A stretch of DNA of 64,000 bases from Flavobacterium sp. UBA5153 (GTDB taxonomy: Bacteria; Bacteroidota; Bacteroidia; Flavobacteriales; Flavobacteriaceae): assembly GCF_002413745.1 (NCBI RefSeq), contig NZ_DHXP01000073.1. The stretch is one strand, 5' to 3'. Positions within the stretch are counted from its first letter, which is position 1, and each line of letters starts with the position of its first letter. Both the position numbers and the translations under genes were made by a program. The notes beneath the pieces are model-generated. The model did no database searches, was not told where the DNA came from, and worked only from the letters and a program-made list of their open reading frames with translations. Positions 1 to 64,000 of the stretch are shown piece by piece.

Positions 1-12
1 TAAATAACAAGT

Positions 13-1683
13 ATGACAGAAGTTGAGTTAAAGCAATACATCCAAACCCATTTTCCAAAAGAAAATGAAGCTTGTGAATGGAAAGATTTCAAATCTTTAA
101 AGCACTCCTTTGGTGGGCAAGCTGGTGATGATATAATTTCCTATATTTCTGCTATTGCTAATATGGAAGGCGGTTATATTGTGGTAGGTATTAAAGACAA
201 AACACAAGACATATCAGGCATTACAGAATTTAATAATTATACGACACAGAACATAAAGCTTAAAATTGTTGAAAAATGCACCAATATCAATTCTGAAAAA
301 CTAAAAGTAGAAGAATTTAAAACTTCTGATACTGAAAAAATAGTATGGGTTTTTCATATACCAAAACATCTGCCTAGATTGATTGTTTATTCGCATTCTA
401 AAGCTTGGCAACGTATTGAAGATAGCTTGGTAGATTTAAAAAAAGAACGCCAAGATGCCATTTTAAAAGAACCTATCTCAATTAATGAAGATTGGTCATC
501 ACAAATAATTCCAACAGCAACTTTAGATGATTTAGACCCGAAAGCCATCACAAAAGCTAGGGAAGAGTATAAAGAAAAAAAACCAAAAAAAGCCACTGAG
601 TGCGATTTATGGGATGACACTACATTTTTGAATAAGGCAAAAGTAACCATTCAAGGTAAAATCACCAATACGGCTATTTTATTGCTGGGTAAAGAAGAAT
701 CAGCACATTATATCAATCCAGCGATAGCGAAAATTTCTTGGATTCTAAAGGATGAATATAATGTAGAACGAGATTATGAGCATTTTTCAGTTCCTTTTAT
801 TATCAACTCAACGGAAGTTTTTAATAGGGTAAGGAATTTGACTTATCGCTATATGAAAGACGATTCGCTTTTCCCTACCGAAATAAAAATGTATGATTCA
901 TTCGTTATTCGAGAAGCATTACACAATTGTATTGCACATCAGGATTACGCTATGCAAGGACGAATTACGGTAGTGGAAAAACCAGACGAATTAATTTTTT
1001 CAAACGTAGGAAGTTTTATTCCAAAGAGTGTTGAGACTGTAATAGAACAAGATGCACCACAGGAATACTATAGAAATGCTTTTTTAGCAGAAGCAATGGT
1101 TAACTTGAATATGATTGATACTATTGGAAGCGGAATAAAACGAATGTTTATTGAGCAACGCAAAAGATTTTTCCCTTTGCCTGATTTTGATTTGTCTGAC
1201 CCGAGTAAAGTTGTGGTAAAAATTGCGGGTAGAATTTGGGATGAAAACTACACCAAGTTACTAATGAGTAAAACAGATTTAGACTTAAAAACTGTTGTTT
1301 TATTAGATAGAGTTCAGAAATCACTACCAATATCAGAAAACGAAATTAAGCTACTCCGAAAAGAAAAATTGGTTGAAGGCAGAAAAAACAGTTTATATAT
1401 TTCGGCTTCTATTGCCAAAGTAACAGGAGACAAATCATCTTACATAAAGTTAAGAGGGTTCAAAGATGAACATTATAAAAAAATGATTCTCGACTATTTA
1501 GGTGCATATCGAACCGCAAGTAAACAAGATATAGACAAACTAATTTTAGACATACTTCCTAATATTTTAGATGAAAACAAAAAGGCAAATAAGGTTCGGA
1601 ATTTAGTATATGCAATGTCAAAAAGAGATAAAACCATAGTAAATAAAGGGACTACAAGAAATCCAGTTTGGCAGAAAGTATAA
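13..1683 (+). CDS. AlbA_2 (Schlafen-like) + HATPase_c_4 putative DNA-binding/ATP-binding regulator (RecG-like family)
   Basis: 556-aa ORF. The N-terminus (DIISYISAIANMEGGYIVVGIKDK) is typical of the divergent AAA/AlbA_2 domain. The middle (IREALHNCIAHQDY...GRITV, MIDTIGSGIKRM) is typical of HATPase_c_4. The C-terminus looks wHTH-like. Confidence 0.7.
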   Translation: MTEVELKQYIQTHFPKENEACEWKDFKSLKHSFGGQAGDDIISYISAIANMEGGYIVVGIKDKTQDISGITEFNNYTTQNIKLKIVEKCTNINSEKLKVEEFKTSDTEKIVWVFHIPKHLPRLIVYSHSKAWQRIEDSLVDLKKERQDAILKEPISINEDWSSQIIPTATLDDLDPKAITKAREEYKEKKPKKATECDLWDDTTFLNKAKVTIQGKITNTAILLLGKEESAHYINPAIAKISWILKDEYNVERDYEHFSVPFIINSTEVFNRVRNLTYRYMKDDSLFPTEIKMYDSFVIREALHNCIAHQDYAMQGRITVVEKPDELIFSNVGSFIPKSVETVIEQDAPQEYYRNAFLAEAMVNLNMIDTIGSGIKRMFIEQRKRFFPLPDFDLSDPSKVVVKIAGRIWDENYTKLLMSKTDLDLKTVVLLDRVQKSLPISENEIKLLRKEKLVEGRKNSLYISASIAKVTGDKSSYIKLRGFKDEHYKKMILDYLGAYRTASKQDIDKLILDILPNILDENKKANKVRNLVYAMSKRDKTIVNKGTTRNPVWQKV

Positions 1684-1699
1684 CTAAAAGCAATTTTAT

Positions 1700-1732
1700 T
1701 TAGATGAACTTTAGATGAACTTTAGATGAACT
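1700..1732. repeat. 3 perfect tandem copies of the 11-bp unit TTAGATGAACT
   Basis: Read directly: 1700-1710, 1711-1721 and 1722-1732 are identical. A partial copy (GTAGATAAG) sits at 1739-1747. The array is 49 bp upstream of the HsdR-like start. Confidence 0.9.
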
Positions 1733-1780
1733 TGCAAAGTAGATAAGCCTATAACTGAATCACAAAAAGAAGAACAAAAT

Positions 1781-4700
1781 ATGGCAAAAGGCATACATAC
1801 AGAACTAACCTTTGAATCTGCAATTGAAATTTCATTGCTGGAATCTGGTGGCTATAGAAAAGGTTTTTCAGAAGATTTTGATGCACAGTTGGGTTTGTTT
1901 CCAAAATACATTATTGATTTTCTTAAAACATCACAACCAACAGCGTGGGATAAATTAGCCAACATCCACAAAGATGAGGTGGATAAAAAAGTAATTCAAA
2001 GACTTGTAAAAGAAATTGACCTTCGTGGTATTCTGGATGTAATTCGTAAAGGCTTTACCGATTATGGTGTGAAGTTTCAAATGGCTTATTTTAAGCCCGA
2101 AAGCACACTCAATCCCGAAGCGGAATCACAATATTTATCCAATCATTTATCAGTCACCAGACAGCTTTATTATGAGCGAGTTGGCAAGAATTCGTTGGAT
2201 ATGGTATTGTCTTTGAACGGTCTTCCAATTGCCACCATTGAACTTAAAAATCAATTCTCTGGACAATCCGTTGACAATGCCAAAAAGCAATATGTGTATG
2301 ACCGTGAACCCAATGAACCCATCTTTCAATTCAAGAAAAGAACGTTGGTACATTTTGCAGTAGATACCGATGAATGTTTTATGACCACCAAATTAGATGG
2401 AAAACGAACTCGTTATTTACCGTTTAACATTGGAAATAATAATGGTGCTGGAAACCCAGTAAATAAAATTGGTTACAGAACTTCTTATTTATGGGAATAC
2501 GTTTGGTCAAAAAGCAGTTTTATGGATATTATTGGCAAATTCCTTCATCTGAGTGTGGAAGAATTTGAAATGAATGGGGTGAAAAAGAAAAAAGAAACTA
2601 TCATTTTTCCAAGATTCCATCAAATGCAAGTGGTGCGAAAAATTACCAATGATTCCAAATTAAATGGAGCTGGTAAAAACTACTTGATTCAACATTCTGC
2701 TGGTTCAGGAAAATCAAATTCAATTGCTTGGTTATCCTATAGATTATCGAGTCTTCACGATGATGCAAACAATCGAATTTTTGATTCAGTTATTGTAATA
2801 ACTGACCGTAAAGTATTGGATTCACAGTTGCAAAACACCATTTACCAGTTTGAACATAAAGATGGTGTGGTTCAGAAAATTGACAAAGATTCACAACAAC
2901 TTGCCGATGCACTTTCAGCTGGTTCAAACATCATAATTACTACACTCCAGAAATTTCCTTTTATCCTGGATAAAATAGGTGAATTACCATCCAGAAAATA
3001 TGCAGTTATCATTGATGAAGCTCATTCCTCACAAGGTGGTGAAGCAACCAAAAAAATGAAAGAAGTTCTTTCTGCAAAATCATTGGAAGAAGCTGAAAAA
3101 GATGAAGCATACTCAGGATTGGAAGAAGATGCCGAAGATGAAATTAGAAAATCAATGTTGGCACGTGGCAAACAAACAAATCTGAGTTTCTTTGGATTCA
3201 CTGCAACACCAAAACCAAAAACAGTTGAGGTTTTTGGCACAATGGGAAGCAATGGTAAACCAGAACCGTTTCATTTGTATTCGATGAAACAAGCCATTGA
3301 AGAAGGTTTCATTTTAGATGTATTGAAGAATTACACCACTTATAAAACCTACTTCAAATTATCGAAAGAGATTAAAGATGACCCAAAAGTAAACAAGAAA
3401 AAAGCATCCAGAGCCATAGCAAGATTTATGTCACTCCACCCACATAATTTGGCTCAAAAAACGGAAGTAATGGTGGAACACTTCAGACAAATAGTGTCCA
3501 AAAAAATTGGTGGTAAAGCCAAAGCAATGGTGGTGAGTAGCTCTCGCCTTCACGCTGTGAGATACAAAGAAGAATTTGATAAATACATCCAAGAAAAAGG
3601 ATATAAAGACATTAAAACAATAGTGGCATTTTCTGGAAAAGTGATTCACAACTTTGCACCAGAAGGTGTTACCGAAGTGGAACTGAATGGTTTTAGTGAA
3701 AAAATGCTTCCAAAGAAATTTGCATCCGATGAATATCAATTATTATTGGTTGCTGATAAATATCAAACAGGATTTGACCAGCCCTTATTGCATACAATGT
3801 ATGTAGATAAAAAATTATCAGGTGTGAAAGCAGTGCAAACCCTATCCAGATTAAACAGGATGTGTGCTGGGAAAGAGGACACATTTGTACTGGATTTCGC
3901 AAATGATACCGATGAGATTTTGAATTCATTTCAACCATATTATGAACTTACATCCATCAAAGAAAACTCAGACCCAAATCATTTGTATGATTTAAAAGGA
4001 GAGATAGAAAAAGCAAATATTATTTGGGAAACGGAGATAAATAATTTTTGTAATGTGTTTTTCAAATCTGTCAAAACACTATCAGTATCGGAACAAGGGA
4101 AATTGAATTCTTACATTGACCCAGCAGTAGAACGATTCAAACAATTACCATTAGAAAACTCAAAAGATGATGTTATTGGAACAGAAATAACACAGGAAGA
4201 TTTTAAAAACACGCTTCAAAGCTTCAATAGAACCTATTCGTTTCTGACCCAAATTATGCCGTTTTCGGATGTGGAATTGGAAAAGTTATTTACCTACACC
4301 AGATTCCTGTATAAGAAGTTACCTAGAACAAGTGAAAACGATAAATTCAAATTGGGTGATGAAGTTTCATTGGAATATTACCGACTTCAAAAGATTGCAG
4401 AGAATAACATTCTAATGGAAGACCAAGCCGTTTATGAGTTAGAAGGTGGTGGTGAAGCTGGAATCAGATTATCCAAAGAAGACCAAGTTGCATTATCTGA
4501 AATAATAGACGTTTTAAACAAGCGATTTTCAACTGAATTCAATATGGCTGATAAATTATTCTTTGACCAAATCGAAGAAGAATTAGCATCCGATTTAAAG
4601 TTATCAGAACAGGCGAAAAGCAATCCAATTGAGAATTTCAAGTTTGGTTTTGACGATTTGTTTATGGATAAGCTAATTGCAAGAATGGAACAAAATCAGG

Positions 4701-4792
4701 ATATATTTTCTAAGATGATGGATGATAAAGATTTTGGAAATATTGTTAAGAGTTATATGTTGAAGAAGGTTTATAATAGGTTGAGTAAGTAA
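1781..4792 (+). CDS. HsdR-like type I restriction R-subunit family nuclease-helicase (no hsdM/hsdS in window)
   Basis: 1003 aa. N-terminal PD-(D/E)xK motif (LDMVLSLNGLPIATIELKNQ = D...ExK). SF2 helicase motif I (HSAGSGKSNS), motif II (IIDEAHSSQ) and motif III (GFTATPKP). Long helical C-terminal region. Confidence 0.8.
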   Translation: MAKGIHTELTFESAIEISLLESGGYRKGFSEDFDAQLGLFPKYIIDFLKTSQPTAWDKLANIHKDEVDKKVIQRLVKEIDLRGILDVIRKGFTDYGVKFQMAYFKPESTLNPEAESQYLSNHLSVTRQLYYERVGKNSLDMVLSLNGLPIATIELKNQFSGQSVDNAKKQYVYDREPNEPIFQFKKRTLVHFAVDTDECFMTTKLDGKRTRYLPFNIGNNNGAGNPVNKIGYRTSYLWEYVWSKSSFMDIIGKFLHLSVEEFEMNGVKKKKETIIFPRFHQMQVVRKITNDSKLNGAGKNYLIQHSAGSGKSNSIAWLSYRLSSLHDDANNRIFDSVIVITDRKVLDSQLQNTIYQFEHKDGVVQKIDKDSQQLADALSAGSNIIITTLQKFPFILDKIGELPSRKYAVIIDEAHSSQGGEATKKMKEVLSAKSLEEAEKDEAYSGLEEDAEDEIRKSMLARGKQTNLSFFGFTATPKPKTVEVFGTMGSNGKPEPFHLYSMKQAIEEGFILDVLKNYTTYKTYFKLSKEIKDDPKVNKKKASRAIARFMSLHPHNLAQKTEVMVEHFRQIVSKKIGGKAKAMVVSSSRLHAVRYKEEFDKYIQEKGYKDIKTIVAFSGKVIHNFAPEGVTEVELNGFSEKMLPKKFASDEYQLLLVADKYQTGFDQPLLHTMYVDKKLSGVKAVQTLSRLNRMCAGKEDTFVLDFANDTDEILNSFQPYYELTSIKENSDPNHLYDLKGEIEKANIIWETEINNFCNVFFKSVKTLSVSEQGKLNSYIDPAVERFKQLPLENSKDDVIGTEITQEDFKNTLQSFNRTYSFLTQIMPFSDVELEKLFTYTRFLYKKLPRTSENDKFKLGDEVSLEYYRLQKIAENNILMEDQAVYELEGGGEAGIRLSKEDQVALSEIIDVLNKRFSTEFNMADKLFFDQIEEELASDLKLSEQAKSNPIENFKFGFDDLFMDKLIARMEQNQDIFSKMMDDKDFGNIVKSYMLKKVYNRLSK

Positions 4793-4804
4793 AATATTTA
4801 GAAA

Positions 4805-6067
4805 ATGACAAAAGCTGAATTAAACAAGAAAATTGCAGAATCTGTTAATTATGAATGGTTTAAAACTCCACAGGAGGTTTTTAATTTTCACTATGTGAAC
4901 ATCGTTATGACCTTTACAGGAGTGTCTGCTATTTACGAATTTGTTAATCAACAGGTAAATGGTTGGGAAGGAATTGAGCAGGATTTGCCTAATGAATTTG
5001 TTCAATCGAAACAATATTTTAAAAGCATCCAGTCTAGTATTATTCAATTTGTTCAAAATTATTCAGAACTTGATGTTAACCAGCTTAATGGTCAATGGTC
5101 AACAGTCAAAAATACTATAATACAAATAAATCCAAAACCAATCACTTACAATTCTTCAATTACGAGTTTTTTAATTGACTTATATTCAAGTAATAGGGAT
5201 TATTTTCAAGGGGCTTATAATTTTATTTTTGGGATAAGTTATAATATAAATGATAAGAATTTATTTTTCGGGGCAGTATTAGCCTATGAATTCACATTAA
5301 AAGAAAAAACAGAAATAACTGGTAGAAAAAAGCAAGAGCAGAAATCAATTTCAAGATTGAAAAATGATTTCCAAAAATACATTGAAAAATCTGAACTAGA
5401 GGTTGTTGATTACATTGAGAAAACATATATTTCATTCAATGATTATGTTCAAAAAATTGATGATTTAAAAAATGAAAAAGAAACAGAATTTTCCGAATGG
5501 TTTGAGAACACAAAAACAGAAGAATGGCAAAAATGGTATGATGAAAAAATTCAATCTCTAAAACGATTAGAAATTACCTATGAAGCAAATCTCAAATTAG
5601 AAAAACCAGCAAAGTATTGGCAAATTAAATCTACAAAATATTATGAACAAGGAAATACTGCAAAAAAAATATTGTTTTGGGTGATTGGGATTTCAGTAGT
5701 GTTTTTAGGAGTTATTCTAGTAGTTTCACCAAGTTGGATTTTCAATACCGTATTTAATGGAAATTCAATTGCTATTGTTAGATGGTCGATTGTCTTTATC
5801 ACACTAATTTCATTAATAGCTTTTTCAGTAAAAGCACTAACTAAGTATATGTTTAGTTCATATCATTTAGCAAGAGATGCAGAAGAAAGACATACTTTAA
5901 CCTTTTTCTATTTGGCTTTATTAAAAGATACAGAAGTAAAAGATGAAGACCGAAATTTAATATTACAATCATTATTTAGTAGAGTTGAAACAGGATTGCT
6001 CAAGGATGATTCATCTCCTACTATGCCTAGCGATACTATAAGTAAAATATTTACTAAAAATCAATGA
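4805..6067 (+). CDS. Hypothetical coiled-coil protein with two C-terminal transmembrane helices
   Basis: 420 aa, starting 12 bp after the HsdR-like stop. Charged coiled-coil-like middle. Hydrophobic segments ILFWVIGISVVFLGVILVV and IVRWSIVFITLISLIAFSV. Conserved-looking tail YHLARDAEERHTLTFFYLALLKD. Confidence 0.6.
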   Translation: MTKAELNKKIAESVNYEWFKTPQEVFNFHYVNIVMTFTGVSAIYEFVNQQVNGWEGIEQDLPNEFVQSKQYFKSIQSSIIQFVQNYSELDVNQLNGQWSTVKNTIIQINPKPITYNSSITSFLIDLYSSNRDYFQGAYNFIFGISYNINDKNLFFGAVLAYEFTLKEKTEITGRKKQEQKSISRLKNDFQKYIEKSELEVVDYIEKTYISFNDYVQKIDDLKNEKETEFSEWFENTKTEEWQKWYDEKIQSLKRLEITYEANLKLEKPAKYWQIKSTKYYEQGNTAKKILFWVIGISVVFLGVILVVSPSWIFNTVFNGNSIAIVRWSIVFITLISLIAFSVKALTKYMFSSYHLARDAEERHTLTFFYLALLKDTEVKDEDRNLILQSLFSRVETGLLKDDSSPTMPSDTISKIFTKNQ

Positions 6068-6211
6068 CACTAAATCAAAGTTAATGAAGGAAAATCAGAG
6101 GAAAAACTCTAGCAATCAAAAGAAAATTATTTGAGATTGATAAATGATTAAGTTTATTAGAATTCAATAACACTTTTTTTCCTTATTGTAATATGGTTCA
6201 GACAAAAATAA

Positions 6212-7699
6212 ATGGAAAAACCTATCCTTTCAAAATCAACTTTTATTAGAGGCTTACAATGTGAGAAGTCATTGTATTTATACAAACATAATTACAATTT
6301 AAGAGATGGGATTTCATCTCAACTACAAGCTATTTTTAATCAAGGTACAAATGTTGGGATATTTTCACAACAATTATTCCCCAATGGTGCGGATGCTTCT
6401 CCAGTTGACCATTTCAAAATTCAAGAATCGGTTTTAAAAACAAAGGAATTTATGGACAATGGTGAATCAATTATTTATGAAGCCACTTTTCAATATAATG
6501 GTGTGTTGGTTGCCTTGGATTTATTGGTAAAAGACAATGAGGGGTGGAAAGCTTTTGAAGTAAAAAGTTCAACAAGTATCTCTGAAACTTATATAAATGA
6601 TACTGCCATACAGTATTATGCAATTACCAATTCTGGAATCGAACTTAAAGATATTTCAATTGTTTACATAAATAATCAATATTTAAAAAACGGTGATATA
6701 GAAGTAAAGGAACTGTTTACAATTGAATCGGTTTTGGAAAGAGTTAAAGCAGTTGTTCCATCGATACCAAATCAAATTGAGTCTTTTAAAAAATTAATAG
6801 TACAAGATTCTGTCCCTGATATTGATATTGGAATTCAATGTTCCACACCTTACGGTTGTGATTTTATGGGTCATTGTTGGAAACATATTCCAGAATATTC
6901 CATTTTTAATATTTCTAATTTATACACCACCAAAAAGTTTGAACTATATGAAAATGGTATCATTTCTTTTGAACAATTGGATTTAAACAATTCCAAATTA
7001 AATCCAAATCAACTTTTACAAGTTACAAGTGAATTAAACAGCACTACATACATTGATAGAAATAATATTATAGAATTCATAAAAGACATTGAATACCCAT
7101 TGTATTATCTCGATTTTGAAACAATGACATCAGCTGTTCCAATCTTTGATAACAGCAGACCATATCAACAGCTAGTTTTCCAGTATTCATTGCACATTCA
7201 AACAGAAAACGGTAAATTAGAACATAGAGAATACTTAGCAGAAGCTAATCCAAATATAGACCCCAGAATTAACTTCATTAAACAATTGATAAATGATTGT
7301 GGTGACACTGGTGATATTTTGGTTTATAACATTGGATTTGAAAGGGGTAAACTAAATGATTTAATTTCATTGTTTCCTATCTACACTTATGAAATTAGTA
7401 ATATCATTGGTCGCCTTAAAGATTTGATGATACCATTTCAAAAAAAATGGTATTACACCCCAGAAATGAAAGGCAGTTACTCAATCAAATATGTATTACC
7501 AGCTTTAGTTCCAGAACTCTCGTACCAAGATTTAGAAATAAAAGAGGGTGGTACAGCAAGTTCAATATTTGCTAAAATGGTTTTAGGTGAGTTTCAAGGT
7601 GATATTGATAAAACTAAAATGGATTTATTAGAGTATTGCAAATTAGATACTTATGCAATGGTTAAAATATTGGAAAAGCTAAAAGAAGCTACTCAATAA
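6212..7699 (+). CDS. DUF2779-like protein: Cas4/RecB-like PD-(D/E)xK nuclease N-domain fused to a DEDD/RNase H-like C-domain
   Basis: 495 aa. Four Cys (C17, then CSTPYGCDFMGHC). ALDLL...FEVKSS matches a D...ExK motif. C-domain has YYLDFET (DxE), NIGFERG and KLDTYAM. Confidence 0.7.
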   Translation: MEKPILSKSTFIRGLQCEKSLYLYKHNYNLRDGISSQLQAIFNQGTNVGIFSQQLFPNGADASPVDHFKIQESVLKTKEFMDNGESIIYEATFQYNGVLVALDLLVKDNEGWKAFEVKSSTSISETYINDTAIQYYAITNSGIELKDISIVYINNQYLKNGDIEVKELFTIESVLERVKAVVPSIPNQIESFKKLIVQDSVPDIDIGIQCSTPYGCDFMGHCWKHIPEYSIFNISNLYTTKKFELYENGIISFEQLDLNNSKLNPNQLLQVTSELNSTTYIDRNNIIEFIKDIEYPLYYLDFETMTSAVPIFDNSRPYQQLVFQYSLHIQTENGKLEHREYLAEANPNIDPRINFIKQLINDCGDTGDILVYNIGFERGKLNDLISLFPIYTYEISNIIGRLKDLMIPFQKKWYYTPEMKGSYSIKYVLPALVPELSYQDLEIKEGGTASSIFAKMVLGEFQGDIDKTKMDLLEYCKLDTYAMVKILEKLKEATQ

Positions 7700-7763
7700 A
7701 ATATTTATCATACTTAAAGTAGCTTTCATATTTTCATTGACACAAGTGTGTACTTGAATGAGA

Positions 7764-8162
7764 TTAATAAACGAAGTTCTCACAGTGGCTATTCCAGTTA
7801 AATGATTCTAACTCAAATTTTATTATTTCTTGAATGGATTTATTAATTGGTTCATTTCCATACCAAACCATGACAATAGAAGAACCATCAAATTGATTTT
7901 TTTTATCATTTACAGGTTTGCTGGTCAACCAAGCCGAATACGTAAAAGGTTTGAGTTCCGTTTCTGAAATTTTTATATTGGCTTGTTTGTAAACAACTTT
8001 TCTTTCGCCCCATTCAGATGGATATGATGTTCTTTTTAAGATTTCATCGTTTAATTCTTCATTTGGCTTACCTGATATTAATCCAGAATATGTAGGAGTC
8101 ATATTGAATCCTTCAATTGTTATTATTTTTCCTGTGCTTAGTGTGATTATTAAATTTCTCAT
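7764..8162 (-). CDS. Hypothetical small cytoplasmic protein (orphan; immunity-protein-like size)
   Basis: ORF track gives 7764..8192 with a TTG start. The first ATG (MRNLIITLS) is at 8162. I recognise no motif. Confidence 0.45.
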   Translation of the reverse strand: MRNLIITLSTGKIITIEGFNMTPTYSGLISGKPNEELNDEILKRTSYPSEWGERKVVYKQANIKISETELKPFTYSAWLTSKPVNDKKNQFDGSSIVMVWYGNEPINKSIQEIIKFELESFNWNSHCENFVY

Positions 8163-8324
8163 TTTTATCTCTTTATTTATAAATATCTTCAATATTGAAA
8201 ATGACCAAAAAGTTTGACTTCTAAAAATAGTGAAACCCTAAATTATAAATAAAAAATCTCTTAGCCCAGGAAAAACAGGCTTTTACTTGTGTAATCCAAA
8301 AATCCCTGGAACCTTTGCAAAGTT

Positions 8325-8356
8325 GTTATAAAATAAGGTTTACCTTTTCGTATAAC
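8325..8356. promoter_or_regulatory. 32-bp imperfect palindrome GTTATAAAATAAGGTT|TACCTTTTCGTATAAC upstream of the small serine recombinase
   Basis: The arms match at 12 of 15 positions by eye. Located 80 bp upstream of 8437. Size is comparable to serine recombinase crossover sites. Confidence 0.3.
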
Positions 8357-8436
8357 AGCAAAAGAGCAAAAAAAGACCTTTGAGACCAACAAAATGACCT
8401 CAATAATCAGTAACCCTTTTTTTATAACAGTAAACT

Positions 8437-9060
8437 ATGAAAACACCAGTTGCAATTTTCGGAAGAGTAAGTTTGGATTCTATGGATTTCCAAAGACAGA
8501 TTAGTGATTTACAAAAGGTCGCTGATAGATTGAATTATGAAGTTGTAAGTATAATAACAGAGAAAATATCAGGTGCTAAGAACAATGATGAACGTTTGGG
8601 TATTCGGCAATTGCTTCTTGAAGCCCGACAAGGTAAATTTCAAAAAATTTTATGTACTGAGGTCTCAAGATTAGGTAGGTCAACCATTCAAACTTTAAGA
8701 CTTTTGGAAGAACTACACCAAATGGGAATTAGTGTTTATCTACAAGACCTAAATTCAGAAACTTTAAATGAAAATGGAGAAATAGGATTTCAAACAGAAA
8801 TTATGCTTCACATGTTAAGCTTGTTCGCAAAAAATGAGAGAAGAAATTTGATTGATAGGATTCGTTCTGGAATGTTACAAGCAAAAAAAAATAATATCCA
8901 TTGTGGAAGACCAATTAACAGCAAAGAAAAGAAAGCTGATTTTTTAGCAAAATACCCAAAAGTAATAGATGGGCTTGGTAGAGGATTCAGTATTAGAGAG
9001 TGTGTAAAATTGTATGATGTATCATTGGCTACTGTGGCTAAGGTAAAGGGATGTTTGTAA
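8437..9060 (+). CDS. Small serine recombinase (resolvase/invertase family)
   Basis: 207 aa. N-terminal AIFGRVSLDSMDFQRQ contains the catalytic Ser motif. C-terminal HTH (FSIRECVKLYDVSLATVAKV). Confidence 0.85.
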   Translation: MKTPVAIFGRVSLDSMDFQRQISDLQKVADRLNYEVVSIITEKISGAKNNDERLGIRQLLLEARQGKFQKILCTEVSRLGRSTIQTLRLLEELHQMGISVYLQDLNSETLNENGEIGFQTEIMLHMLSLFAKNERRNLIDRIRSGMLQAKKNNIHCGRPINSKEKKADFLAKYPKVIDGLGRGFSIRECVKLYDVSLATVAKVKGCL

Positions 9061-9067
9061 TATCCAG

Positions 9068-10903
9068 TTAATCAATTATTTTATCTTGATGAATTTGTAA
9101 TAAGTTATCAGTTATCGTTGTGAAGCCAGCTAAAATTTCACTTAATTCAGATACATTTTCATACTCATACATTGAATCATCATAATATCTTTCATAATAA
9201 TCTTCATCCATTTGTTCAGAAGGGTCAAATGCACTTAAATACTTATCTTGATATTGATATATGAATGGTTTTTTCCTTAATCCTTTTCGGCACACAACAA
9301 CTTTAAGTGTTCCTCCAATTTCTTGACCATTGATTTGCAATTTAATATCCAACCTAATAAACTGAAAGTTGATAGCTGTAATTTTAACATTCTTTATAAT
9401 TTGTTTAAATATAGATTGTAGTTTGTTTCTATCATTTTTGGCTTGTTTTAAAATGCTATCGTCAAGTTTAATTTTTGATAGATTCTTTAAAGATTTTTTA
9501 TTTGATTCAAGTTGTTTTGTTTGTGTTGAAAGTTGAACTGATAGGTTATTTGATATTGATATTAATTCAGCTTTTTTAATATTGTGTCGTGTTTTTGATG
9601 CAACTTTAACATCTTCAGTATCATTTTCGTTTTCATCAAGGTAAGCATTAACCAACTTGTCGATTTTAATTTCATTTTGTTTTATCTCTTTTTCAATAAA
9701 TGGAATTGATGTTTCAAGTAAACTTATTTTATTAGTAATATCTATTTTGATACTGTCAGTATCATTTAAGTATTTTAATACAGTTGGAGATTTACAAAGT
9801 ATGTTATATATTGAACTATCAACAAGGTCAATATTCACACCTAAATTCGCACAAGGTTTAACATCATTTACAACCCTTGACGAACAAACATACACTTGTT
9901 TTAAATCTGATACTTGATGCGTATAATTACGACCACATACACCGCATGTAGTTAAATATTGAAGTAGTATAACATTCTTTGTATGTATATTTCTACCATT
10001 CCCTTTTTTACCTAGACGTATATCAGTACATTCATCAAATATTTTTTTTGATATAATTGCTATATTTGGTGCATCGAATGGTTCAGAATTATCAATTAAT
10101 TTCCCATTAGCATCTTTTCTTTTTTTCTTTTTGAATATTCGTTTACCATAGTATATAGTATTTGTTAAAATGACATATATTTGATTTGCTGTCCATTTAA
10201 TATTATTAGCTTGTTTGCCTTTATATTCTTTGTCTTCGAATGCTTTATTGGTTCTTGTTGGTATATTATCTTTGTTTAATTCCTTTGCAATATGCCCCAT
10301 TCCAAAACCTTGTTTATATTGTTCAAAAATCAATTGAATTATCTTTGATTCTTCTTTATCAATTGCCAGTTTTTTATGTTCATCTTTTAAATATCCATAA
10401 GGTTGCATTAGTCCACCAGTTACACCACCATCAAAAATTTTTTGTTTCAATCCAGATGAAGCCCTAGATTTAAAAACATCAATTTCAATTTGAGCAAAAT
10501 CCATCAACAACCCAAGTACAGCGAATTTTGTTTTATCAATACTACCGTCAGGATTTAAGAAATGTGAACCACCATTTGTTGATGTTACACACACATCAAT
10601 ACCTTGTTCAAGTAGGTTAGTTACTATTATTCTTGCCTCAATAGGTTTTCTTCCTACACGAGAAAGTTCAGTAACGTAAAGACATTTATAAAATTTGGGT
10701 TTAGATTCAACTTTATTTAAAAAACGTGTTAACTCGGGTCTCTCTTTTGAACCTTTGAAACCACTTATTTTTTCAGCATAAACATCAATATTTATTTCAT
10801 TTTCTTTATACTGACTATGTATATACTTTGTTATATCTGTTATTTGTCGTTCAAACATTTGATTTTTTGTTGAGACCCTTACATAAATTGCTAAATTTAC
10901 CAT
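9068..10903 (-). CDS. Large serine recombinase (integrase)
   Basis: N-terminus MVNLAIYVRVSTKNQMFERQ (start ATG at 10903). Recombinase domain, zinc ribbon (CGVCGRNYTH...YVCSS) and a long coiled-coil C-terminus. 611 aa. Confidence 0.85.
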   Translation of the reverse strand: MVNLAIYVRVSTKNQMFERQITDITKYIHSQYKENEINIDVYAEKISGFKGSKERPELTRFLNKVESKPKFYKCLYVTELSRVGRKPIEARIIVTNLLEQGIDVCVTSTNGGSHFLNPDGSIDKTKFAVLGLLMDFAQIEIDVFKSRASSGLKQKIFDGGVTGGLMQPYGYLKDEHKKLAIDKEESKIIQLIFEQYKQGFGMGHIAKELNKDNIPTRTNKAFEDKEYKGKQANNIKWTANQIYVILTNTIYYGKRIFKKKKRKDANGKLIDNSEPFDAPNIAIISKKIFDECTDIRLGKKGNGRNIHTKNVILLQYLTTCGVCGRNYTHQVSDLKQVYVCSSRVVNDVKPCANLGVNIDLVDSSIYNILCKSPTVLKYLNDTDSIKIDITNKISLLETSIPFIEKEIKQNEIKIDKLVNAYLDENENDTEDVKVASKTRHNIKKAELISISNNLSVQLSTQTKQLESNKKSLKNLSKIKLDDSILKQAKNDRNKLQSIFKQIIKNVKITAINFQFIRLDIKLQINGQEIGGTLKVVVCRKGLRKKPFIYQYQDKYLSAFDPSEQMDEDYYERYYDDSMYEYENVSELSEILAGFTTITDNLLQIHQDKIID

Positions 10904-10951
10904 CTGAAAAAGTTTAAATTCAATTACAAATATAATTAAATAAATCAAAGT

Positions 10952-11494
10952 ATGGTTCACTTATGCTTGCTCCGTGGCATCAATGTTTCCGGACACAATA
11001 TGATAAAAATGGAGGCTTTGAAAACGACTTTAGAAGCCATTGGTTTCGAAAATGTGCAAACCTATGCACAATCTGGAAATGTTTTTGTGGATACCAATGA
11101 AGAAAATGCTGCCAAGGTAGGTTTCCAAATCAAGCAGGAAATCTTCAAGGTTTTTGGTCACGAAGTTCCGGTCGTGGTTATTGGCAAAACAGATTTAGAA
11201 TCCTGTTTGAAGAACAATCCTTTTTTGAAAGAGGCGGCTATGGATTCCAAGAAATTATACGTGGCTTTTGTTTCTATGGAGTTACGAAGCGACAGTATCA
11301 ACGATTTGAGAATTAGCCAATTTAAACCCGACGAAGCCAGTATTGACTCCAGTCGGATCTACATTAAATATGCCGTTGGTGCTGGAAAAACAAGGTTTGA
11401 CCAAAAATATATTGAAAAAAGATTGAATGTAACGGCGACGATTAGGAACTGGAATACGGTGAGGCAATTGTTGAAAATGTTTGAAGAGAAATAA
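10952..11494 (+). CDS. DUF1697 domain protein
   Basis: LLRGINVSGHNMIKMEALK...QTYAQSGNVF is the typical DUF1697 N-terminus. Confidence 0.8.
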   Translation: MVHLCLLRGINVSGHNMIKMEALKTTLEAIGFENVQTYAQSGNVFVDTNEENAAKVGFQIKQEIFKVFGHEVPVVVIGKTDLESCLKNNPFLKEAAMDSKKLYVAFVSMELRSDSINDLRISQFKPDEASIDSSRIYIKYAVGAGKTRFDQKYIEKRLNVTATIRNWNTVRQLLKMFEEK

Positions 11495-11517
11495 ATAATC
11501 GTATAAGTGATAAATGT

Positions 11518-11575
11518 TGTCAAGTCGGGCACATTCAAGACCAAACGTTGAATCTCGATTGCGCCAGACTTGACA
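11518..11575. repeat. Nested hairpin between convergent genes
   Basis: TGTCAAGTCGGGC / GCCAGACTTGACA form a 13-bp stem with 1 mismatch. An inner ATTCAA...TTGAAT pair sits in the loop. No T-run follows. Confidence 0.6.
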
Positions 11576-11682
11576 GTTAAAGAGATTAAGGACAGAATTA
11601 GTGGAAATTTGTGTAATTCGTAGCGAAGAGCATCCAATACGAATCGTCTTAAAAAACCTTTTTTTAATAGTTCAAAAACAAC

Positions 11683-12417
11683 CTATTTCCCCACCAAATC
11701 ACAATACCAAAACCCAAAATCAAAAGCATCGGAAGTATTGCTGTCGCAAGCTGTATCCGAAGAATCCTCTTTCGGTTTTTCGTATTTTCGATACACGACT
11801 TCGCCAATTTCAAAGTCTATGGGCTTGGAGAAAATAGGGCCGTCAAAAGTGAAAGTGTGGAATTCTCCGTTCTCGCCGCAAACATCCACGTTTTTGGGCA
11901 AATCGTTGATGAAATCTTGATCGATGACGCGACCCACAAAACTTTTGTCCAGAAAACGCTCGTTGACACAAACCACAATGGTTTTAAAACCCAGACTTAT
12001 AAATTCCTGTATTAGGTTTTGGGTTGGAATTTTCCAAAGCGGGAATACGCCTTCAAAACCTATTTCGGACAATTTATCTTCCCGATATTTTCGTAAATCC
12101 TCCAGAAAAATATCTCCAAAAACAGAATGGGTGACGCCTTGGTCTTTCAGTTTTACCAATATTTCCCGCATCACCTTTTCATAGACTTCCATCGAAGGCA
12201 TTTCGGGAATTTGCATAATTTCAAGCGGTAACCCGATGCTTTCGGCTTGTTGTTCCAGTAATTCTACCCGAACGCCGTGCATAGAAATGCGCTGAAACTG
12301 TTGGTTTACGCTCGTGAGTAAACAGGCAATATCAAATTCTTGATCTTGCACTATTTTGTATAAGGCCAGCGCGGAATCTTTTCCGCTGCTCCAGTTAAAT
12401 AAGGCTTTCTTTTTCAA
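11683..12417 (-). CDS. Dph6-related PP-loop ATP pyrophosphatase (DUF71/MJ0570 family)
   Basis: N-terminal FNWSSGKDSALALYK PP-loop motif. 244 aa. Confidence 0.75.
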   Translation of the reverse strand: MKKKALFNWSSGKDSALALYKIVQDQEFDIACLLTSVNQQFQRISMHGVRVELLEQQAESIGLPLEIMQIPEMPSMEVYEKVMREILVKLKDQGVTHSVFGDIFLEDLRKYREDKLSEIGFEGVFPLWKIPTQNLIQEFISLGFKTIVVCVNERFLDKSFVGRVIDQDFINDLPKNVDVCGENGEFHTFTFDGPIFSKPIDFEIGEVVYRKYEKPKEDSSDTACDSNTSDAFDFGFWYCDLVGK

Positions 12418-12484
12418 TGGGATTTTCTTATGGTTTTTGTAGTTGTAAATTTAAACTATTAATTTGTTGTGCTGAATATTTTGT

Positions 12485-12505
12485 GTAGAGACTATGCGTC
12501 TCTAC
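12485..12505. repeat. REP-like hairpin GTAGAGAC-TATGC-GTCTCTAC
   Basis: Perfect 8-bp stem. It shares the 9-mer ATGCGTCTC with the palindromes inside the adjacent Y1 transposase gene. Confidence 0.7.
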
Positions 12506-12640
12506 GTCGTACGTTTCTGCAAATCTAATCGGTTAAAAAATCTGGGGTTATTTTGAATTCTTGCTTTAGAATTTATAGCAATAAAATGCTTACTTTTATT
12601 GCTTTCATCTTTTTGCAAATTAACAAAACCCTTTGATTAA

Positions 12641-13367
12641 ATGTCATTATTCAAAAACAAATACAGAATTGAATCAAACCGATTGAAAGATTGGGATTAT
12701 TCCAGCAATGCCATTTATTTTCTAACTATTTGTACTTCACATAGAGAATGCATTTTCGGTTCAATTGAAAATAAAAAAAATGATTTTAAATGAAAAGGGG
12801 AATATCGTCGAAGAAGAAATTCTAAATTCCATAAAAATCAGGGAAAATTGGATTTTTCATAATTGGAAAGTTATGCCAAATCACGTCCATTTATTGATTG
12901 AAATAAACAAACCGTTTATCCAAAAATGGAATTATTCTATAAAAACAATTTTGCAAGAGGATATAGATATTGAATTAGAAAATTTAGTTCTTTTCAATAA
13001 AAATTTTGAAACACAATCCAAAGAGACGCATAGCAATGCGTCTCAACAATCCGTTAAAAAAAAATCTAAAGAGATGCATAGCAATGAGTCTCAACAGAAT
13101 AAACTAACGGATGAAAATGAAAATAGCACAAAAAAATTATCAAGGAGGCCAAGATCGATTTCCTCATTTGTTGGAGGAATTAAAGGTACCGTTACATCAA
13201 AAATCAATGAATTAAACAATCTTTTCGAAGGTTCAATTTGGCAATCTAATTTTCACGACCATATTGTAAGAAGTTATGAGGAATTCAAAACTGTCTATTA
13301 CTACATAGAAAACAATCCGAAGAATTGGGAAGATGACACTTTTAATCCAATAAATTCTAAAAAATAA
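12641..13367 (+). pseudogene. REP-associated/IS200-like Y1 tyrosine transposase (RAYT-like), interrupted by a frameshift in an A8 run
   Basis: The ORF from ATG 12641 (MSLFKNKYRIESNRLKDWDYSSNAIYFLTICTSHRECIFGSIENKK) stops at 12791. The family continues in the next frame (MILNEKGNIV...WKVMPNHVHLLIE...WQSNFHDHIVR). Deleting one A from 12773-12780 fuses the two frames. Confidence 0.75.
13023..13092. repeat. Two tandem palindromic copies inside the Y1 transposase coding sequence
   Basis: GAGACGCAT-AGCA-ATGCGTCTC at 13023-13044 is a perfect 9-bp stem. GAGATGCATAGCAATGAGTCTC at 13071-13092 is a degenerate copy. They encode ETHSNASQ and EMHSNESQ. Confidence 0.8.
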
Positions 13368-13380
13368 CTTTTGATTAATT

Positions 13381-15486
13381 ATGCGCTATCTTTTTCTCTT
13401 AATTTCCACCATCACATTTGCACAACAAACTAAATTTGTTGATTTCAAATCGGTTTCCGGTCAAGTGACAATTAATCCCAAAGAAAAATCAGTTTCGGGA
13501 GCGGTTCGTTATTGGTTTGATGTTTTGAAACCCATTGACACCATCAAAATTGACGCCCAGAATATGACGTTTTCCGAGGTGGAAATGAACGAACAGAAAA
13601 TTAAATTCAGCACCAATGGGAAACAACTTTTGTTGATTTTTCCGTTCGAAAAAGGGAAAAACACAATCCGCTTTAAATATAAGGCAATCCCAAAACAGGC
13701 ATTGTATTTTGTTGGACATTTCGACTGTGCTCAGTGTGACAAATCGAATGTCATCCCGAGCGCAGTCGAGGGACAGATTTGGACGCAAGGTCAGGGAAAA
13801 TATACCAGCAATTGGTTTCCGAGTTTTGACGACGTGAATGAAAAAATGATTTTTAATTTGGAAGTCGTTTTCGACTCCAAATACCAAGTGATTTCGAATG
13901 GAAAATTAATCAATGGCAATATCAATATCAATGGCAATTTTAAAAATTGGAAATACAGTATGCAAAAACCAATGAGTTCCTATTTATTGATGCTTGCCAT
14001 CGGGAAATTCGACAAAAAAATCGAGTTTTCAAAGTCCAGAATTCCTTTGGAAATGTATTATGAACCCAATACTTTGGCCAAATTTGAACCCACTTATCGC
14101 TATTCAAAACAAATTTTCGACTTTCTGGAAAAGGAAATAGGAGTAAAGTATCCTTGGAAAATATACAAACAAATTCCGGTTCGGGATTTCCTTTATGGCG
14201 GAATGGAAAACACCTCGGCAACGCTTTTTTCCAGTCAATATGTCGTGGATTCAACCGGTTTTGAAGATAGAAATTACACGAATGTGAATGCACACGAACT
14301 GGCACATCAATGGTTTGGAGATTTGGTCACAGCCGAAAGCGGAAAAAACCATTGGCTTCAGGAAGGTTTCGCCACGTATTATGCCTTGCTGGCCGAAAAA
14401 GAAATTTATGGCGACGATTATTTTTATTCCAAATTATACAACTATGCGCAAGAACTCAAACAGGCTTCAAAAACCGATACGATTCCAATTTTGAATCCGA
14501 AAGCGAGTTCGTTGACTTTCTACCAAAAAGGAGCTTGGGCGTTGTATGTTTTGCGAGAAGGAATTGGCGAAAAAGCCTTTAGAAAATCAGTTCAAAACTA
14601 TCTCAAGAAATATTCCTTCCAGAACGTAACTACGCAGGATTTCCTTGCCGAAATCAAGAAAATTTCGGATTATGATTTGGATAATTTTTGTAAAGTATGG
14701 CTCGAAACACCTGGTTTTAATAGTCAAATTGCCAATGATTTACTTTCTAAAAATAAATCTATCCAAACGCTTTTTGAAATTGAAAAATCAAGAAATAAAC
14801 CTTTGTCCGAAAAGAAAGTGTTTTTTGCCAAAATCCTTCAATCGGATGTGTATTCGTCTGTAAAAGAAGCTATCATATATCAATTGAAAAACGAAAATTT
14901 TGAAGACTCGAAACCGTTGTTGATTCTTGCTTTGGCAACCAAAAATAGGCAAGTTCGCCAAGCGGTTGTTGGTATTTTGACTAAAATCCAGGAAGAATTT
15001 AGAACTCAATATGAAAGTCTGCTTGATGATAAATCGTATCAAACACAGGAAATCTCCTTGTATAATTTGTGGAATAATTTTCCCGAACATCGTATAGAAT
15101 ATTTGGAAAAATCAAAGAATTGGATTGGTTTCAATGATTATAATTTGAGGACTTTGTGGTTGTCGCTGGCATTGTCGACTGCTGAATATTCGGTAAACAA
15201 AGAAGGGTTAATCGATGAATTGATTAATTATTCTTCACCCAATTTTGAAGCCACGACACGACAAAATGCTTTAGAAAAACTGATTGCTTTCCATTTGATA
15301 AACGAAACAGTTTTGAAAAATTTGGTCAACGCAACGACTTCTCCTATGTGGCAATTTTCTAAATTTGGCAGAGAAAATATTCGGGCGTTGCTAAAAAATA
15401 AAGAAATGAGAATTTCATTTGAGAGAATTTTACATAATTTAGACGAAAAAGAGCAATTTCAATTGAACCGATTGTTGAAGGAGTAA
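13381..15486 (+). CDS. M1 family metallopeptidase (aminopeptidase N-like), secreted
   Basis: HELAHQWFGD (HExxH), WLQEGFATY and GGMEN motifs. N-terminal signal peptide. Confidence 0.9.
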   Translation: MRYLFLLISTITFAQQTKFVDFKSVSGQVTINPKEKSVSGAVRYWFDVLKPIDTIKIDAQNMTFSEVEMNEQKIKFSTNGKQLLLIFPFEKGKNTIRFKYKAIPKQALYFVGHFDCAQCDKSNVIPSAVEGQIWTQGQGKYTSNWFPSFDDVNEKMIFNLEVVFDSKYQVISNGKLINGNININGNFKNWKYSMQKPMSSYLLMLAIGKFDKKIEFSKSRIPLEMYYEPNTLAKFEPTYRYSKQIFDFLEKEIGVKYPWKIYKQIPVRDFLYGGMENTSATLFSSQYVVDSTGFEDRNYTNVNAHELAHQWFGDLVTAESGKNHWLQEGFATYYALLAEKEIYGDDYFYSKLYNYAQELKQASKTDTIPILNPKASSLTFYQKGAWALYVLREGIGEKAFRKSVQNYLKKYSFQNVTTQDFLAEIKKISDYDLDNFCKVWLETPGFNSQIANDLLSKNKSIQTLFEIEKSRNKPLSEKKVFFAKILQSDVYSSVKEAIIYQLKNENFEDSKPLLILALATKNRQVRQAVVGILTKIQEEFRTQYESLLDDKSYQTQEISLYNLWNNFPEHRIEYLEKSKNWIGFNDYNLRTLWLSLALSTAEYSVNKEGLIDELINYSSPNFEATTRQNALEKLIAFHLINETVLKNLVNATTSPMWQFSKFGRENIRALLKNKEMRISFERILHNLDEKEQFQLNRLLKE

Positions 15487-15503
15487 TATTTTAAACAAAT
15501 TCT

Positions 15504-16406
15504 ATGAGAGCATTAGTGATTTCGGGAGGAGGGAGCAAAGGCGCGTTTGCCGGTGGCGTGGCTCAGTATCTTTTGGAAAAAGAAAAAAATGAATACGATT
15601 TATTCATAGGGACATCATCAGGAAGCTTACTCATCTCTCATTTGGCTTTGGGAAAAATTGATAAAATCTATGGTGTTTTTACGAGGGTTCATATGGATAA
15701 AATATTCGATATCAACCCCTTTATTGTCAAGAACAAGAAAGGAATAGACGTAGTTACGGTTAACCATTTCAGTGTTATTTGGCAGTTTTTAAGAAAAAAA
15801 AGAACTTTTGGGGAAAGCAAAAATTTACAAAAATATATCAAATCCAATTTTTCTATTTCTGAATTCAACCTTTTGAAAGCTACGAAAATCGATGTTGTGG
15901 TTACCGTTACAAATATCTCAAACAATGAAGCAGAATATAAATCAATAAATGATTGTACGTATGATGAATTTTGCGATTGGATCTGGATTTCAAGTAATTA
16001 TGTTCCTTTTATGAGTTTGGCTACCAAAAATGGAAATGAATATGGTGATGGAGGTTTTTCGAGTTTGGTTCCAATTAAGGAAGCAATTAATCGTGGAGCT
16101 ACAGAAATTGACGTTATTATTTTGGAAACAGAAATTGCAGTTAGCAAAATTTCAACTGGCAAAAATCCTTTTTCATTGCTGATAGATTTGTTTAGAATTA
16201 CATTGGATCAAGTCGAAAAACAAAATATTGCATTAGGCAAACTAATCGCAAAAAATAGGAATATAAAACTTAATTTATATTATACCCAAACAAAACTAAC
16301 TGACAATTCACTTATTTTCAATACAATAAATATGAAAAAGTGGTGGAAAGAAGGATATGAATATGCTCAAAACAAGAGTGATATTATGAGCGACAATAAA
16401 CTATAA
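15504..16406 (+). CDS. Patatin-like phospholipase
   Basis: GGGSKGAFAGG oxyanion motif, GTSSGS nucleophile elbow, GDGGF. Confidence 0.85.
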   Translation: MRALVISGGGSKGAFAGGVAQYLLEKEKNEYDLFIGTSSGSLLISHLALGKIDKIYGVFTRVHMDKIFDINPFIVKNKKGIDVVTVNHFSVIWQFLRKKRTFGESKNLQKYIKSNFSISEFNLLKATKIDVVVTVTNISNNEAEYKSINDCTYDEFCDWIWISSNYVPFMSLATKNGNEYGDGGFSSLVPIKEAINRGATEIDVIILETEIAVSKISTGKNPFSLLIDLFRITLDQVEKQNIALGKLIAKNRNIKLNLYYTQTKLTDNSLIFNTINMKKWWKEGYEYAQNKSDIMSDNKL

Positions 16407-16928
16407 TTACCACAATTGTGCCACTTCATTTTTGATAAATGCCAATGCGGCGCTACTTGGAGATGGTTTTTCCAATAAATCTCTTAAAATTACTTCCCGC
16501 AATTGATTGGCATCATTTATTTTTTCATTTTTTGTGGCCAAAAGTATCATTTGTATTGTAGCATTTTTGGCAGTTGTGATTGTTGACCAACATTCGTCTG
16601 AAATATAAATTTGTTGTGCTAAATTGTGCTCATATTCTTGTTCGATTTGTGCAATTACAAAGTTTTGGTAGTCTTTTTTATCTTCTGAAATAGGCGTAAT
16701 TCGAACCAATAATTGAGATGGATTAATGCGCTCCAAAAACAAAGTCATTCGCTCATAAGCTTGTAAACGCAGTGCTAAAGTGTCAGGTTTTGTGTCTTTT
16801 TGCAATAAATATTTTCTTTTTTCAGTCTCATTTTTTGTGTACAATTCAAAGAAACTATAAGCCACAAATGCCATTATTAATGTTGGCAAAGTGTAACTTA
16901 CTAATTCTATTATTCGTGTTGAATCCAT
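16407..16928 (-). CDS. Hypothetical membrane-anchored protein
   Basis: 173-aa ORF with one N-terminal hydrophobic helix. No motif recognised. Confidence 0.5.
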   Translation of the reverse strand: MDSTRIIELVSYTLPTLIMAFVAYSFFELYTKNETEKRKYLLQKDTKPDTLALRLQAYERMTLFLERINPSQLLVRITPISEDKKDYQNFVIAQIEQEYEHNLAQQIYISDECWSTITTAKNATIQMILLATKNEKINDANQLREVILRDLLEKPSPSSAALAFIKNEVAQLW

Positions 16929-17016
16929 TGGTGATTTTTATTTTTTATTAACCAAAGACAAATTAACGAATAAACAAATAAACTTATATATTACATTTGG
17001 TAAAATTTTAATAAAA

Positions 17017-17784
17017 ATGGAAACCTACATCATTGTTATACTTTGTTTAGCCGCTTTTGCCGCTGGATTTATAGATGCCATCGTGGGTGGCGGCGGATTG
17101 ATACAAACCCCGGTTGGATTGATTATGCTGCCCAATTTTCCCGTTTCCACAGTCATTGGCACATTAAAAGTACCCGCTTTCAGCGGAACTTCCTTTGCTG
17201 CCTATCAATATCTTAAAAAAGTGGATATGAACTGGAAACTACTCATTATTATGATGCTTTTAGCATTTCCATCGGCATTTTTGGGATCGACTTTGTTGAC
17301 TTATGTGAGCAATGATTTTATGAAACCTTTATTGTTGGTTGTTCTGTCGTTTTTGGTGATTTACACTTATGCCCAGAAAAATTTTGGGCAGCATATTGTA
17401 AAAACGCATTCTGCCAGAACCCAAGTTCTTTATGCCGTCCTAATCAGTTTTGTGGTTGGTTTTTACGATGGATTCATTGGTCCCGGCACAGGAAGTTTTT
17501 TAGTTTTGGCTTTCATTGCCTTGATGGGATTTGATTTTTTGCACGCTTCCGCCAATGCAAAAATGGTCAATCTGGCGACCAATTTTGGTTCAATTTGCCT
17601 GTTTATGTTGAAAGGCAAAATCTTATGGGCAATCGCAATTCCAATGGCTTGTTGCAATGCATTTGGTGGCTGGCTTGGCGCAAAATTAGCCATCAACAAA
17701 GGGAATAAGTTTATTCGGATTTTCTTTTTGGTCGTCGTTGTTGGCACCTTGATCCGGTTTGCTTACGACGTGTTTTATAAATAG
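17017..17784 (+). CDS. TauE/SafE family sulfite exporter-like membrane protein
   Basis: 255 aa, polytopic. The N-terminus has GFIDAIVGGGGLIQ, typical of the family. Confidence 0.85.
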   Translation: METYIIVILCLAAFAAGFIDAIVGGGGLIQTPVGLIMLPNFPVSTVIGTLKVPAFSGTSFAAYQYLKKVDMNWKLLIIMMLLAFPSAFLGSTLLTYVSNDFMKPLLLVVLSFLVIYTYAQKNFGQHIVKTHSARTQVLYAVLISFVVGFYDGFIGPGTGSFLVLAFIALMGFDFLHASANAKMVNLATNFGSICLFMLKGKILWAIAIPMACCNAFGGWLGAKLAINKGNKFIRIFFLVVVVGTLIRFAYDVFYK

Positions 17785-17813
17785 TTTTAAATCTACTTTT
17801 AAAGTCCCAGTAT

Positions 17814-17854
17814 TCAGTTGCAGTGTGCGGTTGCTTGCTGAAAACTGCGACTGA
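17814..17854. repeat. Hairpin TCAGTTGCAGT / ACTGCGACTGA after the TauE gene
   Basis: 11-bp stem with one G-T pair and a 19-nt loop. Followed by CTGAAAACTG word repeats. No T-run. Confidence 0.5.
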
Positions 17855-17893
17855 AAACTGTTTACTAAACTCAATTCTTAATTCTTAAATCCT

Positions 17894-17901
17894 TATTTTT
17901 G
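17894..17901 (+). promoter_or_regulatory. Candidate Bacteroidota -7 box (TAnnTTTG) for the helicase gene
   Basis: TATTTTTG lies 20 bp upstream of ATG 17921. Confidence 0.3.
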
Positions 17902-17920
17902 CATTCAACAGAAAAATTTT

Positions 17921-20254
17921 ATGCGTAAATACATTGACCAACTTAACGAAGCCCAACGTGAACCCGTATTGCAAAAAGATGGGCCAATGATTATTATTGC
18001 CGGTGCCGGTTCAGGAAAAACGCGTGTATTGACGATTCGTATTGCCTATTTGATGAGTTTGGGAGTTGATGCTTTTAGCATTTTGGCACTTACTTTTACC
18101 AATAAAGCGGCGCGCGAAATGAAAAAACGTATCTCCGATATTGTGGGTTCCAATGAAGCCAAAAATCTTTGGATGGGGACTTTTCACTCGGTTTTTGCAC
18201 GAATTCTGCGTTCCGAAGCGGATAAATTGGGTTATCCTTCAAATTTCACGATTTACGATACTCAAGATTCTGTTCGGTTGATTTCGGCAGTCATCAAGGA
18301 AATGCAATTGGATCGAGACGTTTATAAACCCAAACAAGTTTTAAGTCGGATTTCAAGTTACAAAAATAGTTTGATAACCGTAAAAGCCTATTTCAACAAT
18401 CCCGAATTGCAGGAAGCCGATGCGATGAGCAAAAAGCCTCGATTGGGCGAAATTTACCAAAATTATGTGGACAGATGTTTCAAGGCTGGCGCAATGGATT
18501 TTGATGATTTATTATTGAAAACCAATGAACTGCTGACTCGTTTCCCAGAAGTTTTGGCCAAATATCAAAACCGTTTTCGATATATTTTGGTCGATGAGTA
18601 CCAAGATACCAATCATTCACAATATTTGATTGTTCGAGCTTTATCGGATAAATTCCAGAATATATGCGTCGTGGGCGATGATGCTCAAAGTATTTATGCG
18701 TTTCGTGGCGCCAACATCAATAATATCCTGAATTTCCAGAAGGATTATGAAGGCGTGAAAACCTTTCGATTAGAACAGAATTACCGTTCGACAAAAAATA
18801 TTGTGGAAGCGGCGAATTCGATTATAGACAAAAACAAAACCAAACTTGACAAAATTGTTTGGACTGCCAATAGTGATGGTGCCAAGATAAAAGTGCATCG
18901 CAGTATGACTGATGCCGAAGAAGGGCGTTTTGTGGCCAGCACTATTTTCGAACAAAAGATGCAAAATCAGATGCTCAATGGTCAATTTGCCATTTTGTAT
19001 CGCACCAATGCGCAGTCCCGTGCTATGGAAGATGCGCTCCGGAAACGAGATATTCCGTATCGAATTTACGGTGGTTTATCCTTTTACCAAAGAAAAGAAA
19101 TCAAGGATGTTTTGTGCTATTTGCGATTGGTCATCAATCCAAAAGATGAAGAAGCTTTGATTCGGGTTATCAATTATCCGGCGCGTGGAATTGGAGACAC
19201 AACAGTCGAAAAATTGACTGTCGCCGCCAATCATTACAAGCGTTCCATATTCGAAGTAATGCAGAATATTGATAAAATTGACTTAAAACTGAATTCGGGA
19301 ACCAAGCAAAAACTACAAGATTTTGTTACGATGATTCAGAGTTTTCAGGTGATAAATGAAAATCAGGACGCCTTTTATATCACGGATCACGTGGCCAAGA
19401 AAACAGGATTAGTACAAGAATTAAAGAAAGACGCCACGCCGGAAGGAATGGCAAAAATCCAAAATATCGAGGAATTATTAAACGGAATCAAGGATTTTAC
19501 CGAAGGTCAAAAAGAAATTGACGGAGCCCGTGGTGCCTTATCCGAGTTTATGGAAGATGTGGCATTGGCAACTGATTTGGACAAAGATACCAGTGACGAA
19601 GATCGTGTTGCGTTAATGACAATTCATTTGGCTAAAGGACTCGAATTTCCGTATGTTTTTGTCGTGGGAATGGAAGAAGATTTGTTTCCTAGCGCGATGA
19701 GTATGAGCACCCGAAGCGAGCTCGAGGAAGAACGCCGGTTGTTTTATGTGGCATTGACAAGGGCTGAACATCAGGCGTATTTGACGTATGCGCAATCGCG
19801 TTACCGTTGGGGAAAACTGACCGATAGTGAACCTTCCCGTTTTATTGAAGAAATCGACGGACAATACCTGGAATATCTCACCGCTGAAGAAACCAATTAT
19901 CGCTACAAACCGATGATTGACAGCGATATTTTTGGTGATATTGATAAATCCAGATTGCGTTTGGCAAAACCTGTTACAGGAACTCCACCCAAATATATTA
20001 CAGATAATGAGCCGGTTTCTTCGGTAAATATTCGTAAATTGAAACCAGTTTCCAATAATTCTTCTTCGGGAAGTGCCAATTTATTTGACAATAAATTGGT
20101 CGCAGGAAATATCGTGATGCACGAACGTTTTGGTAAAGGAGAAGTCTTAAACCTTGAAGGCACGGGTGCCGACAAAAAAGCGGAAATCAAATTTGAAGTG
20201 GGAGGAATCAAGAAATTGTTGTTGCGATTTGCGAAATTGGATGTGATTGGATAA
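17921..20254 (+). CDS. uvrD: UvrD/PcrA/Rep family ATP-dependent DNA helicase
   Basis: AGAGSGKT (Walker A), VDEYQDTN, TIHLAKGLEF, and the typical C-terminal GKGEV...KF tail. Confidence 0.9.
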   Translation: MRKYIDQLNEAQREPVLQKDGPMIIIAGAGSGKTRVLTIRIAYLMSLGVDAFSILALTFTNKAAREMKKRISDIVGSNEAKNLWMGTFHSVFARILRSEADKLGYPSNFTIYDTQDSVRLISAVIKEMQLDRDVYKPKQVLSRISSYKNSLITVKAYFNNPELQEADAMSKKPRLGEIYQNYVDRCFKAGAMDFDDLLLKTNELLTRFPEVLAKYQNRFRYILVDEYQDTNHSQYLIVRALSDKFQNICVVGDDAQSIYAFRGANINNILNFQKDYEGVKTFRLEQNYRSTKNIVEAANSIIDKNKTKLDKIVWTANSDGAKIKVHRSMTDAEEGRFVASTIFEQKMQNQMLNGQFAILYRTNAQSRAMEDALRKRDIPYRIYGGLSFYQRKEIKDVLCYLRLVINPKDEEALIRVINYPARGIGDTTVEKLTVAANHYKRSIFEVMQNIDKIDLKLNSGTKQKLQDFVTMIQSFQVINENQDAFYITDHVAKKTGLVQELKKDATPEGMAKIQNIEELLNGIKDFTEGQKEIDGARGALSEFMEDVALATDLDKDTSDEDRVALMTIHLAKGLEFPYVFVVGMEEDLFPSAMSMSTRSELEEERRLFYVALTRAEHQAYLTYAQSRYRWGKLTDSEPSRFIEEIDGQYLEYLTAEETNYRYKPMIDSDIFGDIDKSRLRLAKPVTGTPPKYITDNEPVSSVNIRKLKPVSNNSSSGSANLFDNKLVAGNIVMHERFGKGEVLNLEGTGADKKAEIKFEVGGIKKLLLRFAKLDVIG

Positions 20255-20267
20255 AAAATTTGTTTCA

Positions 20268-20330
20268 AGTTTAAGGTTTAAAGTTGTTGGTAAGAAGAAC
20301 TTTAAACTTTAAATATTTTAACCTTAAACT
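20268..20330. repeat. Word-like palindromic element (AGTTTAAGGTT...AACCTTAAACT, with an inner TTTAAAGTT/AACTTTAAA stem)
   Basis: Outer 11-bp perfect arms and inner 9-bp arms. It shares AAGTTGTTGG with the element at 50294-50370. Confidence 0.8.
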
Positions 20331-20337
20331 AAAAAAA

Positions 20338-20958
20338 ATGGCACAATTCATAAAAATATACCCGGATAAACCCAACGAAGCGGCTATAGCCAAAGTCGTA
20401 AAGGTTTTAAAAGAAGGTGGTTTGGTTATTTATCCAACGGATACGGTTTACGGATTGGGTTGCGATATTACCAATACTAAGGCTCTGGAACGCATTGCCA
20501 AAATAAAAGGAGTGAAGTTGGAGAAAGCTAATTTTTCGTTTATTTGCCACGATTTAAGCAATCTTTCGGATTATGTGAAGCAGGTGGATACGGCTACTTT
20601 TAAATTGCTAAAAAGAGCTTTGCCGGGTCCATATACTTTCATTTTGCCCGGAAATAATAACTTGCCCAAGGAATTCAAGAAGAAAACTACTGTCGGAATC
20701 CGTATTCCGGATAATTCGATTGCATTGGAAATTGTCCGTCAATTAGGCAACCCAATTGTTTCCACTTCCATTCACGATGAGGATGACGTAATTGAATACA
20801 CCACAGATCCAGAACTCATTTTCGAGAAATGGCAAAACTTAGTTGACGTTGTTGTTGATGGCGGTTATGGTGACAATATCGGTTCAACCATTATTGATTT
20901 ATCAGGAGATGAACCAATTGTAGTGAGAGAAGGGAAGGGGAGTTTGGATATTTTATAA
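20338..20958 (+). CDS. Sua5/YciO/YrdC family L-threonylcarbamoyladenylate synthase-like protein
   Basis: YPTDTVYGLGCD and GPYTFILP motifs. ATG at 20338 is preferred over the TTG at 20284 in the ORF track. Confidence 0.85.
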   Translation: MAQFIKIYPDKPNEAAIAKVVKVLKEGGLVIYPTDTVYGLGCDITNTKALERIAKIKGVKLEKANFSFICHDLSNLSDYVKQVDTATFKLLKRALPGPYTFILPGNNNLPKEFKKKTTVGIRIPDNSIALEIVRQLGNPIVSTSIHDEDDVIEYTTDPELIFEKWQNLVDVVVDGGYGDNIGSTIIDLSGDEPIVVREGKGSLDIL

Positions 20959-21131
20959 AATCCAACAATTCAGTGTGAAATAATTGTTACCGTAATGTTG
21001 TTATGTAGGGAATAATTTATACATTTACATAATTTCTTAAGAAGATTTCACTTCTGATATGACAATATATACCGAATGTTGTTCTTAATTTATATATTTA
21101 ATTGGTTATTAATAAACGAATTAGGAAACAT

Positions 21132-21160
21132 AAAAAGCAGGTCAATTGACCTGCTTTTTT
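21132..21160. terminator. Bidirectional intrinsic terminator
   Basis: AAAAAGCAGGTCAATTGACCTGCTTTTTT is a perfect palindrome flanked by an A-run and a T-run, between convergent genes. Confidence 0.75.
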
Positions 21161-21188
21161 CTTGATTATAAAATAATAAAAGAAATAT

Positions 21189-22022
21189 TTACTGTTGTTG
21201 TTTTTTCATTTCTTTTTCAACCATTTCGTAGAACTGATCGATTTTTGGCAATACCACAATACGTGTTCTTCTGTTTCTTGCTCTGTTTTCAGCAGTATCA
21301 TTTCCAACTAATGGAACATATGAACTTCTACCTGCAGCAATAAGTTGCGCTGGATTTACTTTCAAATCATTAGCTAACACACGGATGATAGAAGTAGAAC
21401 GTTTTACGCTTAAATCCCAGTTATCAAGTAAAACTCCGTTGCTGATATAAGGAACATTATCCGTATTACCTTCAACCATACATTCAAAATCAGGCTTATC
21501 GTTAACCACTTTGGCCACTTTTGCCAAAACTGATTTTGCTTTATCTGTTACATCGTAGCTACCACTTTTAAATAATAATTTGTCGGCGATTTGTATAAAA
21601 ACCACTCCTTTTTCAACATTTATTTCGATATCTGGATCAGAAATTCCAACCGAAGCTTTTAAACTTGTTACAACAGCAAGTGTCACACTGTCTTTTTTGG
21701 TAAGGGCATCTTGCATTCTGCTTATTTTCAAATCTTTCTCTTTAATTGACTCCAAAGCTTTTTCAACATTATCAGCCCCTTTCGTGGTCAATATTGTCAT
21801 ATCTTTTGAGCTGTTGATTAAAGTTTGGTTGTGTTCTTTTAAACCAGCAACAGTTGCCGTAAGACCCGCTTTGTCTTCCAGACAAGAATTCAATTTTACA
21901 GTACAAGTATTCAGTAAATCTTGAGTTTCTTTATTTCTGGCTTCAAGATCAGTGTATTTCTTTTTTGAAACACAGGAAGTCAAAAGAGCTAAGACGGATA
22001 AGGCAATTACAATTTTTTTCAT
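21189..22022 (-). CDS. OmpA family lipoprotein (peptidoglycan-binding C-domain)
   Basis: Lipoprotein signal MKKIVIALSVLALLTSC (ATG at 22022). The C-terminal OmpA-like domain has NTDNVP...NRRTRIV. Confidence 0.8.
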   Translation of the reverse strand: MKKIVIALSVLALLTSCVSKKKYTDLEARNKETQDLLNTCTVKLNSCLEDKAGLTATVAGLKEHNQTLINSSKDMTILTTKGADNVEKALESIKEKDLKISRMQDALTKKDSVTLAVVTSLKASVGISDPDIEINVEKGVVFIQIADKLLFKSGSYDVTDKAKSVLAKVAKVVNDKPDFECMVEGNTDNVPYISNGVLLDNWDLSVKRSTSIIRVLANDLKVNPAQLIAAGRSSYVPLVGNDTAENRARNRRTRIVVLPKIDQFYEMVEKEMKKQQQ

Positions 22023-22089
22023 AAATTTAGAGTTAAGTATTAGTGACAAATTTAGGTTTTAATGATTAAATATTATATATAATTTTTTG

Positions 22090-23082
22090 TTAATTTTTTT
22101 TAACAAAAACTGTGCCGCCATTTATATAATAGGAATAAACGATACTTCTCTTATTATAGTATTTTTCGGATTGAAATTTGGCTCTTTTTTTATAATGAAC
22201 AGAAAAAAGAGCATAAAATGAAAAATGTGCTTTTACTATTGCCAATAAATGTTTGGATTTTCCCTGCAAAAGAAATTGTATTCCGGCAATTCCATCTAAA
22301 ATTAGACGAGTGAAAATCACGGGAAACAATTGTTTTTTTGGTAGGTTTTTCAATAACATCAACAACGAATTTCTGAAATTCAAAAAGGTTTTTTTAGGAT
22401 TTCCCAGTTGCAAAGTGGCTCCACCCACGTGATAAACAACTGATTGTGAATTGTATTTTACTTTATATCCTTTATTGAGCGCTCGCCAACACAAATCTAT
22501 TTCCTCTTGATGCGCAAAAAAATCGGCATCGAAACCTTCTAATTCATTGTAAACCGAACTTCGAATGAAAAAGCAGGCACCCGAAGCCCAAAATATTTCA
22601 CAATTGTCATCGTATTGCCCCTTATCTTTTTCCAAAGTTTCAAAAATGCGACCACGACAATAAGGGTAACCGTATTTATCAATAAATCCTCCGGCAGCAC
22701 CGGCATATTCAAAGTATTCCTTGCGCTTATAATCCAATATTTTAGGTTGAATAATGGCCGTTTGAGGTTCGTTTTCGAAAGTTTCAATGATAGATTGTAG
22801 CCAATTTTCGGTCACCTCAATATCCGAATTGACCAAGGCATAAATTTCGGCATCAATATGCTTTAAAGCTTCATTATATCCTCTGGCAAAGCCAAAATTA
22901 CTTTCGTTCCTGATGATTTGTACCGTCGGGAAATTGGCTTTTACAAATGCAATAGAATCGTCTGTTGAAGCATTATCTGCGACATAAATTGTGGCTTCAG
23001 GGGAAAATTGGACAATGGAGGGTAAAAACTGTTCCAACAATTTTGTTCCATTCCAATTGAGTATAACAACAGCTATTTTCAT
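22090..23082 (-). CDS. Family 2 glycosyltransferase
   Basis: MKIAVVILNWNG...ADNASTDDS is a typical GT2 N-terminus. A DxD-like motif is present. Confidence 0.85.
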   Translation of the reverse strand: MKIAVVILNWNGTKLLEQFLPSIVQFSPEATIYVADNASTDDSIAFVKANFPTVQIIRNESNFGFARGYNEALKHIDAEIYALVNSDIEVTENWLQSIIETFENEPQTAIIQPKILDYKRKEYFEYAGAAGGFIDKYGYPYCRGRIFETLEKDKGQYDDNCEIFWASGACFFIRSSVYNELEGFDADFFAHQEEIDLCWRALNKGYKVKYNSQSVVYHVGGATLQLGNPKKTFLNFRNSLLMLLKNLPKKQLFPVIFTRLILDGIAGIQFLLQGKSKHLLAIVKAHFSFYALFSVHYKKRAKFQSEKYYNKRSIVYSYYINGGTVFVKKN

Positions 23083-23544
23083 TTAGATTATTTCATTTTT
23101 AGATTTGAAATCCGGCAATGCTGCCAAAAACTCGTATTTTTCGTTTTCAAAATCCATAAGGCAAAAGTAATGATTATGACCATTGGTTACCATCAAATAT
23201 TCGGCTTTCAAAGTCATATTGTAACGGGCAATTTGGTCAAAAGTGGCTTGAGCCGTTTTAATTTCGGGAGCTTTGCATTCGATTAATAGAAAGATGGAGC
23301 CATCAGGATTGAAAACAACAACATCATATCTTTTCCGTAATCCATTGACATTTAGAACTTTTTCTACGTTTATCAATGATTTCGGGTATTTTTTTTCTTC
23401 CAATAAAAAACGGACAACGTGTTGGCGAACCCATTCTTCGGGAGTGAGAATGATAAATTTTTTCCTGATTTCATCAAAAATAGATACTTTATTTTCGCTA
23501 TTTTTGAAACGGAAAGAATAAGAAGGAAAATTCAGTTGCTGCAT
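23083..23544 (-). CDS. HsdR N-terminal (PD-(D/E)xK-like) domain stand-alone protein
   Basis: PEEWVRQHVVRFL...DVVVF...LLIECKAP. This small conserved protein is typically found next to holA in Bacteroidota (from memory). Confidence 0.7.
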   Translation of the reverse strand: MQQLNFPSYSFRFKNSENKVSIFDEIRKKFIILTPEEWVRQHVVRFLLEEKKYPKSLINVEKVLNVNGLRKRYDVVVFNPDGSIFLLIECKAPEIKTAQATFDQIARYNMTLKAEYLMVTNGHNHYFCLMDFENEKYEFLAALPDFKSKNEII

Positions 23545-23565
23545 CTTGCAAAAATAGTTAATTTA

Positions 23566-23617
23566 GTTTAAGGTTTCAAGTTTCAGGTTGCGCAACTTGA
23601 AACTTGAAACCTTAAAC
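23566..23617. repeat. 52-bp near-perfect palindrome in a divergent promoter region
   Basis: GTTTAAGGTTTCAAGTTTCAGGTTGC | GCAACTTGAAACTTGAAACCTTAAAC. The 26-bp arms have 1 mismatch. Confidence 0.85.
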
Positions 23618-23631
23618 CTGAAACAAAAATA

Positions 23632-24636
23632 ATGGACGAAGTAATAAAAATAGTAAACAATATCAAGAGCGGCAATATCAAACCCATCTACTTTTTGATG
23701 GGGGAGGAATCGTATTATATTGACAAATTATCCGATTATATTGAGCAAAATGTGTTGACCGAAGACGAAAAAGGCTTCAATCAAACTGTTTTGTATGGAC
23801 GTGATGTTTCGATAGAAGATATTGTTTCGACAGCCAAACGTTATCCAATGATGGCCGAACGCCAAGTCGTGATTGTAAAGGAAGCACAGGATTTGTCACG
23901 AACCATTGACAAACTCGAAAGTTATGTCGAAAACCCAATGCCATCAACGGTTTTGGTTTTTTGTTATAAATACAAAACATTGGACAAGCGCAAGAAAATG
24001 ACCAAAATGTTGGACAAAGTTGGCGTGGTTTACGAAAGCAAGAAATTGTATGAAAATCAAGTGGGCGAGTGGATCAAGCGCGTTTTATCAGGAAAAAGTT
24101 ATTCGATTGAACCCAAAGCCAATGCAATGTTGGTGGAATTTTTGGGAACTAATTTGAGTAAAATCAATAACGAATTAGAAAAATTGCAAATTATTTTGCC
24201 GAAAGGCAGCACGATTACTCCCAAGCATATCGAGGAAAATATTGGATTCAGCAAAGACTTTAATGTGTTTGAATTGCGAAAAGCCATTGGAGAACGCAAC
24301 CAACTCAAAGCCTACACCATCGCCGATAATTTTGCGCAAAATCCAAAAGACAATCCAATTGTAATGACCACAAGCTTGGTTTTTGGATTTTTTGTCCAAT
24401 TATTAAAGTATCACGGATTGAAAGACAGAAATCCCAAAAATGTTGCGGCAGCATTGGGGGTAAACCCATTTTTCTTAAAAGAATACGACGTCGCTTTGCG
24501 CAATTACCCAATGAGGAAAGTGAGCCAGATTGTTGCCGCTTTAAGAGATGTTGACGTAAAAAGTAAGGGAGTTGGCGCTAATGCCTTGTCACAATCGGAT
24601 TTGTTAAGAGAAATGCTTTATAAAATTTTTAATTAG
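23632..24636 (+). CDS. holA: DNA polymerase III subunit delta
   Basis: 334 aa. The N-terminus (IKPIYFLMGEESYYID) and overall layout are typical of HolA. Confidence 0.85.
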   Translation: MDEVIKIVNNIKSGNIKPIYFLMGEESYYIDKLSDYIEQNVLTEDEKGFNQTVLYGRDVSIEDIVSTAKRYPMMAERQVVIVKEAQDLSRTIDKLESYVENPMPSTVLVFCYKYKTLDKRKKMTKMLDKVGVVYESKKLYENQVGEWIKRVLSGKSYSIEPKANAMLVEFLGTNLSKINNELEKLQIILPKGSTITPKHIEENIGFSKDFNVFELRKAIGERNQLKAYTIADNFAQNPKDNPIVMTTSLVFGFFVQLLKYHGLKDRNPKNVAAALGVNPFFLKEYDVALRNYPMRKVSQIVAALRDVDVKSKGVGANALSQSDLLREMLYKIFN

Positions 24637-24693
24637 CCGCTAAAATTCACGATATTTACACCTCCAAAAAATATAATATATAATAATAGAATT

Positions 24694-24876
24694 ATGGGAA
24701 TGAATAAAAATACCGTTTTAGGATGGGCTACTTTAATAATGCTAGTAATGGGATTGTTATTGATAGGATTAGGTGCTTTCAGATACGATGATGTGGCAGG
24801 TTGGGGATTTGTAGCTGTTGGAGTAGGTTTTTTGGCTAATGCCTGGGTATTTAGTTCATTAAAAGGAAGGCTTTAG
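24694..24876 (+). CDS. Small 2-TM membrane protein (hypothetical)
   Basis: 60-aa ORF with two clear hydrophobic helices, in its own intergenic slot. Confidence 0.4.
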   Translation: MGMNKNTVLGWATLIMLVMGLLLIGLGAFRYDDVAGWGFVAVGVGFLANAWVFSSLKGRL

Positions 24877-24949
24877 AAATTATATTAAACATTGACCCGA
24901 GCCTGAAAGGCGAATTGACGAAGTAATTTTAAATTTTAAACTAAAAAAA

Positions 24950-26644
24950 ATGGCAGACGATAAAAAGGTAATATTCTCAATGTCTAAATTGAGTAAAACC
25001 TATTCAAGCAGTAATAAGCAAGTTCTAAAAGATATTTATTTAAGTTTCTTTTATGGAGCAAAAATTGGTATTTTGGGTCTAAACGGTTCAGGGAAATCCA
25101 CCTTATTGAAGATTATAGCTGGAGTGGATAAAAACTACCAAGGCGATGTGGTTTTTGCGCCGGGTTATACCGTGGGTTATCTGGAACAAGATCCACAATT
25201 GGACGACACAAAAACGGTGATCGAAATCGTAAAAGAGGGTGTTGCAGAGACAATGGCGGTTTTGGACGAATTCAACAAAATCAATGATAGTTTTGGTTTG
25301 CCGGAAGTCTATGAAGACGCCGATAAAATGCAACAATTAATGGATCGTCAAGCCGACTTGCAGGACAAAATAGACGCGCTTGGTGCTTGGGAAATCGACA
25401 CCAAATTGGAGATTGCGATGGATGCGTTGCGCACACCGGAACCAGACACACCAATCAGAAATTTATCTGGAGGAGAGCGTCGTCGTGTGGCTTTATGCCG
25501 CTTGTTGTTGCAACAACCGGATGTTTTGCTTTTGGATGAGCCAACGAATCACTTGGATGCCGAAAGCGTACTTTGGTTAGAACAACACTTGGCACAATAT
25601 GCAGGAACTGTAATTGCGGTAACGCACGATAGATACTTTTTGGATAACGTGGCAGGTTGGATTCTAGAACTCGATAGAGGAGAAGGAATTCCTTGGAAAG
25701 GAAATTATTCTTCTTGGCTGGAACAAAAAACGGGACGTATGGCCCATGAAGAAAAAGTGGCCTCAAAACACAGAAAAACACTGGAGCGTGAGTTGGACTG
25801 GGTTCGCCAAGGCGCGAAAGGACGCCAAACGAAACAAAAAGCCCGTTTGCAGAACTATGACAAACTCTTGAACGAAGACCAAAAACAATTGGATGAAAAG
25901 CTGGAAATCTATATTCCAAATGGACCAAGGTTGGGAACTAATGTAATTGAAGCTAAAAACGTGTCGAAAGCATTTGGAGATAAATTATTATATGACAACT
26001 TGAATTTTAAGTTGCCACAAGCTGGAATTGTTGGGATTATTGGTCCAAATGGTGCCGGTAAATCAACCATTTTCAAAATGATTATGGGAGAAGAAAAACC
26101 AGATAGTGGCGAATTTATCATTGGTGACACCGTAAAAATCGCTTATGTGGATCAAGCGCATTCGAATATTGATCCGAATAAATCGATTTGGGATAACTTT
26201 GCCGATGGTCAGGAATTAATTATGATGGGCGGACGCCAAGTAAATTCTCGTGCTTATTTAAGCCGATTCAACTTTGGTGGTAGCGATCAAAACAAGAAAG
26301 TTTCAATGCTTTCGGGTGGAGAAAGAAATCGTTTGCACTTGGCGATGACTTTGAAAGAAGAAGGAAACGTGCTTTTACTGGATGAGCCAACAAATGATTT
26401 AGATATCAACACGCTTCGTGCTTTGGAAGAAGGTTTGGAGAATTTTGCCGGTTGTGCCGTTGTTATTTCGCACGATAGATGGTTCTTGGACAGAATTTGT
26501 ACCCATATTCTAGCTTTCGAAGGCAACTCCGAAGTGTATTATTTTGAAGGCGGATTCTCTGATTATGAGGAAAACAAAAAGAAACGCTTGGGTGGTGATT
26601 TAACTCCAAAACGATTGAAATACAGAAAGTTGATTCGAGGTTAA
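24950..26644 (+). CDS. ettA: ABC-F energy-dependent translational throttle protein
   Basis: Two ABC cassettes (GLNGSGKST / GPNGAGKST; LSGGERRR / LSGGERNR). Typical EttA length and termini. Confidence 0.9.
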   Translation: MADDKKVIFSMSKLSKTYSSSNKQVLKDIYLSFFYGAKIGILGLNGSGKSTLLKIIAGVDKNYQGDVVFAPGYTVGYLEQDPQLDDTKTVIEIVKEGVAETMAVLDEFNKINDSFGLPEVYEDADKMQQLMDRQADLQDKIDALGAWEIDTKLEIAMDALRTPEPDTPIRNLSGGERRRVALCRLLLQQPDVLLLDEPTNHLDAESVLWLEQHLAQYAGTVIAVTHDRYFLDNVAGWILELDRGEGIPWKGNYSSWLEQKTGRMAHEEKVASKHRKTLERELDWVRQGAKGRQTKQKARLQNYDKLLNEDQKQLDEKLEIYIPNGPRLGTNVIEAKNVSKAFGDKLLYDNLNFKLPQAGIVGIIGPNGAGKSTIFKMIMGEEKPDSGEFIIGDTVKIAYVDQAHSNIDPNKSIWDNFADGQELIMMGGRQVNSRAYLSRFNFGGSDQNKKVSMLSGGERNRLHLAMTLKEEGNVLLLDEPTNDLDINTLRALEEGLENFAGCAVVISHDRWFLDRICTHILAFEGNSEVYYFEGGFSDYEENKKKRLGGDLTPKRLKYRKLIRG

Positions 26645-26679
26645 AAAATAATATTTTTTTAATTTTTTAACAAAATTAC

Positions 26680-26712
26680 AAACCCGACAGGTTTTAAAAA
26701 CCTGTCGGGTTT
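26680..26712. terminator. Bidirectional intrinsic terminator
   Basis: AAACCCGACAGG-TTTTAAAAA-CCTGTCGGGTTT lies between convergent ettA and the DCC gene. Confidence 0.85.
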
Positions 26713-26723
26713 TATATTTAACC

Positions 26724-27137
26724 TTATAGAAATCTGGATTCAGATTCTTTTGTTGGAATCATACAACTTTCTTTTTTGCCATACCATTTATAACGATTTT
26801 TGGCAATGTAATCATAAAGATGGTTTCTAATTCCCGCGGGTATAATCCTGAAAATTGTTCCAAAATGTAAAAATCCACCTAGACTTTTTGCAATTTCCAA
26901 TGCAGCTTGTGATTTGTAATAATAAGCAATTCCCGGTTGGTAAAGAATGATACTGTCAATGTTCATTGGGTTGATACCAATGTGTTTCAAAATTTGTTGC
27001 CCTAAATCAGATTGCAATGCGACAAATCGAAAGACGTCTTTCGTATCGTGTTTGATAACAAAATGAACAGCTGAATCGCATAAATTACAAACGCCGTCAA
27101 AGAGGATTATTTTTTTGTTCTTAGGTAAGTTTTGCAT
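26724..27137 (-). CDS. Thiol-disulfide oxidoreductase DCC family protein (DUF393)
   Basis: FDGVCNLCDSAVHFV motif. Confidence 0.8.
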   Translation of the reverse strand: MQNLPKNKKIILFDGVCNLCDSAVHFVIKHDTKDVFRFVALQSDLGQQILKHIGINPMNIDSIILYQPGIAYYYKSQAALEIAKSLGGFLHFGTIFRIIPAGIRNHLYDYIAKNRYKWYGKKESCMIPTKESESRFL

Positions 27138-27183
27138 TTTTCAATTATATATTTTTCTATCACAAATCGTATGTGATTTTTTT

Positions 27184-27292
27184 GCCACGAATTACACAAA
27201 TTTTCACGAATTATTTTTTTATAATTTTAAAGAAATTAGTGCAAATTCGTGACCCGAGACCAAAGGTCGAACAGACGTAGTAAATTCGTGGC
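27184..27292. repeat. Nested inverted-repeat element built from CACGAATT words
   Basis: Outer pair: GCCACGAATT (27184-27193) / AATTCGTGGC (27283-27292). Inner pair: TCACGAATT / AATTCGTGA. A small GACCAAAGGTC hairpin is also present. Confidence 0.7.
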
Positions 27293-27328
27293 TGACTTTT
27301 TTTGCGATATTTGATAGCCAATTAATGA

Positions 27329-29494
27329 TTACTTTTTAACCGCTTCAACTAATTCCAAAACATCCAAACTCACTTTTGAAGTGAATATTCCGTAATTTAC
27401 GGTTGCCTTATTTTTCTCAATGTTATCAATACTTCCCACGGCTTTTCCGTCAATCATTCGTACTCGATCTCCCACTTTCAAAATAGCTTTTGGTTTTTCG
27501 ATAACGGGTTTGAGTTTCTTTTCCTTTTTGGCAACCCTAATTTCTTCAACCTTAACCTCAATCTCTTTAATAACTTCCTTTTTCTTTTCGACAATTGCCT
27601 TAATTTCTTTGGGAGTTGCTTTTTTGCGTTTTGAATTTTCGATTTCGATAATCTTCAAAAACTCGCCAATAAGATCTTTCTTGTTTTTATTATTGAAATA
27701 TTTCTCGGCAATATCTTCAATTTTTTGTCCAATGTAAATCGTTTTCTGGTTACTGTCATACAATTCTTGGTAGCTTTCCAGTTTTTGCTTGATTTTCACG
27801 TTGATAGTTTCCATTTTTTTGCCTTCCTCACGCGCTTTTGTTTCTTCTTCTTTCAGCGTTTGCGATGTTTTTTCCATCTTCGAACGCTCTTTTTGCAAGG
27901 TGGCGATGGTTTTGTCAAAACGCACTTTTCCCACTTCAATTTTCTTTTTCGCCCGATTGATTAAACTAAACGGAATTCCATTTTTCAGTGCCACTTCAAA
28001 TGTGAAAGAACTTCCTGCTTGGCCTAAAACCAATTTATACATTGGTTCCAAGGTTTTTTCGTCAAACAACATATTAGCATTTATGGCAAAAGGCAATTCG
28101 TTGGCAAGAATTTTCAGGTTCGAATAATGGGTCGTAATTATGCCGAAAGCTTCCCGATGATAGAACTCTTCCAAGAAAATTTCTGCCAAAGCACCACCCA
28201 ATTCCGGATCAGAACCGGTACCAAATTCATCAATCAGGAACATCGTTTTCTTGTTGCATTTCTTCAAGAAGTAGTTCATATTCTTGAGTCGGTAACTGTA
28301 GGTACTCAGATGGTTTTCAATAGATTGGTTATCTCCAATATCCGTTAATATTCTATCAAACAAAAAGGTTTCGCTGCGTTCGTGAACGGGAATTAACATT
28401 CCGGATTGCAGCATTAATTGGAGCAATCCCACAGTTTTTAGTGAGATTGTTTTTCCTCCTGCATTGGGTCCTGAAATCACGATGATTCTTTTTTCCTGAT
28501 TTAACTCAATAGTTTGAGGATGCGTAACCTCGTTCTTCTGTTTGTTATTCAAATACAAAATGGGGTGGAAGGCATCCCGAAAATACAACCTTCTATTTTC
28601 AGTAATTGCCGGTAAAATCCCGTTGATTCTGTTGGCGTATTTGGCTTTGGCTGCAATCACGTCAATATCGCTCAAGAATTCCTGATATTGAATAAGCAAC
28701 GGTAAAAAAGGACGAATCTGGTTGGATAATTGTTTCAGAATTCGGGTGATTTCTTCTTTTTCCTCATATTCTAAATTACTCAATTCACGCGAATATTTCA
28801 AGGTAGTTTCGGGTTCAATATAAGCGATACTTCCCGTTTTGGAACTGCCCAAAATAGAACCTTTGACTTTGCGACGATACATAGCCGAAACCGCCAAAAC
28901 TCTACGATTTTGAACAAAACTTTCTTTAATGTCGTCTAAATAGCCAAGTGCATTATATTGCGTTAATGCCACTCCAAAACTCTGGTTGACTTTGCCACGA
29001 ACGAGATTCATTTCTCGACGAATATTTGATAATTCGGGAGAAGCATTGTCTTTTATTTCCCCATATTTATCGACCACAACATCTACAAGGCTGCTTATTT
29101 CCTTGGTTAATTGCACTTCGGAAGCTTTTACATTTAGATTGGGATAATAATCATCGAATTTTTTGAAATAATTCAGCAGGAAATTCGTGGTTTCTGATAT
29201 GGTGGCAATTTTTCTAAAACTTCCCACTTCAAGAAAACTGTCTTCTATAGCCAAGAACTTGATTTCGTAGGTAATGGCATCAAATCCGTGATTGGGAATA
29301 GCATTATTATTTTGGAAAGAGGAAACATATTCGGTGGTTTGCATCAAAGCCTTCATCAAGGTTTCTTTCTCGTTGAAAGGCGTGATTTCCAAGGCTTTTT
29401 GCTTACCAATATCGGTATTGCAAATTGCCGAAATGGTTTCGAGAACGGTTGGAAATTGTAAATCTTGAAGTGTTTTTTCTGTAATGGAGATCAT
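27329..29494 (-). CDS. mutS2: MutS2 family protein (no obvious Smr domain; KOW-like C-terminus)
   Basis: GPNAGGKT Walker A, DEFGTGSDP, a long Lys/Glu-rich linker, and C-terminal VGDRVRM...GKAVG. Confidence 0.85.
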   Translation of the reverse strand: MISITEKTLQDLQFPTVLETISAICNTDIGKQKALEITPFNEKETLMKALMQTTEYVSSFQNNNAIPNHGFDAITYEIKFLAIEDSFLEVGSFRKIATISETTNFLLNYFKKFDDYYPNLNVKASEVQLTKEISSLVDVVVDKYGEIKDNASPELSNIRREMNLVRGKVNQSFGVALTQYNALGYLDDIKESFVQNRRVLAVSAMYRRKVKGSILGSSKTGSIAYIEPETTLKYSRELSNLEYEEKEEITRILKQLSNQIRPFLPLLIQYQEFLSDIDVIAAKAKYANRINGILPAITENRRLYFRDAFHPILYLNNKQKNEVTHPQTIELNQEKRIIVISGPNAGGKTISLKTVGLLQLMLQSGMLIPVHERSETFLFDRILTDIGDNQSIENHLSTYSYRLKNMNYFLKKCNKKTMFLIDEFGTGSDPELGGALAEIFLEEFYHREAFGIITTHYSNLKILANELPFAINANMLFDEKTLEPMYKLVLGQAGSSFTFEVALKNGIPFSLINRAKKKIEVGKVRFDKTIATLQKERSKMEKTSQTLKEEETKAREEGKKMETINVKIKQKLESYQELYDSNQKTIYIGQKIEDIAEKYFNNKNKKDLIGEFLKIIEIENSKRKKATPKEIKAIVEKKKEVIKEIEVKVEEIRVAKKEKKLKPVIEKPKAILKVGDRVRMIDGKAVGSIDNIEKNKATVNYGIFTSKVSLDVLELVEAVKK

Positions 29495-29576
29495 TTAAAT
29501 AGGTAGAAATTTTATACAAAGTTACAAACTTGTTAAGTTGTATTAATCTAAAACAATTAATTTTTATATTTGTTAA

Positions 29577-29867
29577 ATGAAAAAGGATGAAATAATCGAT
29601 ACTTTACAAACGGAAAAGCAATTCCTTAAAGATAATTACGGTGTTATTACCATTGCTTTGTTTGGTTCTTATGCAAAAGGAATGGAAAATCCGGATAGCG
29701 ATGTTGATTTCATTGTCGAATTCAAAGAGCCATCTTATAGCTTGTTGATGGGTTTGTATTCCTATTTAGAAAATAAATTAAATTCCAAAATTGAAATTGT
29801 TAGAAAAGGACCTCATTTATCGGAGCGATTTCTTAATAACATCAAAAACGACTTGATTTATGTATGA
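29577..29867 (+). CDS. mntA: MNT-type nucleotidyltransferase antitoxin
   Basis: LFGSYAKG...DSDVDF minimal nucleotidyltransferase motifs. Overlaps the next gene by 8 bp. Confidence 0.8.
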   Translation: MKKDEIIDTLQTEKQFLKDNYGVITIALFGSYAKGMENPDSDVDFIVEFKEPSYSLLMGLYSYLENKLNSKIEIVRKGPHLSERFLNNIKNDLIYV

Positions 29868-30222
29868 TGCTGTTTATAAATATTCGCTGGAAACTATTTT
29901 AGATCATATCAACATTTGTAATAAAAGATTTTCTGAAATTCATAATCCTATTGATTTTACTTCAACCGATTATGGGAAAACGCTACTCGACTCCATTGTT
30001 ACTAGGCTTCAAGCCATCGGTGAAAACTTAAAAAACACTTCAAGAAAAAACAATTTATTGCAGACCAATTATCCGGAAATTGAGTGGAACAAAATCATTC
30101 GATTTCGGGATTTTATTTCTCATCATTATGAAATGTTGGATTATGAGATTGTTTTTGAAATATGTGAGGATTATTTACCAAAATTAGAATTGGTCATAAA
30201 AGAAGAATTAGCTAAATTTTAA
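29860..30222 (+). CDS. hepT: HEPN (DUF86) toxin
   Basis: RFRDFISHHY contains the Rx4-6H HEPN motif. 120 aa. Confidence 0.8.
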   Translation: MYDAVYKYSLETILDHINICNKRFSEIHNPIDFTSTDYGKTLLDSIVTRLQAIGENLKNTSRKNNLLQTNYPEIEWNKIIRFRDFISHHYEMLDYEIVFEICEDYLPKLELVIKEELAKF

Positions 30223-30227
30223 TAAGG

Positions 30228-30252
30228 ATGCAACCCAAACTCAATCCTTCTT
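30228..30252 (+). repeat. 25-bp perfect copy of the ung start (ATGCAACCCAAACTCAATCCTTCTT)
   Basis: Identical to 34783-34807. Homology ends after CCTTCTT. Confidence 0.9.
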
Positions 30253-30506
30253 TTAGCCGATATGCGCTGTTTTTTACCCAATACGCAACGTATTTTCAGT
30301 CTTTCAGCACCCTAAAATTAAAAGTCCTTTCGCTGATTCGTAATAATTTATCTATATATTTGATAAAAAATAATGTATGTAGGATTATCATACAAAGCCG
30401 CCCAAATAAGGGAGGATTGGAATGATTTTATCAGATTAATCTACGAGTTACCTGATATTTTCGAGCAACAGAAACAGAAACAAAAACTAAAACAAAAATT
30501 AAAATT

Positions 30507-31046
30507 ATGAAAAACAAATTATTACTTACAATTGCAATTCTTTTATGCGCAATTTCTTATTCTCAAGATTTTCCTAAACTAAAATTAACACCAAATGGTG
30601 TTGAACCAATAATTGTAAATACAGATAGTTTAAAAGCAACAGATTTATATGAAAAAGCATTGAATTGGGTACAAGAAACTTATAAAAACCCTGAAAAAGT
30701 TCTTAAAGCAAAAATAGAAAACGAAAAAATTAGAATAGATGCTTTTGCTGAAAATGCTTGGTGGTATAAATCACTTGGAATGAAACAGAATTATAATATG
30801 GCATATTCTGTAGAAATTTCATTCAAAGATGGTAAATACAAGTTTGAGTATATAATTGGACAATTTTTTATTGAAGGCGGACAAAAAGTATTGTATGATT
30901 ACAAAACATTTTATAAAAAAACAGGAGAAGTAAGGAGTGCTTATACTGACGCTGTTCCGAGTTTAGAAGAAACAATGAATAATTTATCATTGAATTTTTA
31001 TAATTATTTGACTGGAAAAACAACAAAAAAAGATGATAAATGGTAA
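30507..31046 (+). CDS. Hypothetical lipoprotein (possibly DUF4468-like)
   Basis: Signal peptide MKNKLLLTIAILLCAISYSQ. 179 aa. The family name is from memory only. Confidence 0.6.
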   Translation: MKNKLLLTIAILLCAISYSQDFPKLKLTPNGVEPIIVNTDSLKATDLYEKALNWVQETYKNPEKVLKAKIENEKIRIDAFAENAWWYKSLGMKQNYNMAYSVEISFKDGKYKFEYIIGQFFIEGGQKVLYDYKTFYKKTGEVRSAYTDAVPSLEETMNNLSLNFYNYLTGKTTKKDDKW

Positions 31047-31055
31047 AATAGTCAA

Positions 31056-31697
31056 ATGAAAAATTTAGAAATTTATAAAGAATTTTATTTTAGAGAAATC
31101 GACCGTAAAAATGAATTAAACAACATCATAAATATACCGATTTTAATTATTACAGGGATTATTTCAGTTCAGTTTTATTTTTACAGCCAACAAATTGAAA
31201 ATTCTTTAAAAATATATTTGGAAGTTTTATCTATAATTTGTGCGTTAAGTATTCTTTATTCAATATTTTATCTTTTGAAATCATTTGGTAATTTTTTCAA
31301 AAATCATAGTTATAAAGAATTGAATGAAATGAACTCAATTTATAAGTATGAAAGGGAATTAATAAAGGAACAAACAAAAATTGCGGACGCTGAAAGTTTC
31401 TTTTTAGAATACTTAAACGAACAGTTTTCTGATTGTGCAAGTCATAATTTTTTAATCAACAAAACAAGAACTGAAGACATAGCAAAATCAAAAAAAGGAA
31501 TTTTTATAAGTATAATTTGCACAATTTTATTTTCAATAATATTTTTAATTTCAATTATTACTATGGCAAAAAAAACTGAAAATACCAAACCAATAGTTAA
31601 ACCAGTTACAACTATTCAACAACCACAAAGTGTTTTAATAAAAAATAGTAAACAGACAAAAGAAACACCTAAAACAAACATAAAGAGAAGTAATTAA
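31056..31697 (+). CDS. Hypothetical membrane protein (3 predicted TM helices)
   Basis: 213 aa, starting 9 bp after the previous stop. Hydrophobic helices at about residues 25-45, 55-75 and 150-170. Confidence 0.55.
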   Translation: MKNLEIYKEFYFREIDRKNELNNIINIPILIITGIISVQFYFYSQQIENSLKIYLEVLSIICALSILYSIFYLLKSFGNFFKNHSYKELNEMNSIYKYERELIKEQTKIADAESFFLEYLNEQFSDCASHNFLINKTRTEDIAKSKKGIFISIICTILFSIIFLISIITMAKKTENTKPIVKPVTTIQQPQSVLIKNSKQTKETPKTNIKRSN

Positions 31698-31754
31698 AAA
31701 CATCAGGTAATCGAGTAGACGGCTCCGCCAGAAACTGACGGAGTGCGCCTCTCA

Positions 31755-31790
31755 CACCACCGAACGTACGGGTCACGTATTCGGCGGTTC
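31755..31790 (-). ncRNA. Group II intron domain V
   Basis: About 34-nt hairpin ACCGCCGAA/UUCGGUGGU with upper stem UACG/CGUA. The CGC triad is typical of IIC introns. Confidence 0.75.
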
Positions 31791-33068
31791 GCAAAGTGAT
31801 GGGTTGAGTTCGATGTAAACATCGGTTAATGATTGATAGCCTCGCTGTTTCAAGCGTTTCAAAGTAATGGTGGTATTCAAAATTGGACTCTGTGCAATTG
31901 CCCAACCGCCTTTCCTCGTCCTGCTCCAAGCATAGGCGTGGTCTTGGTCAACGCCTAATCGAATCAGGTTTTTCCTTTTTCGTTCGGGTTTCTTCCAGTC
32001 GTGCCAAATGCAATAGCGCAGGCGATTTCGTAGCCAGCCGTCTAAATCACGTAATTTGCCCATAATGCTCGTTCCCCGAAAATAGTTTAACCATCCTCGT
32101 TGCACTTCTTTTATCTTGGCAATCCGTTCTTCTAGCTTGACTGGTGCGGTTTTTCGGCTGATGCTTTTGAGCCGTTCTTTGAGTTTCTTCCACGCCTTTT
32201 CTGCCACTACCAACTGGTATTGGTTTTTGCTCCCTTTTTGATACGTTGGCACAAACCCAAATCCCAACAAAGTGAAGTTTACAGGACGTCTAATCCCGCT
32301 TTTCTCGGTGTTGATGGTGAGTTGGAGCTTCGTTTTCAAGAATTTTGCAATTACCTGTGCTGTGGCTTTCGCCTGATTTTGGCTTTTGCAGTAGATGCTA
32401 AAATCATCGGCATAGCGAACGAATTTCAGTTTCCGCCTTGTCATTTCTTTGTCCAACTCATTGAGTAGAATATTAGACAATAACGGACTCAATGGGCTTC
32501 CTTGCGGAACGCCTTTTGTTCGTTTTTGTAATTTTCCGTTGATTCGTATCGGCACTCGCAACCAGTTTCGTATCAAGCGCATTGTGGTTTGGCATTTCAC
32601 TTTTCGATAGACTAAATTCAGCAATAAACAATGATCTACTTCGTCAAAGAAGTTCTTGAGGTCGATGTCCACGATGTGGTTCAGTCCCTGATGGATGTAT
32701 TCCCTCGATTGCCCAACGGCTTGTCGGGCGTTTTTGTTGGGTCTAAATCCAAAACTATTGCTACTGAATTCGGGTTCAAATAGTGGTGCAATTACTTGTG
32801 ATACGGCTTGTTGCAACACTCGGTCGGTGGTGGTGGGAACGCCCAAAAGTCGGGTTTTGCCGTTGCCTTTGGGAATCTCTACGCCTAAAATGGCTTGTGG
32901 CAAGTAGTTGCCTTGTCTGATGGCTTCGAGCAATTGTGCTTTCTTTTGGGGGAATAACATCTTGAGTTGAGTGGTTTTTATACCATCGACTCCTGCGCTT
33001 CCTTTGTTGGAAATCACTTGCTCTACTGCTTTTTGCAGATTGTAAGGATGTACTACTCTCTCAATCAT
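31773..33068 (-). CDS. Group II intron reverse transcriptase/maturase (no endonuclease domain)
   Basis: RT motifs including VRYADDF (YADD). Maturase X region. 431 aa. Confidence 0.9.
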   Translation of the reverse strand: MIERVVHPYNLQKAVEQVISNKGSAGVDGIKTTQLKMLFPQKKAQLLEAIRQGNYLPQAILGVEIPKGNGKTRLLGVPTTTDRVLQQAVSQVIAPLFEPEFSSNSFGFRPNKNARQAVGQSREYIHQGLNHIVDIDLKNFFDEVDHCLLLNLVYRKVKCQTTMRLIRNWLRVPIRINGKLQKRTKGVPQGSPLSPLLSNILLNELDKEMTRRKLKFVRYADDFSIYCKSQNQAKATAQVIAKFLKTKLQLTINTEKSGIRRPVNFTLLGFGFVPTYQKGSKNQYQLVVAEKAWKKLKERLKSISRKTAPVKLEERIAKIKEVQRGWLNYFRGTSIMGKLRDLDGWLRNRLRYCIWHDWKKPERKRKNLIRLGVDQDHAYAWSRTRKGGWAIAQSPILNTTITLKRLKQRGYQSLTDVYIELNPSLCEPPNT

Positions 33069-33613
33069 TTTGTTGTTTTAATCGGTTAACCTGTTCTTGT
33101 TTTTCAGAGCTATAACTTGCGCCATTCCGTTGAAAATTAAGAACCATTTTGCGTTCGGTCCTTCCTTGTTTGTGAGTCCTATGCGGTATCTATTCGCAAC
33201 TCGTTGCCCCAAGTACTATGACTTCTGCTGACTTCTTTGCCTAACCAACTCGTGGTTGCAAAGACCTCCCCTGGTAAGAACTTTTTCCTTCATCCAATCA
33301 CTGGAGCATCTACATCTAAAAGGTTTGGTAATCTTCGGACGTTACGTTGCTGTGGACGCTTATCCCCTTTTAAATGCCTCGTATGCACTTTCTGTTCGTC
33401 AGTACCGGATTTTGTCGTTTCGCTTCCTTCAGTTCTGGCTTCACAGCCAACAACCTTGCGACGTACTAGTGGTTCGGGTTTTCAATCCGCCCACAAGGGA
33501 CTTGCACCCTCTGGAAAAATAACACGCTGTAAGATTTGTTTTCTAATCCAAAATTTGTAATTTCGGATTTTTATCAAAGCCTACAGCGTGTGTCCTGCTC
33601 ATGCAGGGCACAC

Positions 33614-33734
33614 ACAGCCGTTTTGAGCTAGTGTGTGATTTAGTGGAATTAGCGTTTCGCATTATGTTTTCTGCAAAGCCGAAAATTGAAAGGTTACGAA
33701 ATCCCCACCATCTCAAAGCAGCGGAACGTTAGGC
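33614..33734 (+). repeat. attC-like junction element 1 (right part; the left 10-14 nt are at 31701-31714, split by the intron)
   Basis: Read across the intron: AGGTAAT (R''-like), 6-nt spacer, GCCGTTTTGAG (33617-33627) pairing with CTCAAAGCAGC (33712-33722), 5-nt spacer, GTTAGGC (33728-33734, matching GTTRRRY). About 131 nt without the intron. Confidence 0.45.
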
Positions 33735-33777
33735 ACAATGTTGCCAAAAAAAAACAATTAACTTAAAATAAAAATAA

Positions 33778-34275
33778 ATGGGATTTTTCACATCAAAACC
33801 GAAAAAAAAAGCACTTCAAATTTTAGAAATTGAAATAACAGATAGTCTTTTATCAAAATTAGTTGAAACGCAAAAACTGAATGGTTTTACAGACTATTCA
33901 ATTGAAATTTCAGAAAAATTTAAACTATTTGATATTGCAATTTTCAGAAGTTTTGAAAACACAAAAGAACTTACAAACGAAACTTCATTCAATTTAATTC
34001 TCGAAAACAAAAATCAATCAATAACTATAAATAAAGTTAAAGAATTAGTGAATTCTTTTTCAGCTGAATATGGAAATGACAGAAATGGAAAATCAAAATG
34101 GACGAATGAAGATGATAAAGCAATCTCAACTTATTGGGAAGGGCGTGAATGGATTTTAGATAGTAAAAGAAAATCTCAAAAGGTTTTTGAAAAAGATTGC
34201 TGTCAAATTAATTTTCATTTTAACCTAGATGACGGAGTAGATTTTTCAATTTTAGGAGCAAATAGTCAAATTTAA
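33778..34275 (+). CDS. Hypothetical cytoplasmic protein (cassette-like ORF)
   Basis: 165-aa ORF flanked by the inverted 15-mers GTTAGGCACAATGTT (33728-33742) and AACACTGTGCCTAAC (34295-34309). Confidence 0.55.
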   Translation: MGFFTSKPKKKALQILEIEITDSLLSKLVETQKLNGFTDYSIEISEKFKLFDIAIFRSFENTKELTNETSFNLILENKNQSITINKVKELVNSFSAEYGNDRNGKSKWTNEDDKAISTYWEGREWILDSKRKSQKVFEKDCCQINFHFNLDDGVDFSILGANSQI

Positions 34276-34302
34276 AAAAATTAACATCGAAAGAAACACT
34301 GT

Positions 34303-34360
34303 GCCTAACAGCTAGAGTTTCGTTGCGTGCGCAGTACGAACAATGAAACTCGTGTTGAAC
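34303..34360 (+). repeat. attC-like junction element 2 (58 bp)
   Basis: GCCTAAC (matches RYYYAAC), spacer AGCTA, stem GAGTTTCGTTG / CAATGAAACTC, spacer GT, GTTGAAC (matches GTTRRRY). The right spacer is shorter than canonical. Confidence 0.4.
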
Positions 34361-34495
34361 GGAACCAAAGTACCTGCCGTTAACACTATGGAGTTATCAT
34401 AAAGTTTTTAGAGAGAATGCAAATAGTCCAATAGCCGTCAGGATTGTCCGCTTCGCTTAATGCTAAAGTGTAAACATTAACCATTGCATTTTGCG

Positions 34496-34651
34496 AAAAC
34501 TTCACGAACTTTACTGCAAATTAAATTGTATGCAACTCAAACTCAATCCTTCTTGGCAAACTATTTTAGATGACGAAATCCAGAAACCTTATTTCCAGGA
34601 TTTGATGAAGGCTGTCGATGAAGAATACAAAAATCATACTTGTTTTCCCCC
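34496..34651 (+). pseudogene. Truncated, diverged copy of the ung upstream region plus the first ~41 codons
   Basis: Aligns to 34748-34904 with roughly a dozen mismatches by eye (MQLKLNPSWQTILDDEIQKPYFQDLMKAVDEEYKNHTCFPP versus the intact gene). Homology stops after CFPP. Confidence 0.85.
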
Positions 34652-34750
34652 TGCTGGCGCAAGCATTAGGTAACACAGACGCTAGTGCGAGTTTCCAAAC
34701 TCGTACCCTAAATAGTGGGCACAAGCGTGACGCTTGCGACAGCGGAGGAA
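34652..34750 (+). repeat. Junction element 3 (related to elements 1 and 2)
   Basis: CATTAGGTAACACAGACGCTAGTGCGAGTTT parallels CATCAGGTAATCGA|ACAGCC..GCTAGTGTGTGATTT of element 1. Its end, ACAGCGGAG, parallels GCAGCGGAAC of element 1. It has hairpins CGAGTTT/AAACTCG and CAAGCG/CGCTTG. Confidence 0.35.
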
Positions 34751-34782
34751 AACTTTGCGAACTTTACGGCAAATTAAATTAT

Positions 34783-35463
34783 ATGCAACCCAAACTCAAT
34801 CCTTCTTGGCAAACTATTTTATCAGATGAAATCCAGAAACCTTATTTTAAGGACTTGATGAAAGCTGTCGATGAAGAATACAAGAATCACACTTGTTTTC
34901 CTCCAAAGGAATTGATTTTCGCCGCTTTCGATCATTGTTCGTTTGACCATTTGAAAGTGGTCATTATTGGACAAGATCCGTACCACGGGATTCATGAAGC
35001 GAATGGTTTGTGTTTTTCGGTAAACGATGCTGTCAAGATTCCACCTTCGTTGCGCAATATTTTTAGGGAATTGAATGATGATTTGGGAACTGTTTTCCTG
35101 CCTACTTCCGGCAACTTGGAACATTGGGCAAAACAAGGCGTTTTACTTTTGAATGCTTCTCTTTCGGTTCGAATGGACAATCCAAACAGTCATAAACATT
35201 TGAAATGGGCAACTTTTACCGATGCTGTTATCCAGAAAATTTCGGATGAAAAAGAAAATATAGTGTTTTTGCTTTGGGGAAGTTTTGCCAAGAAAAAAGG
35301 TTCCAAAATTGACAGAAATAAACATCTGGTTTTAGAATGCGGACATCCTTCGCCTATGAGCGCCAATCAAGGAAAATGGTTTGGGAACAAACATTTTAGC
35401 CAGACGAATGAGTATTTGAAATCGAAAGGAAAAACCGGAATCGATTGGTCAATTATAAATTAA
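34783..35463 (+). CDS. ung: Uracil-DNA glycosylase
   Basis: GQDPYHG and HPSPMSA motifs. Start at ATG 34783 (MQPKLNPSWQTIL). The upstream extension in the ORF track reads through junction DNA. Confidence 0.9.
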   Translation: MQPKLNPSWQTILSDEIQKPYFKDLMKAVDEEYKNHTCFPPKELIFAAFDHCSFDHLKVVIIGQDPYHGIHEANGLCFSVNDAVKIPPSLRNIFRELNDDLGTVFLPTSGNLEHWAKQGVLLLNASLSVRMDNPNSHKHLKWATFTDAVIQKISDEKENIVFLLWGSFAKKKGSKIDRNKHLVLECGHPSPMSANQGKWFGNKHFSQTNEYLKSKGKTGIDWSIIN

Positions 35464-35509
35464 AAAAATCCCTTAAACATTTAAATTATGGATAAAGGAT
35501 TAATAAAAA

Positions 35510-37027
35510 TTATGAAGCGATTTCTACCGATTTTTTTTGTTTCATGCTTCCCGTTTTTGATAATCGGGTGTAAAAAGTAAAGGCTTCTTCCAAAAGATGA
35601 GGAGTTTGCCCGCCACGTAAACAGGCACGATCATAATAATCGATGAGTTCCTCTTTATATTCCGGATGGGCACAATTTTCGATGATTACTTTTACGCGTT
35701 CTCTTGGCGCAAGGCCTCTCAAATCGGCCAAACCTTGTTCCGTCACCAAAATATCGACATCATGTTCGGTATGGTCCACATGGGGAACCATTGGCACAAC
35801 ATGCGATATGGAATTGAATTCCTTGGAAGCGGACTGCGTAACAAAAATGCTCAAATAACTGTTTCTGGCAAAATCCCCAGAACCCCCGATGCCGTTCATC
35901 ATTTTGGTGCCTGAAATATGCGTTGAATTTACATTGCCATAAATGTCAAATTCAATTGCGGTATTAATTGATATAACTCCTAATCTCCGGATTACTTCCG
36001 CTGAATTGCTGATATTTTGCGGACGAAGAACCATCTTGTCTTTATATTGATCGAAATTGTCTAAAACGTGTTTGTAACAGGCTTCTGAAACTGTAATTGA
36101 CGATGCCGAAGCAAAATCCATTTTTCCGGAATCAAATAATTCAAAGGTACTGTCTTGTAATACTTCCGAATACATGACCAAATTTTCAAAATTTCCTCTG
36201 GAAAATCCTGACATCACCGCATTAGCCACTTTTCCGATGCCAACCTGTAATGGCATTAATGATTTTGTCAATCTGCTAACTTCAATTTCATTTTCAAAAA
36301 ACGCTAACAAATGATTTGCGATTGCTGTAGTTTTTGCATCTGGCTCGCTTACCAAAGCAGCACTGTCGGGAAGTTCTGTAAACACAATTCCGGCAACTTT
36401 GTCAGGATCAATAGTGATATAATCGACTCCGATTCTGTCTTCGGAAGATTTAATGTTGATGACATCCCGATTTGGATATTTTTCATGAATAAAAATATCA
36501 TGTATACCTTTGAAATTTAATGGTATAGAAGTATTTATTTCAATGATAATATTATCTGCTAAATGTGCAAAAGTAGCCGAGTTTCCCACAGAAGTTGTTG
36601 GGATAATATTCCCATTTTCATCAATATAGGTGGCTTCAAGAATGGCAAAATCGAGTTTTGGAAGATGCTTGTTTTCTAATAATTCGGCAGTTTCACTGAG
36701 GTGTTGGTCTATAAAAAGCACGTCACCTTCGTTAATTTTTTGTCTGAGCGAACTATCAGCCTGAAAAGGCATTCTTCGGTATAAGGCATTGTTTTTCGCC
36801 AAATCGGCATCGGTATTGTGTCCTAAAGAAGCGCCGGTAATCAGCGTAATGGCGATATTTTCGAATTCTGCTTTTTTCGCAAAAGCAGGAAGTACGGCTT
36901 TGCTGTCCCCTGCTTTTGTAAATCCGCTTGTGCCAACTACCATTTTATCTTTTAAAAAATTGGCGGCTTGTTGCGCAGAAATTACTTTGTCTTTGTAACT
37001 TTGAAATCGAATTCGCTCTAAGTTCAT
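35510..37027 (-). CDS. Acetyl-CoA hydrolase/transferase family protein (succinate/acetate CoA-transferase-like)
   Basis: 505 aa. Typical N-terminus (VVGTSGFTKAGDSKAV) and GIGGSGDF motif. Confidence 0.85.
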   Translation of the reverse strand: MNLERIRFQSYKDKVISAQQAANFLKDKMVVGTSGFTKAGDSKAVLPAFAKKAEFENIAITLITGASLGHNTDADLAKNNALYRRMPFQADSSLRQKINEGDVLFIDQHLSETAELLENKHLPKLDFAILEATYIDENGNIIPTTSVGNSATFAHLADNIIIEINTSIPLNFKGIHDIFIHEKYPNRDVINIKSSEDRIGVDYITIDPDKVAGIVFTELPDSAALVSEPDAKTTAIANHLLAFFENEIEVSRLTKSLMPLQVGIGKVANAVMSGFSRGNFENLVMYSEVLQDSTFELFDSGKMDFASASSITVSEACYKHVLDNFDQYKDKMVLRPQNISNSAEVIRRLGVISINTAIEFDIYGNVNSTHISGTKMMNGIGGSGDFARNSYLSIFVTQSASKEFNSISHVVPMVPHVDHTEHDVDILVTEQGLADLRGLAPRERVKVIIENCAHPEYKEELIDYYDRACLRGGQTPHLLEEAFTFYTRLSKTGSMKQKKSVEIAS

Positions 37028-37198
37028 ATTTTTGGTTTTTTAGTAATTAATTTGACGATAATGTTTTTTTTCATTAATAAATTAAAAGAAAATTAAAATT
37101 TAATTTATTTATATTACAATAATAGTAAAATAAACAATTGACAAATTATCTTAAAAAGACAAATATGTATTCATTTCGGACACTATAAAATTAAATAA

Positions 37199-38014
37199 AT
37201 GACAAAAGAAAAATATTATATAAAGGAAGTTGATGCGGATAAAAAAAGTATTTATTGTCATCATGACTTAATGGGAGAACTATTGATTCCGACCCATAAA
37301 CATGACAAAGCGCAAATGTTGTATACTGAAGGCGGAATAGTTTATGTTATTACCCAAACGAATACTTATTTCTTGCCTGCCCGTCATTTTATGTGGATTC
37401 CAAAAGGAGTGGAACATAGTATCCATACCAATTCTGAAAACGTAATAATGAGAAATTTATATTTTCCGGTAAAAACAAACGAGCATCTTTTTTATGAAAG
37501 TGAAGGAATTTATCCGATTAACGATTTGTTATTGCAAATGATGCTTTTTACCAATAGATGGGATGGAAATTTGAAGAAAGGAACCAGAAATTACGATATC
37601 ACCAAAGCGATTAAAGCGATTATGCCTAAAATTTGTTTGAATAATTTACCGTTATCATTGCCTTTTTCAAAGGATATTCGGCTGACAAAAATAGTGGATT
37701 ACTTAGATGGGAATTTAGCTGAACCCATTTTATTTTCTAAGATAGCTATTCAATTTGGATTTAGTGAACGCTCTTTATATCGGTTGTTTCAAAAAGATTT
37801 GGGAATGTCATTTATTCAATACCTTACTATTCGAAGAATTTTAAAAGCAATAGAATTGTTGTTGGAAAAACACCTTACCGTTAACGAAGTGGCACTAGCT
37901 GTAGGTTATAATAGCGTGCCGACTTTCAGCAACACTTTTTACAAAATTCTTAGACAGCGACCATCAGATTATTTAAATGGAGAGCGAATCCTAAAAAAAA
38001 AGTTAGCCATTTAA
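37199..38014 (+). CDS. AraC family transcriptional regulator (cupin N-domain)
   Basis: C-terminal double HTH (FSERSLYRLFQK...VGYNSVPTFSNTFYK). Confidence 0.85.
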   Translation: MTKEKYYIKEVDADKKSIYCHHDLMGELLIPTHKHDKAQMLYTEGGIVYVITQTNTYFLPARHFMWIPKGVEHSIHTNSENVIMRNLYFPVKTNEHLFYESEGIYPINDLLLQMMLFTNRWDGNLKKGTRNYDITKAIKAIMPKICLNNLPLSLPFSKDIRLTKIVDYLDGNLAEPILFSKIAIQFGFSERSLYRLFQKDLGMSFIQYLTIRRILKAIELLLEKHLTVNEVALAVGYNSVPTFSNTFYKILRQRPSDYLNGERILKKKLAI

Positions 38015-38054
38015 TTGGTTAACTTTTTTAATAATTTCCAAAAGTCAATACATT

Positions 38055-38921
38055 TTACTCCGCTAATTTATCCAAGGCATACGCAATCAATTCATCAACA
38101 GCTTTATACGGATCTTCGCTAAAAGTGCCGTTGGCACGGTTCGCAATTATGGCATTTAGCGACAAACAATGATGTCCCATTAATTTTCCAAGTCCATAAA
38201 TAGCGCCAGTTTCCATTTCTAAATTAGTAATTCGATTTCCTTCAAAATTGAAATTATCCATTTTTGAATTCAAGTTTTCGTCCTGGATATTCAACCGCAA
38301 AACACGACCTTGAGGGCCGTAAAATCCGCCGGCAGTTGCTGTAATTCCTTTAAATATTCTGTCACTTTCCATTCTTTTTTCCAGTTTTTCCGAGCAAGTA
38401 ATGATGTAAGGTCTCCCTTTTCTTAAATCCCAGTTGGTGTGTTTTATAAAAGCGTCTTCCATTGCAGTTTCCGAAATTTCATCGATCAAGTAGGAGCGGA
38501 GCATATTATCTAAGCCCAATCCAAATTTTGCCATCACAAAACTATCCACGGGAATATCGGCTTGTAAAGAACCCGAAGTTCCGATTCTGATGATATTCAA
38601 AGAGGTAAGATTTTCTTTTGGAGTTCTGGTTTTCAAATCAATGTTGACCAAAGCATCTAATTCGTTCATCACAATATCAATATTGTCAGGACCAATTCCG
38701 GTTGACATTACCGTGATTCGTTTGCCTTTGAAAAGACCGGTTTGGGTTTTGAATTCTCTTTTTTGGGTCGAAAACTCTATGCTGTCAAAAAACTGCGTAA
38801 TTTTTTCGACACGATTTTGGTCACCAACGAAGATGACATCGTTCGCAACATGTTCGGGTTTTAAGTTCAGATGATACACACTCCCGTCTGGATTAAGTAT
38901 CAATTCGGATGATTGGATCAT
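38055..38921 (-). CDS. PNP_UDP_1 family nucleoside phosphorylase
   Basis: 288 aa. RIGTSGSL and EMETGAIYG motifs. Confidence 0.8.
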   Translation of the reverse strand: MIQSSELILNPDGSVYHLNLKPEHVANDVIFVGDQNRVEKITQFFDSIEFSTQKREFKTQTGLFKGKRITVMSTGIGPDNIDIVMNELDALVNIDLKTRTPKENLTSLNIIRIGTSGSLQADIPVDSFVMAKFGLGLDNMLRSYLIDEISETAMEDAFIKHTNWDLRKGRPYIITCSEKLEKRMESDRIFKGITATAGGFYGPQGRVLRLNIQDENLNSKMDNFNFEGNRITNLEMETGAIYGLGKLMGHHCLSLNAIIANRANGTFSEDPYKAVDELIAYALDKLAE

Positions 38922-38935
38922 TGTTTATTTTTTAC

Positions 38936-38973
38936 CGCAAAGGCGCAAAGTTTTTTCGCAAAGCACACAAAGC
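38936..38973. repeat. Four direct C(G/A)CAAAG words
   Basis: CCGCAAAGGCGCAAAGTTTTTTCGCAAAGCACACAAAGC, read directly. Confidence 0.6.
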
Positions 38974-39019
38974 TAATTAGTGTTGTTTTTTAGTTTTAAA
39001 TCTGAATATTGCAACAGAA

Positions 39020-39349
39020 TTATCCTCCTACTCGTTTTACTTTAAATCCTTTTTCTTTAAATATTTGCATAATTTTATCACGATAATCTCCCTGTATAAT
39101 TATGGAATCGTCTTTGAAAGTACCGCCAACGCTCAATTTAGTTTTAATTTCTTTGGCTAGAATTTTAAAATCCTCGTCTGTCCCTTCGTAACCCTCAATT
39201 ATGGTCGTGGCTTTTCCTTTTCGCTTTTCGAATTTGCAAATCATGGGTTCTTTTTGAATAAAAAGCACGTGATTTTCTTCTTGAATTTCTTCAGGTTCCG
39301 ATTCTATATGGTCTGGAAATAAATTTTTTAATTGCTCTTGTAAGTCCAT
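39020..39349 (-). CDS. SUI1/YciH family translation initiation factor
   Basis: KGKATTIIEGYEG...KLSVGGTFKDD...IQGDYRDKI is a typical SUI1 fold sequence. Confidence 0.85.
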   Translation of the reverse strand: MDLQEQLKNLFPDHIESEPEEIQEENHVLFIQKEPMICKFEKRKGKATTIIEGYEGTDEDFKILAKEIKTKLSVGGTFKDDSIIIQGDYRDKIMQIFKEKGFKVKRVGG

Positions 39350-39389
39350 TTTTTATCTTTTTGTAGGCGATTGTATTTATCTAAAAATC

Positions 39390-39426
39390 AAAAAAGACAT
39401 CAAGCAAAAACTCAATGTCTTTTTTA
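39390..39426 (-). terminator. Intrinsic terminator after the oxygenase gene
   Basis: AAAAAAGACAT...ATGTCTTTTTT hairpin with flanking A and T runs. Confidence 0.7.
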
Positions 39427-39443
39427 CAGTATAAATTTATAAT

Positions 39444-40394
39444 TTATTTTTTGATTAATCCCAAATCTACCAATCTTTCGTACAAGTATTCTCCAGCCGT
39501 AATAGCCTCGAATTTCTTTGGATTTTCGGCATCAATACAATTTTCCAAACAATCCAATCGCATATCACTTATGGGATGCATAAAAAACGGAATAGAAAAA
39601 CGCGAAGTTCCCCATAATTCTTTTGGAGGATTCACCACTTGGTGAATGGTGGATTTTAATTTATTATTGGTGTGACGCGATAACATGTCGCCTACATTTA
39701 TGACTAATTCGTCAGGTTGGGCAATGGCGTCAATCCAAACTCCATCGTGATTTTGAACTTGCAAACCTCGACCTTGGGCGCCCATCAAAAGCGTAATCAA
39801 GTTAATATCGCCGTGAGCTGCGGCTCGAATGGCATTTTCGGGTTCCGAAGTAATGGGTGGATAATGAATTGGTCTTAAAATCGAGTTTCCTTCTTTGGCA
39901 TATTCATCAAAATAAAACTCGTCTAATCCAAGGTATAAAGCCAAAGCTCTCAATACATAAACTCCTGTTTTTTCGAGCATTTGGTAGGCTTCTTTTCCCA
40001 CAATATTAAAACGAGGCAATTCTTTAACTTCTACATTATCGGGATATTCTGCTGCGTGTTTTGAGTCTTTTTCAACATATTGTCCAAAGTGCCAAAACTC
40101 TTTCAAATCACCTTCTTTTCTACCTTTAGCGTGTTCTTTTCCACAAGAAACGTAACCTCTTTGTCCTCCAATTTCCGGGATTTCATAACTGTGTTTTGTT
40201 TCTAAGGGAAGGGAGAAAAAATTCCTTATTTCGCCGTACAATTCATCAACCAATTGGTCGTCTAAAAAATGACCTTTCAAGGCTACGAATCCAATTTCTT
40301 CAAAGGTGCTTCCTATTTCATTTACAAATTTTTGTTTACGTTTCGGGTCATCCGAAAGGAAATCACGCAAGTCAACACTAGGTATTTTTAGCAT
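39444..40394 (-). CDS. 2OG-Fe(II) oxygenase (isopenicillin N synthase family)
   Basis: HGDINLITLL (HxD), HQV (distal His), RFSIPFF (RxS). Confidence 0.8.
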   Translation of the reverse strand: MLKIPSVDLRDFLSDDPKRKQKFVNEIGSTFEEIGFVALKGHFLDDQLVDELYGEIRNFFSLPLETKHSYEIPEIGGQRGYVSCGKEHAKGRKEGDLKEFWHFGQYVEKDSKHAAEYPDNVEVKELPRFNIVGKEAYQMLEKTGVYVLRALALYLGLDEFYFDEYAKEGNSILRPIHYPPITSEPENAIRAAAHGDINLITLLMGAQGRGLQVQNHDGVWIDAIAQPDELVINVGDMLSRHTNNKLKSTIHQVVNPPKELWGTSRFSIPFFMHPISDMRLDCLENCIDAENPKKFEAITAGEYLYERLVDLGLIKK

Positions 40395-40536
40395 ACTATT
40401 AACTATTTTTTAATATCTTAGAAGTCCTTAAACCTCGTGTCAACAAATGTAAAGAATTATTCTAATTCATAATTTTAAAAGTTACAAACAAAGCGAAATT
40501 AATATAACAAAATCAAGTGAAACTGTTATTTTTTTA

Positions 40537-40544
40537 TACTTTTG
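40537..40544 (+). promoter_or_regulatory. Candidate -7 box TACTTTTG (TAnnTTTG)
   Basis: 25 bp upstream of ATG 40570. Confidence 0.3.
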
Positions 40545-40569
40545 AACCACAATAAATAAAGCAAAACTA

Positions 40570-42546
40570 ATGAATTTCGACAGAAAAAATCTTACCGACA
40601 ATCAATTATTGGATTTATATAAAAGATTGGTAAAACCAAGGTTAATTGAAGAAAAAATGTTGATCCTTATCCGACAAGGAAAAGTGTCCAAATGGTTTTC
40701 CGGAATTGGTCAGGAAGCCATTTCTGTGGGAGTTACGGCGGTTTTGGACGCTGACGAATATATTTTGCCAATGCACCGAAACCTCGGTGTTTTCACCGGA
40801 CGAAACATTCCGTTATACCGACTTTTTTCGCAATGGCAAGGCAAAGCCAATGGGTTCACCAAGGGTCGCGATAGAAGTTTTCACTTTGGAACCCAACAAT
40901 ACAAGATTATCGGGATGATTTCGCATTTGGGTCCACAATTGGGTGTTGCTGACGGGATTGCATTGGCAAACAAATTGAAGAAAAACGGAAAAATTACCGC
41001 CGTTTTCACTGGCGAAGGAGCTACCAGCGAAGGTGATTTTCACGAAGCCTTGAATATTGCCGCCGTTTGGGAATTGCCAGTACTATTCATTATTGAAAAT
41101 AACGGTTATGGACTTTCAACACCCACAAACGAACAATTCCGTTGTGAAAACATTGCTGATAAAGGAATCGGTTACGGAATGGAAAGCCATATAATTGATG
41201 GAAATAACATTCTTGAAGTTTATAATAAATTATCAGAATTGAAAGTTTCGATGACTGCGAATCCGCGTCCCGTTTTATTGGAATTCAAGACATTTCGAAT
41301 GCGCGGACATGAAGAAGCAAGTGGAACTAAATATATACCTCAGGAGTTAATGGATTTATGGGCCATCAAAGATCCCGTAGATAATTACAGAAAATACTTA
41401 TTCGAAAATAAAATACTAACTGCCGGTTTTGATGAAACTTTACGTTCTGAAATCAAGGCAGAAATTGATGAAAGTCTGGCGCTTGCCAATACAGAACCAG
41501 AAATTGAAGCCGTTTTAAGTGAAGAATTAAATGATGTTTACAAACCATATCAATTTGAGGAAGTTAATCCTTCTGACGAAGTAGAAAATATTCGTTTCAT
41601 AGATGCAATTTCCAGTAGTTTGAGACAATCTATGGAACGCCATAAAAACTTGGTAATTATGGGCCAGGATATTGCCGAATATGGTGGTGCTTTCAAAATT
41701 ACGGATGGTTTTGTGGCGCAATTTGGTAAAGAGCGTGTTCGTAATACGCCAATTTGCGAAAGTGCCGTGGTTTCGGCAGGAATGGGATTGTCAATCAACG
41801 GTTATAAAGCGATAGTAGAAATGCAGTTTGCTGATTTTGTTTCGACTGGATTCAACCCGATCGTGAATTTATTGGCAAAATCACATTATCGTTGGCAGGA
41901 AAAGGCAGATGTTGTTGTGCGGATGCCTTGCGGAGGAGGTACACAAGCGGGACCTTTCCATTCGCAAACCAATGAAGCCTGGTTTACCAAAACACCGGGT
42001 TTAAAAGTGGTTTATCCGGCCTTTCCTTATGATGCCAAAGGGCTTTTGGCAACTTCAATCAATGACCCAAATCCGGTGCTGTTTTTTGAGCACAAACAAC
42101 TGTACAGAAGTGTTCACCAAGATGTGCCAAAAGACTATTATACCATTCCGTTAGGAAAAGCGGCTTTATTGAAAGAAGGAAAGGATGTTACTATTATTTC
42201 GTTTGGAGCTGCAGTGCATTGGGCTTTTGATACATTAGCTAAAAATCCTGAAATTTCAGCTGATTTATTGGATTTAAGAACGCTCCAACCTTTGGATACG
42301 GAGGCTATTTACGCTTCTGTAAAGAAAACGGGAAGAGTAATTATATATCATGAGGATTCGATGTTTGGTGGAATTGCCAGTGATATTTCGGCTTTGATTA
42401 TGGAAGAATGTTTTGAATATTTAGATGCGCCAGTAAAAAGAGTAGCAAGTTTAGACACGCCAATTCCGTTTACAAAAGCATTGGAAGATCAGTATTTACC
42501 AAAAGGAAGGTTTGAAATTGTTTTGAGGGAATTACTAATATATTAG
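40570..42546 (+). CDS. Fused alpha/beta E1 component of a 2-oxoacid dehydrogenase (TPP-dependent)
   Basis: 658 aa. The N-half resembles E1 alpha (GEGATSEGDFHE). The C-half resembles E1 beta (transketolase-like pyrimidine-binding and C-terminal domains). Confidence 0.85.
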   Translation: MNFDRKNLTDNQLLDLYKRLVKPRLIEEKMLILIRQGKVSKWFSGIGQEAISVGVTAVLDADEYILPMHRNLGVFTGRNIPLYRLFSQWQGKANGFTKGRDRSFHFGTQQYKIIGMISHLGPQLGVADGIALANKLKKNGKITAVFTGEGATSEGDFHEALNIAAVWELPVLFIIENNGYGLSTPTNEQFRCENIADKGIGYGMESHIIDGNNILEVYNKLSELKVSMTANPRPVLLEFKTFRMRGHEEASGTKYIPQELMDLWAIKDPVDNYRKYLFENKILTAGFDETLRSEIKAEIDESLALANTEPEIEAVLSEELNDVYKPYQFEEVNPSDEVENIRFIDAISSSLRQSMERHKNLVIMGQDIAEYGGAFKITDGFVAQFGKERVRNTPICESAVVSAGMGLSINGYKAIVEMQFADFVSTGFNPIVNLLAKSHYRWQEKADVVVRMPCGGGTQAGPFHSQTNEAWFTKTPGLKVVYPAFPYDAKGLLATSINDPNPVLFFEHKQLYRSVHQDVPKDYYTIPLGKAALLKEGKDVTIISFGAAVHWAFDTLAKNPEISADLLDLRTLQPLDTEAIYASVKKTGRVIIYHEDSMFGGIASDISALIMEECFEYLDAPVKRVASLDTPIPFTKALEDQYLPKGRFEIVLRELLIY

Positions 42547-42560
42547 AATAAATAATAGTA

Positions 42561-42596
42561 AAAAATGGTTTTCAAATTTTGAAAACCATTTTTTAT
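42561..42596. terminator. Bidirectional intrinsic terminator
   Basis: AAAAATGGTTTTCAAA-T-TTTGAAAACCATTTTTT lies between convergent genes. Confidence 0.8.
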
Positions 42597-42635
42597 ATTT
42601 TAATAATTGATGCTCTGATTAATAAAATTACATAC

Positions 42636-44180
42636 TTATCGATTACTCAACTTGGCTTTTTCCTTAATAATATCACCGATTTTTCTATTTTCAATTTTAC
42701 TTTCGAGCCATGAGATAATATCAAGATATAGAAAAGCTCTTTTTTCGTAAGTGTTTTTTTCCAGTTCTATAAATCGTTCCTTAATTTTTATGAATTCCTT
42801 TTTGATATCTGTAGGATAAATAGTGCTCAATTTTTTCAAAAAACGAATCATTTCCTTTTGCACTTCATGTAAATCATTCATTTTTATCAGAAATTTATAT
42901 GTACTTTTTAGCTGATTTTCCATGTTGAAATCTTTACCCGATTCATAATGGGCAATCAAACACAAAATACGTGCAAAACACGCTAAATCTTCCCGAACAT
43001 AGAGATTTTTGTTGTTAATGATTTTTTCGAGATAAAATATCGATTCAGTATATTTTTCGTTTCCAAAATAAATACAGGCGATTTTATAGTAAAATAACAT
43101 TTCGTGATGCTCATCGAGATGTTCGCTGTGCAACTTTATTTTGTCTAAAATTTCAGGAATCAGATATTCACTTTCAGCAAAAGTACCTTCCAGAATATGA
43201 TAATTCAATTTGTTGTTATACAAATACAAGAACGATAATGAAGCAATATTGTCATTCACCGGAAATTGGGGATCATTTATTGTTTCTTCCAATAATTCCA
43301 AGTATTTTTTGAAATTTGATTTATATTTTAGCATAAATAGAGACTCCAATAAATAATGGTTTCCTTTCAGGAAAAACACGGGATTTAGAAAAATCATATT
43401 TCTATTGTCATAGAAAAGAGTCACCCATTTGTGAGCATATTTATAGCAGGACAGGAAGTCTTGGACTAAAAAACTACGCCAAAGATAGGCATTGTAATAC
43501 CAGTATTTCTCTCGAAACCCAAACTTGCTTTCATCAAATCTAGAAATGTGTTTCTTGAAATAGTCATCGATGTATTTATATTCTTCATCACTTTTTACAT
43601 AGCCGGTCTTAAGCATAATGCCGTATAATTGCAATGATAAATTTGATAATTTGCTTGAAATGGTATTTTTATAGTTCAATTCTTTGGCCTGGACAACCAA
43701 TTCATCGGCGCGTCCTTGAATACTGCGGGTAATGTATTGTGATTCTATCAGTTTTTCGAATTCAACAATTTCATAAGCCATATATTTCTCGTCATTTTCA
43801 AGAGCCTGTTGTTTGGTTTTGTCCAAAATTTTTAAACTTTGTTTATACAAACCTTTATTGTATAGTATTGTGGCAAAATCAATCTGTTCGCGTAACTGGT
43901 AGCGAATGTTTTGGCTGGGAATATTCAAACGAATACTCACCAAAATTTGTTTGTATAAATACGATTTAAGGTTGGATAATTGTACTTTCTTGATGATGCC
44001 GCTTTTCAAAATAATTTTCTCATCATAGACTTCTGATTTGTCTAAAATGTTGAATAATTCGATAAACTTTGTGTTAGAACTCGTTTCGAGCCGACTTGCA
44101 AAAATCTTGAATTGTCTTTTTTCAGACTTCGAAAGCGATTTTATCAATACAAATAAAGAATCTTTTTGATGGTTAGCCAT
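42636..44180 (-). CDS. Hypothetical all-alpha (TPR-like) protein
   Basis: 514-aa ORF. No catalytic motif recognised. Confidence 0.5.
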   Translation of the reverse strand: MANHQKDSLFVLIKSLSKSEKRQFKIFASRLETSSNTKFIELFNILDKSEVYDEKIILKSGIIKKVQLSNLKSYLYKQILVSIRLNIPSQNIRYQLREQIDFATILYNKGLYKQSLKILDKTKQQALENDEKYMAYEIVEFEKLIESQYITRSIQGRADELVVQAKELNYKNTISSKLSNLSLQLYGIMLKTGYVKSDEEYKYIDDYFKKHISRFDESKFGFREKYWYYNAYLWRSFLVQDFLSCYKYAHKWVTLFYDNRNMIFLNPVFFLKGNHYLLESLFMLKYKSNFKKYLELLEETINDPQFPVNDNIASLSFLYLYNNKLNYHILEGTFAESEYLIPEILDKIKLHSEHLDEHHEMLFYYKIACIYFGNEKYTESIFYLEKIINNKNLYVREDLACFARILCLIAHYESGKDFNMENQLKSTYKFLIKMNDLHEVQKEMIRFLKKLSTIYPTDIKKEFIKIKERFIELEKNTYEKRAFLYLDIISWLESKIENRKIGDIIKEKAKLSNR

Positions 44181-44312
44181 TGTAAAATATAGTATAGTAA
44201 CTTATTGTTTATCAGTTGTTTATAAAGTTTTCATTTACTTTATAAACAGTATAATTCATGAAAATGGATTTTATATTAAAGTAATGAAATCTATTTTTGT
44301 TTCGAAATGTGA

Positions 44313-45509
<1,197 letters not shown>

Positions 45510-45559
45510 TACCCATTTTAGCATTCAAATTATAGCATACCTTTACAAAAAAATATAAA

Positions 45560-46678
45560 ATGGACTTAAAAATAGCAGTGCTTTCGGGAGACGGAATTGG
45601 TCCTGAGGTTATCTTACAAGCAAAAAAGGCATTGAATGCAATTGGAGTGGTTTATGATCACGAATTTGTATTTGAAGATGCTCTTGTAGGTGCCGTTGCT
45701 ATTGATCAAACTGGAAATCCACTTCCAAATCAAACATTAAATCTTTGTTTAAATACGGATGCAGTTTTGTTTGGAGCTATCGGACATCCAAAATATGACA
45801 ATAATCCTGATGCCAAAGTGCGTCCAGAACAAGGATTACTTAAATTAAGAAATGAATTAGGGCTTTTTGCCAATATCAGACCTATAAAACCATACAAAGC
45901 ATTATTGGATTGCTCTCCGTTAAAAAGAGAAATAATCGAGGGTGTTGATTTTGTTGTTTATAGAGAACTCTCCGGGGGTGTTTATGTTGGTGAAAAAAAA
46001 TTAAATGAAGATGGAACAATAGCTTCTGATTCCTATGAATATTCAGAAGAACAAATTAGCAGAATTACACATTTAGCTTTTAAAGCAGCCCAAAAACGTA
46101 GAAAAAAAGTAACAATGGTCGATAAAGCCAATGTTCTCGAAACTTCCAGATTATGGAGACGATTGGTAAAAAAAATTGGAGAAAGTTATCCCGACGTTGC
46201 TTTGAATTTTCTTTTTGTGGATAATGCAGCAAAGCAAATTATTCTGAATCCAAGACAATTTGATGTTATCTTGACCGAAAATATGTTTGGCGATATTCTT
46301 TCTGATGAAGCCAGCGTAATTGCAAGCTCAATCGGATTATTGGCTTCTGTATCATTAGGAAATGACAAGGCACTTTTTGAATCCATTCACGGTTCATATG
46401 TCGAGGCAACAGGGAAAAATATTGCAAATCCAATTGCTTCCATATTATCGGCGGCGATGCTTTTGGAACATTTTGGACTCGATAAAGAGGCACAAAAAGT
46501 ATATGAAGCTGTTGAAAAAGCTTTCGAATATAAAATAGTAACCGCTGATTTGAATTCATTTTCAAAATTTGGCACCAATGAAGTAGGAGACTTTGTCTCG
46601 AATTTTATTTTAAGTAAAGAAGACTTATTATATTTTAATAATGATAATGTTTATATAGGACAATCAACTATAGTATAA
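45560..46678 (+). CDS. leuB: 3-isopropylmalate dehydrogenase
   Basis: [13 protein letters not shown] and [12 protein letters not shown] motifs. Confidence 0.9.
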
Positions 46679-46680
46679 GC

Positions 46681-46782
46681 CCCCCGACCCCCGAAGGGGG
46701 AGTAAGGAAAGAAAAAATAATAAATAATAAATAATAACAGTCCGCTTACGGCTCCCTCTCCTTTGGAGAGGGTCGGGGTGAG
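46681..46782. repeat. GC-rich double-hairpin intercistronic element, copy 1
   Basis: CCCCC-GAA-GGGGG (46688-46700), an A-rich spacer, then CCCTCTCC-TTT-GGAGAGGG (46754-46772) followed by TCGGGGTGAG. The ends CCCCCGACCC and GGGTCGGGGT are inverted. Confidence 0.8.
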
Positions 46783-46799
46783 AAAAAATTAAAAAAATA

Positions 46800-48473
46800 A
46801 TGGAATTAAATAAATACAGCAAAACCATAACGCAAGATGTAACCCAACCCGCGGCACAAGCAATGCTTTACGGGATAGGTTTGACTGAAGAAGATTTGAA
46901 AAAAGCGCAGGTAGGAATTGTGAGTATGGGCTATGAAGGCAATACTTGCAATATGCACTTGAACGATTTGGCAAAAGAGGTTAAAAAAGGAGTTTGGGAT
47001 GCAGATCTAGTCGGATTAATTTTTAATACTATTGGCGTAAGCGACGGAATTTCGAATGGAACCGAAGGAATGCGTTTTTCATTAGTTTCACGTGATGTCA
47101 TTGCTGATTCTATTGAAACAGTTATGGGAGCACAATGGTACGATGCTTTGATTGCAGTTCCAGGTTGTGATAAAAATATGCCAGGAGCTTTAATCGCAAT
47201 GGGAAGAGTAAATCGTCCTTCCATTATGGTTTATGGTGGAACAATTCACTCAGGAAGATGGAAAGGAGAGCACCTTAATATTGTTTCTGCTTTTGAAGCT
47301 TTAGGAAAAAAATTCAAAAATGCTATTTCTGATGAGGATTTTAAGGGAGTTATAAAAAATTCTTGTCCTGGACCAGGTGCTTGTGGCGGAATGTACACGG
47401 CAAATACAATGGCTTCTGCAATTGAAGCATTGGGAATGAGTTTGCCTTATAGTTCATCAAATCCTGCAGTGAGTAATGATAAATTACAAGAATGTGAAGA
47501 TGCTGGAAAAGCCATCCGAATATTATTGGAAAAAGATATTAAGCCAAAGGACATAATGACTCGCAAGGCTTTTGAAAATGCAATTACTATTGTAGCTGTT
47601 TTAGGAGGTTCCACCAATGCGGTAATGCATTTAATCGCAATGGCTCACTCCGTTGATATTGAAATTACGTTGGAAGATTTTCAGGCGATAAGTGATAGAA
47701 CACCTGTTTTAGCAGATTTAAAACCTAGCGGAAAATTTATGATGGAAGATTTACACGCTGTTGGAGGTGTTCCAGCTGTATTGAAATATTTATTGAAAGA
47801 AGGTTATATTCACGGAGAATGTTTAACTGTGACAGGAAAAACAATGGCCGAAAATTTAGCTAATGTTCCTGATTTGGATGAAGGACAAGAAGTTATTTTT
47901 GAAATTCAAAACGCATTGAAATCGACAGGAAACATTCAGATTTTATACGGAAATCTAGCTTCAGAAGGTTGCGTTGCCAAAATTAGCGGTAACGAAGGAG
48001 AATATTTTGAAGGAACCGCAGTAGTTTTCGAGAGTGAATTTACAGTTATACCGGGAATTCAAAGTGGACTGGTTAAACCTGGAGATGTCGTCGTCATTAG
48101 ATATTGTGGACCAAAAGGCGGACCAGGAATGCCAGAAATGTTAAAACCAACATCGGCCATTATGGGAGCTGGACTTGGAAGCAGTGTAGCTTTGATTACT
48201 GATGGTAGATTTTCAGGAGGTTCACACGGTTTCGTGGTAGGACACATCACACCAGAAGCCTACGATGGAGGTGGAATTGCTCTCGTTGAAAATGGAGATT
48301 TGATTACTATTGACGCTGTTAAAAACACCATCAATTTAAAAATTTCTGACGAGGAATTTGCCAAAAGAAAAGCAGCTTGGGTTCAACCAGCTTTGAAAGC
48401 AACAAAAGGAGTTTTACTAAAATATGCCAGGTCAGTTTCAAGTGCTTCAACAGGATGCGTAACCGATAAGTAA
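46800..48473 (+). CDS. ilvD: Dihydroxy-acid dehydratase
   Basis: PGCDKNMPG and TDGRFSGG motifs. 557 aa. Confidence 0.95.
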
Positions 48474-48580
48474 AGTCCTCCCCAACCCCTCCGAAGGAGG
48501 GGCTTTAAAAGGAGAATAAAAAAATAGTAATATTATACCAGTCTCGGCTCCCTCTCCTTCGGAGAGGGTCGGGGAGAGGA
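48474..48580. repeat. GC-rich double-hairpin intercistronic element, copy 2
   Basis: CCCCTCC-GAA-GGAGGGG (48486-48502), an A-rich spacer, then CCCTCTCC-TTC-GGAGAGGG (48550-48568) followed by TCGGGGAGAGG. Confidence 0.8.
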
Positions 48581-48595
48581 AAAAAAATACAATCA

Positions 48596-50290
48596 ATGGA
48601 AAAAAATAAAATATCTGGTGCAGAAGCTGTTATTAGATGCTTGTTAGAAGAAGGAGTAGACTTGGTTTATGGTTATCCCGGTGGTGCCATAATGCCGGTT
48701 TATGACGAATTATATAAATTTAAAGAGCAATTGCATCACGTTTTGGTGCGTCACGAACAAGGTGCAACGCATGCTGCCCAAGGTTATGCCAGAGCAACCG
48801 GTAAAGTGGGTGTTGCCATTGCGACTTCGGGTCCAGGCGCAACAAATTTGGTGACTGGAATTGCCGATGCACAGATTGATTCCACTCCAATGGTTTGCAT
48901 CACGGGTCAAGTGGGAAAACATTTACTGGGTTCGGATGCTTTTCAGGAAACTGACATCATCGGAATTTCAACTCCTGTAACCAAATGGAATTATCAAATT
49001 ACCGAAGCTTCAGAAATTCCTGAAGTTATTGCCAAAGCTTTCTATATTGCAAAATCAGGTCGCCCAGGACCAGTATTGATTGATATTACAAAAAATGCCC
49101 AGTTCGAGGAATTCGAATTTAGTTATAAAAAATGTACTGGGATTAGAAGTTATAATCCAAAACCGGTTTTAAATCTTGAAAAAGTAAAAGAAGCCGCTGA
49201 TTTAATTAATAATGCCAAAAAACCATTCATCATCTTTGGACAAGGAATCATCCTTGGACAAGCCGAAGCCGAATTAAAAGCATTGGTTGAAAAATCAGGG
49301 ATTCCCGCCGCTTGGACTATTTTGGGACTTTCTGCATTACCAACGGATCATCCTTTGAATATGGGTATGTTAGGAATGCACGGTAATTATGGACCTAATG
49401 TTCTAACCAATGAATGTGATGTTCTGATTGCGTTTGGAATGCGTTTTGATGATCGTGTTACGGGAAATTTGGCAACATATGCCAAACAAGCCAAAGTAAT
49501 TCATTTCGAAATCGACCCTTCTGAAATCGATAAAAATGTAAAAACTACAGTGGCCGTTTTGGCAGATGTAAAAGAATCTTTGCAAGCATTGCTTCCTCTT
49601 ATCGAAAGCAAAACGCACGAATCTTGGCACAACGAATTCAAGGAAAAATATAAAATTGAATTAGAAGCTGTAATCAATGATGAACTAAAACCTAAGACGG
49701 AGGGAATTTCTATGGGAGAAACCATAGAAATGATCAATAAACATTCCAAAGGAGATGCAATAATCGTTTCTGATGTTGGTCAACATCAAATGTTCGCTTG
49801 TCGTTATTCTAAATTTAATTCCACAAAAAGTAATATTACTTCGGGAGGATTGGGAACAATGGGATTTGCATTACCTGCATCCATTGGCGCCAAAATGGGA
49901 ATGCCTGATCGCGAAGTGGTTGCCATTATAGGTGATGGTGGTTTTCAAATGAACATTCAGGAATTAGGGACTATTTTTCAAACTAAAGTTCCTGTGAAAA
50001 TTGTAGTGCTAAATAATGAATTTTTGGGAATGGTGCGTCAGTGGCAACAATTGTTTTTTGACAAAAGATACGCTTCCACCGAAATGACAAATCCTAATTT
50101 TGTGGCTATTGCCGAAGGATATCATATAAAATCAAAAAAAGTAACCAAAAGAGAAGATTTGGATGCAGCCGTTGCTGAAATGTTGGCTTCAAAACAATCT
50201 TATTTCCTAGAAGTAATGGTTGAAAAAGAAAATAATGTATTCCCAATGATTCCAGCAGGAGCTTCTGTTTCTGATGTTCGTTTAAGATAA
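48596..50290 (+). CDS. ilvB: Acetolactate synthase large subunit (biosynthetic type)
   Basis: TPP enzyme motifs (GYPGGAIMP, GDGGFQMN...LNN). 564 aa. Confidence 0.9.
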   Translation: MEKNKISGAEAVIRCLLEEGVDLVYGYPGGAIMPVYDELYKFKEQLHHVLVRHEQGATHAAQGYARATGKVGVAIATSGPGATNLVTGIADAQIDSTPMVCITGQVGKHLLGSDAFQETDIIGISTPVTKWNYQITEASEIPEVIAKAFYIAKSGRPGPVLIDITKNAQFEEFEFSYKKCTGIRSYNPKPVLNLEKVKEAADLINNAKKPFIIFGQGIILGQAEAELKALVEKSGIPAAWTILGLSALPTDHPLNMGMLGMHGNYGPNVLTNECDVLIAFGMRFDDRVTGNLATYAKQAKVIHFEIDPSEIDKNVKTTVAVLADVKESLQALLPLIESKTHESWHNEFKEKYKIELEAVINDELKPKTEGISMGETIEMINKHSKGDAIIVSDVGQHQMFACRYSKFNSTKSNITSGGLGTMGFALPASIGAKMGMPDREVVAIIGDGGFQMNIQELGTIFQTKVPVKIVVLNNEFLGMVRQWQQLFFDKRYASTEMTNPNFVAIAEGYHIKSKKVTKREDLDAAVAEMLASKQSYFLEVMVEKENNVFPMIPAGASVSDVRLR

Positions 50291-50293
50291 AAA

Positions 50294-50370
50294 GTTTAAA
50301 GTTTAAGGGTTGAAGTTGTTGGAACAGAAAAAATGAAATTAAAAATGTTGCTCAATTTGAAACTTTAAAC
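50294..50370. repeat. Word-like palindromic element (GTTTAAAGTTT...AAACTTTAAAC)
   Basis: 11-bp perfect arms with a 55-nt loop. It shares GTTTAAGG and AAGTTGTTGG with the element at 20268-20330. Confidence 0.75.
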
Positions 50371-50393
50371 AAAAAACTTTAAATAAAAAAAAT

Positions 50394-50918
50394 ATGGAAA
50401 ATAAAACATTCACCGTTTCTGTATATTCAGAAAACAACGTTGGTTTACTCAATAGAATATCCGGGATATTCTTGAAAAGGCATATCAATATCCTCAGTTT
50501 AAATGTGTCCGAATCAGAAATCGAAAATATTTCCCGATTCATCATTGTGGTAAACACCACCGAAAAATGGGTTCAAAATATTGTGGGTCAGATCGAAAAA
50601 CAGATAGAAGTTGTCAAAGCATTTTATCATGTTGATGAAGAAACTATTTTTCTCGAAAGTGCCATATTTAAAATTGAGTCCAGTTTATTATTTGACGAAA
50701 GACAAATACAAAATATCATAAAAGAAAGCCATTCGGAAATCGTAACGGTTTCAAGGGACTTTTTCGTAATTTCAAAATCAGGAAAACGTTCCGAAATAGA
50801 AGATTTATATAAAAAATTAAAGCCTTTCGGAATTATGCAGTTTGTACGTTCAGGAAGAATTTCCGTTTCCAAAGAAAAAATGGAAATATCAACATTATTA
50901 TTAGAAGAGTTAAAATAG
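50394..50918 (+). CDS. ilvN: Acetolactate synthase small (regulatory) subunit
   Basis: N-terminal ACT domain (FTVSVYSENNVGLLNRISGIF). 174 aa. Confidence 0.85.
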   Translation: MENKTFTVSVYSENNVGLLNRISGIFLKRHINILSLNVSESEIENISRFIIVVNTTEKWVQNIVGQIEKQIEVVKAFYHVDEETIFLESAIFKIESSLLFDERQIQNIIKESHSEIVTVSRDFFVISKSGKRSEIEDLYKKLKPFGIMQFVRSGRISVSKEKMEISTLLLEELK

Positions 50919-50978
50919 GAATTAGGCAAAAAGGCAAATAGCCAAAAAAATCATTAAATATTAAATAACAATTAGAAA

Positions 50979-52448
50979 ATGGCAAATTATTTCAATTCAT
51001 TACCACTTAGATTACAATTAGAACAATTAGGCGTTTGCGAATTTATGGATCAATCCGAATTTTCAAATGGAATAGATGCACTTAAAGGAAAAAAAGTTGT
51101 TATCGTAGGTTGCGGAGCTCAAGGTTTGAACCAAGGATTAAATATGAGAGATTCAGGTTTAGATATTTCTTATGCTTTACGTGCCGAAGCCATAGCGCAA
51201 AAAAGAGCTTCTTTTATGAATGCTGCAGATAATGGTTTCAAAGTGGGAACTTATGAAGAATTAATCCCAACAGCTGATTTGGTTTGCAACCTTACGCCAG
51301 ACAAACAGCATACTGCCGTAGTTACAGCTATTATGCCATTGATGAAAAAAGGTTCAACTTTGGCTTATTCTCATGGTTTCAATATCGTTGAAGAAGGGAT
51401 GCAAATCCGTAAAGATATTACGGTAATAATGTGTGCTCCAAAATGCCCAGGATCAGAAGTTCGCGAAGAATACAAAAGAGGTTTTGGTGTGCCAACTTTA
51501 ATTGCGGTTCACCCTGAAAACGATCCAAATGGAGAAGGTTTCGAACAAGCAAAAGCGTATGCAGTTGCTACTGGTGGTCATAAAGCAGGAGTTTTAAATT
51601 CTTCTTTTGTTGCCGAAGTAAAATCGGATTTAATGGGAGAACAAACTATTCTTTGCGGAATGTTGCAAACAGGTTCTATTTTATGCTTTGACAAAATGGT
51701 CGAAAAAGGAATCGAACCAGCTTATGCTTCAAAATTGATTCAATACGGTTGGGAAACTGTTACTGAAGCCTTGAAACACGGTGGAATTACCAATATGATG
51801 GATCGTTTGAACAATCCTTCAAAAATTCAAGCTTTTGAATTAGCCGAAGAATTAAAAGATATTATGCGTCCATTATTCCAAAAACACATGGATGATATTA
51901 TTTCTGGAGAATTTTCAAGAAATATGATGATTGACTGGGCAAATGACGATATCAATTTATTGACTTGGAGAGCTGCAACTGCTGAAACTAATTTCGAAAA
52001 AACAGCTCCAACAGCTGCTCATATTTCTGAACAAGAATATTTTGACAACGGAGTTTTGATGATTGCTATGGTAAAAGCCGGTGTTGAATTGGCTTTCGAA
52101 ACAATGACTCAAACAGGAATTATCGAAGAATCTGCGTATTATGAATCATTGCACGAATTGCCTTTGATTGCCAACACGGTTGCCCGTAAAAAATTGTACG
52201 AAATGAACAGAATCATTTCTGACACAGCTGAATACGGTTGCTATTTATTTGATCACGCCTGCAAACCTCTATTGACTGATTTTATGAAAACGGTTGATAC
52301 CAATGTTATCGGGAAACCATTTTCTAAATCGAATGGCGTTGATAATGCAGTTTTAATTGCAGTAAATAATGAAATTCGTCAACATCCAATAGAAGAAATA
52401 GGAGCGTGGTTGAGAGAATCAATGACGGCAATGAAAAAAATTGGATAA
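50979..52448 (+). CDS. ilvC: Ketol-acid reductoisomerase, class II (long form)
   Basis: [17 protein letters not shown] and a duplicated knotted C-domain. 489 aa. Confidence 0.95.
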
Positions 52449-52614
52449 TAAATACCACTCTAAGAGTGTTGGGATTGCGCAGTTTTTTATTTAATATTTT
52501 GAATTAGTACCCTAAATTATTAATAAAAAAAGGATATATTTATATTACATTCACTTAACTTCAGAACGAGATTGAAAGTTAAGTGAGGTAATCCCTAGTT
52601 ATTTAGAATTATGG

Positions 52615-52645
52615 GCGAGGTAGAAAATCTACTTCGCATTTTTTC
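52615..52645 (+). terminator. Intrinsic terminator about 165 nt downstream of ilvC
   Basis: GCGAGGTAG-AAAAT-CTACTTCGC (9-bp stem with 1 G-U pair) followed by ATTTTTTC. Confidence 0.65.
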
Positions 52646-52703
52646 AATAATAATATAATTATTTAATAGTATCGAAAAACCATTAATAATGAAGCAGTTT
52701 TTT

Positions 52704-52711
52704 TATTTTTG
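52704..52711 (+). promoter_or_regulatory. Candidate -7 box TATTTTTG for the PKS cluster
   Basis: Matches TAnnTTTG, 43 bp upstream of ATG 52754. Confidence 0.3.
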
Positions 52712-52753
52712 AAAAACACTTTTTGTGAAAAAAATTGCTAAATTAGCAAATCT

Positions 52754-53887
52754 ATGAAGACAAATGCTGATGTTATTATTATTGGGGGAGGTTTGGCAGG
52801 GCTTACAAGTGCCATTCATTTATCGAAATTAGGGTTGCAAGTAACCTTGATAGAAAAAAATGAATTCCCAAAACACAAAGTTTGTGGCGAATACATTTCA
52901 AATGAAGTTTTGCCATATCTAAAATGGCTAGACTTAAATATAGCTGAATTACATCCTTCAAACATTACAAAACTACAATTTTCAACTGGCAACGGAAAAA
53001 CAATTTATAGTAATTTACCGCTTGGCGGATTTGGCATTAGCCGATATGCTTTAGATGAATTTTTGTATAAAAAAGCAATAGCCAATGGTTGTAAAATCAT
53101 TCAGGAAACTATTGAAACTATTGTTTTTAAAGACAATCTATTTACTGTAACGACTTCAGATAATACCATTTTAAAAGCCGAAATTGTTATTGGCGCATTC
53201 GGAAAACGTTCTAATATTGATCAAAAACTTAATCGTGATTTCATTCAAAAAAAAGCCCCTTGGTTAGCTGTTAAAGCCCATTATTCAGGAGATTTTCCTG
53301 ATAATTTGGTTGGTTTGCATAATTTTAAAGGTGGTTATTGCGGTGTTTCAAAAGTAGAAAATGACAGAATCAATATTTGTTATCTAGCTGATTATGAAAC
53401 TTTCAAACGATACAAGAATATTGAGGATTATCAAAAGCAAGTGGTTTCCCAAAATCCACATTTAAAAGCAATTTTCGAAAATTACACCTTGCTTTTTGAA
53501 AAACCATTAACAATAAGTCAAATTTCTTTCGAGAAAAAAGAAGCAGTCGAAAACCACATTTTGATGATTGGAGATACTGCCGGATTGATTCATCCTTTGT
53601 GTGGCAACGGAATGGCAATAGCTATTCATAGTGCGAAAATTGTATCTGAATTAATCTACAACTATTATAATAATGAAATAAAATCCAGAACTGAATTAGA
53701 AAAAAAATACATTCGGGAAAGGAATGCTAATTTCAAAAAAAGACTAAGAACCGGAAGGTTTTTATCCAATCTTTTACAAAAGCAAAAACTATCAGTAGTA
53801 TTGATGTATATATTAGTTCTATTTCCATTTCTATTGCCAAAAATCATCAAAAAAACTCATGGAAAACCTATAATTTTAAAACTATAA
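52754..53887 (+). CDS. FAD-dependent oxidoreductase (geranylgeranyl reductase / flavin monooxygenase-like)
   Basis: DVIIIGGGLAGL dinucleotide-binding motif. MIGDTAGLIHPLCGNGM. Confidence 0.8.
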   Translation: MKTNADVIIIGGGLAGLTSAIHLSKLGLQVTLIEKNEFPKHKVCGEYISNEVLPYLKWLDLNIAELHPSNITKLQFSTGNGKTIYSNLPLGGFGISRYALDEFLYKKAIANGCKIIQETIETIVFKDNLFTVTTSDNTILKAEIVIGAFGKRSNIDQKLNRDFIQKKAPWLAVKAHYSGDFPDNLVGLHNFKGGYCGVSKVENDRINICYLADYETFKRYKNIEDYQKQVVSQNPHLKAIFENYTLLFEKPLTISQISFEKKEAVENHILMIGDTAGLIHPLCGNGMAIAIHSAKIVSELIYNYYNNEIKSRTELEKKYIRERNANFKKRLRTGRFLSNLLQKQKLSVVLMYILVLFPFLLPKIIKKTHGKPIILKL

Positions 53888-54601
53888 ATGTCTCTAAATA
53901 CTAAATCCAGAACCGACAAACCTGAAAGTATGGATGATTTTGCCATGGAAGGTGAAATCTTGCGTGATACGTTAGATAAAATTGCCAAAATCAATCAATT
54001 TTTAGGCGGAAATAAACTGACTTTACAAGGAGTTCAGTCTTTAATTGCCTACATTCCTCAATCTACAGAAATTACTATTGTAGACATAGGTTGTGGCAAT
54101 GGAGATATGTTAAGATTATTGGCAGATTATGGATTGAAAAACGATTTAAAATTTCAATTAATAGGAATTGATGCAAATAATTTTACCATCAACCACGCAC
54201 GAAAATTGTCGACAAATTACCCAAATATAAGTTACCAATGGGAAGATGTTTTTAATAAATCTTTTAGTGAGTTAAGATATGATATAGTATTGTGTACGTT
54301 AACATTACATCATTTTAAAGACAAAGAAATAATTCAATTAATAACTGTTTTTAACACGAATTCGAGAATAGGAATTGTAATAAATGATTTACAAAGAAAT
54401 GCAATAGCATACCGTTTATTTCAAGCCTTATGTTTTGTATTTCAATTGAATAAAATGGCTCGAGAAGATGGGTTAACATCCATTTTAAGAGGTTTTAAAA
54501 AAGAAGAATTGGTTCATTTTTCAGAAAAATTAAATTTCAAAAACTATAAAATCCAATGGAAATGGGCTTTCCGTTATCAATGGATAATTTCAAAACTATG
54601 A
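53888..54601 (+). CDS. Class I SAM-dependent methyltransferase
   Basis: Motif I VDIGCGNGD. Starts immediately after the upstream stop. Confidence 0.8.
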   Translation: MSLNTKSRTDKPESMDDFAMEGEILRDTLDKIAKINQFLGGNKLTLQGVQSLIAYIPQSTEITIVDIGCGNGDMLRLLADYGLKNDLKFQLIGIDANNFTINHARKLSTNYPNISYQWEDVFNKSFSELRYDIVLCTLTLHHFKDKEIIQLITVFNTNSRIGIVINDLQRNAIAYRLFQALCFVFQLNKMAREDGLTSILRGFKKEELVHFSEKLNFKNYKIQWKWAFRYQWIISKL

Positions 54602-55650
54602 GTGTAAAAATTAAAACCGTAACCAAACAGTTACCAAAATATTCCAGGGCAACAAATGAAATTATTCCATTTCTTGACGCTTGGTTAGTCGGACAAGACC
54701 AACGTTTTATCAAAAAAGTTAAGAAAATTTTCGAAGGTGCTGCCGTTGACAAAAGATATTCTATCATGGATCCCATCGAAGTTTTTACCAAAACATCTTT
54801 TGAAGAAAGAAATGATATTTATATTCGGGAGGTGGTTGATTTAGGAGAAAAAGTACTGGAAAAAGCGTTGCTAAAAGCGCAATGGAATCCTGAAGATTTA
54901 GATTACATCATCACGGTAAGTTGTACCGGAATTATGATTCCTTCATTGGATGCGTATTTGATCAATAAATTAAAATTACGTCAGGATATCGTGCGCCTTC
55001 CAGTAACTGAGATGGGCTGTGCGGCAGGTATATCAGGAATTATATATGCTAAAAACTTTCTTCAGGCCAATCCTGGAAAACGAGCTGCCGTAATTTCTGT
55101 CGAAAGCCCAACGGCAACGTTTCAACTAGATGATTTTTCGATGGCAAATATTGTCAGTGCTGCGATTTTTGGCGACGGAGCAGCTTGTGTTTTGCTTTCT
55201 TCTCATGAAGATGATGAAGGCCCAGAAATTCTAGCTGAAGAAATGTATCATTTTTATGATAATATTGATATGATGGGTTTCAAACTCACGAATTCAGGCT
55301 TACAAATGATTTTAGATATTGAAATTCCAGAAACTATTGCATCTCATTTTCCTGATATTATTCATCCGTTTTTGGCAAAAAATAACTTAAAAATTGATGA
55401 TATTGATCATTTGATTTTTCACCCCGGTGGAAAAAAAATTGTACAAACTGTCGAAAATTTGTTTTCTGATTTAGGAAAAAATATAGACGACACAAAAGAA
55501 GTTTTACGTTTGTATGGAAACATGTCGAGCGCTACTGTTTTGTATGTTTTAGAACGATTTATGGAGAATAGGCCTGAAAAAGGAACTAAAGGATTAATGT
55601 TGAGTTTTGGGCCCGGATTTTCGGCACAAAGAATTTTATTGCAATTTTAA
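54598..55650 (+). CDS. Type III polyketide synthase (chalcone/stilbene synthase superfamily)
   Basis: Cys-His-Asn triad contexts: TEMGCAAG, FHPGGKKI, YGNMSSATV. The start at 54598 has an ATGA overlap with the methyltransferase stop. Confidence 0.85.
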   Translation: MSVKIKTVTKQLPKYSRATNEIIPFLDAWLVGQDQRFIKKVKKIFEGAAVDKRYSIMDPIEVFTKTSFEERNDIYIREVVDLGEKVLEKALLKAQWNPEDLDYIITVSCTGIMIPSLDAYLINKLKLRQDIVRLPVTEMGCAAGISGIIYAKNFLQANPGKRAAVISVESPTATFQLDDFSMANIVSAAIFGDGAACVLLSSHEDDEGPEILAEEMYHFYDNIDMMGFKLTNSGLQMILDIEIPETIASHFPDIIHPFLAKNNLKIDDIDHLIFHPGGKKIVQTVENLFSDLGKNIDDTKEVLRLYGNMSSATVLYVLERFMENRPEKGTKGLMLSFGPGFSAQRILLQF

Positions 55651-55762
55651 ATTAGAACTAGAACACAAAACTATCTATTTAGAGTTCTGTTTAAACTTTT
55701 GTAAAAGATTGAACAATGTTTTAGAAAATAATTATAGAAAATATTTTGCCTTTGCATACAAA

Positions 55763-56197
55763 ATGAATAAAGAACAAATTATATCAAAATTGCCGTATTC
55801 AAAACCATTTTTGTTTGTAGATGAATTGCTGCAAATCAATGAAAATGGGGTAGAAGGAACCTATACTTTTAATGAAAACCTAGATTTTTATAAAGGACAT
55901 TTTAAGGATTTACCGGTTACACCAGGTGTTATTTTGACTGAAGTCATGGCACAAATTGGATTGGTTTGTTTGGGAATTTATTTATTGGATGATAAATTCG
56001 ATAAAAGTATTACAATTGCTTTAACTTCAACAGAAATTGAGTTTTTAAAACCTGTTTTTCCAAATGAAAAAGTAATCGTTATTTCAGAAAAAATATACTT
56101 TAGATTTGGTAAATTAAAATGCAAAGTCATTATGAAAAATGAAAATGGAGAAGAAGTTTGTATGGGAACAATTGCAGGAATGATAACTTCTATATAA
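55763..56197 (+). CDS. FabZ/FabA-like 3-hydroxyacyl-ACP dehydratase
   Basis: YKGHFKDLPVTPGVILTEVMAQ hot-dog active-site motif. ATG at 55763. Confidence 0.75.
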   Translation: MNKEQIISKLPYSKPFLFVDELLQINENGVEGTYTFNENLDFYKGHFKDLPVTPGVILTEVMAQIGLVCLGIYLLDDKFDKSITIALTSTEIEFLKPVFPNEKVIVISEKIYFRFGKLKCKVIMKNENGEEVCMGTIAGMITSI

Positions 56198-57469
56198 ATG
56201 ATTAAACGAGTAGTAATAACGGGTCTTGGTGTTGTTGCTCCAAATGGAGTGGGGCTTGATGCGTTTACAAACGCCATTAAAAACGGAATTTCAGGAATTA
56301 AACATGATCCTGAATTAGAAAGATTGCATTTCTCCTGCCAAATTGCAGGTAAGCCAAATATTTCAACTGAATTATCACTAAATTATTTCACTGAATTAGA
56401 ATTGAGAAACTTCAATTCATCAGGAATTTTATATGGTGTGATTGCAGGAATTGATGCTTGGAAAGACGCAGGATTGTCAATGGAAATTAATGAAGAACCA
56501 GATTGGGACAGTGGAACTATTTTTGGAACCGGAACTTCTGGAATAGATAAATTCAGGGAAAGTATTTATAAAATTGACGATTTACAAACCAGACGATTAG
56601 GAAGCACAGCCGTGGCACAAACCATGAATAGTGGTGTGAGTGCTTATTTAGGCGGAAAATTAGGATTGGGAAATCAAGTCACAACAAATTCTTCTGCATG
56701 TGTCACAGGCACCGAAAGTATTTTGATGGGATTTGAACGGATAAAATTAGGGCTTGCAAAACGCATTTTGGCAGGAAGCACAAGCGATTCCGGTCCTTAT
56801 ATTTGGGGCGGATTTGATGCAATGAAAGTATGCACTTTTAAGCATAACAAAACGCCAGAACAAGGCTCAAGACCAATGAGCGTAAGTGCTTCCGGATTTG
56901 CACCAGGAAGTGGAGCAGGAGCTTTAGTTTTGGAAGATTTAGAAACTGCTTTGGCTCGTGGTGCAAAAATTTATGCTGAAGTTCTTGGTGGAAACTTGAA
57001 TTCCGGTGGTCAACGGGGACAAGGAACAATGACGGCTCCAAATCCTGTAGCCGTACAAAAATGTATTAAAGATACATTAGAAAATGCCGGAATTCATCCA
57101 AATGAAATTGATGCCATCAACGGACATTTGACCGCCACATCAAAAGACAGTTTGGAAATTCGGAATTGGAGCGAAGCTTTGAATAGAAAAGGGATTGATT
57201 TCCCGTACATCAACTCATTGAAATCAATGGTTGGACATTGTTTGTCTGGCGCGGGAAGCATTGAAAGCGTGGCTTCTGTTTTGCAATTGCATCACGGATT
57301 TATTTTTCCTAATATCAATTGTGAAGATTTGCATCCCGAAATCACTGCTATTATTGATGCGACCCGGATTCCACAACAATTAATTGAAAAAGAATTGAAT
57401 ATTGTCGCAAAAGCCAGTTTTGGTTTTGGAGACGTGAATGGATGCGTAATTTTTAAGAAATACAAATAA
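56198..57469 (+). CDS. Beta-ketoacyl-ACP synthase (FabF/FabB-like KS)
   Basis: Cys-His-His contexts: NSSACVTG, INGHLTAT, SMVGHCLSGAG. Confidence 0.85.
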   Translation: MIKRVVITGLGVVAPNGVGLDAFTNAIKNGISGIKHDPELERLHFSCQIAGKPNISTELSLNYFTELELRNFNSSGILYGVIAGIDAWKDAGLSMEINEEPDWDSGTIFGTGTSGIDKFRESIYKIDDLQTRRLGSTAVAQTMNSGVSAYLGGKLGLGNQVTTNSSACVTGTESILMGFERIKLGLAKRILAGSTSDSGPYIWGGFDAMKVCTFKHNKTPEQGSRPMSVSASGFAPGSGAGALVLEDLETALARGAKIYAEVLGGNLNSGGQRGQGTMTAPNPVAVQKCIKDTLENAGIHPNEIDAINGHLTATSKDSLEIRNWSEALNRKGIDFPYINSLKSMVGHCLSGAGSIESVASVLQLHHGFIFPNINCEDLHPEITAIIDATRIPQQLIEKELNIVAKASFGFGDVNGCVIFKKYK

Positions 57470-57472
57470 AAT

Positions 57473-57727
57473 ATGAACAAACCGGAAATTATCGAAAAGT
57501 TAAAAATTATAGTTAAACCCTATATTAAAAACCAGGAAGCCTTCGACAATCTTACTGAAAGTACTGATTTCATCACTGATTTACAAATTAATTCGGCAAA
57601 TTTGGTCGACGTGATTTTAGATATTGAGGAAGAATATAATATTGTAATCGACAATCAATCGATGGAAAGAATGCTCGACGTGAAATCGGCGATGGAGATT
57701 ATTGAAACCAAATTATCCGAAAAGTGA
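57473..57727 (+). CDS. Acyl carrier protein
   Basis: 84 aa, acidic. DLQINSANLVDVILDIEEEY carries the phosphopantetheine Ser. Confidence 0.8.
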   Translation: MNKPEIIEKLKIIVKPYIKNQEAFDNLTESTDFITDLQINSANLVDVILDIEEEYNIVIDNQSMERMLDVKSAMEIIETKLSEK

Positions 57728-58221
57728 TAGGAAACGACATTGTAGATTTGGCTTTAGCCCGAAAAGAAAGCAATTGGAAAAGGAATGGTTTTTTGGATAA
57801 AGTTTTTACCAAAAAAGAACAATTGTTAATTTTAAATTCAGGAAATCCAGAAATTATGGTCTGGAATTTATGGAGTAGAAAGGAAGCGGCTTATAAAATT
57901 TACAATCGGAAAACCCAAATTCGTGGATATTTTCCTTTGCAACTGGAATGTTTTGAAATAGAAATTATTGACGATATTTCTTTCGGAAAGGTTGCCATAA
58001 AAGACCATATATATTTCACAAAAACAGAAATTACATCTCAATTTATCAATACGATTGCAGTTGAAAACAGAAAAGATTTTGACAAAATTAAAACGTTGGA
58101 AAATTCTGAAAATATTCAAAGAGATAAAGGAATACCAAGCTGTCTTGAAAAAGATAATTTAGTTCCAAAACCTGTATCCATAAGCCACCACGGAAGATTT
58201 AAACAAATTATTTCTCTTTAG
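57724..58221 (+). CDS. 4'-phosphopantetheinyl transferase (AcpS-like)
   Basis: GTG start overlapping the ACP stop. IGNDIVDL N-terminus and WSRKEAAYK motif. Confidence 0.7.
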   Translation: MIGNDIVDLALARKESNWKRNGFLDKVFTKKEQLLILNSGNPEIMVWNLWSRKEAAYKIYNRKTQIRGYFPLQLECFEIEIIDDISFGKVAIKDHIYFTKTEITSQFINTIAVENRKDFDKIKTLENSENIQRDKGIPSCLEKDNLVPKPVSISHHGRFKQIISL

Positions 58222-58814
58222 TTCAGTCCTAATCTTGACTTTAATTTCAGGAAAAGCAACGCTATTTTATAGGCGTCTTCGGACGAAGAATTTCTGTCAC
58301 TTTTTGGAATTTTGTAAATACCGCATAATTCGTCAAGCGAAAATTGTTTATTGCTAATATCATGTAGTTTACGGTGCATTACATCAATATCCAGCGCTTC
58401 ATTTTTTAATCTTCCGCAACCTAATCTTTCCAAGGCTGCATTTATCATTTCCACATCAAAATCAACGTGATGTCCAACCAATACAGCATTTCCAATAAAC
58501 TCGATAAGAGCCTGTATTGCGTCGGGTTCTCCGAGTTTTTTCATTTTGCTTTCAACAACAAACTCATTTGTAAGACCGTTGTCGTGGAAAAATTTATATT
58601 GTAACAAAACAGTCTCAAAACTATCTCCTATAAGGATGCTATTATTAACTACGGCAAAGGAACCAATTGACACAATTACATCCTTGCTTGGATTTAAACC
58701 CGAGGTTTCAGTGCTTAAAACAACAAAACGCTTTGATTTTTTATCGAATTTAGAAACGTATTCCTTCCAAAATTCGGGATATTCCTTGTTGATATTTTTT
58801 ATCCAGTCTAACAT
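58218..58814 (-). CDS. DnaQ/DEDD-like exonuclease-fold protein with substituted catalytic positions
   Basis: ExoI reads VLSTETSG (Ser where Asp is expected). ExoII reads GHHVDFD. ExoIII reads RNSSSEDAY (Asn where His is expected, by eye). Confidence 0.75.
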   Translation of the reverse strand: MLDWIKNINKEYPEFWKEYVSKFDKKSKRFVVLSTETSGLNPSKDVIVSIGSFAVVNNSILIGDSFETVLLQYKFFHDNGLTNEFVVESKMKKLGEPDAIQALIEFIGNAVLVGHHVDFDVEMINAALERLGCGRLKNEALDIDVMHRKLHDISNKQFSLDELCGIYKIPKSDRNSSSEDAYKIALLFLKLKSRLGLN

Positions 58815-58816
58815 AG

Positions 58817-60733
58817 TTATGAAAATTGGGTAAGTTGAAACTTGGTTTTTATTAATTCTTCCAATTCTTTCATGGGAGCCAAAGCACTTTTCAAATTTTC
58901 CTTGTCAACTTTTGATAGCTCCTGTAAATCAATATATTGTCCGGAATTATCATTATTTAAGCCTTCCAATGTCCTGAATTTTGACAAAGTCAAAAAAGCT
59001 TCGGCACAATTAAGATAAATTTCACTGTTTTTAGGATCTGTAATTGCTAACTGTTTAAAACGCATATACGTATTATTTACATTTCGAATGTTATGACTCA
59101 AAGCAAATAAACGAGCCCCATCGATAAGCGGCATCAAAGCACGAGTTTTTATGTCAAACTTACCTTTGTTAGTACCTTCGTCTTCGACGATAAATTTCTT
59201 AAAAAAGCTTAGTGGCGAGTTTTTTCGTAATGCATCATTTCCTAAAAAATCAAAGAATAAGGCATTATTATGAACATTGGTATAAATTATGTTTTCAATT
59301 GCTTCTTCAATTCTTTTCTCTCCAAAGACGATTTCATAATCAAAGAAAATACTGCTTATATCATTACTGTTTTCTCCTGGAGTATTGATCCAAGTATTGT
59401 ATTGTTTTGTCCAGTCAGTCAATGATTTACACCATAACATATTGCTTCCCATGTGGCCGTTTGGACATAATTCATAACCCACTTTTTCTAAAATCGCCGT
59501 GGTTCTTTTTCCTAATTTCAGGAAATAATCCTTCACATCTCTGTATTTATCGGCAGTTACATCTTCAAAAATCAAAATACTGTCTTGATCCGTGAGCAAT
59601 AATTGTTCTTTTCTTCCTTGGCTACCAATGCTAAACCAAGCAAAACTGGCAGGAGGGGAGCCTAAATCTAAAATTGACAACTCGATTGATCTCTTAATAA
59701 TGGCCAAATTAATTTCACTGGCAATATTGTTAATGTGAGAAAGTGGAATATTTTTATGAATTGATTTTTGGATGAGATCAGTTAGACGTTCCCTTATCAA
59801 TTTTAAGTCCTTTGGGCTTTTAGAACGTTTAATTTCTTTTATCAAAACACCTGGATTATTGGCTTGGGCTACTATTAAATCGTGTTCGGAAATAATTCCT
59901 TTAACGGCTGATTTATCGGTTCCGTCTTGAGTAACACATAGATGAGTCACGTTGTGTTTGAGCATCAGTAACTGGGCTTCCGCCAAAGAAACATTCTCGA
60001 CAACAGTCACTACCGGTGATGACATAATTTTATCTACAGTACTTGTGATATTAAATCGGCCAGTAGCAATTTTTGTGCACATATCAGTATTCGTAACAAT
60101 TCCGATAGGGTTGTTGTTTTCACAAATTAAAACACTATTGGAAATCGAATTTGTCATAAGTTGTGCAACTTCCTGTATTATATTTGTTTTTGTTGCTCTT
60201 AAAGGAGATAAATTATAAGACAATGATTGAAAATACTGCATTTCAGAATGCTGGTCAGAATAGTAGACATTGTCAGAAATCAGTTTTCCGTGCAAATTTT
60301 CACTTTCACTTGGATTGCTCGTGTTTGAGGCAAAACTCTGCAATAAGTAATCTAATACTTCTGGGTTGTTGGCTACAAATGGACGAAAAGTGGCAATGGG
60401 AATGGCATAAATAATGCTTTCTTCACGAGCTTTGGCGGTCATCAAATAATTATTCTTGGCAAAAAACGGACGCAAACCAAAAACATCACCCTCAACACAT
60501 TTGTTTAATATCGTGTCTTCTGCATCCGCAATGACCGATAAATTAATAACACCAGAAGCCACGACATAAAAACAATCGTGCAAATCATCATTGATTTGAA
60601 ACAAAGTTTTGTGTTTTTCCAAGTTAAGAACACGAATACTTATGGCAATTTCTGACAACTCTTGAAAAGTTAAATTATCAAATGGCGGATATTCCTTTAA
60701 AAAATCAGCAATATGTTCTGCAATTGTGTTCAT
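58817..60733 (-). CDS. Cyclic-nucleotide-binding + CBS pair + DUF294 nucleotidyltransferase protein
   Basis: The cNMP-binding N-terminus has GDVFGLRPFF. A CBS pair follows. GSQGRKEQLLLTDQDS is a nucleotidyltransferase motif. 638 aa. Confidence 0.8.
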   Translation of the reverse strand: MNTIAEHIADFLKEYPPFDNLTFQELSEIAISIRVLNLEKHKTLFQINDDLHDCFYVVASGVINLSVIADAEDTILNKCVEGDVFGLRPFFAKNNYLMTAKAREESIIYAIPIATFRPFVANNPEVLDYLLQSFASNTSNPSESENLHGKLISDNVYYSDQHSEMQYFQSLSYNLSPLRATKTNIIQEVAQLMTNSISNSVLICENNNPIGIVTNTDMCTKIATGRFNITSTVDKIMSSPVVTVVENVSLAEAQLLMLKHNVTHLCVTQDGTDKSAVKGIISEHDLIVAQANNPGVLIKEIKRSKSPKDLKLIRERLTDLIQKSIHKNIPLSHINNIASEINLAIIKRSIELSILDLGSPPASFAWFSIGSQGRKEQLLLTDQDSILIFEDVTADKYRDVKDYFLKLGKRTTAILEKVGYELCPNGHMGSNMLWCKSLTDWTKQYNTWINTPGENSNDISSIFFDYEIVFGEKRIEEAIENIIYTNVHNNALFFDFLGNDALRKNSPLSFFKKFIVEDEGTNKGKFDIKTRALMPLIDGARLFALSHNIRNVNNTYMRFKQLAITDPKNSEIYLNCAEAFLTLSKFRTLEGLNNDNSGQYIDLQELSKVDKENLKSALAPMKELEELIKTKFQLTQFS

Positions 60734-61000
60734 GGTACAATAAGTATAGTCTTTTTGTAAAAATAATAAATTAAAATCTTGTAATGGAAAGATAGAGTAT
60801 GAAAATAATGTTATTTTATGTATATACGAGCAATAGGAAGTGAAGTGGTCAAAACAAAAAGGAATTATTGTAAATTCTATTTTACATAATATAAATTATA
60901 GTTCAAAATAAGGAAAAATATAAAATTTATGTTAAATATAAATATGGGATTAATAAAATACTTATCATTATAGTTCAAAAAATTGTTTCAGACTTAAATA

Positions 61001-61618
61001 ATGAATTCTATGAGAAACCTCCTTTGTATTTGTTGCCTTTTTTGCTGTTTGTGGACAAATGCCCAGACGGAAAACTTAGTTTATGATTTAAAGGTTGCAG
61101 GGAATACTATTGGCACAGTAACGGCAAAAAAAATTACACAGGGAGATTATGTGACTTATATTTCAGATACTGATGCGGAAATTAAGTTTTTAGTTACAAC
61201 ACAGATTAAAACAAGGATGAAAGTAATTTTTAAAAATGGAGAACTTTATGAAAGCAGCTATAAATTTTTCAAAAACAACAAAATTAAAGAAGAAACTTCC
61301 ATAACATTCAAGAATGGTCAATATACCATAATTCATGATGGAAAAACTAATACCACAACTGAACCCATTTATGTGAGTTCAATCATGCTCCCTTTTTATA
61401 AACCTAAAAATAATGAAAAAGTATTCGAAGAAGTCGATGGCTATTTCAAATCTATCCAACTTATAACCAACAAAAGTTTCCAGTTGGTTGATCCTAAAAG
61501 CAGCCACAGGGATAAATATATTTATGAAAACGGAAAATTGGATTATTGCCTAGTAAACAACACTTTTGTGGATTTTGAAATGATTTTGCAATCAAAAATA
61601 TTATTCTCAAAACATTAA
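61001..61618 (+). CDS. Hypothetical secreted protein
   Basis: Signal peptide MNSMRNLLCICCLFCCLWTNAQ. 205 aa. Confidence 0.5.
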   Translation: MNSMRNLLCICCLFCCLWTNAQTENLVYDLKVAGNTIGTVTAKKITQGDYVTYISDTDAEIKFLVTTQIKTRMKVIFKNGELYESSYKFFKNNKIKEETSITFKNGQYTIIHDGKTNTTTEPIYVSSIMLPFYKPKNNEKVFEEVDGYFKSIQLITNKSFQLVDPKSSHRDKYIYENGKLDYCLVNNTFVDFEMILQSKILFSKH

Positions 61619-61668
61619 AATATTGGAGTAACAAAAAAAAACGAAACAATATTGATTTTTCTTACAAA

Positions 61669-62940
61669 CTATATATCCCCTTTTGTTTTTTTTTCGGGTC
61701 TGATAATCATTCTTAAAGATTGGTCTTTCGAGAAATAGGCAATCATCCAATGATATAAAGTATTGATTCGGTTGCGATAGGTTATCAGGGACATTAGGTG
61801 CACAAACAACCAAATCATCCAGGCAAAAATGCCTTTGAAGTGAATTTTTGGTTTGGGCAAATCAACAACGGCTTTATTCTTTCCTATAATTGCCATAGAG
61901 CCTTTGTCTTTGTATTTAAATGTATTTAACGGCTTATTTTCAAGCATTAGTTTGAAGTTTTTCGCTAAATTAACTCCTTGTTGAATGGCGACTTGGGCGA
62001 CTTGGGGATGTCCTCCCGGAAAATCTGCATCGTTGAGTTGGATACAGGTGTCACCAATGGCATAGACGTTTTCGGTAGCGTTTACTTTATTAAAGGCATC
62101 CGTAGCCATTCGTTTACCACGACCATAACTTTCTGTTGGGATCCCTTCAAATTCTTTAGCCGAAACTCCTGCCGCCCATATTAAATTCTTGGTTTGAATG
62201 GTTTCACCATTAGCAAAAAAAACAGTATCATCTTTATAATCAATTACTTTTGTGTTTAGCTTTACAACAACCCCAAGATTGGTTACGGCTTCGAGAGTGT
62301 CTTTTTGAGATTCTTTACTCATGGGAGATAACAAGGCATCGCCTCCATCAACCAAATAAATATTACTGGCTGATGTATCTAATTCAGGATATTCTTTGAG
62401 CAATATGGTTTTTCGCATTTCGGCAAACATTCCCGAAACTTCCACTCCAGTTGGACCTCCTCCAACAACTACAATGGTCAATAGCACTCTTCGTTTGTGG
62501 ATGTCTTTGCAAATGGCCGCTTTTTCAAGATTTTTCAATAATGTATTGCGCATTTCAATGGCATCATTGAGTGTTTTCATAGGAATTGCATTTTTTTTGA
62601 TATTTTCCATTCCGAAATAACTTGTTTCAGCTCCTGTGGCAAAAACCAAATAGTCATAATTCAATTCGCCATTATTGAGAATAATTTTGTTTTCTGCAGG
62701 AATTACTTTTTGCAATTCGCCCAAACGAAACTGTAAATTCTTTTTGCCTGAAAAAAACTTTCGAAAAGGATAACTGATACTGGAGGGCTCCAAAAATGCT
62801 GTCGCTACTTGATAGATGAGTGGCGGAAAGAAATTATAGTTGTTTTTGTCAACAAGTATTACTTCAATACCTTTATGGTTTGTCAGTTCTTTGACTAAAT
62901 TGATTCCGGCAAAACCTCCTCCTATTATTACAATTTGCAT
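61669..62940 (-). CDS. ndh: Type II NADH dehydrogenase (NDH-2) family flavoprotein
   Basis: MQIVIIGGGFAG and VVGGGPTGVE dinucleotide-binding motifs. C-terminal membrane-anchoring helix. Confidence 0.85.
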   Translation of the reverse strand: MQIVIIGGGFAGINLVKELTNHKGIEVILVDKNNYNFFPPLIYQVATAFLEPSSISYPFRKFFSGKKNLQFRLGELQKVIPAENKIILNNGELNYDYLVFATGAETSYFGMENIKKNAIPMKTLNDAIEMRNTLLKNLEKAAICKDIHKRRVLLTIVVVGGGPTGVEVSGMFAEMRKTILLKEYPELDTSASNIYLVDGGDALLSPMSKESQKDTLEAVTNLGVVVKLNTKVIDYKDDTVFFANGETIQTKNLIWAAGVSAKEFEGIPTESYGRGKRMATDAFNKVNATENVYAIGDTCIQLNDADFPGGHPQVAQVAIQQGVNLAKNFKLMLENKPLNTFKYKDKGSMAIIGKNKAVVDLPKPKIHFKGIFAWMIWLFVHLMSLITYRNRINTLYHWMIAYFSKDQSLRMIIRPEKKTKGDI

Positions 62941-62997
62941 ATTGAAACTTTTATAAAATGATTATTTATAAAAGTACAATTTTAATTATGAACAATA

Positions 62998-64000
62998 TTA
63001 GTTTTTGAATTTTTTAACTGGTTTTCCAGTTATTTCAATTTTGTTTTGCAACAAGTAATTGGCCAATAATTTATCAATCAGTTCATCCTTAGTCAAATGG
63101 TGAAAAACCGTTTTAATCTTGTCTTTTAAATCTGCTGAAACATCGTGGTTAGGCTTCGTTTTAAAAATTTGTTTGGCCCACAATAAAGTATTGTTTTCCT
63201 CGATGTTTTCTGTAGTTGGCTTTTTAAATTTGGTAAATTTTATTCCCAATTCCCTTTCGAAATCAGCAATTTCGGCAACTTCTTCTTGTTGCAAAACGGT
63301 CAATGAAAGTCCTTTGGCCCCAGCTCTGGCAGTCCTTCCGCTGCGGTGGACATAAACTTCATAAACGTCCGGCAAATGATAATTGACCACATAAGAAATC
63401 TCCTTTACGTCAATTCCTCTTGCCGCCAGATCAGTTGCAACCAAAATATTGATATGTCCTTCACGGAATTGTTCCATAATTCGATCCCGGATTCCTTGTG
63501 ACAAACTTCCGTGCAATGCACCTGAAGAAAACCGGTTGATGACTAAATTCTTGGCCAATTTATTAACCGCCGCTTTAGTTTTGCAAAAAATAATACCGCG
63601 TTCTCCGTCTTTTGAAGTTAGAAAATGCATCAATACATCCAGTTTTTCTATCGGATCTACGACAATATATTGATGGTCGATTCCTTGATTTCCAATAGTT
63701 TCCATATTAGCACTCACTTGTACAACGTTTTTGGACAAGTAGTTTTGGATCATTTGCTTAATCGTTCCTGGCAAAGTCGCTGAAAACAAAAATGTTTTGT
63801 GATTTTTGGGTAATTCGGCAATAATTTCATCTAAACCTTCTTTCAAAATGGTAACCATTTCATCGGCTTCATCAAGAACTAGAAATTTTGTTTCTTTTAA
63901 ATTGATTGCTTTGCGTTGGATTAAATCAATCAAACGGCCTGGCGTTGCGACAACAATATGCGTTGGTGTTGCTAATCGTTCGATTTGTGGTTTTATTGGA
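62998..64000 (-). CDS. DEAD-box RNA helicase (N-terminus beyond the window end)
   Basis: VLDEADEM (motif II), SAT, HRSGRTARAG (motif VI). The reading frame stays open to the window edge. Confidence 0.85.
   Translation of the reverse strand, partial: PIKPQIERLATPTHIVVATPGRLIDLIQRKAINLKETKFLVLDEADEMVTILKEGLDEIIAELPKNHKTFLFSATLPGTIKQMIQNYLSKNVVQVSANMETIGNQGIDHQYIVVDPIEKLDVLMHFLTSKDGERGIIFCKTKAAVNKLAKNLVINRFSSGALHGSLSQGIRDRIMEQFREGHINILVATDLAARGIDVKEISYVVNYHLPDVYEVYVHRSGRTARAGAKGLSLTVLQQEEVAEIADFERELGIKFTKFKKPTTENIEENNTLLWAKQIFKTKPNHDVSADLKDKIKTVFHHLTKDELIDKLLANYLLQNKIEITGKPVKKFKN

Follow-up and report, generated by a model that had tools for sequence, protein, structure and literature searches.

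Seven genes on a Flavobacterium contig form a real operon, whose conservation extends over Flavobacterium and related marine genera. This operon probably directs formation of a membrane phenolic lipid, in which an acyl chain would be built on the operon's own acyl carrier protein (ACP) and passed to a type III polyketide synthase (PKS), the product then being methylated and oxidized. The pathway is best read as similar to those of the srs, hid, and pkq clusters, with a starter that would be made or elongated on the dedicated ACP by a discrete, small type II fatty acid synthase (FAS). The original prediction knew of no characterized product for the cluster, and in the searched literature we likewise found no paper assigning or characterizing one and no metabolite data.

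A conserved operon of seven genes

The window, a stretch of 64,000 nucleotides, contains seven tightly packed, co-directional genes (52754..58221, plus strand), in each of which the stated domain was confirmed. The features of the locus are as follows.

52615..52637, plus strand: terminator-like hairpin (10-bp stem, T-run) after ilvC; upstream boundary of the operon
52704..52711, plus strand: candidate Bacteroidetes-type -7 promoter motif TATTTTTG (TAnnTTTG), a pattern match only, 43 nt before the first ATG
52754..53887, plus strand: FAD-dependent oxidoreductase, 377 aa (FAD_binding_3, GGGLAGL)
53888..54601, plus strand: class I (Rossmann) SAM-dependent methyltransferase (MT), 237 aa (Methyltransf_25/31, VDIGCGNGD)
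54598..55650, plus strand: type III PKS, 350 aa (Chal_sti_synt_N and _C above Pfam cut-offs)
55651..55762, plus strand: 112-nt noncoding spacer, the site of a FabL-like enoyl-ACP reductase (ER) gene in relatives
55763..56197, plus strand: FabZ-like 3-hydroxyacyl-ACP dehydratase (DH), 144 aa (FabA/FabZ hot-dog domain)
56198..57469, plus strand: FabF/FabB-like elongating beta-ketoacyl-ACP synthase (KS), 423 aa (both ketoacyl-synt domains)
57473..57727, plus strand: dedicated ACP, 84 aa (NCBIfam E 5e-9)
57724..58221, plus strand: AcpS-like 4'-phosphopantetheinyl transferase (PPTase), 165 aa, GTG start (ACPS family, Pfam 43.9 bits with a cut-off of 25)

The promoter label rests on TAnnTTTG, which we take to be the Bacteroidetes consensus. 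The outer coordinates of the original prediction were right, as was its description of seven co-directional genes, and every gene call and motif that it listed was confirmed by domain searches and ortholog conservation; two internal starts were shifted. The PKS start was moved to ATG 54598, which overlaps the MT stop by 4 nt, because conservation in orthologs does not extend to the 14 N-terminal residues of the longest open reading frame (beginning at 54556), and the 350-aa protein is also that of the NCBI annotation. The DH start was moved to the conserved ATG 55763 because the 52 N-terminal residues added by the longest frame (beginning at TTG 55607) are not conserved. With these starts, the spacing is 0 nt for FAD-MT, -4 for MT-PKS, +112 for PKS-DH, 0 for DH-KS, +3 for KS-ACP, and -4 for ACP-PPTase.

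Synteny of the seven genes is kept in 76 of 80 loci of Flavobacterium species, the exceptions being three loci cut by contig ends and one (L078) with no detectable PPTase. Catalytic residues are present in the window proteins and conserved in 77–84 orthologs. Pairwise dN/dS was 0.03–0.22 across all seven genes, with constraint on the PKS and KS equal to that on ilvC and weakest, among the seven, on the PPTase gene. Zobellia and Flagellimonas keep the order FAD-MT-PKS-ER-DH-KS-ACP, and a metagenome-assembled genome (MAG) of Flavobacteriales has MT-MT-PKS-ER-DH-KS-ACP-PPT, with a FAD homolog 7 kb upstream. Proteins of these three relatives are 62–71% (PKS) and 55–68% (KS) identical to those of the window. 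The cluster is a family-wide, vertically inherited trait and not a strain-specific biosynthetic gene cluster.

The operon might instead serve two unrelated functions, with FAD-MT-PKS using ordinary acyl-CoA or AcpP-bound starters for a phenolic lipid and DH-KS-ACP-PPTase producing another lipid, such as a special fatty acid. We consider such a division improbable. The 112-nt gap between the PKS and DH genes is consistent with it, as is the finding that PKS, MT, and FAD clusters of other phyla work without a KS/ACP module (PMC10896814). However, the PKS adjoins (ER)-DH-KS-ACP in the same direction in every Flavobacteriaceae locus examined, despite the divergence of both synthases, and spacing is almost nil in relatives. 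A search of the spacer for a terminator-like site found none, and domain search of the cluster revealed no acyltransferase or thioesterase, and so nothing other than the PKS, to off-load the ACP.

Type III PKS and its relatives

The PKS contains the motifs EMGCAAG, FHPGG, and GNMSSAT, with a Cys141/His275/Asn308 triad. Its top sequence match was Pks11 of M. tuberculosis (E 7e-52, 31% identity), which was also the top structural match of the predicted model (pLDDT 96; TM 0.94), followed by CylI, PKS18, and Steely1. All four are long-chain and/or carrier-fed enzymes, and it is to such enzymes that the modeled PKS is structurally nearest. Pks11 is equal in size to the window PKS, shares its triad, and is likewise aromatic at the cyclization position, but it differs in genomic context and, by our reading of the alignment, has Cys at one acyl-tunnel position where the window PKS has Pro171 (Pro185 in 364-aa numbering; residues named in PMC7064976). 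At the cyclization-determining position of ArsB (Trp281), the window PKS has Phe228, in contrast to the Trp of both ArsB and Pks11 (Trp230). Given this Phe, and given that the predictor based on this position failed experimentally for DquA, the product may be either an alkylresorcinol or an alkylpyrone.

Lys280 of the PKS lies at the ACP-contact position, where Lys has been tied to ACP-bound starters in the literature; against its weight as evidence, most bacterial type III PKSs, even those of relatives that lack an ACP gene, have Lys or Arg there. Outside Flavobacteriales, the nearest relatives of the PKS are at most 48% identical and belong mostly to plain PKS, MT, and FAD clusters of the srs/pkq/hid type. 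Most of those looked up lie beside MT and FAD genes (one beside an MT gene only, one beside neither), and none of their clusters contains a KS or ACP gene. The proposal that a dedicated ACP supplies a starter to the PKS, with methylation and oxidation to follow, remains the best explanation of the operon: the PKS, DH, KS, and ACP stay linked across Flavobacteriaceae genera, the nearest relatives elsewhere have only MT and FAD partners, and Lys is present at the contact position.

The flow might also be reversed, with the PKS making a DpgA-like aromatic CoA starter that the KS and DH extend on the ACP to an aryl-polyene or flexirubin-like pigment, the ring being decorated by the MT and a halogenase-like flavoprotein. 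This we regard as highly improbable. DpgA was indeed the best NCBIfam match of the PKS (179 bits), the DH of relatives matches an ApeI-like Pfam family, and flavin halogenases are the best PDB profile matches of the FAD family; yet that score falls far short of the model's cut-off of 425, in a collection with few type III PKS models, and the PKS is nearest in sequence and structure to synthases of long-chain alkylpyrones and alkylresorcinols. The FAD protein also lacks the halogenase WxWxIP motif (its GGYCGVS aligns to GWVWMIP of CmlS), and the enoyl reductase of relatives would destroy a polyene. Domain search found no chain-length factor, ketoreductase, second DH, thioesterase, or lipid-export genes. 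The absence of DarA/DarB-type flexirubin genes had been noted in the original prediction, and no DarB-type enzyme was found: the PKS itself was the sole match of the DarB model, at 22 bits where the cut-off is 550. We infer that the FAS-like enzymes act upstream of the PKS, because the cyclized product freed by the PKS is no substrate for a FabF-type KS.

Elongation module and enoyl reductase

The DH has a conserved His (YKGHF) and Glu (PGVILTE), and the KS a conserved Cys-His-His triad (NSSAC, NGHLTAT, MVGHCLS). The KS has diverged from housekeeping FabF, scoring 264 bits where the cut-off of TIGR03150 is 493.75, and no further ketosynthase was found among scanned window open reading frames of at least 150 aa. 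The ACP has its phosphopantetheine Ser within conserved INSANLVD and a full-length match to the Thermus ACP 1x3o. In the PPTase, IGNDIVDL and KEAAYK are conserved and the C-terminal half is poorly conserved. Domain search of the cluster revealed no ketoreductase or malonyl transferase and, in the window, no enoyl reductase; the module therefore cannot work alone.

Zobellia, Flagellimonas, and the Flavobacteriales MAG have an extra short-chain dehydrogenase/reductase (SDR) gene between the PKS and DH genes. Its best NCBIfam match (FabL), best PDB match (3oic), and Y-x6-K motif mark it as a FabL-type enoyl-ACP reductase, and the module is therefore an elongation set of the fatty-acid type. A FabL-like ER gene was found in two of 80 Flavobacterium-type loci; the window has none, and no remnant of one was detectable in the spacer. 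The ancestral module also included a FabL-like ER, whose gene was lost in the lineage of the window.

This distribution favors a reading in which the ER-less Flavobacterium module goes no further than an enoyl (or 3-hydroxy or 3-oxo) intermediate, so that a trans-2-enoyl- or beta-ketoacyl-ACP primes the PKS and the phenolic lipid is alkenyl or shorter-extended. CylI, the second-best structural match of the PKS, takes a beta-ketoacyl thioester, in line with this reading. Any acyl-ACP is, however, normally a substrate for housekeeping enoyl reductases, and we judge this alternative unlikely, together with its variant in which the flavoprotein saturates the side chain instead of hydroxylating the ring.

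Tailoring enzymes and proposed pathway

The FAD protein has a FAD_binding_3 match over residues 5–325, the GGGLAGL dinucleotide fold, an invariant K42-V43-C44-G45-E46, GDTAGLIHPLCGNGM, and a hydrophobic C-terminal tail. The top profile matches of its family were flavin halogenases, FixC, and geranylgeranyl reductase, with no classical ring hydroxylases among them. Cys in a KVCGE-type motif is typical of geranylgeranyl reductases, and the top NCBIfam score was that of a geranylgeranyl reductase subfamily (118 bits, under the 158.8 cut-off), both of which favor a saturase; further matches were QhpG-, LodB-, and UbiH-like, and the ring hydroxylases QhpG and LodB, next-best in NCBIfam, argue against one. 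Given that FAD and ER genes occur together in L016, L078, Zobellia, and Flagellimonas, the FAD gene is also no simple replacement for the ER. We presume that the FAD enzyme is a ring hydroxylase, with a reductase role as the alternative.

Unlike BpsB/DquB, which are of the ICMT type, the MT is a soluble enzyme of class I; it is related to PRK06202 below cut-off (NF004851, 127.9 bits against 243). Its tested partners from clusters of other phyla matched only in the SAM-binding core. Of two PKS-adjacent flavoproteins from other phyla, the FAD protein showed full-length similarity to one (L084, 22% identical) and similarity to the other (L087) in the Rossmann motif only. By sequence comparison, neither protein is a clear ortholog of the partners tested. 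The description of these enzymes as SrsBC-like therefore stands as an analogy of role, not as orthology.

Reportedly, as described by Hayashi et al. in 2011, the ftp operon of Myxococcus xanthus encodes the type III PKS FtpA with a fatty acyl-AMP ligase and an ACP. There, as in our proposal, it is a dedicated ACP that offers the fatty starter to the PKS, and methylation and oxidation of the product lead to an alkylquinone; unlike ftp, the window cluster has no acyl-AMP ligase by domain search, and loading would be by the condensing enzyme instead. FtpA is cited in PMC10896814. The srsABC (Streptomyces griseus), pkqABC (Mycobacterium smegmatis, Streptomyces MNU77), hidABC (Cyanobium), and planctomycetal MT-oxidoreductase-PKS operons, like that of the window, combine a type III PKS, an MT, and a flavin oxidoreductase, but they lack KS, DH, ER, ACP, and PPTase. 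The trio has been shown experimentally to yield alkylresorcinols, hierridins, or polyketide quinones, the alkylresorcinols being methylated and oxidized to methoxy-quinones or hierridins (PMC10896814; PMC9927152).

Direct transfer from a FAS to a type III PKS is known in Azotobacter (reviewed in PMC6274091). In the ars system of Azotobacter vinelandii, as in the pathway proposed here, alkylresorcinols or alkylpyrones are made by a type III PKS that receives its long acyl starter directly from a dedicated FAS activity and carrier (PMC6274091). That system has two multidomain type I synthases (ArsA/ArsD) and two PKSs (ArsB/ArsC), whereas the window has discrete type II-like KS, DH, and ACP (plus ER in relatives) with no ketoreductase or acyltransferase of its own, one PKS, and, in addition, an MT and a flavoprotein. 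Steely1/2 of Dictyostelium and CylH-CylI of cyanobacteria likewise pass an acyl or beta-ketoacyl chain, made by FAS/PKS domains and bound to a carrier, to a type III PKS, which closes a resorcinol-type ring; the type III PKS domains of both figure among the top structural matches noted above (PMC8086630). These enzymes are fused or type I modular, whereas those of the window stand alone and have their own PPTase. By analogy, the window module is best read as a dissociated equivalent of ArsA/D in Azotobacter or Steely in Dictyostelium.

In the pathway that we propose, the PPTase would convert the ACP to its holo form, and the KS would join malonyl groups on it to an acyl primer, presumably from the cellular fatty-acid pool or from decarboxylated malonyl-ACP. 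Malonyl transfer and keto-reduction would be performed by housekeeping FabD and FabG, and dehydration by the DH. For enoyl reduction, relatives would use their FabL-like ER, and the window lineage presumably a housekeeping one. The acyl-ACP (or beta-ketoacyl-ACP), of presumably long chain length, would be handed directly to Cys141 of the PKS, which would add about three malonyl-CoA and cyclize the chain to a 5-alkylresorcinol or alkylpyrone. The ring would then be methylated by the MT and hydroxylated by the membrane-tethered flavoprotein, and the end product would be a methoxy-alkyl-hydroquinone or -benzoquinone or a hierridin-like methoxyphenol.

Operon architecture and functional integrity

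Seven co-directional ORFs lie at 52754-58221 in the window, and Pfam and NCBIfam gave each of them the domain named in the original prediction; every motif that it had quoted is also present in the translations. Gene starts were judged from alignments of orthologues from 77-84 loci. In the longest ORF for the polyketide synthase (PKS), residues 1-14 are unconserved among orthologues, as are residues 1-52 in that for the dehydratase (DH), and we therefore placed these starts at ATG 54598 and ATG 55763, respectively. With the corrected starts, the successive gene spacings are 0, -4, +112, 0, +3 and -4 nt, an operon-like arrangement in which the flavoprotein (FAD), methyltransferase (MT) and PKS genes abut or overlap. 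The three-gene srs, pkq and hid units likewise combine these three functions in a single operon. The operon follows leuB-ilvDBNC.

Features in and around the operon (window coordinates)
52615-52637: terminator-like hairpin with a 10-bp stem, after ilvC
52704: candidate Bacteroidetes-type promoter motif TAnnTTTG, upstream of the operon
52754-58221 (+): FAD, MT, PKS, DH, ketosynthase (KS), acyl carrier protein (ACP) and phosphopantetheinyl transferase (PPTase) genes
58218-60733 (-): two genes converging on the operon, for an RNase T/DnaQ-like exonuclease and a cNMP-binding, CBS and DUF294 nucleotidyltransferase protein
61669-62940 (-): NDH-2 gene, a few kb beyond the convergent pair

The exonuclease gene overlaps the PPTase stop codon, and most Flavobacterium loci keep both convergent genes in synteny with the operon; the NDH-2 gene is similarly placed in several. 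Rfam detected no RNA element within or upstream of the operon, and a repeat search returned nothing but AT-rich chance matches. A sigma-70 promoter scan found fewer sites than in shuffled sequence, this model being uninformative for Bacteroidetes.

Domain assignments (Pfam, NCBIfam), residues conserved in orthologues, and identity of the Zobellia and Flagellimonas proteins to those of the window
FAD: FAD_binding_3/geranylgeranyl-reductase-like flavoprotein; KVCGE and GDxAGxIxPLxGNGM invariant; 51-53%
MT: class I SAM methyltransferase; 41-43%
PKS: type III PKS; catalytic Cys141, His275 and Asn308 (350-aa numbering); 70-71%
DH: FabA/FabZ hot-dog dehydratase; catalytic His in YKGHF and Glu in PGVILTE; 60-63%
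KS: FabF/FabB-like ketosynthase; Cys-His-His in NSSAC, GHLTAT and GHCLS; 64-68%
ACP: acyl carrier protein; Ser in INSANLVD; 43-46%
PPTase: ACPS-family PPTase; IGNDIVDL and KEAAYK

Pairwise dN/dS values between the window and six other Flavobacterium loci were 0.03-0.07 for the PKS and 0.05-0.07 for the KS, compared with 0.02-0.05 for ilvC; those for the DH, MT and FAD genes were 0.08-0.15, and those for the PPTase gene 0.11-0.22. Scores of the KS (264; cut-off, 493.75), DH (60.9; 155.15) and ACP (31.8; 70.45) fell well below the cut-offs of the housekeeping FabF (TIGR03150), FabZ (TIGR01750) and AcpP (TIGR00517) equivalogs, respectively. These three proteins are therefore specialised paralogues rather than housekeeping copies, and, divergent as they are, they retain their catalytic residues. 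The PPTase, an AcpS-type enzyme in which both motifs, and with them the Mg-binding Asp and Glu, are conserved, scored 43.9 against the Pfam ACPS model (cut-off, 25) and under the cut-off of TIGR00556; it had no sequence match in the PDB.

The type III PKS and its putative tailoring enzymes

The NH2- and COOH-terminal Chal_sti_synt domains of the PKS scored 74.8 and 63.1 bits, respectively (cut-offs of 27). An AlphaFold model of the protein (pLDDT of 96.4) showed a thiolase-type fold, with TM scores of 0.94 to Mycobacterium tuberculosis Pks11 and 0.88-0.92 to structures of the CHS family. Pks11 was also the nearest sequence match (E = 7e-52); the catalytic triad aligns to that of Pks11 and is conserved in 84 orthologues. 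Further structural matches were CylI, PKS18, an M. marinum enzyme, THNS and Steely1, and most of the matches are users of long acyl or carrier-bound starters. With Pks11, CylI and PKS18 as its closest solved relatives, the enzyme may accept long fatty acyl starters and may form a tetraketide resorcinol.

Two positions that bear on cyclisation and starter use were inspected. A residue that steers cyclisation is Trp281 in ArsB, Gly284 in ArsC and Leu266 in Pks18 (PMC7064976, PMC6274091). Located by counting 47 residues before the catalytic His, it is Trp230 in Pks11 and Phe228 (in MMGF) in the window PKS, rather than the Trp that has been proposed to impose aldol cyclisation in alkylresorcinol synthases of the ArsB, SrsA and HidC type; Phe or Tyr occupies it across the whole PKS clade. 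Given that the same predictor failed for DquA (PMC9827899), Phe228 is compatible with a resorcinol as well as with a pyrone. At the fifth position past the catalytic His, plant enzymes that use CoA have Ala, and bacterial enzymes that use ACP have Arg or Lys (PMC7064976, PMC9827899). It is Lys280 (HPGGKK) in the window PKS, as in ACP-primed enzymes, a feature of low discriminating power, since Lys or Arg is likewise found in relatives that have no ACP gene. The top-scoring entry in the search of representatives was a predicted protein of 4818 residues (P0121) with 12 separate type III PKS-like stretches, which may reflect either an error of assembly or gene calling or an unusual tandem array.

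The flavoprotein matches FAD_binding_3 over residues 5-325. In NCBIfam, a geranylgeranyl-reductase subfamily ranked first (under its cut-off), followed by the ring hydroxylases QhpG, LodB and UbiH. A family profile searched against the PDB gave flavin halogenases first, mixed with FixC, geranylgeranyl reductase and a monooxygenase. A flavin-dependent halogenase was rejected: the WxWxIP motif is absent, with GGYCGVS aligning to GWVWMIP of CmlS. The full-length match of the window flavoprotein to that of a Planctomycetota PKS cluster (L084; 22% identity, E = 2e-21) includes KVCGE, and its match to that of another cluster outside Flavobacteriales (L087) is confined to the Rossmann motif. The hydrophobic COOH-terminus suggests membrane attachment. 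The MT matches PKS-adjacent enzymes of other phyla in the SAM-binding core only and is a soluble class I enzyme, whereas BpsB and DquB are of the ICMT type (PMC9827899).

Distribution and ancestry of the cluster

A tblastn search with the seven proteins found all seven genes in the same order in 76 of 80 species-level Flavobacterium loci; three of the other four are cut by contig ends, and one (L078) has no detectable PPTase gene. A RefSeq protein of "unclassified Flavobacterium" matches the window PKS at 100% identity, and a scan of genome contigs with the PKS matched close Flavobacterium relatives only (80-93% identity). In an exhaustive search of 50%-identity representatives the family was isolated, with one representative, from a Flavobacteriales MAG, being 63% identical and all others at most 48%.

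Genera beyond Flavobacterium were found through these representatives and their contig contexts, and through a search with a protein that some relatives encode between the PKS and the DH. This protein is an SDR whose best matches are FabL in NCBIfam and Bacillus subtilis FabL (3oic) in the PDB, and which carries the Y-x6-K motif of enoyl reductases; it is therefore an enoyl-ACP reductase (ER), and a ketoreductase was rejected. The MAG cluster reads MT-MT-PKS-SDR-DH-KS-ACP-PPTase, followed by a gene for a small membrane protein, and the order FAD-MT-PKS-ER-DH-KS-ACP is shared by the clusters of Zobellia barbeyronii and Flagellimonas maritima. ER homologues with 45-51% identity came, by source name, from Zobellia, Maribacter, Croceitalea, Sediminicola, Pricia, Flagellimonas/Allomuricauda, Psychroserpens and others. 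Only two of the 80 Flavobacterium-type loci (L016 and L078) possess the ER gene. The window thus carries a derived form of the cluster, from which the ER has been lost and in which the PPTase is kept.

The clusters of Zobellia and Flagellimonas share with the window not only gene order but also upstream genes, for a PNP_UDP_1 protein, a 2OG oxygenase and a fused branched-chain keto-acid dehydrogenase E1. The cluster is therefore a trait of long standing in Flavobacteriaceae, inherited vertically. Recent horizontal acquisition was rejected on the basis of this conserved neighbourhood and of a low, uniform GC content (between ~0.31 and ~0.36, without a break in composition).

Positions of the upstream trio: PNP_UDP_1 (-), 2OG-Fe(II) oxygenase (-) and fused E1 alpha/beta (+)
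Window: 38055-42546
Zobellia locus (L088): 1-4660
Flagellimonas locus (L089): 1-4745

In Zobellia and Flagellimonas the trio lies 1.3-1.4 kb upstream of the PKS cluster and is separated from it by two small genes. The window has a 514-aa ORF without a Pfam match (42636-44180, -) and leuA-like, leuB and ilvDBNC genes inserted there.

Outside Flavobacteriales, PKS relatives were found in a Planctomycetota MAG, an Oligoflexia MAG and three metagenome contigs. Three of these five contexts place the PKS with both a methyltransferase and a FAD_binding_3 protein; in the Oligoflexia context a methyltransferase alone adjoins it, and in one further context neither is adjacent. None of the five contains a KS or ACP gene. 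That the operon might be two unrelated functions lying side by side is a reading to which we give little weight.

A gene for a YceI lipid-binding protein is often found near the non-Flavobacteriales PKS (L084, 11100-12053; L086, 11170-11799; L087, 11202-11969) and also lies beside the clusters of the marine Zobellia (13098-13613, -) and Flagellimonas (12230-12745, -). No YceI gene was detected within ~6 kb downstream of the window cluster, or by tblastn of the whole window. A membrane-like protein of 136-142 aa without a Pfam match is encoded after the ACP or PPTase gene in the Flavobacteriales MAG (L081, 14370-14780) and Flagellimonas (11783-12211); the two copies are 53% identical, and the window has none.

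Proposed starter supply and pathway, and the wider window

The KS, DH and ACP, together with the ER of relatives, form an elongation set of the fatty-acid type, complete except for a ketoreductase and a malonyl transferase, both of which the cell's FabG and FabD could supply according to established FAS II biochemistry. Given that the cluster encodes no thioesterase or acyltransferase, the PKS is the sole evident exit for an ACP-bound chain. A type III PKS frees a cyclised product that a FabF-type KS could not use, and the FAS-like module would therefore act before the PKS. The reverse flow, resembling aryl-polyene synthesis, is most improbable. The aryl-polyene pathway itself was rejected, since an enoyl reductase occurs in relatives and a CLF and a KR are absent. 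The original prediction had also set aside flexirubin, correctly: the DarB model NF053539 hit the PKS only, with a score of 22.3 bits (cut-off, 550), and no second ketosynthase was found among the scanned window ORFs of at least 150 aa. Without DarB, the flexirubin/DAR pathway was rejected.

In the mechanism that we consider most likely, and with some confidence, the PPTase would activate the ACP, on which the KS, the DH and a reductase would build or lengthen an acyl chain. This chain would be handed to the PKS, which would add malonyl-CoA units and cyclise the product to an alkylresorcinol or alkylpyrone, and methylation followed by flavin-dependent oxidation would yield a methoxy-alkyl-hydroquinone or -quinone or a hierridin-like phenol. 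The original reading of the cluster, a phenolic lipid made from an ACP-bound starter, is supported, and the finding is real. The mechanism fits the demonstrated chemistry of the srs, pkq, hid and planctomycetal operons (PMC10896814, PMC9927152) as well as the direct transfer from FAS to PKS shown for Azotobacter (PMC6274091). For the lineage without the ER, to which the window belongs, it is conceivable, though unlikely, that the starter is only partly reduced (enoyl or beta-keto), that the flavoprotein acts as a reductase, or both.

The PKS, methyltransferase and FAD trio is of an already known kind. For a dedicated supply of starters there are three known arrangements: type I synthases (Ars), fused synthases (Steely) and, in Ftp, an acyl-AMP ligase plus an ACP. 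Azotobacter ars encodes the multidomain type I fatty acid synthases ArsA and ArsD beside the PKS, whereas the KS, DH and ACP of the window are separate single-domain proteins; Myxococcus ftp pairs its fatty acyl-AMP ligase with an ACP, whereas the window has the ACP and no AMP-binding domain in any of the seven proteins. The literature searched describes no case of starter supply by discrete type II FAS-like proteins. If the proposed mechanism is true, hand-over from a stand-alone (type II) FAS to a type III PKS would be seen here for the first time and would complete the series of type I, fused and ligase-loaded systems.

Much of the breakdown of algal and plant polysaccharides in oceans, lakes and soils is the work of Flavobacteriaceae, which rank among its chief agents. 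The original prediction knew of no characterised product for the cluster, and none was found in the literature searched; genome surveys merely count "T3PKS" among the commonest biosynthetic loci of the family and give no product (PMC7440613, PMC10734526, PMC12613372). Our results indicate that this locus is one conserved operon, uniting the well-known phenolic-lipid trio with a discrete type II fatty-acid module, and that the genus Flavobacterium has a derived form without the ER. Its chemistry is predictable in outline, yet this uncharacterised cluster is under strong constraint and very widely distributed. Methoxy-alkylquinones or hierridin-like lipids are worth seeking in these very abundant bacteria, where they might act in respiration or in the tolerance of membrane stress or antibiotics.

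Polyketide quinones act as respiratory electron carriers in mycobacterial biofilms and Streptomyces spores. Vertical family-wide inheritance, a conserved chromosomal neighbourhood and a PKS and KS constrained as tightly as housekeeping genes would suit a product that is a core membrane component of Flavobacteriaceae rather than a "secondary" metabolite, such as a polyketide benzoquinone serving as a second respiratory electron carrier beside menaquinone-6, a reading that we regard as rather doubtful. The side chain of such a quinone could come from a private mini fatty-acid synthase instead of the isoprenoid pathway.

Other regions of the window
31773-33450 (-): group II intron, with Rfam D1-D4 models at 33158-33450 (122 and 36 bits) and an intron-encoded reverse transcriptase/maturase ORF at 31773-33068 (RVT_1 and GIIM)
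13-13367: what looks like a mobile or defence island, with a Schlafen AlbA_2/HATPase_c_4 protein, a type I restriction HsdR-like helicase, DUF6161 and DUF2779 proteins, a small and a large serine recombinase on opposite strands, and an IS200-like transposase fragment
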